A stretch of 26,349 nt of DNA from Candidatus Thorarchaeota archaeon (GTDB lineage: Archaea > Asgardarchaeota > Thorarchaeia > Thorarchaeales > Thorarchaeaceae): NCBI GenBank assembly GCA_046482545.1, contig JAWOEX010000041.1, forward strand, positions 1 through 26,349. The letters are read 5' to 3'. Positions within the stretch are counted from its first letter, which is position 1. Each line of letters starts with the position of its first letter. Positions 1 to 26,349 of the stretch are shown here, piece after piece. Both the position numbers and the translations under genes were made by a program. The notes under the pieces are model-generated. The model was not told where the DNA came from, ran no database searches, and was given only the letters and a program-made list of their open reading frames with translations.

Positions 1-91
1 TCATATTCAATTCTCGTCGGATAGCATTATGTAAAAGAGACAAGAACAAAGGCCTCGACTCGGCAAACAGGGCCAGTAAAGGAGCGAAGGA

Positions 92-919
92 TTACGAAGT
101 AAGACCAGATTCTAGGACTGTAAAGAACTCGTCTTTGACATGAGGATGAGAGAAAGCGAAGAACCATGGAACTCGGGCAAAGTCGTCACTATATTGGACT
201 GGATTTCCATTCAAGTCTGTGCAAATACCACCTGCTTCTTCAACAATGACCTGTGGGATTCCAAAGTCATGAGGGCTTGCAAGATGGTACATCAGTACAC
301 TGAGGCGCCCCTCCGCAACAGCTACCATCCCATGATGCGCACCCATGGAATCAAATTTCACAAGTCCCATTTGTTGCACCACAGAGAGATACTTCTCTGC
401 CCGTTTCTGTGAATAGAATCCATCTGGCTCATCTCTACGCTCAAACTCAAGGGACCTGCCCATCGACGTTTCAACCCTGATGCCATTTCCCCTCCCCGCC
501 AGGTAGATTCTATCGATGGCAGGAAAATAGATGGCGCTTGCAATGAATTGCCTGTTTCGTGAAAATGCGGCTCCTACTGCGTGGTCTTTCCGCCCTTGCG
601 TATATGAGTAGGTCCCATCCAATGGATCCAGATGAAAACAAAGGTCGCCAGAGTCACCAGTAAATACCTCTGTACGCGGAGTCTCCTCTTCAGCGTTGAT
701 TCGCAGGTTGGGCATGAGGGAGTGCAAAACCTCAAGAACCACTTCTTGGACTAAGTCATCAGCAATAGTATGAGCAGTTGACGTAGCATCAGCCTTGCTG
801 TCGGGCAGATCTGACTTCTTTGGGATATTCTCTATACTGTCCTGAAGGTGGTTTAGAATAATCCCACCAGGAATAATGGCGTTTTTTAGTACCTTCAACA
901 GATCGTTCGGCTCATCCAT
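92..919 (-). CDS. Inositol monophosphatase-family phosphatase, probably a CysQ-like 3'(2'),5'-bisphosphate nucleotidase (PAP phosphatase)
   Basis: IMPase metal motifs AEEE and LDPLDGT, plus a late HD and EEAGG. Last gene of the sat-cysC run. The ATG at 919 follows a purine-rich GAGAGGGGAG and is preferred over the ORF-track start at 946. Confidence 0.8.
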   Translation of the reverse strand: MDEPNDLLKVLKNAIIPGGIILNHLQDSIENIPKKSDLPDSKADATSTAHTIADDLVQEVVLEVLHSLMPNLRINAEEETPRTEVFTGDSGDLCFHLDPLDGTYSYTQGRKDHAVGAAFSRNRQFIASAIYFPAIDRIYLAGRGNGIRVETSMGRSLEFERRDEPDGFYSQKRAEKYLSVVQQMGLVKFDSMGAHHGMVAVAEGRLSVLMYHLASPHDFGIPQVIVEEAGGICTDLNGNPVQYSDDFARVPWFFAFSHPHVKDEFFTVLESGLTS

Positions 920-961
920 GTGGCTCCCCTCTCTTTGTTTCACCAAAGGCTGCAGCCCGAA

Positions 962-1201
962 TCAGTCTAGGTAACCAAGTGCTTTCAATCTGTCTTTGAC
1001 CTTTTTCTCATCTTCTTTTGTGAATGGATTTTCTGTGTCTTCTTCTTCTCTGTTTGCGATTATTTCGCGCAAGACATAGGTCACATAGCTCGATACAGAT
1101 GTGAAACCCGTTCCTTCAATTCGCTCCTCGATTTTGTTAAAAAGCGGAACTGGAACCGAGACCGATGTGAATTTCCCTGTGCGTTTCTTACCCTTCGCCA
1201 T
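962..1201 (-). CDS. CopG/ribbon-helix-helix DNA-binding protein with C-terminal RLKALGY tail
   Basis: FTSVSVP beta ribbon followed by two helices (GFTSVSSYVTYVLRE); 79 aa. Confidence 0.85.
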   Translation of the reverse strand: MAKGKKRTGKFTSVSVPVPLFNKIEERIEGTGFTSVSSYVTYVLREIIANREEEDTENPFTKEDEKKVKDRLKALGYLD

Positions 1202-1231
1202 TTCTGAATCACCTAATCATTTATGGTTCTT

Positions 1232-1762
1232 TCAATCTTCGGACAAATATCCGAGTTCTCTTGCCTTATCAAGGATTTTGTTGACGGATTCTTCAATCGT
1301 TTCCTTGTGAGTATGTACTGTAACATCCGGATTGAGCGGCTTCTCGTACGGATCATCGATTCCTGTGAAATTCTTGATTTCACCTGCCAAAGCCTGTTCA
1401 TACAGGCCTTTCGGATCCCTCTCGATGCACACATCAATCGGAGCATCAACGAAGACCTCTATCATATTGGGAATCTCCTCTTTTGCGTAAGCTCGAGTTT
1501 CCCTGTATGGGGAAATGAGCGCAACAACGACGATAACGCCATTACGTGCCAAGAGCTTGGTACAGAAAATAACCCTGTGATTGTGTTCATTTCTGTCTTC
1601 CTTCGAAAACCCAAGGTCTCTACTGAGACCCTGTCGAAGCTTGTCTCCGTCCATTGTCTCGATATAGCGGGATCCCTCAAAGTGTTCGACTAACTTGTTG
1701 GCTATCGATGTTTTCCCTGAACCTGAGTAACCTGTCAACCAAATACAAAATCCATTCTTCAT
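1232..1762 (-). CDS. cysC: Adenylyl-sulfate (APS) kinase
   Basis: P-loop GYSGSGKT, MDGD, LGFSKEDR, ISPY, RDPKGLY, FTGIDDPYEKP. Confidence 0.97.
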   Translation of the reverse strand: MKNGFCIWLTGYSGSGKTSIANKLVEHFEGSRYIETMDGDKLRQGLSRDLGFSKEDRNEHNHRVIFCTKLLARNGVIVVVALISPYRETRAYAKEEIPNMIEVFVDAPIDVCIERDPKGLYEQALAGEIKNFTGIDDPYEKPLNPDVTVHTHKETIEESVNKILDKARELGYLSED

Positions 1763-1765
1763 GTC

Positions 1766-3142
1766 TCATTGACTCCTTATCGTTTGTCCTGTCATGTAGT
1801 CTTTAGTTTCAAGCCCCATGAATTTCAGAATCGTTGGGGCTATGTCCAAGATGTTTTGTGGTCCCCTGACCGATTGGGTTTGGCCCGGAAACCTTGCAAC
1901 ATACATTCCATCCCAATCGTGAACTGCATCATCAGGACCTGCAGCACTCCCGTAGAAGTACATAGATTCATGACCCATGCTACTCGATGCTCTCCAGCAG
2001 AGGTCATCAAAGTAAACCATCAAATCGGGATAGTCACCCTTACAATCTTCATAGATATCCTCAGGCTTGTCTACAATGTTTGTCCACTTCTCACCATTGG
2101 GGCCCCGAACGGTCTGTAATTGCCTCGTGAGATTAGTACGAAATCGCTCATACTCATGTGGTGGGACTGTTCCCTGTTCTTCATAGCCTTCAACATTCAC
2201 GAAGATTCGGGAGTAGTAACCCCCCCATCCCCACGCTTTTGTTTTCTTCCAGTCAATTTCGAGATCTTCGAAAGAACGTGGTTCCGTTGGCTGTTTCCTC
2301 AAGGTCAGCAAGCCATTCTGCTCCAGCCACTGGTTGATACAAAACGCTCCCTTCCTGCCCTTTGCTCCGTGATCAGATGCTAGGATGAACAGCGTATCAT
2401 CGGACATGATTTCAAGAAGCTCACCTAGCTGTTCGTCCAGTAGCTTATAGAAGTCGATAAACTTGGACTCGTACTCATTTCGCGGCTTGTACTTGTGATG
2501 ATTCTTGTCATAGAAGCGCCAGAAACCATGATGTAATCTGTCCGGACCCACCTCCATCAAGACGAAGAGATCCCACGGTTTCTCTTTCATCAAATGCTTG
2601 GCGAGCCGGTGGCGTTTCTTGACCATATCTATAAGATTGCTGTAAAGCTCCTCCTTCTCTTCGGTTCGATAGAACACATCGAGCGAATACTCACCTACCA
2701 CATCCTTGATCTCCTCCATTAGTGAGGATGGATAGGTGTATGTCTTATCGATGCCTGGAGCCAAGAAGCCAGAAACCATTATTCCATTGACCTTCTGAGG
2801 CGGATACGATGGTGGCATCCCAATAACAACCACTTTTCCATCGTTGTCCCCGACAAAATTCCAGATTTTCTTGGGCTGAATCTTGTTAGAATCAGGTATC
2901 CAGACATCCTTGTAGTTGCCTGGTTCTCTGTGCCTAAATCCGTATAGACCCAGCTGGCCAGGGTCACAACCTGTGGCCATGCACATCCAAGCTGGAATCG
3001 TGATAGGGGGTTTTGTACTTCTCAGAGGGCCATAGTTGCTGTTCTCAGTCAGGTGGCTCAGATTTGGCATGACATCTGCCAAATCATCAAACACCAAACT
3101 GGGTGGAACACCATCCCAACCAAGAAGCACAACCTTCTGCAT
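1766..3142 (-). CDS. Alkaline phosphatase superfamily nucleotide pyrophosphatase/phosphodiesterase-like protein
   Basis: LGWDG, PPITIPAW..MATG (Thr nucleophile), DRLHH, SDHG, HDWDG. The ATG at 3142 avoids overlap with sat and follows GAGGT. Confidence 0.88.
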   Translation of the reverse strand: MQKVVLLGWDGVPPSLVFDDLADVMPNLSHLTENSNYGPLRSTKPPITIPAWMCMATGCDPGQLGLYGFRHREPGNYKDVWIPDSNKIQPKKIWNFVGDNDGKVVVIGMPPSYPPQKVNGIMVSGFLAPGIDKTYTYPSSLMEEIKDVVGEYSLDVFYRTEEKEELYSNLIDMVKKRHRLAKHLMKEKPWDLFVLMEVGPDRLHHGFWRFYDKNHHKYKPRNEYESKFIDFYKLLDEQLGELLEIMSDDTLFILASDHGAKGRKGAFCINQWLEQNGLLTLRKQPTEPRSFEDLEIDWKKTKAWGWGGYYSRIFVNVEGYEEQGTVPPHEYERFRTNLTRQLQTVRGPNGEKWTNIVDKPEDIYEDCKGDYPDLMVYFDDLCWRASSSMGHESMYFYGSAAGPDDAVHDWDGMYVARFPGQTQSVRGPQNILDIAPTILKFMGLETKDYMTGQTIRSQ

Positions 3143-3155
3143 CCTTATCACGACC

Positions 3156-4301
3156 TCATTCCACAAAAGGCTCATCAAATTCAAGAATCGTGTCGGCAAC
3201 CTCAGGACGCATCACATCCGGGGGTGGTCGGCGGCCTTCAGATAGCATACCTCGGATTTTCGTTCCTGAGAATATCACGTGTTGATCAGAATCGTGGGGA
3301 CATATCTTATCATTTGCAATGCTGTTGCATTCCTTGCAGTAGAAAAATGAAGCAAAACAAATCGGTGAGATGCCCAAGTCGGGATACTCTTCGAAGATAT
3401 AGTGTGCATCGAGAGGTCCATAGAAATCACCCACCCCTGCGTGATCTCGCCCGACTATGAAATGAGTGCAACCGAAGTTCTTCCGCATGATGGCGTGATG
3501 AATTGCCTCCCTTGGACCTCCGTATCGCATCTCCGTGTGCAGAACAGCTAGGACTGCATACTTTTGGAGATAGTAGTTTCTCATGAGAGTCTTGTAGGCC
3601 CGCAGAATGACCGGATCCTTAAAGTCGCCAGTCTTCTTCTTACCGATAAGGGGATTGATGAAAATGCCATCAATCATGGATAAGGCCGTCTTTTGGACGT
3701 ATTCATGACCAAGATGCGGGGGATTTCGCGTCTGAAAAGCGACAACAGTATGCCAATCTTTCTCTTTGAAGAGAATACGGGTTTCCTTTGGCCGCAATGT
3801 GAAATCGGGATAGGGATTGCCAATTTCGTTGAGTAATCGGACACGCCCCCCCACGAGCGTATCAGCCATATTCATGACCTTGGCAACGCCCGGGTGACGA
3901 GCATCCGTTGTACCGAATACGGATTCGGCAAACTTGGACTTGTCATATTCGTAGATATCTTCAACTTCAAGGGTCGCAGTGGGCGTACCATTGTAGACCA
4001 GTCCAACCATGTCTCCTTCTGTAGTATCTGCAAGCGTCTCCTCATCCACATCGAACACGATTGGTATCGTCCACGGGACGTCGTTGGCAAGGCGGCCGTG
4101 TTCCAAGACCATTTCGAAGTCCACTCGGTTCAGAAAACCATCAAGAGGGCTGAAGACACCATGGGCTATATTGTCAATCTCCTGTGCAATCTCCTTTGTT
4201 ATGCTCATGGTAGGGTACTCATGAAAATTATCGGAGATTCGCTCACTTTCGCTTTTGCTTATTGTTCGTTCTACTAGTCTTCCTCCGTGTGGTCGTTGCA
4301 T
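3156..4301 (-). CDS. sat: Sulfate adenylyltransferase (ATP sulfurylase)
   Basis: PHGGRL, FSPLDGF, FQTRNPPHLGHE, RYGGPREA, GRDHAGVG, CxxC...CPH zinc site, SGTKIR. Confidence 0.97.
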   Translation of the reverse strand: MQRPHGGRLVERTISKSESERISDNFHEYPTMSITKEIAQEIDNIAHGVFSPLDGFLNRVDFEMVLEHGRLANDVPWTIPIVFDVDEETLADTTEGDMVGLVYNGTPTATLEVEDIYEYDKSKFAESVFGTTDARHPGVAKVMNMADTLVGGRVRLLNEIGNPYPDFTLRPKETRILFKEKDWHTVVAFQTRNPPHLGHEYVQKTALSMIDGIFINPLIGKKKTGDFKDPVILRAYKTLMRNYYLQKYAVLAVLHTEMRYGGPREAIHHAIMRKNFGCTHFIVGRDHAGVGDFYGPLDAHYIFEEYPDLGISPICFASFFYCKECNSIANDKICPHDSDQHVIFSGTKIRGMLSEGRRPPPDVMRPEVADTILEFDEPFVE

Positions 4302-4508
4302 AAGTCAAGGCTCCATTGTTCTGATTATGGTGGGACGGTCAGTTCGCATACTGAGTTGAAATCATCTCATGCCATAGTTGGGTGTGGATCAATCTGAGCC
4401 CAACCACGAGTTGCTCTTTTCATGAAGCAAATGGCTGTTCCAAATTCCCTTCTTTGTGTTCAACAGATACACCCTTGTAAACTCTCAACATGCTAGTTGA
4501 TGGGGCCT

Positions 4509-4532
4509 GATTATATTTAATTAAACTTTCGG
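4509..4532 (-). promoter_or_regulatory. BRE-TATA promoter with conserved downstream motif, upstream of sat
   Basis: Minus strand reads CCGAAAG-TTTAATTA-AATATAATC; the same 17-mer occurs at 6615 and, with one mismatch, at 7573. Confidence 0.7.
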
Positions 4533-4599
4533 CCCATTTCATACTTCAATTCAATTTGATTCGATTTTGAACTCAATAGACGACCCTACGAACCACGAA

Positions 4600-5382
4600 T
4601 TATAGTATGATACCGCTTAGAAGAACCCAGATTAATGTGAAAAACCCAACCATTACGATTGACACTCCAACTACCTTCTTCACTACTCCCTGCTCAAGTT
4701 TGGAAGTTGTCAAAGCAGAGAATGGAGAGGCAAGGAGCGCACCAGCTGTTATTCCTATGATCAGGAACATATTAGGGACACCTACGAACAGATAGTAAAG
4801 AAAGAAACCTGCCACGCATATTATACCTTCAACTAGTGCCGTGATTGCAAGGGCTGCACGAGGAGGAATATCGCATAGCATCTGGCCAGATGTTGTTATC
4901 GGTCCATATCCCCCTCCGGATATGCCCTTATTGAAGCCCGCGAGAATTCCCATCCCTGCAATCTTGCCCACTGAGTAATCAATGCACCTATTCCCATTTG
5001 AAAGCGTCAACAAACCCACCATAAGAACTGAAAGTGCAATATAGGTTTTGACAAAGATGGGTGGCAGGACAATATTCGTAAATGTTGATACTGTGACTCC
5101 CGCAAATCCGGTTAAAACAAAGATACCAAGGGACTGTTGCTGTCTCCGGTCATCTGTCAAATCCATGTTATGATATTTCTGGTGAAAACTAGCAGAAACC
5201 AACCCTGCAAAAATCTGACTGAACAGAACTACAGGCACTAGCACCACGGGGTCATAACCCCAAACCACGAGAATTGGAGTGAGGGTAGTCCCATATCCCA
5301 TACCTAAGGTGGCGGCAATATATTCAGATAGAAATGCTACTATGATTAGAATAAGTATTGTAAAAAATTGCATGCTTCTCAT
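4600..5382 (-). CDS. TauE/SafE (TSUP) sulfur-compound transporter, paralog 1
   Basis: About 8 TM segments; ATLGMGYGTTLTP and GFNKGISGGGYGP repeat motifs. Confidence 0.9.
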   Translation of the reverse strand: MRSMQFFTILILIIVAFLSEYIAATLGMGYGTTLTPILVVWGYDPVVLVPVVLFSQIFAGLVSASFHQKYHNMDLTDDRRQQQSLGIFVLTGFAGVTVSTFTNIVLPPIFVKTYIALSVLMVGLLTLSNGNRCIDYSVGKIAGMGILAGFNKGISGGGYGPITTSGQMLCDIPPRAALAITALVEGIICVAGFFLYYLFVGVPNMFLIIGITAGALLASPFSALTTSKLEQGVVKKVVGVSIVMVGFFTLIWVLLSGIIL

Positions 5383-5790
5383 CCCAGAGAACTTATGTAA
5401 AAATTCATGCTGACATATCGGGGTAGTTCATATCAGTATCCCTGATTGTCAGAATCCGTGCGTTTGTATAGCGAATTGACAGCTCATGTGATCTTCTCAC
5501 AAAAATTCTGCCTGTTTTTTCCACAGAACTCAGCCCATGTAAGATTTTTGAGATTCCCTATCCACATATGTGTGTTCCGTTTTTTTCTCAATTAAAACCT
5601 TCTCTTACGTATGTCTTCAAATTCGTTTGTCTAAGGTACTCCAAACTGAATTTAGCAAATAATGCAGGGATTACGAAGTGAAAGTCAAGTGAGATGAAAT
5701 ATATCAGTAGACTGGACATATCTCTATGGCCGGGTTTTGGTCTAGCATGGGTAGCCCCACTGAAAATGCCACGGGAGACGCACTCTTCGG

Positions 5791-6564
5791 TTATACGTAT
5801 CCTCCGGTCAGTACCCATAGAAAAGTGATGAATCCAACAAGAAATGTGCAGGCTGCAATAATCTCCTTCACATGCTGGTCATTGAGCTTGGAAACGGTAA
5901 TTGCAGAAAGGGGAGCTGCAGCCACACCGCCAGCAGTAATCGGAATAATGAATAACAGAGACGGAAAACCACGAATGAATAAATGAATCAGAAAACCAAT
6001 AGCACACAACATCCCCTCGATCAGAGTTGTGATTGCAACAGCAGCCCTTGGCTTGATATCACTGACAATCTGGCCGCCAACTACTATTGCACCATATCCC
6101 CCTCCGGATATGCCTTTGTTGAAAGCGGCTATTGTTCCCATTACCATAAGCTTGCTTTTTGAATACGATATCTCGTGGTTTCTAGTAACAACCATGATCA
6201 CCCCCATGGTCATCACTGCGAGAGTAATGTACATCTTGACTAAGAAACCGGGTAGCGTGATTACTGAAAATGTCGAGAGTAGGATTCCTATCACTCCAGT
6301 TATGCCAAAAATGTAGAACGCGTTCCTCTCTTCCTTATCATCAACTAGATTCATGTTTCTGAATTGGTGATGAAAGGCAGAAGAGACAAAACCAGCAAAA
6401 AACTGAGCGAAAAGGACCACAGGAACTAGGGTGACGGGTTCATAGCCGAGAATAATCAAAGCAGGGGTCAGAATCGTGCCAAAACCCATTCCAACTGTAG
6501 CATCGACATATTCACAGATAAAGGCAACAACTACCAAGACAATGATTGATTCGATCATCGTCAT
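5791..6564 (-). CDS. TauE/SafE (TSUP) transporter, paralog 2
   Basis: CEYVDATVGMGFGT and AFNKGISGGGYG; RBS GAGGAG upstream. Confidence 0.9.
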   Translation of the reverse strand: MTMIESIIVLVVVAFICEYVDATVGMGFGTILTPALIILGYEPVTLVPVVLFAQFFAGFVSSAFHHQFRNMNLVDDKEERNAFYIFGITGVIGILLSTFSVITLPGFLVKMYITLAVMTMGVIMVVTRNHEISYSKSKLMVMGTIAAFNKGISGGGYGAIVVGGQIVSDIKPRAAVAITTLIEGMLCAIGFLIHLFIRGFPSLLFIIPITAGGVAAAPLSAITVSKLNDQHVKEIIAACTFLVGFITFLWVLTGGYV

Positions 6565-6614
6565 CTAATCTCCTCACTGATATAGGCTGATTGAGATAGT
6601 GGTTACGGTTTTTA

Positions 6615-6639
6615 GATTATATTTAATTAAAATTTTGGG
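6615..6639 (-). promoter_or_regulatory. TATA promoter with conserved motif, upstream of TauE paralog 2
   Basis: Plus strand GATTATATTTAATTAAA at 6615-6631, identical to 4509-4525. Confidence 0.7.
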
Positions 6640-6742
6640 AGTGTCTTTTCAAGTGAACAATATGCAATTAGAAGCTTAGGCGTGCCATCGTCTCCTTACA
6701 ATAATGGGTGGAAGGAACCTAAGCCATGAATTCTATCTCGAT

Positions 6743-7516
6743 TCATGCAAAACCTGTAATCAATACCCAAAACAGGGTGACAAGACCAATCGTGAGTGTG
6801 GAAACTGCGACCACATCTTTCACTTGGTGCTGATGAATCTTAGCTATGGTCATTGCTGACAAAGGCGCTGCGATTACAGCCCCAACTGATAGGGAAGCTA
6901 ACATCACAATATCGGGTACCCCCATCCAAACGAGATGAATCACAAAACCTACAATACATATCAAACTCTCAACAAGTGCTGTTATGGCCACGGCTGCTCG
7001 AGGAGGGATATCACTCAGCATCTGCCCGCCGACAGTGATGGGGCCGTAACCCCCACCTGAAATTCCCTTGTTGAACGCTGCAATCAAACCCATAGCAGCA
7101 AGTTTGATAGGAGAGTAAGTGAATCTTCTGTCATTCATCCAAAGCATCACTAGTCCCATCGCTGTAACTGCGGCAGCGATATATATCTCAACATAGATTG
7201 AGGGCAAGACAATCATGGATATAGTAGAGAGGATTACTCCCAGCATACCTGTTATCAAGAACACGAACAGTGCATGTCGTTGCCTTGGTTCTGCAGAGAG
7301 GTGCATATTCTCAAGATTGTGATGAAATATTGAGCTAACAATACCTCCCAAGAACTGACTGAACAAGACAACAGGCACGAAGACGATGGGGAGATACCCA
7401 AGGATGATTAATGCTGGAGAAAGAATGGTTCCAAAACCCATCCCCAAAGTGGCGTCAACATACTCGCAAATGAGCGCGAGGACGGCGAGCAATAGCAACA
7501 CCTCTAACGTTGTCAT
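6743..7516 (-). CDS. TauE/SafE (TSUP) transporter, paralog 3
   Basis: CEYVDATLGMGFGT and AFNKGISGGGYGP; ATG at 7516 preceded by GAGGATG. Confidence 0.9.
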   Translation of the reverse strand: MTTLEVLLLLAVLALICEYVDATLGMGFGTILSPALIILGYLPIVFVPVVLFSQFLGGIVSSIFHHNLENMHLSAEPRQRHALFVFLITGMLGVILSTISMIVLPSIYVEIYIAAAVTAMGLVMLWMNDRRFTYSPIKLAAMGLIAAFNKGISGGGYGPITVGGQMLSDIPPRAAVAITALVESLICIVGFVIHLVWMGVPDIVMLASLSVGAVIAAPLSAMTIAKIHQHQVKDVVAVSTLTIGLVTLFWVLITGFA

Positions 7517-7572
7517 AGTATCATCCTCAAGAGGAAAATCCCACAGCAAAATTTGGGATGTAAACTGTAACA

Positions 7573-7598
7573 GATTATATCTAATTAAAAGGGTTGGG
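7573..7598 (-). promoter_or_regulatory. TATA promoter with conserved motif, upstream of TauE paralog 3
   Basis: Plus strand GATTATATCTAATTAAA at 7573-7589, 16/17 match to the other two copies. Confidence 0.68.
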
Positions 7599-7750
7599 TT
7601 TTTGGTCGAATTTACCTTGCTGCGAAATCTTTCATGAAGTTAAATCAACCTTCCAAGTAAGAATCTGTACAATATGGAGGGTTCCCACTTGTTCTAGGAG
7701 CGGCAAACAGAAACCTCAGCCAAATAGGAGGAATCTGCAGAAGGCTGCAT

Positions 7751-8104
7751 CTATGTGATGTGTAGAATATCTCCCAAGACCAGCCGAACTCTCGTCAACA
7801 CTCTCTGACTTACCTCGCCAATTATCCCCTCAAATTTCTTTGTAGAAACTGCGCGAATATTATGACAAAGTGCATAAGATTCCTCTCGTAATCCTCCTTC
7901 CCGGTCCATGGGAACGACAGTCCAATAATCGCGTCTTTTTGTGGTTAAAGGAATAGTAATTGCTATGGCTAATTCTTCACTGCCTGGCCCATATTTGGTT
8001 GGCATTGATACAACTAGATTTGGTCTGCGACCTCCCTGTTCATGTCCAACCACAGGATTCAGATTTAGGATAGCTATGTCTCCTGCTTTAGGTGGTTGAG
8101 CCAC
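7751..8104 (-). CDS. Type II TA toxin, MazF/PemK endoribonuclease
   Basis: GDI..LNLNPVVGHEQGGRRP.LVVS, IPLTT, S.ALCHNIRAV. GTG start at 8104 with GAGGTG RBS; 117 aa. Confidence 0.9.
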   Translation of the reverse strand: MAQPPKAGDIAILNLNPVVGHEQGGRRPNLVVSMPTKYGPGSEELAIAITIPLTTKRRDYWTVVPMDREGGLREESYALCHNIRAVSTKKFEGIIGEVSQRVLTRVRLVLGDILHIT

Positions 8105-8259
8105 GGTCTCAGCCCACCTCTTCATCAACACTGGACAAAAACACTCTTTCGACGATTTCTTTATCCTCATTATCCGCAATAATTGCACGGAGTCGCCCTG
8201 TTTCAGGGGCCGCATTGTTCGCTGCTCCAAGCAGGGTTAATTGAGTTAACGTCTCCTGA

Positions 8260-8690
8260 TAACCCGTTTCTTACAGTTTTACCAACTGTATGAAACTCCT
8301 GTGTTCCACCCTTCCCTTGCCCAGCGTCACCGCCATACCGGGGCGCTACCCCCGGCCAAGCAAGGGCTTTGACCGCCATCATGGAGACACGGTCCTTCTT
8401 GCGGCCTCGGCTTCTGTCTCCTGCCCTGACCCGGACACATCACATTCGGGGGCAGCGAGTGTTCCCACAGCTTTTACCACGGCGGGGTTATTATCACTCT
8501 GCCCAGCTTTGTCACCGAAGCTGGCCAGGTCCAATTGGACAAAGCGAACAGCCGCGGACTCTCCCCGGCCTGATGGAGGGCCGTGTGGGAGAGTGAGGAC
8601 TTCTGCTTAGAAGAACCAGTCTTCCTCACAGCCTTCGGGGCTGGGCGCTTCTCCCGTGAGGGAGTGGCCCACCGCCCTAGTCCTACTGGA
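8260..8690 (-). ncRNA. Putative structured RNA (omega-RNA-like) in element copy 1
   Basis: Stems are kept despite sequence change relative to copy 2: CTGCCC/GGGCAG, ACTCTCC/GGAGAGT, CAGCC/GGCTG, CCCTTGC/GCAAGGG, ACAGTT/AACTGT. Boundaries approximate. Confidence 0.6.
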
Positions 8691-8743
8691 CTTCGGTCTC
8701 GTACTGGTTCTAATAAACTCCCCCGCTTGGGTGATAAGAATCG

Positions 8744-8803
8744 TTACAGGAAATCCTACAGATATTTTACATTTTTGCGCCCTGGTTTTTTAGGATTCTG
8801 TAA
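8744..8803. repeat. Helically phased end-repeat array of element copy 1
   Basis: TTACAG at 8744, CTACAG at 8756, TTACAT at 8767 (12 and 11 bp period), plus inverted CTGTAA at 8798; TTACAG also at 8271 near the other end. Confidence 0.7.
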
Positions 8804-9636
8804 GATTTTCGTTACTCCTGAGCCCAATCTCGTAACAGCCTCTCTAATTCATCTAATTTCTCCTCGGTCAAAGATGGTTCTTTAGTCACGAGAAAGGAAA
8901 CAAACATGGTCATGGTCATAAACAACATGATGTTGAAAAGAAGAGTGGCCATTCCATGTTCTTCTGATTTGCTTTCTGCTGCTTGAACAGCATCCGGCAG
9001 ATTGTTGCCTTCAGAAATTGAAATTTCCCGAAATTTATCTCTTAGCTCATTGATGCTGGACCGCTTGGTTTGGTCTGGAATCAAAGGCCACTGTCTAATA
9101 CCAAGAGAAAAAATACTGAGTAGTTTTCTCAGAGAATTAAGAGCGTACGAGAGATTTGAACTCAAAACAGGACCATACAGATTCTCTGTCCTGTCTAGAA
9201 AATCCTCATTGTGAAAGTCATCCACCAAATCCGTCAGCTTTGAGAAGGAGGTCACAGCTTTTTGATATGATTTGTTTATGTTCTGCAACGTCGTTTCGAA
9301 GGAGTGCATTGACTCCTCAAAGACAAGTGTTTTGAGCAAATCCCCGACTTTCTCTTCATTCATCCGATCCAATAATGTCGAATACAGATCATCTTCTTCG
9401 GGATACTCAGTCAAGAAGATGGGAGGTACAAACATGGTTGAAGACAATTATAATTCCCCTCATAGAGTATATGAACGCATCACTATGCCATAGAACGACA
9501 CGCCGCATACTCCTTGAGGAGATATAAAGTATTATGCTCTACGTATGTGCTGTTATTGACATGGAGTTCAAATGACGCCCATATATATTGCAGCTAGAAC
9601 AAATCTATCTTTGAGATAGCTCATAAGGAAACATAC

Positions 9637-10185
9637 TTGTATCCTTCTCGATTTCTACTGCACGAGGGAACCCCACTGAAAGTCACATGGAAAGGATTGT
9701 TCGGGCTCGTTGTCATCCTCATTTGTATAAGTGTAGTGGCGTACTTGCTTTCAAGTATTGAGGGTTTTTTCGCCGGAGTATTGGCGGTATTCATTGGTTT
9801 TCTTATTAGTTTCTTCAGATCGGATATCAAGAGGTATCTTGGACTGAAAGAGGAAGAGGAATCACCCAAAATTGAAGTCAATACTGAAGACAAACAGGGT
9901 CAAGAAGACCTCAAGATTATTCGTAAACTGGAAAAGAAAATCGGGAAACAACGACAGAAGCTTGCTAAAGAAGTCGTTGAATACAATCCAACACTTCCAG
10001 AGAAGAAGAGAAGGAAAGTGGATCAGGACATCGTGGAAGAGGCAACTGAACTCATAGGCTTGCTCGATTCAGCAAAGGGAAGGGCCATTCAGTTGGGTGA
10101 GTCCGAACTCGTTAGCCATTATGGTGAAATCCTTACAGAAATTAAGGAGATACGCCAGAAGGCTATGAGAAGGCTAAGCGAATAG
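9637..10185 (+). CDS. Hypothetical membrane protein (2 N-terminal TM helices, charged helical C-terminus)
   Basis: 182-aa ORF with two hydrophobic segments followed by an E/K-rich helical region; start uncertain. Confidence 0.7.
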   Translation: MYPSRFLLHEGTPLKVTWKGLFGLVVILICISVVAYLLSSIEGFFAGVLAVFIGFLISFFRSDIKRYLGLKEEEESPKIEVNTEDKQGQEDLKIIRKLEKKIGKQRQKLAKEVVEYNPTLPEKKRRKVDQDIVEEATELIGLLDSAKGRAIQLGESELVSHYGEILTEIKEIRQKAMRRLSE

Positions 10186-12131
10186 ATAGGCCCCCAATGA
10201 TTCGGTTCAACCTAGCATATCGATTAGCCAACCCATACTGATTTCATCAAGCCGGTATTGCGGTTAGATAGTTACACCATCTGTTTGACTATCTGTTCAT
10301 CCATCAGGGATAGATTGACATCAATTAGTCAGCATTCCTCTGCTTATTCCACAGATACAGAACTGGAATCGCTACGACAACAGCAGACAGCAGTACGAGA
10401 GGTAATACCCAGTCTGGAGATGGTCCACCATTACCTTGACCCAGAAGCAGATAGGAAATACTGAGTCCATCCTGATTTTTGACAGTGACTTTCAAGGTGT
10501 TGAATGGGGCCACATCAAGGTCGACAATAAGATGTGTGGGTTGCCAATTACGCTGGAACTCAAACGACTCTTCATGTACCTGCGAACCATCCGCAATTAT
10601 GGAGAGGGTGCCATTTGATACAGCGTCTTGCTTGAAAGAATTCCAAACGGACATATTTACAAAGATGCTTCCTGAAGCAGCGTCGAGAGATTGGGAGTCG
10701 ACCTCAATTCGGGGTGCCTCATAGAATCGCTCAAGACGATGCACCCAGTAGTATGTATCGTTACCGCCAGGGATGCGTAATTCCCATGGTATTTCCCCGC
10801 TTTCGGTCACTTCGGTGATGATGACAGGAGATTCTTCTGCCAGAAGAAGTGCCCTATCTCCAAATAGGCCCAGAGTATTCCCGTTTGGAAGGCGATCCGC
10901 ATCGCCCCCAGATGCCGGGAAGTAATATGATTGGTTGTCCGGTCTCCAAGACCAAACCTCCTGCATGATTTTGTTTTCTTCGTCAATTTCGAACTCTACA
11001 AAACCAGAATAACCGGTCGCGTTTTCTAGGTGCATCGTAGAAGGTCGAGACGGATTGTAGAGGTCATTATCATACAGAATGAATCGATTTGGTCCGACCA
11101 ATTCCAAGCTGTGGGAATGAGCCCAAAGGCTGTCAACTGGTGTGTTGTTTGCAGCCAGTACAGTAAAGCTGCCCCATCGACCTGCAGACCACTCGATATC
11201 TTTTGTCGCCCGACTAATTTTCAGAATTATATCTTGATTTCTGAGATTTAGATATACGACATCCTCTTCTTTGTCCCAAACGATGCTGTTAGAATGCATC
11301 CAGTCTGCGCCGCCATGATTGGTCTCATTTGTCCCTAAACTCGAATGAATGGTGGCATTGAAGGGGTATTCTTCTCGTGCATCCCATTGCCAGATCAACT
11401 CACCATCACGGTTATACTCAGAGAGAACATCATAGAGTACTTGTTTTCCATCCCAAATCTCATCCGAGGAAGCATATTCAAGCACCATGAAAGTATCCGT
11501 GTAAGGATTGTAGTCAAACGCATGATGCCCACCAGGGATAGGTAGGGTTTCAGTTGTGCCTGTCTGATAATTCCAAAGCGAAAGATCTCCTTCCTGTCCA
11601 CCCATCAAAACAGTTGTCGAATTGATGAATTTGTGGACGCTGGAAAGTGTGTTATCCATCTGTGCAATGATATCCCCGTTCTGGTCAACGACAAAAAGGT
11701 AGCCTGTTCCCATCGAACGTGTTCCGTTTTGGATCGTAATTTCCACACAAGGAAACAGAGTAAGTCCAGGGGTGTACAAAGAGCTTTGATTGGCTGTTAT
11801 CTGAAATGATATTATTCCCTCACTATCGCCAATGGACTCTCCCGTTAATGTGGCATTGAATATGTTGAATATATCATACACATTCAGTGCCTCGCTAAGT
11901 GGACCCTGAAAGTCTAAATCCCCGTTTTGAAACGCTGCGATTGGAGTCTTCTCCATCTTGACCATGCTCACAAAAACGTCGAAAGACATCGATACAGTAA
12001 TGTCGGCTTCTGAAGGCGTCGATGATGAGGTTTCGATGTCAAGCTCACCATCTGCCAGCTCGTAGATAATACAACCTTCTTCATCAATATCGAGCACAGC
12101 AGTCAGTTCTTTTCCTTCGACAAGATCTTGA

Positions 12132-12565
12132 TAACCCATTTCTTACAGTTCTAGGAACTGCATGAAACTTCTGTGTTCCACCCTTCCCCTGCCAGCGTCG
12201 CCGCTCCCAAGGTACCCGAAGGCCCGTGAGTCAGCAGGGACTTTGTCCGCATTCACTGGAATAGGATTCCTCCCGCGGTCCTGGCTTCTGTCTCCTGTCG
12301 TCGTCCCGGGTCATCACTCCCAGCGACAGCGAGGTCTTCCACAGTTCTTGCCACGGCGTGGTCATGATCACCCACCTCAGCTTTGTCGCCGCCGCAGAGA
12401 TGGCCTATTACAGGCGAGGTGAACAGCCGCGGACTCTCCAGAGCTCGATGAGGCCCCTTGTTTGGAGAGTGGGGACTTCTGTTTAGAAGAACGAGTCTTC
12501 CTTGCAGCTTTCGGCCGCGTGCGTCGTGTTACACCACTAGCCCACTTGCCTAGTCCTACTGAAAC
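12132..12565 (-). ncRNA. Putative structured RNA (omega-RNA-like) in element copy 2
   Basis: Stems CTGTCG/CGACAG, ACTCTCC/GGAGAGT, GCGGC/GCTGC (G-U on the minus strand), CCCTGC/GCAGGG, and a C-UUCG-G tetraloop on the minus strand. Boundaries approximate. Confidence 0.6.
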
Positions 12566-12606
12566 GAAATTTCGTACTGGGCCTAATAAAGTCCTACCGC
12601 CCTCGG

Positions 12607-12680
12607 TCACAGTAGCACTTACAGGAAATCTTACAGATATTGTACACTCTTCCACTCGGATTTTTTAGGATTTTTGTAAA
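12607..12680. repeat. Helically phased end-repeat array of element copy 2
   Basis: TCACAG at 12607, TTACAG at 12619, TTACAG at 12631, GTACAC at 12642 (12, 12, 11 bp period), plus inverted TTGTAA near the end; TTACAG at 12143 near the other end. Confidence 0.7.
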
Positions 12681-13361
12681 ACTTGCCTATTCTTGAACCT
12701 CTGGTGAGTTATCCGCTATGTATTGACAGAAGCTAACGTAATCAGGAATATCAGTCCATGAGAAATTACCCGAGTCCAGTTTTTGTTGAAGACGGGATTG
12801 TATGTCACGTATTCCCTGTGGAGCATCATCCAAGGTAAATGGGTCTGGTTCCTTTGGGGTTAGAATATTGACGATGAAGATGCCAGTTGGAATCGTTATA
12901 ATTAGAATCACTCCAAGGGCTACCAGAGCTTTATTCCGACGCCTCATAAGGAAGCGAACTCTATCACGCCATATGATTCTTGTGAACCACGGGTTGAGCC
13001 TTCAAGCTGAATTCACAGAAAGATGGTATAGCACCAAAATGACGAAGATAGATTCAAATCGACCATAGGTTGAGTGAATACCTCACTTATACAGGCACAT
13101 CAATCGAGAGGTCATTTAATCCATAGGAGAACACGGCCATAATCACTGCAATTGCTGAACAAGAGTTAAATAACGAACAGAGAGCAGCAGAATATTAAGT
13201 ATCGAAAGGAGACCGGTAACCTGTTCTAATCAGAAGTCGTTCAATGATTTGGAAAACTGATTAATCATGCATTTACGAGGTTTTTATGATGGTTTTTGTC
13301 CTCACTGAGAAAACCTCTGAGCTTCTAGAGGGGTTGTGTAGTACAAACAGGTGTAATACTG

Positions 13362-14483
13362 ATGAAAATTAGAAGCAATAAGGATCTAAGCGCGACCGAA
13401 TTCGGTTACCCTCTCTTCATATATTTCTTCGTGAGGTTTTTGAATAACTTCAGCGTCTGCAACGAATTACTGAATCGAATGGAAAACAGGGTATTAGCTA
13501 AAAGGATGGGGAAGGTGAATATTGAATCTCCCATCTACGTAACTGGATTTGCAAGAGCAGGATCGACAATTCTATTGGAAATGCTCAACAGTCACAGGGA
13601 TTTGACATCGCACAGATATTTCCAAATTGGATCGTCAAGCACACCGTATTTTATGAATAGATTCATAGAGAAAGTTCCACTAATGACAGAATTCTCAGAG
13701 AGAGTCCATAATGACAGGATTCGTGTCAACAGAGATAGCCCTGAGGGATTAGAAGAGATATATTGGCAGAATTACTTTGAGAATATATTAGATGAAAATG
13801 AGCCTGACATATTAGATGAAGCTATTAACAATGATGAGTTTGAAAGGTTCTATTCCAATCAAATGAGGAAGTTAATCATTAGTCAGGAAGGAAACAGATA
13901 CGTAGCAAAGAACAATTACGTCATAACAAGAATCGACTACGTTAGAAAGATGTTTCCAAAATCCAAATTCATCATCATGGTTAGAAACCCGATAAATCAC
14001 ATAGCTTCTTTAATCAAGCAGGACATTCTCATCAAAAGGTTGGAAATGCAGGATCCCAGGCTAGTCGATTGGGAGAGCATGGTCGGACATAGGGAGTTTG
14101 GTATTGCGAAAAAATGCATCAATGTGGGCAACAATGTGAGCGAAATTAGATCGCTTTGGAAGAAAGAGGATAGTTACGTCTTGGGATGGGCAAGATACTG
14201 GAGAGAGATATATCAGTATATTCATGAAAAATCCAAGAAGACCAAGGATTTGTTGTTAGTTAGATATGAGGATTTGTGTGAGAAATCCGCTGTTACTATC
14301 GATGGCATCTTCGATTATCTGGCCATTAATGATTATAGTGCAATAAAGAAGAGATACGCAGATATCTTGGAGAAACCCAAGTACTACAACATTTCCTTTT
14401 CGGATGATGAAATGGAATTCATAATCAATGAGACCGGTTCTGTAGCCGACAAATATGGATATGACATAAATGAATCAAGGTAG
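13362..14483 (+). CDS. PAPS-dependent sulfotransferase
   Basis: 5'-PSB loop YVTGFARAGSTIL, 3'-PB motif MVRNPINHIAS, VRYEDL. Confidence 0.9.
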   Translation: MKIRSNKDLSATEFGYPLFIYFFVRFLNNFSVCNELLNRMENRVLAKRMGKVNIESPIYVTGFARAGSTILLEMLNSHRDLTSHRYFQIGSSSTPYFMNRFIEKVPLMTEFSERVHNDRIRVNRDSPEGLEEIYWQNYFENILDENEPDILDEAINNDEFERFYSNQMRKLIISQEGNRYVAKNNYVITRIDYVRKMFPKSKFIIMVRNPINHIASLIKQDILIKRLEMQDPRLVDWESMVGHREFGIAKKCINVGNNVSEIRSLWKKEDSYVLGWARYWREIYQYIHEKSKKTKDLLLVRYEDLCEKSAVTIDGIFDYLAINDYSAIKKRYADILEKPKYYNISFSDDEMEFIINETGSVADKYGYDINESR

Positions 14484-15366
14484 CTTCAAGGTTAAGTTGA
14501 TTTCGTGGGTTTCAGCAGGAAGATTTGTCTTCTTTCCCTGGGTTTTGCTGAACAGTCTATTCGGAGCAGTTCTCGGCAGTTTTCATCTTCTTGATTGGTT
14601 TTTTTCCTTTCTTGTAGCTTTCTCAACACTCACAATGGGGCATTTCATGAATGATTGGCGTGATTTTGTCAATGGTCTAGACAAGATGGATGAGGGAAGT
14701 GAGAAGAAGCCATACACTAATGCACAACAGATTCTTCCAAGAGGTTTACTTTCATTACGCACAGTGAAAATATCAGCTTTGTTTTTCGGGTTACTAGGTC
14801 TAATCATTCTAATAGGATACTTTGATTTCAGTATAGATGCTTACGCGTTCTATCTGATAGGGGTATTGATGGCTCTCACGTATACGGATTTTGCGAAACC
14901 GAAAGGTATTGGAGAAATACACATGTTCTTGGGGCATGGTCTTTCAACTGTGTGTTTTACCTATTCAATCATAAATGGCTTGGACGTGATAGGTTTTCTT
15001 GGAGGGTGTCTACTTGGTTTTTGGTCCGCAGCTGCATATACTGTCGATCAGTGGAAAGACATCCAAGTTGACCAAGATAATGGAATAAGTACGCTTGCAC
15101 ATAAACTTTCGAGCAAAGGGCTGGAACCTTGGAAATGGTGGACATTCGTAGTACTTGGGAGTATGTTCATACAGGCTGCGCTGATAGTGTTCAATGTTCT
15201 ATCAGTAACGACTGCCATAACCGTTTTGATGATACCGCTTGCGTGGCTAGTACATAGGAAATTGAAGCAGAATTTTGATGAGGGTTTATTGCTGGTCTTG
15301 GTGTGCATGTGGGTATATACATCACTTCTGATTGCAGGAATAGCTATTGACATGTGGGTTATCTGA
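14470..15366 (+). CDS. UbiA-family prenyltransferase (MenA-like)
   Basis: Multi-TM protein with Asp-rich motifs NDWRDF..GLD and DQWKDI..D...G..TLA; overlaps the sulfotransferase gene by 14 nt. Confidence 0.85.
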   Translation: MNQGSFKVKLISWVSAGRFVFFPWVLLNSLFGAVLGSFHLLDWFFSFLVAFSTLTMGHFMNDWRDFVNGLDKMDEGSEKKPYTNAQQILPRGLLSLRTVKISALFFGLLGLIILIGYFDFSIDAYAFYLIGVLMALTYTDFAKPKGIGEIHMFLGHGLSTVCFTYSIINGLDVIGFLGGCLLGFWSAAAYTVDQWKDIQVDQDNGISTLAHKLSSKGLEPWKWWTFVVLGSMFIQAALIVFNVLSVTTAITVLMIPLAWLVHRKLKQNFDEGLLLVLVCMWVYTSLLIAGIAIDMWVI

Positions 15367-15542
15367 TTCGTTTATAGATTTGTACGCTTTTGTCAGAAGA
15401 GGCAACAACTGACACGGGCAACCAAGACCGTGGTAACGATATCGCAATCTTTCATCCGAGTTCTTGTTAGTTTCTTCAGGGCCGATTCGAAGACATATGT
15501 CAAAAAGCTTTCATGAAATTGGGCAGATAGAGAAGCTCCACT

Positions 15543-16505
15543 TTATTGGTGTTCTCTCCGCCAATAGTAGATGATTACCAATGCAGCAAGCAGAACAGCG
15601 ACTACTCCACCACTCACAAGATATGGATTCATGGAAGGACTTTCAGCCTGAGTGCATTGTAATGATAGATTCCCTCCGTAAAGATCCATCATGACTGGTT
15701 CAGGTGCAGTCCCGTTGCAGAGCTCCTCATATTCAGGAAAGGCAGGGAATACTACCTGTTGGATATACTCCTGTGATTTCGGAGATGCAAACGCAAATGC
15801 TTCTTCAGCGCAGACATCACCGTTTCCATCAGTGTCTGCAGTTTCGTTCATAAATGCCGAGGTGAAGAAGTGGTTGAATACGTCTCCAAGTACCGGTAAG
15901 CCCTCATCTGTCCCACCAGCCCATGCCAGCTCGTCACGCCCGACAGATCCAACCCGGACTTCAGGGTTATCACCGGGAATTCCTGAAAGCAGTTCACCGG
16001 CATTGCAAGTCGAGAAAGCCATCAGTTTCCTCGCAGCCGGGATTAATTCCCACGTTTGTCCCACAAGGACTCCATTTCCTATGACATCTTTCAGCCAAGA
16101 TCCGTGAGCAAAGACGAAAAACACAACCACATCATTGTCATCAGCTTTCTCCCTGAGCCATTCTAGAGCATTCAACATGCTGGATTCGGTGATGGCTTCA
16201 TTGATAATTCGGATGTGATCTGTAGCCCATCCAAGCGAATGGAGGGTATTGTTCCACTTGGTGCTGTCTGCATGGCCAGTGGGTAGATCTGTCCACCCTT
16301 CAGGATACTGAAGCATTTCCATAATGACCGCCCACCCTTCGTCAGGGTTATCTTGAGCAGATACAGGTTGCATGGATGGTGCAACAGTTCCATAGCTAAC
16401 AAGTAGTATGGCCAATACCAGAGCTGGCATTCGTGCCGTGTTCCTCAAGAACCATTTGTTCACGTACGTCTTCCTCAAGGCTTCTCTGGTCCATTTTCTT
16501 TGCAT
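15543..16505 (-). CDS. Secreted/membrane-anchored caspase-fold cysteine peptidase (clan CD, C13/C14-like)
   Basis: His motif DVVVFFVFAHG and Cys motif FSTCNAG; Ca-loop-like DTDGNGDVCAEE; N-terminal signal and C-terminal TM. The start may be downstream of 16505. Confidence 0.7.
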   Translation of the reverse strand: MQRKWTREALRKTYVNKWFLRNTARMPALVLAILLVSYGTVAPSMQPVSAQDNPDEGWAVIMEMLQYPEGWTDLPTGHADSTKWNNTLHSLGWATDHIRIINEAITESSMLNALEWLREKADDNDVVVFFVFAHGSWLKDVIGNGVLVGQTWELIPAARKLMAFSTCNAGELLSGIPGDNPEVRVGSVGRDELAWAGGTDEGLPVLGDVFNHFFTSAFMNETADTDGNGDVCAEEAFAFASPKSQEYIQQVVFPAFPEYEELCNGTAPEPVMMDLYGGNLSLQCTQAESPSMNPYLVSGGVVAVLLAALVIIYYWRREHQ

Positions 16506-16647
16506 GAAGTAATAAAGATTTCAGCAACTAGAGTGTCGTATGAGATCGATAAGAACAGGGGGCAGAGAATTCTCCAGATGATGTGGCTTTATTTCATAGG
16601 TAGCAGACTTTATGTGATGACATTCAGGTAACGACTTGGTGACATAA

Positions 16648-16959
16648 ATGGAAAAGAAACTAAAGAAATTCTTGGAAGAAGCGAAGGACTGGAAGATGAT
16701 GAAGACCACTGAACCCGGAGTGTTCATCCGGAAGATACCTTCTACAAAGAACAGACCGGCTTCTCTCGCAATAGAAATCAATCCGCCAGATAAAAGTGGG
16801 AATCCCACAAAGAAAACGGGGGTAATGGTGCGAAACCTCCACGAACTCAAAGTTTTCAGGGAAATCCTCTCAAAGGAGATACTCGACGAAGTCATGGACA
16901 CGATTTTGAAGATTGCCCCCCATCAAGAACAAGAGGAAGAAGAAGTCCTCGAGATTTAG
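16648..16959 (+). CDS. Small hypothetical protein, apparently of a conserved archaeal type
   Basis: 103 aa with DW..MKT..PGVFI.K.P and LAIEINP.D..G.PTKK.G and an acidic tail; GGTGA RBS. Function not recognised. Confidence 0.75.
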   Translation: MEKKLKKFLEEAKDWKMMKTTEPGVFIRKIPSTKNRPASLAIEINPPDKSGNPTKKTGVMVRNLHELKVFREILSKEILDEVMDTILKIAPHQEQEEEEVLEI

Positions 16960-17084
16960 GGCTATCCAAGATCGATTCACTCGAGATACTCATTTGGACT
17001 TCAGCCGTGAAATGCATCTGGAACTTGGGCAGGATAATCCATTGAGATTATAGGCAATTGTCATAACTATAACCATGGATAGCA

Positions 17085-17273
17085 ATGGACAACACTACGA
17101 CTATCTCACTTTCAGAAGAGACCCGCGACCTTCTGAAGGGCTATGGCCGGAAGGGAGAAACCTATGACGAAATAATCCGTCGTCTCCTTAAGATAGCAGA
17201 ACAGATTGAGTTTGCTCAAGAGCAGAAGAGAATCCTGGGCAAAGAAGAGTTTGCTCCCTTTGAGCGAGTTTGA
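17085..17273 (+). CDS. Putative antitoxin (RHH-like) of a RelE-type TA pair
   Basis: TTISLSEETRDLLKGYGRKGETYDEIIRRLL; 62 aa; overlaps the toxin start. Confidence 0.8.
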   Translation: MDNTTTISLSEETRDLLKGYGRKGETYDEIIRRLLKIAEQIEFAQEQKRILGKEEFAPFERV

Positions 17274-17576
17274 GGTCTTGTTGTCAGACACAGCATTTTG
17301 CCAACTTGACTTGTTGGGATCTCGGCATGCAGAACGAATCAAGGAGAGGCTTCGCAATCTCAAAGAAACCCCTTCATGGGTCGTTCAGGCGCAGATATGA
17401 AGAAGCTCGTTTCTGTTGGAGACCTTCCGCTCTGTCGATTACGTATAGGAGACTACAGAGCCATCTACTTCGTAGATGGAGAGGAAGTGAAAGTGACCCA
17501 AATGATACATCGAAACAAGGGATACAAATGGTTGGAATGCGTTGTTTCACTCGGGTATTTACTGAAGACCCCATAG
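17260..17576 (+). pseudogene. RelE/ParE-family toxin, frameshifted
   Basis: TTG at 17260 gives SEFEVLLSDTAF..L...AERIKERLRNLKE. After a 1-nt shift at about 17366-17372 it continues PFMGRSGADMKKL...RLRIGDYRAIY.V....VKVTQMIHRNKGY. Confidence 0.8.
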
Positions 17577-17636
17577 AAATTCGGCGCGGGCATCCTTGAT
17601 GCCTTGGTATCTGAGGGATCAAAGTAAAGGGGCCTC

Positions 17637-17960
17637 TCAATTTCCCGGATGAAGAGCAAATCCAAAGTCAGTGAAATGTGAATCGAATGTGAAGACTTCA
17701 TCTACTTACAATGAATTCTTGAGCGCAAAGATATCACAATCCGTAAAACTGTATCCGTAATCTGGATGGTTGCGAAGTATATCAAATGCTTTGCTTCTGA
17801 GCTCCAGTCACATGAATAACTTCAATGGATTCTGAGTTCATAATCGACTCAAAGAGCTTGACAGCAGCATGGTTTACTCTAACCATGGTCAGGGTCGTCA
17901 ATTCGTCCAGTATGTAGTCATTAGGCAACAGACTACCGCCATGTACGCATGAACTAATTG
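17637..17960 (-). pseudogene. VapC/PIN-domain toxin remnant (not in ORF track)
   Basis: Manual translation: NDYILDELTTLTMVRVNHAAVKLFESIMNSESIEVIHVT, then a frameshift at about 17790-17805, then AFDILRNHPDYGYSFTDCDIFALKNSL*VDEVFTFDSHFTDFGF. PIN motifs YILDE, SFTDC and FTFD.HF are present; internal TAA at 17706-17708; N-terminus not found. Confidence 0.75.
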
Positions 17961-18108
17961 CTACGAAAGAGCAAGCTCTTGGTTTTGTCTAGTTTGGCTC
18001 ATGTATTTCTTTTGGGAAATCAAGCCCGATAAGATGGTTTTCTTCCAACCCCAAACAAAAATCACCGACATCCTTATAGTATTTTCATAAAGTACGAAGA
18101 AGAAGAAT

Positions 18109-20094
18109 ATGACGTATGGTGTCGATATGATTTCGATACGAAAAACTATCAAAGATAACTATCAACTCATTATCGGTCTCATTATTTTGGTTATCGACCT
18201 TGCACCATATTACATATTCGGCTATGATACTAACATTGGAATACACGACGCCTACGATAGCACGGTCATTTGGTATGAAGTACTGGCCGAAAGTGGGATG
18301 CTATTCGCACCTAACGATGCAATAGTGCCCGGGATGATGAATGGGCTACCTAGGATATGTTATGGTTCTGAATTCTTTGGGTATCTCTGGCTGTTTCTTG
18401 TTTTTGATCCCTACGTTGCTAGCTTAATCAACATAACACTTGGCTATTTCATTGGCTTTACCGGCATGTACCTCCTCTTGAAGAAACATTTCTTAACTGA
18501 AGATAAGCACGAAATAATCAGAGTTGCTGCAGCTGTCTGTTTTGGCCTTTTGCAGTTTCGGCCATGTGGAGGTCTTGGCCTAACAGTACCAACAGGTCCT
18601 TTAGCGGTCTACGCTTTCCTCAACATTCGCAAGGGTAGTTCAAGTAAGAAAGACTGGGCTGTTCTACTTCTGATCCCATTTGTTGCATCAATAGTATACG
18701 GATACTTCTTTCTCCTGTCCATCATCGGTCTGCTATGGCTAGTTGATATCTTCAGAAAGAGGAGATTCAACAAGAAATTATTTGGTTCTATTCTAATGAT
18801 GGGGATTCTCTTCCTACTCGTGGAATATCGTCTCGTAATCGGAATGCTTCTGCCGTCCGACTACGTCTCGCATAGAATGGCATTCGTACATCCGCCTCTT
18901 TCACTACCTGAAGTACTCAAAAGTGCAATGGTGATGTTTCTTAGGGGGCAATACCATGCAGTTTCACTCCATGGGATAGGAGTATTGCTTGCGATAGTAC
19001 TCGCTTTCGGGCTAATCCTCTTCACTGTAGATAGAAGGCTTCAGGAGATTCTTGTAGGCGTCGGGATCTTAGGTACGATAGCCGCGATGGTTGCTGTGGC
19101 TATCTGGCACCCGATTTCAACACTCCCAGTAATTAATGGAGTTGTAACGCTGCTACCTTCACGAGCCCTCATACCATTGCTCCTACTTGGTGCTATTGGA
19201 GTCGCAGTGTTCTTGTTTTTTATATTTCAAAGCTATCAGTCAGAATCCAAGATTCTTGGAATCGACGTACTTCAAAAGGGGAAGATAGTTCGGTCTTTGA
19301 TTGCAGTTTCGGTTACCACTCTTGCCATTGCGTTATGGTTTGGCGTTTGGCAGTGGAGCATATGGGTACCACTTAAGGATGCATTCGAAATTCTCCGAAT
19401 GCTCCAATTTCATAGGTTCTATAGGCTAGGTCCAATGCTCTGGTACGCCCTTTTTGCTCTTGCTCTGGCAATTATCCAAAGAGGTCCATCATTTAGAAGA
19501 ATACCAACAAACCGAATTCTGGTGTTTGCCATAATTGTATTGCAGATAAGCATAGTATTTCCGTATAACTGGTCAGTAGTTTCCATGAATACGGGAAACC
19601 AAGATAGGCCAGTAACCTACCGAGAATTCTATGCTGAGGGCATGTTTACTCAAATCAGAGATGACATAGGACTTCCCCAAGAAGACTACAAGATTATCAA
19701 TATCGGGATTCATCCCGTTGTGGCTCAGCACAATGACTTCCATACCCTTGATGGCTACATTAACAACTATCCGCTTGAATACAAGCTGCAATTTAGAAAC
19801 ATCATTAGTCATGAACTTGCTAAAAACGAAGATCTGAAGACATACTTTGACCACTGGGGGAGCAGATGCTATACATTCGTGGCGGAACTGGATGGTAACT
19901 TTTTCTGTACCAAGGAAAAAGACTTGTCTATAGAAAACCTTGAATTGAACATTACTGCACTTCATGAGATGAACTGCTCGTATGTATTCTCAGCTGTAGA
20001 GATTCAGAATTTAGAGGATAATAGCCTGAGCCATTTCAATACTTACGAAAAAGCGGAATCAACATGGCGAATCTATGTCTACGAAGTATACTAG
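18109..20094 (+). CDS. DUF6044-like polytopic membrane protein (candidate GT-C-type glycosyltransferase)
   Basis: IHDAYDS, MMNGLPR, QFHRFY, TLDGY..NYPLEYK..FR.II..EL, YFDHWGSRCY; many TM segments plus a C-terminal soluble domain. Confidence 0.7.
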   Translation: MTYGVDMISIRKTIKDNYQLIIGLIILVIDLAPYYIFGYDTNIGIHDAYDSTVIWYEVLAESGMLFAPNDAIVPGMMNGLPRICYGSEFFGYLWLFLVFDPYVASLINITLGYFIGFTGMYLLLKKHFLTEDKHEIIRVAAAVCFGLLQFRPCGGLGLTVPTGPLAVYAFLNIRKGSSSKKDWAVLLLIPFVASIVYGYFFLLSIIGLLWLVDIFRKRRFNKKLFGSILMMGILFLLVEYRLVIGMLLPSDYVSHRMAFVHPPLSLPEVLKSAMVMFLRGQYHAVSLHGIGVLLAIVLAFGLILFTVDRRLQEILVGVGILGTIAAMVAVAIWHPISTLPVINGVVTLLPSRALIPLLLLGAIGVAVFLFFIFQSYQSESKILGIDVLQKGKIVRSLIAVSVTTLAIALWFGVWQWSIWVPLKDAFEILRMLQFHRFYRLGPMLWYALFALALAIIQRGPSFRRIPTNRILVFAIIVLQISIVFPYNWSVVSMNTGNQDRPVTYREFYAEGMFTQIRDDIGLPQEDYKIINIGIHPVVAQHNDFHTLDGYINNYPLEYKLQFRNIISHELAKNEDLKTYFDHWGSRCYTFVAELDGNFFCTKEKDLSIENLELNITALHEMNCSYVFSAVEIQNLEDNSLSHFNTYEKAESTWRIYVYEVY

Positions 20095-20365
20095 CTATCA
20101 CTCCTCCATGAGGGTCATGTCTCTCACAGTAGATACGGGATGTAACACAGGCAATGGAGCTCAACTGCTAGCTCTTTACGTGGAAGCGTTGCATCCGACA
20201 TGTGACTGCTTGAGACATCTGAACAGGAAATTCTTCTATCTTGAACCAGCGTTTCATGATATCACTTTCAACGCGAAGATTGAAAAGCAATCTAAAGTTG
20301 AGCACGATGGAAAGTCCGGTACAGTAAACCGAAGTAGACTTCGATAGAACTGGAATGAACCTGCA

Positions 20366-21328
20366 ATGACCAGAGATATCGTATTGGTGACAGGAGCAGC
20401 GGGATTCATAGGAGGGCATCTTTGTGAATACCTTCTCCAACGAGGAGTTCCCACAATTGGTGTAGATAATGTGAATGACTACTATGATCCGAAAATCAAA
20501 GAGAGTACAATTAGTCTTCTTTCTAATCACACAGAATTTGAGTTCTTCAGGACTGATGTTCGGGATTTCGAAAGCATGGAATCGATTATTGGAAATAATG
20601 ATGTAGGAACTCTAGTTCACTTGGCAGCAATGGCGGGGGTTAGGAGTAGCATAGAAAACCCCGGAAAGTACCTAGATGTGAATGTGAATGGTACCAACAA
20701 TATGTTGCAGTTATCTGTAGATAATGAAGTCGATAATTTCATCTACGCCTCATCCTCATCAGTGTACGGAGAACGCCAAGAAGTCCCATTTCACGAAGAA
20801 GATAGAACCGATAAGCCAGTATCACCTTATGCGGCTTCTAAGAAAGCAAGTGAGGTGCTAGCTTATTCATATCATTCGCTCTATGACATCCCAGTTTCAT
20901 GCCTCAGGTTTTTCACAGTTTACGGTCCACGTGGCCGACCGGACATGGCTCCATTCATCTTCATACATAGAATTTCCAAAGGCATCCCTATCAAGCAGTA
21001 CGGAGATGGGACAAGTCTACGCGATTATACGTATGTTAGTGATATAGTTCAAGGAATTAACGGGGCAATTGAGAATCCGCGGGGATATGAAATCTACAAC
21101 CTTGGGAACGCTGACCCCGTATCGCTGACCGAGTTCATTCATATTGTTGAGGATGCAGTAGGAAAGAGAGCTGAGATAGAAGTGGTTGGAGAACAGCCAG
21201 GTGATGTTCATAAGACCTACGCTGATTACACAAAAGCCAAGAAGCATTTAGGATATGAACCCAAAATACCACTCAGAGAAGGGATATCCAGAATGGTAGA
21301 TTGGTATAACGATACATATGGATCATGA
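20366..21328 (+). CDS. NAD-dependent epimerase, UDP-glucuronate 4-epimerase-like
   Basis: TGAAGFIG, HLAAMAGVR.S, ASSSSVYG, SPYAASKK, RFFTVYGPRGRPDMAP. Confidence 0.9.
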   Translation: MTRDIVLVTGAAGFIGGHLCEYLLQRGVPTIGVDNVNDYYDPKIKESTISLLSNHTEFEFFRTDVRDFESMESIIGNNDVGTLVHLAAMAGVRSSIENPGKYLDVNVNGTNNMLQLSVDNEVDNFIYASSSSVYGERQEVPFHEEDRTDKPVSPYAASKKASEVLAYSYHSLYDIPVSCLRFFTVYGPRGRPDMAPFIFIHRISKGIPIKQYGDGTSLRDYTYVSDIVQGINGAIENPRGYEIYNLGNADPVSLTEFIHIVEDAVGKRAEIEVVGEQPGDVHKTYADYTKAKKHLGYEPKIPLREGISRMVDWYNDTYGS

Positions 21329-22447
21329 GGCATCTTCTTCTGATTCCCTGTCTATTCGAACCACAAAACTGGGTGAAAGGAACGCGGTTTCCCAGCGTTT
21401 CGTAGTCCTAAGTTTGATTCCAGCATACGGGAAGTATCCCCATATGCTGCAAGAAATTGAATATTCTACGGATTTGAGGATTTTCTCCAAGTTGGCATAG
21501 TTGAAGAAGTGCTTGTGCCCCGGATTCTGGATTTTTTGAGGAGAAAATCCTAGTAGGGAACCAAGTCTATACATCCAAGCGTAACTGTTGGGTGTCGTCA
21601 GTATGACAAGCCCATCCGTCTTTGTCACACGGAGAAACTCATTGAGTGAACTCGACGGGTTATCGAGATGTTCCATAATCTCACTGCACCAGACAAGGTC
21701 AAAATGCTGATCTGGGAACGGTAATCTTTCGTTTGCATCAACAATCAGTGCTTCACTATACTTGGGCTCGATATCAACTGATGTGACATCGTATCCTACA
21801 TTTTTCAGCCAACGGCTTTGACGGCCTTCCCTACAACCAATGTCGAGGGCTTTTCCCACATTGGTTTTATTCTTCGCTTCAGATAAGACTTCACGCATGC
21901 CAATGATTTTGGCCATAGTATCGAATCGCATTTCTCCTTGTCCAAAATCAATCGGGAGATTTCTGAGAGCTTTTCCAAATGCCTTCATCATTCTCCTAAC
22001 TCCATCATCTACCTGCTTACTGTAAGAATGGCTAAAACCCTCTTGGTGCGACGTTCCATGTTCCCTACTATCTCGACCAGTCTTGAATGAATATAGATTA
22101 TGAAGAATGTATGTCCATATAAACACGATTCCTATCGCTGCCACTTTTACAACAAGATAATGCATCAAGAGATACTCCACACCAATCAGCATCACTACGT
22201 TGGTTAGGAATAAGCCTGTTACGGATACAAAGGTGAATCGTCCCAACTGGGTCATCCACTCCCCGGGACTTGTCCTGAATACCCACCTCTTATTGAGCCA
22301 GAATTTCGATAGAAGTGCTATGATGTAGGAAATTGTAACAGAGTAGATGTAGTAGAGTTGCACGATTTCCACTAGAAAAGAGAGCATAAAGATATCCAAT
22401 AAGGTAACGGAAATTGAGACAATAAGATACTTGCCAATCTTGATCAT
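21323..22447 (-). CDS. GtrA-like flippase fused to a class I SAM-dependent methyltransferase
   Basis: N-terminal 4-TM GtrA pattern (KY......T.LD, F.LNKRWVF, RF..V...G). C-terminal ALDIGC..G, VDI, LPFPDQHFDLV.CSEIMEHL, G.VILTTPN. Confidence 0.8.
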   Translation of the reverse strand: MIKIGKYLIVSISVTLLDIFMLSFLVEIVQLYYIYSVTISYIIALLSKFWLNKRWVFRTSPGEWMTQLGRFTFVSVTGLFLTNVVMLIGVEYLLMHYLVVKVAAIGIVFIWTYILHNLYSFKTGRDSREHGTSHQEGFSHSYSKQVDDGVRRMMKAFGKALRNLPIDFGQGEMRFDTMAKIIGMREVLSEAKNKTNVGKALDIGCREGRQSRWLKNVGYDVTSVDIEPKYSEALIVDANERLPFPDQHFDLVWCSEIMEHLDNPSSSLNEFLRVTKTDGLVILTTPNSYAWMYRLGSLLGFSPQKIQNPGHKHFFNYANLEKILKSVEYSISCSIWGYFPYAGIKLRTTKRWETAFLSPSFVVRIDRESEEDAS

Positions 22448-22471
22448 ATTGGATGTTCCCCAAGGATAAGT

Positions 22472-23425
22472 CTAGACACCTGTGACTTCCTCGACTACAT
22501 ATGGCTTCATTGCGACAGTTTCATAATACACTCGTGATATGTACTCTGCAAGTACCCCCAGAGTGAACATTTGTATCCCAAGAATAATCATTATGAGAGC
22601 AAGTGTGAATAATGGTCGATCTCCTAGGGGAGACCCAAGGAAAATACGTTCAATTCCTAGCCACAGGCTGATTAGGAAACCAGGTGCCGCTAGAAGGCCT
22701 CCCAGGGTTCCAAAAAGATGTAGAGGACTAGCAGAATAACGATACCAAAATGTAACGAACATCAAATCCAACCCTCCTTTCACAAGGCGTTTCAGTCCGT
22801 ACTTGGTCTCACCACCCCCTCTGGGCCTGTGAGTGACTTTCACTTCGCTCACGTTAAATCCTCTCCAGTTGAGGAGTGCTGGAATGTACCTATGCATTTC
22901 GCCTTGTAGTTTCAAACTCCTTGCAACTTCCCTCTTGTAGACCCTTAGTGAACAGCCCGAATCGTGAATCTCTTCACCGAGAAGACGTCTCCTCAACCAG
23001 TTTGATAATCTCGAAAAAATTCGCTTGCTGAAACTGTCTTCTCTCGTGTGGCGCCAACCGCAGATAACATCTTGGCCTCTTTCAAGCTTCTCAATCATAT
23101 CAGGAATGTTTGCTGGGTCGTCCTGCATATCCCCATCCATTGTGACCAAGAGATCACCCTCAGCATAATCAAATCCTGCCTGCATCGCAGCGCTCTGACC
23201 AAAATTCTTTTGCAACTTCACAACCTTGACATCTGGCAGTGACTCGAGAATTTCCACTGTGGAGTCCGTTGAACCGTCATCCACGAATAGGATCTCGTAC
23301 GAAACGTCCATCGATTCCAGTACGGTCTTTATTTCTTCACTCAGCGGTTTCACATTCTCTTGCTCATTGTATACCGGCACAACAACAGAAACATCAATCT
23401 CGTCTTCTCTCTCCAATTTCATCAC
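22472..23425 (-). CDS. GT2 polyprenol-phosphate glycosyltransferase (GtrB/ArnC-like)
   Basis: SVVVPVYNE, FVDDGSTD, NFGQSAA..AG, TMDGDMQDDP, HDSGCSLR.Y, GEMHRYIP, two C-terminal TM helices, GVLAEYISR. Confidence 0.92.
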   Translation of the reverse strand: MMKLEREDEIDVSVVVPVYNEQENVKPLSEEIKTVLESMDVSYEILFVDDGSTDSTVEILESLPDVKVVKLQKNFGQSAAMQAGFDYAEGDLLVTMDGDMQDDPANIPDMIEKLERGQDVICGWRHTREDSFSKRIFSRLSNWLRRRLLGEEIHDSGCSLRVYKREVARSLKLQGEMHRYIPALLNWRGFNVSEVKVTHRPRGGGETKYGLKRLVKGGLDLMFVTFWYRYSASPLHLFGTLGGLLAAPGFLISLWLGIERIFLGSPLGDRPLFTLALIMIILGIQMFTLGVLAEYISRVYYETVAMKPYVVEEVTGV

Positions 23426-23518
23426 CGCATGAGCAAATGGTCAATTGTCTCGCCCACAATTCTGTCTGGGACCTTTCCTTATTCATAAGTCTTGTTCACA
23501 AAATAAGAAAGGTCTATG

Positions 23519-24499
23519 CTAATCAGGCTGTACGGCATTCTTCGACTCAAACGCTGTAACATGCTTAGAAATAATACCCCATCGTCCAGAAATACCTCGT
23601 ACATTCGTTTGCCTCTCCAAAATCATGTCTTCCAGTTTACATTCTTCTACAACAGCATTATTGCCTACAGCAACAAATGGGCCCATCTGTGAATCACTGA
23701 TTTGAGCTCCGGGGCCCACATAGCAAGGCTCTACGATTTCTGTGCGTTCAATATGGCTAGACTGAGCTATATGATTGGATTCAGAAAGAAGACTGCGATT
23801 GCTCTTAATTAAGGTCTCAAGACGACCACAGTCATGCCAATCGCCAGCATCGAATGTAGATAGCTTCGCTCCGTTATCAATCATGATTTGGAGAGCATCT
23901 GTGAGCTGAAATTCACCGAGCTTTTTGTCGCGTTCCATCAATACATCCAGAGCCTGCTTCAGCTTGTGTCCCTCCTCAATGTAGTAGACACCTGCAATGG
24001 CTAAGCTTCCATCAAAGGTAGGAGGTTTCTCTACAAGGTTCTGGATTATTCCATTTTCATCAACACTCATCATACCGTAATGTTGCGGCTCATTCACATG
24101 TTTGGTTCCAAGTGCCCCAATTGCACAATCAGAATTGGATCGGGAGACTATCATGTCGGAGTAGTTTCGCTCGAAAATTTCATCCCCCAGCATGATTAGG
24201 ATTTCCTCATCCAGCAAATCACCCGCACAACGAATTGCATGCCCCAAGCCCAGCTGTTGTTCTTGGACAACGAAGTTGAGTTTGAGTTGGTCACCATATT
24301 TCTGATTAGCCCAAGACTGTAGTTTCTCTTTCATGTAGCCAACAATCAAGACAACTTCCTGAATGTGACTTCTCACAACATTATCAAGAATATGCTCAAG
24401 AACCGGTTTCCCTGCAACTTCTACCAACGCTTTGGGTTTGTATTGGGTTAAGGGTTGAAGTCTTGTTCCTTCGCCTGCAACTGGAATTATGGCCCTCAT
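23519..24499 (-). CDS. Sugar-1-phosphate nucleotidyltransferase (glucose-1-phosphate thymidylyl/uridylyltransferase-like, with C-terminal beta-helix)
   Basis: IPVAGEGTRLQPLT..KPK, Q.QQLGLGHA, LGD, VEKP, GEFQLTDAL, W.DCG. Confidence 0.9.
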   Translation of the reverse strand: MRAIIPVAGEGTRLQPLTQYKPKALVEVAGKPVLEHILDNVVRSHIQEVVLIVGYMKEKLQSWANQKYGDQLKLNFVVQEQQLGLGHAIRCAGDLLDEEILIMLGDEIFERNYSDMIVSRSNSDCAIGALGTKHVNEPQHYGMMSVDENGIIQNLVEKPPTFDGSLAIAGVYYIEEGHKLKQALDVLMERDKKLGEFQLTDALQIMIDNGAKLSTFDAGDWHDCGRLETLIKSNRSLLSESNHIAQSSHIERTEIVEPCYVGPGAQISDSQMGPFVAVGNNAVVEECKLEDMILERQTNVRGISGRWGIISKHVTAFESKNAVQPD

Positions 24500-24551
24500 G
24501 GTTTATCGCTCTGTCTCCGATGAAAAGGGGGAAAGAAAAGAATTTCCCCGC

Positions 24552-25868
24552 TTAGAAATGCGTGCCAATGGTTCTATATATAACATCTTTGGGAGGTTCC
24601 TCTTCGACAAAAACCCTCCGCCCGTCAATGAAGACCTTATTGTTCATCGATTCTGTTAGTCGCTCCAGACCCATTTCCTTGTAGATATCCCAAGCGGTCA
24701 CAAGAATACATGCATCAACATTCTGCATACAGGTTTCAATATTGTCTGTGAGAATGATATCAGAGGGGCATAATCCTTCGGTGGGCATTCTATTGACAAG
24801 GGGATCATGAATACAAATACGTGCATTCGTTTGGCGAAGCAGCTCCAGGACACGTAATGTGGGAGATGTCCGGGTGTCATCAGTTCCGGGCTTGAAGGCC
24901 AAACCCAACACTGCGATTTTTTTGTTCTTGAGATCAGGTACCTCATTCCTGAGAATAGAGAGCAAGCGCTTCGGTCGAGAAGCATTCACCTTTTCCGTGG
25001 CCCTAAGAATGGAGACATCTTCAGAAATGCTTTCCGCAAAACGAATGGCTCCTTCTACATCCTTGGGAAAACAGGAACCACCATATCCGACTCCGGCGCC
25101 GAAGAAATCTCCAGAAATTCTACTATCAAGTGAGACAGCTTTCATAACTTCATCAATATCTGCATTTGGTATTCTCTCGCATAGATTCGCCCATTCGTTT
25201 GCGAAGGAGATTTTCGTGGCAAGGAAACTATTAGCCACGTATTTGCAGAGCTCGGCTGATTCCATGCTCGTCTGTACATATTCAGGTTTATTATGAACTA
25301 TAACAGCATACATGTCACGTAATGTCTGGAAGGCTCTATTGTCCTCGGTTCCAATTACTATTCTATCTGGATTAAGAGCATCCTGAATAGCAGTTCCTTC
25401 CCGTAGAAACTCAGGATTGAAGGCTACCCCCACTTTCTTCGAATATGGAGTGCTCGAAATCCTGTCAAGCAGTGCCCGGCGGGTAGTGCCGGGAGGGACT
25501 GTACTTTTTATCGCGATAGTAATGTAGTCATCAATCAGGCTAGGTAAAGTCTCAAGAACATCGTCAACGGCAGATTCCACAGAACTGAGATTCACAGAGC
25601 CATCATTGTTCGAAGGAGTTCCAACGCATATGAAGACAACATCCCTTGAACCAGATTCATTCATAGCGTTACAGGCTCTTAGACGCCCATCGGATACCGC
25701 TGATTTCAGCCGGTTCTCTATACCGTCTTCGTGAATCGTAGATATTCCTGCATTTATCTTATCTACTGTTCTGCCATCGATATCCCTTAGCATTATCTCA
25801 TGTTTGGTTGACAAAACGACTCCCAACGATAGACCTACGTAACCAGCTCCAACTATCATGATTCTCAT
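24552..25868 (-). CDS. ugd: UDP-glucose 6-dehydrogenase
   Basis: GAGYVG, FICVGTP, KSTVPPGT, NPEFLREG, K..ANSFLATKISFANE, GYGGSCFPKD, GLAFKPGTDD.R.SP, DGR. Confidence 0.93.
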   Translation of the reverse strand: MRIMIVGAGYVGLSLGVVLSTKHEIMLRDIDGRTVDKINAGISTIHEDGIENRLKSAVSDGRLRACNAMNESGSRDVVFICVGTPSNNDGSVNLSSVESAVDDVLETLPSLIDDYITIAIKSTVPPGTTRRALLDRISSTPYSKKVGVAFNPEFLREGTAIQDALNPDRIVIGTEDNRAFQTLRDMYAVIVHNKPEYVQTSMESAELCKYVANSFLATKISFANEWANLCERIPNADIDEVMKAVSLDSRISGDFFGAGVGYGGSCFPKDVEGAIRFAESISEDVSILRATEKVNASRPKRLLSILRNEVPDLKNKKIAVLGLAFKPGTDDTRTSPTLRVLELLRQTNARICIHDPLVNRMPTEGLCPSDIILTDNIETCMQNVDACILVTAWDIYKEMGLERLTESMNNKVFIDGRRVFVEEEPPKDVIYRTIGTHF

Positions 25869-26067
25869 TGTAACGGTTCCCCAGCATTTGGTGGCGGTGG
25901 AGTTCCTGTGTGGTGTTCTGTCTAGTATTCTCTTGTTGACTACTTAAGACTCTTGCATGGCTATGCCAGCCAACATCATACTGGTAAGGGCTACCATATG
26001 TCTCTGAGATTTCTTTCTGTATGGGTTAGTTGTTCAGAAGATAAACTGGCATATCAGGTCATAGTAT

Positions 26068-26349
26068 TCAGCGGAAAACAGGCTTTCTTGGAAAGGGGGT
26101 AGCTTCCGATATATCTTCTAGACCACAGATATACCTAGTTAACCTCTCAAGACCGATTCCAAACCCCGCCGACGGAGGTATGCCTGAACGCAGCATGTCA
26201 AGATACCAATCATAGTCCTCTGGGGAGAGTCTCCTGCGCTTGAGTTTCTCAAGGACAACTTCATAGCGGTATTCCCGTTCACCACCTGAAATTCCTTCTC
26301 CAAATCCCTCAGGAAAGAGCAGGTCGAAATCCTTGAGTTTCTGCGGACA
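26068..26349 (-). CDS. C-terminal part of an archaeal-type asparagine synthetase A / AsnRS-like class II aaRS catalytic domain (runs off the window; not in ORF track)
   Basis: Manual translation: ...DFDLLFPEGFGEGISGGEREY...YDWYLDMLRSGIPPSAGFGIGLERLTRYICGLEDISEATPFPRKP; class II motif 3. Confidence 0.85.
   Translation of the reverse strand, partial: CPQKLKDFDLLFPEGFGEGISGGEREYRYEVVLEKLKRRRLSPEDYDWYLDMLRSGIPPSAGFGIGLERLTRYICGLEDISEATPFPRKPVFR

Follow-up and report, generated by a model that had tools for sequence, protein, structure and literature searches.

The window analysed here, a stretch of 26,349 nucleotides of a Candidatus Thorarchaeota contig, contains two copies of a mini-element of about 560 bp which, on sequence evidence, is an internal-deletion, non-autonomous derivative of a Thorarchaeota transposon encoding TnpB and a diverged Cas1 homologue (aCas1). 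Together with the inferred steps of movement and RNA function, this reading is given a probability of roughly 70%. The interior of the mini-element is not filler but a TnpB omega-RNA and a promoter-like module, and neither protein is encoded in it. The autonomous partner is inferred to be the Asgard Cas1 homologue and not a classical transposase.

Copy 1 (8260-8815, 556 bp) is bracketed by the plus-strand hexamer TCCTGA at 8254-8259 and 8816-8821, copy 2 (12132-12690, 559 bp) by TCTTGA at 12126-12131 and 12691-12696. An earlier note on this DNA had described two colinear homologs with about 70% identity, each between 6-bp direct repeats. Its coordinates were exact, the repeats are present, and the identity holds (70.9% over 554 columns by BLASTN; 382/563 identical in a global alignment, overall 68-71%). 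Near-identity over the first ~70 bp was slightly overstated, with 61 of 70 columns identical; the homology itself stands.

In copy 1, the left hexamer lies on the 3′ side of the minus-strand omega-RNA. The adjoining end (8260-8298, minus strand) carries the terminal motif, TAAC-N5-TCTTACAG on the plus strand, and a 3′ hairpin, of which the 5′ arm is a candidate internal guide. The omega-RNA scaffold (8299-8688, minus strand), identified by covariation and tblastn, overlaps a remnant of the tnpB 3′-tail and is 86% identical to the full-length parents L001 and L003. A promoter-like module common to the minis (8684-8722, minus strand) contains a TATA-like TTTATTA at 8717-8711, 34 nt ahead of the first omega-RNA helix. 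The other end (8740-8815, plus strand) has three spaced TTACA(G) repeats, an inverted CTGTAAGA at 8798-8805 and seven lineage-variable terminal bases; it matches the far end of the 8-kb parents, and the hexamer beside it is the one that tracks the right-end lineage. Copy 2 comprises the omega-RNA-side end with 3′ hairpin and candidate internal guide (12132-12170, minus strand), the scaffold (12171-12561, minus strand), the promoter-like module (12557-12595, minus strand; TTTATTA at 12590-12584) and the other end with TTACAG repeats, of the GCCTAT subfamily (12615-12690, plus strand). Its scaffold is 83-84% identical to the parents L002 and L079, so that the two copies are nearest to different parents.

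Both copies interrupt minus-strand host genes. Removal of copy 1 and one repeat from the gene at 8109-9447, which lies upstream of a PemK/MazF-like gene, gives a frame of 258 aa (777 bp from a TTG start, containing WAQETL) without a Pfam family. The same operation on copy 2 in the gene at 10325-12947 gives 685 aa (2058 bp, containing EVQDLV) with SCP2 and arylsulfotransferase domains. These frames and junctions, predicted in the earlier note, agree with two sister species (G001 and G002), in which both sites are empty, ungapped, with one hexamer and intact genes. Empty site 1 is 93% identical, with a single TCCTGA and WAQETL; empty site 2 has a single TCTTGA (G001) or TCATGA (G002) inside the intact ASST orthologue. 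Neither insertion need be old, since two sister species have the sites empty and the interrupted genes show no lesion besides the insertion; the age earlier ascribed to the element applies to the family, which is old and diverse.

Further copies sharing the termini were found in the host genome, where 104 HMM matches correspond to about 96 loci on 26 contigs, 33 of them near full length and about 60 fragments. The copies differ among themselves by 5-30%, subfamilies of 91-95% identity sit in unrelated flanks, and the unannotated elements make up about 1% of the genome (33 kb). The target consensus is TCNNGA (53/64 right ends); the previously suggested TCARGA covers only 25/64 and was discarded. 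Left and right hexamers are identical in 26 of 45 two-ended copies versus 5.4 in shuffled pairings (maximum 14 in 10,000 shuffles), so the repeats are not due to chance. No TAM-like consensus was seen in the flanks outside the hexamer, and homology beyond it was not significant (p 0.10). Although both window copies split genes, as emphasised before, most family copies do not: about 8 of 32 lie inside long frames versus 71% of random TCNNGA sites, a strong depletion from genes. DNA matches to the family were confined to the host's family (41 genomes searched); 18 of 41 relatives carry the element. JGI metagenomes and GTDB contigs, when scanned for exact patterns, gave no match, but near genomes may be missing from those scans.

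Longer copies with the same ends, anticipated in the earlier note as carriers of a recombinase or TnpB, are present as parents of 8.2, 8.3 and 7.6 kb, each with a perfect hexamer repeat, and one of them splits a 331-aa host frame. In the parents, tnpB adjoins the aCas1 gene, and besides these two proteins the ORF lists of complete elements hold no more than one further ORF, of 200 aa, and no family B DNA polymerase. The TnpB protein matches PF07282 above the cut-off and NF040570 below it (E 1e-23 to 1e-26). In its RuvC domain D242 and D437 are invariant, the canonical RuvC-II E is replaced (IGRL), and E403 is an alternative invariant residue.

The aCas1 protein has 1400-1960 aa and gave nothing significant with Pfam and NCBIfam and nothing in a PDB sequence search or ESM Atlas features. 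Its predicted structure (pLDDT 90) shows a fusion of a Cas1 catalytic fold with a Cas4-like nuclease. In the structural comparison, ranks 1 to 12 belong exclusively to Cas1 or casposase (Z 8.8-12.8, rmsd about 4 Å, 145-193 residues aligned), followed by Cas4/MGME1/RecB nucleases (Z up to 8.5); in Foldseek, Cas1 appeared at ranks 2-4 without significance (best E 0.15). The Cas1 match comprises the catalytic helical domain only, without the N-terminal beta domain, and the Cas1-type E, H and D-x2-D-x2-R are conserved in 96 homologues. Of 86 family genomes, 46 carry aCas1 genes, frequently more than one, and homologues named Thorarchaeota point to an Asgard archaeal host. Neither tnpB nor these ends are present at many aCas1 loci, and a search with the motif of the 560-bp family failed to locate the far end of most long elements from other genera. 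Aloposons (PMC8813620), considered for the giant gene, differ in size and gene set.

The mini-element retains both parent ends and the covarying ~390-nt omega-RNA, and its translation matches the TnpB tail (tblastn to TnpB aa 456-559). In the covariation analysis 95.4% of cells were paired and 51/94 pairs had double changes, compared with 0/500 shuffles and 39-46% in slid controls. A TATA-like box lies at -33 to -35 in 27 of 41 minis, with positions 85-95% conserved. Since all full minis share this module and it was not found in the parents examined, one founder that then spread is indicated.

What these data show is a non-autonomous mobile family that targets a sequence and has its autonomous partner at other places in the genome, which supports the earlier proposal; neither of the two outcomes named there as refuting it was met with. 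We consider it likely that aCas1 from full-length copies moves the mini-element in trans by binding the TCTTACAG motifs at both ends, an inference for which there is no biochemical or genetic test. Tyrosine (PF00589), serine (PF00239) and IS110 (PF02371) recombinases had no match in three 96-99% complete genomes (G000, G001, G002), all of which carry the element; controls for PF00239 matched in 12/14. No Y1 HUH transposase was found in the parents; among the three genomes a Y1 gene was detected in G000 only, as a single unlinked gene. Covariation of the bridge-RNA type with the target was not seen.

For the reaction itself, the odds that it resembles conservative site-specific recombination are about even. 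The element would leave with one hexamer, probably as a circle, thereby restoring the site, and would join a genomic hexamer matching its own with some mismatch tolerated; the core would be inherited along lineages and switch now and then. Scarless core-matched recombination is known from tyrosine, serine and IS110 recombinases, and IS110/IS492 and tyrosine-integrase elements have a donor-borne core matching the target, scarless excision and attL/attR-like tRNA fragments; here, however, no IS110 or tyrosine recombinase was found in the three genomes. Across three species the central NN follows the right-end lineage, with 30 of 64 nearest right-end neighbours sharing it versus 10.4 expected (p 0.0002), and it switches in about half of them. 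The GCCTAT subfamily ends in TCTTGA in all three species. This inheritance suggests a core that belongs to the element and is exchanged with a matching site; the repeat behaves more like an inherited recombination core than like a plain target duplication. The p-values are overstated, as related elements are not independent samples. Lineage-specific target preference combined with true duplication would likewise yield NN inheritance.

With the same parentage and enzyme, integration might instead be casposase-like, a 6-bp staggered attack producing a true duplication and the NN tracking reflecting a hexamer preference of the ends or aCas1 variants. We hold this to be a serious possibility, if short of an even chance. 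Cas1 chemistry yields duplications, as established for casposase and Cas1-Cas2; the perfect repeats in 26/45 copies include rare hexamers, the empty sites are single-copy, and in C10:49425 and C34:94043 it is the right hexamer that fits the host gene (empty sites were sought for eight copies with unequal hexamers, and only that of C10:49425 was readable, the others being too diverged). A duplication is, however, at odds with the non-consensus TCTGTA common to three related right ends and with the ACAAAG subfamily, which keeps TCTTGA on the right and has a different left hexamer in 3/3 two-ended copies. Where hexamers are unequal, the departing one is mostly the left, and positions 2 and 5 show a left-right asymmetry (36 and 31 versus 45 and 41, of 45). 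Moreover, in relatives that are integrated at tRNA-Gly and encode nothing but TnpB and aCas1, the far end has one and the same tRNA 3′ fragment although the host tRNAs differ, so this fragment is element-borne.

It is unlikely that movement depends on an IS4/IS5-type DDE transposase supplied by the host (or on the Y1 enzyme in G000), with aCas1 and TnpB as cargo. The DDE_Tnp_1 genes found in all three genomes are not excluded as helpers, and DDE elements typically have imperfect terminal inverted motifs and a short palindromic target, yet no DDE gene lies within any full-length element, Y1 occurs in one genome only, and the ends lack the terminal perfect repeats of IS4/IS5. The conserved catalytic residues and the wide occurrence of aCas1 likewise speak against mere cargo.

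A mobile self-splicing intron or IStron-like RNA, removed from the split mRNAs, would fit the large covarying RNA and the exact frame restoration; it is nevertheless very improbable, because the RNA is the parents' tnpB-overlapping scaffold and the copies, besides being depleted from genes, occur there in both orientations relative to the host gene. An Rfam search up to E 5 gave only chance matches, all outside the elements, and no group I or II intron, and two RNA runs with thin coverage showed no spliced joint. Four runs, available as contigs only, contained filled junctions; joints of an empty site, a circle or a spliced RNA were not seen in them, which does not show their absence. Immobile, domesticated or decaying omega-RNA loci left by many separate parent deletions could account for the fragments, the divergence and the different nearest parents, but this hardly credible origin is largely refuted by the module shared among full minis and the empty sites in sister species, and is also opposed by the 91-95% subfamilies in unrelated flanks.

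Derivation from an aCas1-TnpB transposon can be compared with known systems. Altae-Tran 2023 (PMC10691335) proposed, untested, Asgard aCas1-TnpB loci as a distinct transposon family, and its section 9 treats such loci (Cas1H-Asgard-1 and -2), which have the GTTCACTCA motif; the name aCas1 stems, according to citing papers, from Makarova et al. 2020. As far as the available text of PMC10691335 goes, those loci agree with ours in the Asgard host, the tnpB beside a Cas1 homologue, the flanking repeats and a variable segment that lies downstream of tnpB and is enclosed by a conserved T and GTTCACTCA. Ends, target, empty sites and non-autonomous derivatives are absent from the main text. Added here are exact ends, the TCNNGA target, filled and empty sites, about 96 loci, a lineage-inherited core, a hairpin-arm position of the variable segment and, in the tnpB promoter, a site of complementarity.

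Casposons are alike in having a Cas1-fold integrase as sole candidate mover, site preference and tRNA genes among the targets, and in vivo excision of MetMaz-C1 from Methanosarcina mazei leaves one target copy (PMC10359463). Their defining Cas1 integrase with catalytic E/H/D is matched by the parents in the catalytic helical domain only. In contrast to casposons, the present elements lack PolB, have a 6-bp instead of an about 14-bp repeat, an imperfect 17-bp inverted motif instead of terminal inverted repeats, TnpB with omega-RNA, and as enzyme a fusion without the Cas1 beta domain and with the Cas4-like nuclease, and they reach dozens of sites. MITEs of archaeal insertion sequences are similarly short, non-coding and numerous, with flanking repeats and ends shared with an autonomous partner; here, however, the interior is a conserved RNA cassette of inferred function, the partner enzyme is Cas1-type and the terminal motif is only imperfectly inverted, with an offset of one base. 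MITE-like mobilisation in trans by the partner's enzyme is inferred from shared ends and target only.

Asgard Cas1 homologues had been proposed as transposases of unknown elements, whose ends, target and insertion events are not given in the available portions of the literature found. In this family the ends are exact, the target is defined, sites are known both filled and empty, and complete parents exist alongside a natural minimal substrate of 560 bp. Two questions thereby become open to direct testing: whether aCas1 acts as a transposase, and whether an enzyme with the Cas1 fold can perform matched-core excision and insertion. The latter question bears on the origin of CRISPR spacer integration from mobile elements. 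The family also extends the range of TnpB by a branch that has a large covarying RNA and perhaps a self-directed guide, and shows unannotated elements disrupting host genes.

With regard to the RNA, the chances are slightly better than even that the mini-element makes its own omega-RNA, which would load on the parents' TnpB, itself a nuclease of no more than putative activity; this would favour retention of the mini-element, and movement would not need it. In RNA runs the omega-RNA part was covered several hundred times as deeply as the flanking genes, versus 20-90 times in DNA runs, only a weak hint at expression, because the contigs pool all copies and other strains. In IS200/IS605 and IS607 elements with TnpB and their non-autonomous forms (Meers et al., PMC10055086) the omega-RNA likewise overlaps the 3′ end of tnpB and borders on one element end, a motif outside one end resembles a motif at the other, and retention by cutting scarless vacated sites offers a fitting logic. 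The elements here differ by lacking a Y1 or serine recombinase, by matched 6-bp repeats of variable centre (IS200/IS605 insert without a flanking repeat), by an about 390-nt scaffold with an extra 3′ hairpin and by the mini's own promoter-like module.

Two guides are conceivable. As in IS605/IS607, the flank beyond the end may serve, the hexamer acting as TAM and the vacated site being cut and refilled; a 14-nt match of the L079 flank to its own aCas1 gene was set aside as possible chance. Alternatively, the guide would be a fixed internal segment, whose complement occurs both in the element's own end and at a site in the promoter of the parental tnpB; this site is complementary to the omega-RNA 3′ end. 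The match to the promoter was not significant without gaps (p 0.33) and was significant with gaps (p 0.011) and as duplex (p 0.0002), but among related elements. A doubtful extension would combine scarless core-matched recombination by aCas1, retargeted by six donor bases, with TnpB bound through the internal guide to the element's own end and promoter for control or assistance, and would make the 560-bp elements minimal self-transcribing substrates. The variable segment between the conserved T and GTTCACTCA is found downstream of tnpB in parents and in many minis and forms one arm of the hairpin; in both window copies the GTTCACTCA loop is deleted.

In the window, two mini-elements of about 560 bp each split one host gene: copy 1 at 8260-8815, between hexamers TCCTGA at 8254 and 8816, and copy 2 at 12132-12690, between hexamers TCTTGA at 12126 and 12691. 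The identical hexamer pair around each copy agrees with the 6-bp direct repeats described in the earlier note, and its colinear identity of about 70% was reproduced (68-71% over the full length). The first ~70 bp, called near-identical, are indeed similar, but only 61 of 70 positions match. Removal of the element plus one hexamer restored the predicted frames of 258 aa with WAQETL (copy 1) and 685 aa with EVQDLV (copy 2), the latter product comprising SCP2 and ASST domains. Both sites are vacant in two sister species, where the genes are intact and align ungapped with a single hexamer. Contigs of public runs span the filled junctions, that of copy 1 also in an RNA run from another study, thereby excluding an assembly artefact. 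The gene that copy 1 splits is immediately followed by a PemK/MazF-like toxin gene (7751-8230, minus strand), and an independent mini-element (L021:812-1373) is located just downstream of the orthologue of this split gene in a genome of another genus (G048).

The proposal of a mobile family was borne out by a profile built from 25 copies, which gave 104 matches at ~96 loci on 26 of 45 host contigs, including 33 near full-length mini-elements and amounting to 33 kb. Matches were also obtained in 17 of 24 other genomes of the host's family and in none of the 16 more distant genomes searched. The proposed TCARGA target had to be replaced by the consensus TCNNGA (53 of 64 right, i.e. far-end, hexamers) with ten distinct centres (NN). 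Among the 45 copies with both ends, drawn from four genomes, 26 have equal left and right hexamers, compared to 5.4 in shuffles. Only ~8 of 32 copies are located within long frames, with both orientations represented, versus 71% of random TCNNGA sites; this depletion indicates that gene insertions were purged and, together with the two orientations, rules out an intron. At G000:C20:181322-182439 in the host genome, the right hexamer of one copy served as insertion site for a second copy in tail-to-tail arrangement, and at G000:C18:5190 a copy is located behind a decayed right end. An extra TA between left hexamer and element start occurs at G000:C10:30873, C30:8805, C10:14858, C20:117699, and C9:326600.

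Longer copies with the same ends, which the earlier note had suggested to look for, exist and encode TnpB. Full-length parents of 8.2 kb (C20:228523-236742) and 8.3 kb (C28:133391-141685) have the family's left and right ends and a perfect hexamer repeat, as does a 7.6-kb parent in a sister species. They encode a TnpB of 544-559 aa and, divergently, a protein of 1410-1700 aa (aCas1), and the tnpB 3′ tail extends into sequence retained by the mini-element. In the RNA part, copy 1 is 86% identical to parents L001 and L003, and copy 2 83-84% to L002 and L079. The giant protein has no Pfam match. In a model limited to its first 637 residues (96 homologues, pLDDT 90), the top 12 structural matches of residues 1-250 are Cas1 or casposase catalytic domains (Z 12.8-8.8, rmsd 3.6-4.2 Å), and residues 271-605 match Cas4/MGME1/RecB-type nucleases (Z up to 8.5); Cas1-type E, H, and D-x2-D-x2-R as well as nuclease E, D, and K residues are conserved. 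It is present in 46 of 86 family genomes, one with up to 16 matches, and its homologues carry the name Thorarchaeota. PMC10691335 describes the same aCas1-TnpB arrangement, including the GTTCACTCA motif, and names aCas1 the likely transposase without a test; this kind of parent is already known, from computation only.

We conclude that the mini-element functionally resembles a MITE whose parent transposon carries TnpB and is moved by Cas1, mobilisation by aCas1 being inferred. IS200/605, IS607, and IS110 were ruled out as their enzymes are absent, and a casposon by the lack of PolB and the 6-bp repeat. No tyrosine, serine, or IS110 recombinases were found in the genus' three genomes, one of which has a Y1 enzyme and all of which have DDE transposases. 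An Xer-type gene is usually expected in such genomes; the near-complete G000, G001, and G002 gave zero PF00589 tyrosine recombinase matches. Partly deleted parents retain fragments of tnpB and of aCas1 (L005, G000:C28:70483-72273) or the aCas1 tail and far end (C20:190919, C33:20564). In other Thorarchaeota, many aCas1 loci show neither tnpB nor omega-RNA within the region retrieved (L048, L053, L054, L057, L061, L067, L069-L072, L074-L076, L078, L081, L082), at several loci near tRNA genes.

Read on the minus strand, the mini-element consists of a far end of ~80 bp with repeated TCTTACAG-type motifs, a 40-bp module (85-95% conserved) with TTTATTAG fixed at 34 nt ahead of the first RNA helix, a scaffold RNA of ~390 nt, and a hairpin followed by terminal GGTTA. 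The module was not found in the parents examined; that the minis share it means a single founder and subsequent mixing with the RNAs of different parents. For the scaffold, 94 pairs were predicted (95.4% of cells paired), 51 with double changes, which none of the 500 shuffles and none of the slid controls reached; kinship among copies inflates these figures, but the margin is still large. Enrichment of RNA contigs over the scaffold is a weak hint of expression. Shorter forms without most of the RNA, two of which (C10:14858, C22:211201) share a breakpoint and occupy different sites, indicate that the RNA is dispensable for movement, yet full forms predominate.

In TnpB, the two aspartates and the zinc finger are retained; the usual RuvC-II glutamate has been substituted, with a different invariant glutamate located further downstream. 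By analogy to IS605, for which the logic was demonstrated (PMC10055086), the hexamer as TAM and a flank-derived guide would lead to cutting of vacated sites and favour retention. Alternatively, the guide may be internal: the scaffold closing helix stops ~40 nt short of the element end, and the next segment is complementary to the element terminus. In 22 of 27 long elements, a site of the same layout (TRACCTG, TTTC/TCTC, GAGTTCACTC) immediately precedes the TATA box of tnpB. Compared with shuffled pairs, each element's own guide-site pair is supported by duplex energy (p 0.0002) and not by ungapped pairing (p 0.33), the elements being related to one another; self-regulation via DNA binding or a small antisense RNA is thus suggested merely as a lead. 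In L001, L002, L003, L056, L064, L079, L080, and others, two TATA boxes enclose a conserved unit located ~170 nt ahead of tnpB. It consists of GAGTTCA, 25 nt, GAGTGAACTC, and the AAACAGGTTA also present at the element's terminus, and may represent a target site of TnpB or a small hairpin RNA pairing with the omega-RNA 3′ end.

Plain duplication would predict that relatives adopt any NN of the new site. Instead, the right hexamer tracks the lineage of the right end (30 of 64 nearest neighbours have the same NN versus 10.4 expected), ends such as GCCTAT-TCTTGA recur across three species, and in unequal pairs usually the left hexamer deviates. Relatives integrated at tRNA-Gly encode TnpB and aCas1 only, and in two species their far-end tRNA 3′ fragment is identical, the host tRNAs being different. 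Lineage tracking, left-hexamer departure, and tRNA fragments fit a model in which an element-borne hexamer core would be exchanged with a matching genomic site and excision would be scarless; for a casposon, excision in vivo leaving one target copy has been described (PMC10359463). True duplication with a lineage-specific hexamer preference also fits, less simply, and the empty sites able to decide are mostly too diverged, leaving the core model at about even odds. The aCas1-TnpB subgroup directly behind tRNA-Gly(TCC) comprises L003 (G000:C23:124177), L064, L065, and L084; the far ends of L064 and L065 contain a 45-nt tRNA 3′ fragment, as in integrase islands, and no integrase gene is present. 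At L080 (G001:C64), L050, and L052, the omega-RNA end of long elements adjoins tRNA-like fragments (T-arm or variable-loop pieces).

Literature searches revealed no paper describing TnpB elements of Thorarchaeia or such minis, Makarova 2020 and the Altae-Tran 2023 supplement being outside the scope; novel findings are the ends, target, empty sites, amplified RNA-carrying minis, proposed inherited core, and tnpB-promoter site. Elsewhere in the window, a sulfate activation cluster was recognized by eye at 92-7549 (minus strand; CysQ-like phosphatase, APS kinase, sulfatase-like protein, ATP sulfurylase, three tandem TauE-like permeases), and sulfotransferase-like, UbiA-like, epimerase, glycosyltransferase, and nucleotide-sugar genes at 13362-25868 suggest a surface polysaccharide region.

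Follow-up and report, generated by a model that had tools for sequence, protein, structure and literature searches.

Two miniature derivatives of an aCas1-TnpB element in a Thorarchaeota genome and their predicted single-guide omega-RNA

The analysed stretch of 26,349 nucleotides (the window) contains two diverged copies of one element of ~570 bp, both on the minus strand (copy 1 at 8254–8821, copy 2 at 12126–12696). Our analysis largely confirmed the first-pass annotation; the copies are MITE-like, protein-less derivatives of a Thorarchaeota aCas1-TnpB element. For the whole, the explanation that we consider probable is that such derivatives are mobilised in trans and carry a locked single-guide RNA, which acts as a TnpB decoy or has no effect. 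The parts of both copies and their hosts are as follows.

12126–12696, minus strand: copy 2, a complete non-autonomous element of 559 bp plus the 6-bp core on either side; empty allele in G001/G002.
12691–12696, minus strand: left core of copy 2, TCAAGA.
12616–12690, minus strand: left end of copy 2, common to full-length aCas1-TnpB elements, with repeated TGTAA/TTACA motifs.
12584–12590, minus strand: TATA-like box of copy 2, TTTATTA, at a constant distance of 30 nt upstream of where the RNA is predicted to start.
12132–12560, minus strand: predicted omega-RNA scaffold of copy 2, ~430 nt, with a presumptive 5' start.
12253–12556, minus strand: fossil TnpB C-terminal tail of copy 2, codons 460–559 and stop, with a 1-nt insertion near 12410.
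12139–12167, minus strand: terminal hairpin of copy 2, an anti-repeat fused to a partial repeat, without the GTTCACTCA loop.
12126–12131, minus strand: right core of copy 2, TCAAGA; predicted guide start at its second base (12130), running into the host flank, in a register taken from the leader unit of the full loci.
8254–8821, minus strand: copy 1, likewise a complete non-autonomous element; its TCAGGA cores lie at 8816–8821 and 8254–8259.
8711–8717, minus strand: TATA-like box of copy 1.
8260–8687, minus strand: omega-RNA scaffold predicted for copy 1, with a folding z of −3.0.
8379–8683, minus strand: fossil TnpB tail of copy 1, with a 1-nt deletion near 8587.
10325–12947, minus strand: host SCP2-arylsulfotransferase gene split by copy 2; 685 codons are open once the element and one core are removed.
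8113–9447, minus strand: host ORF of ~258 aa split by copy 1, intact in two congeners; 3' coordinate approximate.

Both sites are empty in two congeneric genomes, where the host ORFs are intact. Exactly the same single core was found in three of the four empty alleles, from which we infer that 6 bp are duplicated and that the insertions are recent. The first-pass annotation had written the motif as TCARGA. The boundary motif is TCNNGA, occurring as ten different cores, and in 18 of 32 copies the two ends carry the same one. Nearest neighbours by left-end sequence share the NN in 24 of 40 cases, compared with 6.6 expected (p = 1e-4), and a tree test yielded 11 changes versus 14.3 after shuffling. 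The NN follows the element lineage and is not a random draw from the target, a pattern that a plain cut-and-paste duplication does not predict. Inspection of the ends, flanks and targets revealed no end-flank or target-target similarity beyond the 6 bp, and there was no bridge-RNA-like covariation of the target with the element interior.

Regarding the surroundings, a PemK/MazF gene is located just downstream of the ~258-aa ORF interrupted by copy 1 (7751–9447 for the two together), and this ORF may be the partner of the PemK/MazF-like toxin gene. The SCP2-arylsulfotransferase fusion split by copy 2 lies near sulfotransferase and UbiA genes (10325–15366). Sulfate activation genes and three TauE paralogues occupy 1232–7549, and a membrane-anchored caspase-domain (Peptidase_C14) protein is encoded at 15543–16505.

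The Thorarchaeote genome (3.05 Mb, 98.9% complete) was searched with a profile of the element. This yielded ~100 matches, 32 near full length and ~70 partial. The copies are mosaics of exchanged modules, and the ~570-bp form is predominant in three genomes. Shorter mini-derivatives without the RNA, e.g., L091, are also inserted with intact cores; thus, the RNA is not needed for mobility. Derivatives of ~160–240 bp that keep both ends and little or none of the scaffold were observed at L090, L091, G000 C9:343837-343997 and C23:15732-15973. Back-to-back and nested copies (G000 C20:181316-182444; C41:25041-25600; C9:359466-359777) show that one element can insert within the core or the body of another. 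The viral contigs searched contained no relative. Elements of other genera have 14–28 nt pieces of tRNA genes after their right end, some identical between genomes (L053, L054, L055, L056, L057, L058, L059, L062), and L057 and L064 carry short arrays of right-end-like repeats. The tRNA matches of these sequences lack TNAT, and the sequences may be guides or insertion scars.

The suggestion that a fossil TnpB tail lies inside the RNA was borne out in its essentials. The same minus-strand peptide is present in both copies, ending in a TGA (8379–8381 and 12253–12255) that also aligns with the tnpB stop, and each copy carries one frameshift at a place of its own, namely the deletion in copy 1 and the insertion in copy 2 given above. 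The assignment to TnpB holds from GLG on (~100 aa), whereas the leading LL.PVR....V is not derived from TnpB. Homology starts exactly at GGACTAGG, codon G460, at window positions 12556 and 8683 (tblastn). Intact TnpBs of the same genome matched both copies in TBLASTN with 53–90% identity and E values down to 3e-30, and the matched tails belong to PF07282/NF040570-like proteins. The synonymous third-position differences noted earlier did not amount to an excess. Counted against the nearest intact parent, the differences at the three codon positions were 15/9/13 for copy 1 and 17/14/16 for copy 2; over 29 copies, they amounted to 407/398/445. The intact relatives had a pN/pS of ~0.74 in the tail. 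Protein selection on the tail of the miniatures was rejected, because the differences are even over codon positions and the reading frame is broken in 26 of the 29 copies. The miniatures conserve RNA structure, not the peptide. They are internal-deletion derivatives of tnpB elements, as first proposed, with an unusually long RNA (~430 nt) that overlaps the 3' end of tnpB and reaches the right end.

Two complete elements of 8.2–8.3 kb in the genome (C28 and C20) share both their left and their right end with the miniatures, and their cores match; such elements also occur in G001 and G023. Six zinc-ribbon TnpB matches directly adjoin partial repeat copies. The parent TnpB ORFs (540–620 aa) carry the motifs GIDLG and NADxN; RuvC-II has a Gly, an alternative Glu precedes the zinc finger, and a ~120-residue tail follows the RuvC motifs. 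The RuvC-II Gly was found in ~96 of 97 parsed homologues and the alternative Glu in 120 of 120. By these motifs, the parent TnpB is of the RuvC-II-rearranged type with an intact RuvC (D, alternative E, D). Relatives encoding the parent protein are recorded as Thorarchaeota. At G000 C28:236400-237625, an Lrp-type HTH start and the RuvC half of a TnpB form an in-frame fusion.

Each complete element also carries a giant divergent gene of 1,400–2,000 codons. Sequence searches against Pfam, NCBIfam and PDB did not recognise its product (aCas1); only the fold search does. The predicted model of the N-terminal 250 residues (pLDDT 91) matches the Cas1 catalytic domain. The top 12 structural matches were all Cas1 or casposase (best Z 13.2, rmsd 3.6, 180 aligned), and the conserved E, H and D are retained. 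A PD-(D/E)XK-like motif seen by eye in the giant protein was not established, its pattern matching only 3 of 31 homologues. In 19 of 26 loci, tnpB has the Cas1-like gene as its neighbour. Profiles for tyrosine recombinases, serine resolvases, IS110 and standard Cas1 gave no match in the 98.9% complete genome, and its one Y1 gene is unrelated and broken. Since these searches turned up no further recombinase candidate, aCas1 is probably the mobiliser, as co-occurrence and the modelled fold suggest. The PF00589 query, which did not find XerA either, detected no tyrosine recombinase in this archaeal genome.

These searches also bear on the possibility that the copies belong to an IS607/IS605-type or IS110-type element, or to an intron (IStron), moved by a recombinase located elsewhere. 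The matched and inherited core within an inverted TC..GA motif does resemble site-specific recombination, and both window copies are in the sense orientation inside host ORFs. We regard this explanation as extremely unlikely in view of the missing matches to resolvase, phage integrase and IS110 profiles in the genome, the state of the Y1 gene, and the Rfam scan of the window, which gave no match. Relative to long ORFs genome-wide, two copies were sense, three antisense and 13 outside; this lack of orientation bias led us to reject the intron reading.

Consensus folding of the scaffold (alifold) yielded −95.9 for the sense strand versus −45.1 for the antisense strand, and compensatory changes were present in 59 of 96 consensus pairs. 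Compared with shuffled sequences, copy 1 folded with a z of −3.0, and copy 2 (z 0.0) was no better than the shuffles. Between the left end and the scaffold, the miniatures carry ~60 nt not found in the parents, including a purine run. TTTATTA stands at a fixed 33–34 nt before GGACTAGG in the miniatures; this box was not found in the parent elements. A near-invariant AGTA (29 of 29 at two positions) lengthens the first helix of the miniatures. By its spacing, the TATA-like box looks like an archaeal promoter set at the RNA start. Metatranscriptome contigs from two studies showed a 10–100 times higher depth over the scaffold than on the flanks; these contigs stem mostly from other copies, and a 100-copy repeat and DNA carry-over could inflate the depth. 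As assembled sequences, they carry no strand or RNA-end information.

The copies could also be passive relics, of which only the ends matter, the RNA region being carried along and homogenised by recombination without current function. This is an unlikely but serious reading. It accommodates the ~70 partial copies and the RNA-less minis, the mosaics of swapped modules, the lack of a folding excess in copy 2, and the fact that much of the covariation is inherited from the parents. It does not readily explain the deletion boundary, which falls exactly at the scaffold start behind the conserved TATA-like box and invariant AGTA, or the dominance of the ~570-bp form in three genomes, or the deep scaffold RNA contigs.

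The full loci contain a short unit upstream of tnpB, which ends like the right end of the element:

G000 C20:230354-230428, C28:135224-135296, C23:122309-122380 and C28:2686-2749: crRNA-like tnpB leader.

The 11–15 nt after this unit match the unit's own TATA region/promoter in the same locus. The match between leader guide and promoter was 11.0 nt for cognate versus 4.2 nt for permuted pairs, and the repeat:anti-repeat duplex had −20.2 versus −17.5 kcal/mol (p = 5e-5 for both, which overstates the significance because the related genomes are not independent). The leader repeat pairs with the 'hypervariable' segment of the scaffold and its loop, with compensatory changes. The last leader bases pair with TGACC in the scaffold, and this second helix also covaries (TGATAG:CTATCA, TAACC:GGTTA). 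We read the leader as a crRNA-like unit that may guide TnpB to its own promoter, pairing with the scaffold as a crRNA does with a tracrRNA. The GTTCACTCA loop is kept in only 7 of the 32 miniatures; it is lost in 25 and deleted in both window copies. The calculated pairing with the leader amounts to ~−7 kcal/mol for the window copies versus ~−23 kcal/mol for loop-bearing copies. With the loop missing and the leader pairing weak, the window copies look locked to a fused flank guide. An orphan leader-like repeat at G000 C38:60479-60550, which is followed by another sequence and has no listed tnpB match beside it, may be a stand-alone crRNA-like gene.

The promoter match is preceded by T at −4, A at −2 and T at −1 in 25 of 25 self-targets. 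Position −5 is T in 22 of the 25 and G in none. This implies a TAM of approximately TTNAT and a guide that would start one base after GGTYA; because the TAM was derived from AT-rich promoters, part of TTNAT could be promoter sequence. Applied to the miniatures, this register places the guide start at the second base of the core. That the guide comes from the right-end junction and flank, as the first-pass annotation had it, is most likely so; the scaffold ends at the right end.

It had also been proposed that TCARGA is the TAM and that a TnpB acting in trans with the RNA of the copy could cut the empty allele, i.e., homing as in IS605/IS607. The TnpB catalytic residues are indeed conserved (the alternative Glu in all 120 homologues), the scaffold reaches the right end so that the guide would be flank-derived, and homing is what TnpB is usually proposed to do (PMC10691335). 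TCARGA is, however, the duplicated core and present in both states; it is not a discriminating TAM, as the 'TAM' and target of the empty site would recur unchanged at the filled right junction. In the guide register, TNAT is absent from the empty sites, and in other registers its occurrence there did not exceed chance (0–1 of 24, top strand). None of 40 left flanks has T at the base corresponding to −4, compared with a background of 29%. At the filled right junction the sequence is GTTAT, and in most cases the genome contains no other TNAT-preceded guide match. Since the empty sites lack the inferred TAM and TCARGA occurs in both states, homing through cleavage of the empty allele is unlikely; in the form with TCARGA as TAM, we consider it very improbable.

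The same junction raises the alternative of a role for the cis guide in transposition. TnpB loaded with the RNA of a copy would mark that copy's own right junction and/or pick targets through a 5–6-nt seed, and aCas1 would perform the chemistry. For most copies, the sole TNAT-preceded guide match is their own junction (GTTAT, perfect match). If true, this mechanism would explain the NN inheritance seen among nearest neighbours and in the tree test, and the right end of relatives is often followed by a 14–18-nt tRNA-gene piece common to several genomes. Still, G at TAM position −5, never seen in the 25 self-targets, may protect the junction; targets are dissimilar beyond the 6 bp and show no internal bridge-like covariation; new targets lack the TAM; and the inheritance could reflect DNA overlap on the excised element or an allele-specific preference of aCas1. 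On balance, this role of the guide is doubtful. The broader picture of an RNA-guided Cas1 transposon, in which the junction guide would mark the donor end or pick targets, the split leader would autorepress and the miniatures would be minimal self-guiding donors, is likewise rather improbable.

In the preferred reading, that of trans-mobilised miniatures with a locked guide, the Cas1-like protein of the full element would mobilise the miniatures. Each copy would transcribe a natural single-guide RNA of ~430 nt from the TATA-like box, with core and flank as its guide. In the full elements, the scaffold GTTCACTC loop would pair instead with the crRNA-like unit in the tnpB mRNA leader, and the leader guide (11–15 nt), matching the tnpB promoter after TTNAT, would lead to autorepression. 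The RNA of the window copies would bind TnpB but, having lost the loop, could not load the repressing guide, nor would it have a TAM-bearing target at the empty site. This RNA would most likely titrate TnpB from autorepression, which would favour helper expression, or do nothing.

The aCas1-TnpB elements unite two ancestors of type V CRISPR, the Cas1 integrase and TnpB, in one mobile element. The group is published but has hardly been characterised, and PMC10691335 treats its mobility, ends, guide and TAM as conjecture. From the miniatures come precisely defined ends, a minimal donor, recent insertions for which empty alleles exist, and a rule for a 6-bp target whose core is inherited. When the leader unit is added, a TAM (TTNAT) and a register of the guide can be predicted. 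Thus, aCas1 transposition, TnpB guidance and the scaffold switch between fused and split (tracr:crRNA-like) guides become testable.

The omega-RNA of TnpB in IS200/IS605 and IS607 elements (ISDra2 and its kin) overlaps the 3' end of tnpB, terminates at the right end and takes its guide from the junction. The elements described here share the 3' overlap, the right-end terminus and, as predicted, the junction guide, and the predicted TAM resembles TTGAT. They differ in the scaffold length (~430 nt), the ~120-aa tail after RuvC-III, the 6-bp duplication, and in having no Y1 or serine TnpA linked to tnpB. Furthermore, the target site is not the TAM, and the empty site would not be targetable by the inferred TNAT. 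TNAT was absent at the empty sites and present at the filled right junction, the reverse of what homing in IS200/IS605 and IS607 leads one to expect. IS200/IS605 parentage was rejected, as the parent is an aCas1-associated TnpB element with target duplication.

The aCas1-associated TnpB (Cas1H-Asgard-1/2 group) was described by Altae-Tran et al. in 2023 (PMC10691335). Our elements resemble the Cas1H-Asgard group, as portrayed there, in the Asgard host, the Cas1-like gene beside tnpB, the repeats at the ends, and a hypervariable segment that lies downstream of tnpB, bounded by a conserved T and GTTCACTCA. This T-[hypervariable]-GTTCACTCA signature was present in the parents, the relatives and those 7 of the 32 miniatures that keep the loop. 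The parent element fits the aCas1-TnpB group by its Cas1 fold and this signature. PMC10691335 proposes the hypervariable segment as the guide; unlike that proposal, the segment here shows covariation with the leader repeat, in the manner of an anti-repeat. Neither ends nor a target rule, TAM or miniature derivatives of aCas1-TnpB are described in the text of PMC10691335 used here.

Casposons (PMC9939771) are similar in the Cas1-fold candidate integrase, the target duplication and the tRNA-gene pieces frequent at the junctions of relatives. ORF lists and Pfam scans of the two complete elements revealed neither a family B polymerase gene nor true terminal inverted repeats. In contrast to casposons (PMC9939771), there is no PolB seen and there are weak subterminal inverted motifs only, the duplication is 6 bp versus ~15 bp with a lineage-inherited core, and the helical domain of Cas1 is here fused to an uncharacterised region of >1,100 aa. 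A parallel in guide architecture is seen with TranC and split omega-RNA intermediates (PMC13565253; bioRxiv 10.1101/2025.09.28.678669), where one scaffold likewise serves a fused guide or a separate crRNA-like partner. Unlike TranC, no CRISPR array was found here, and the single crRNA-like unit is the tnpB leader, with its own promoter as the predicted target; the miniature copies, moreover, appear to revert to a locked single guide.
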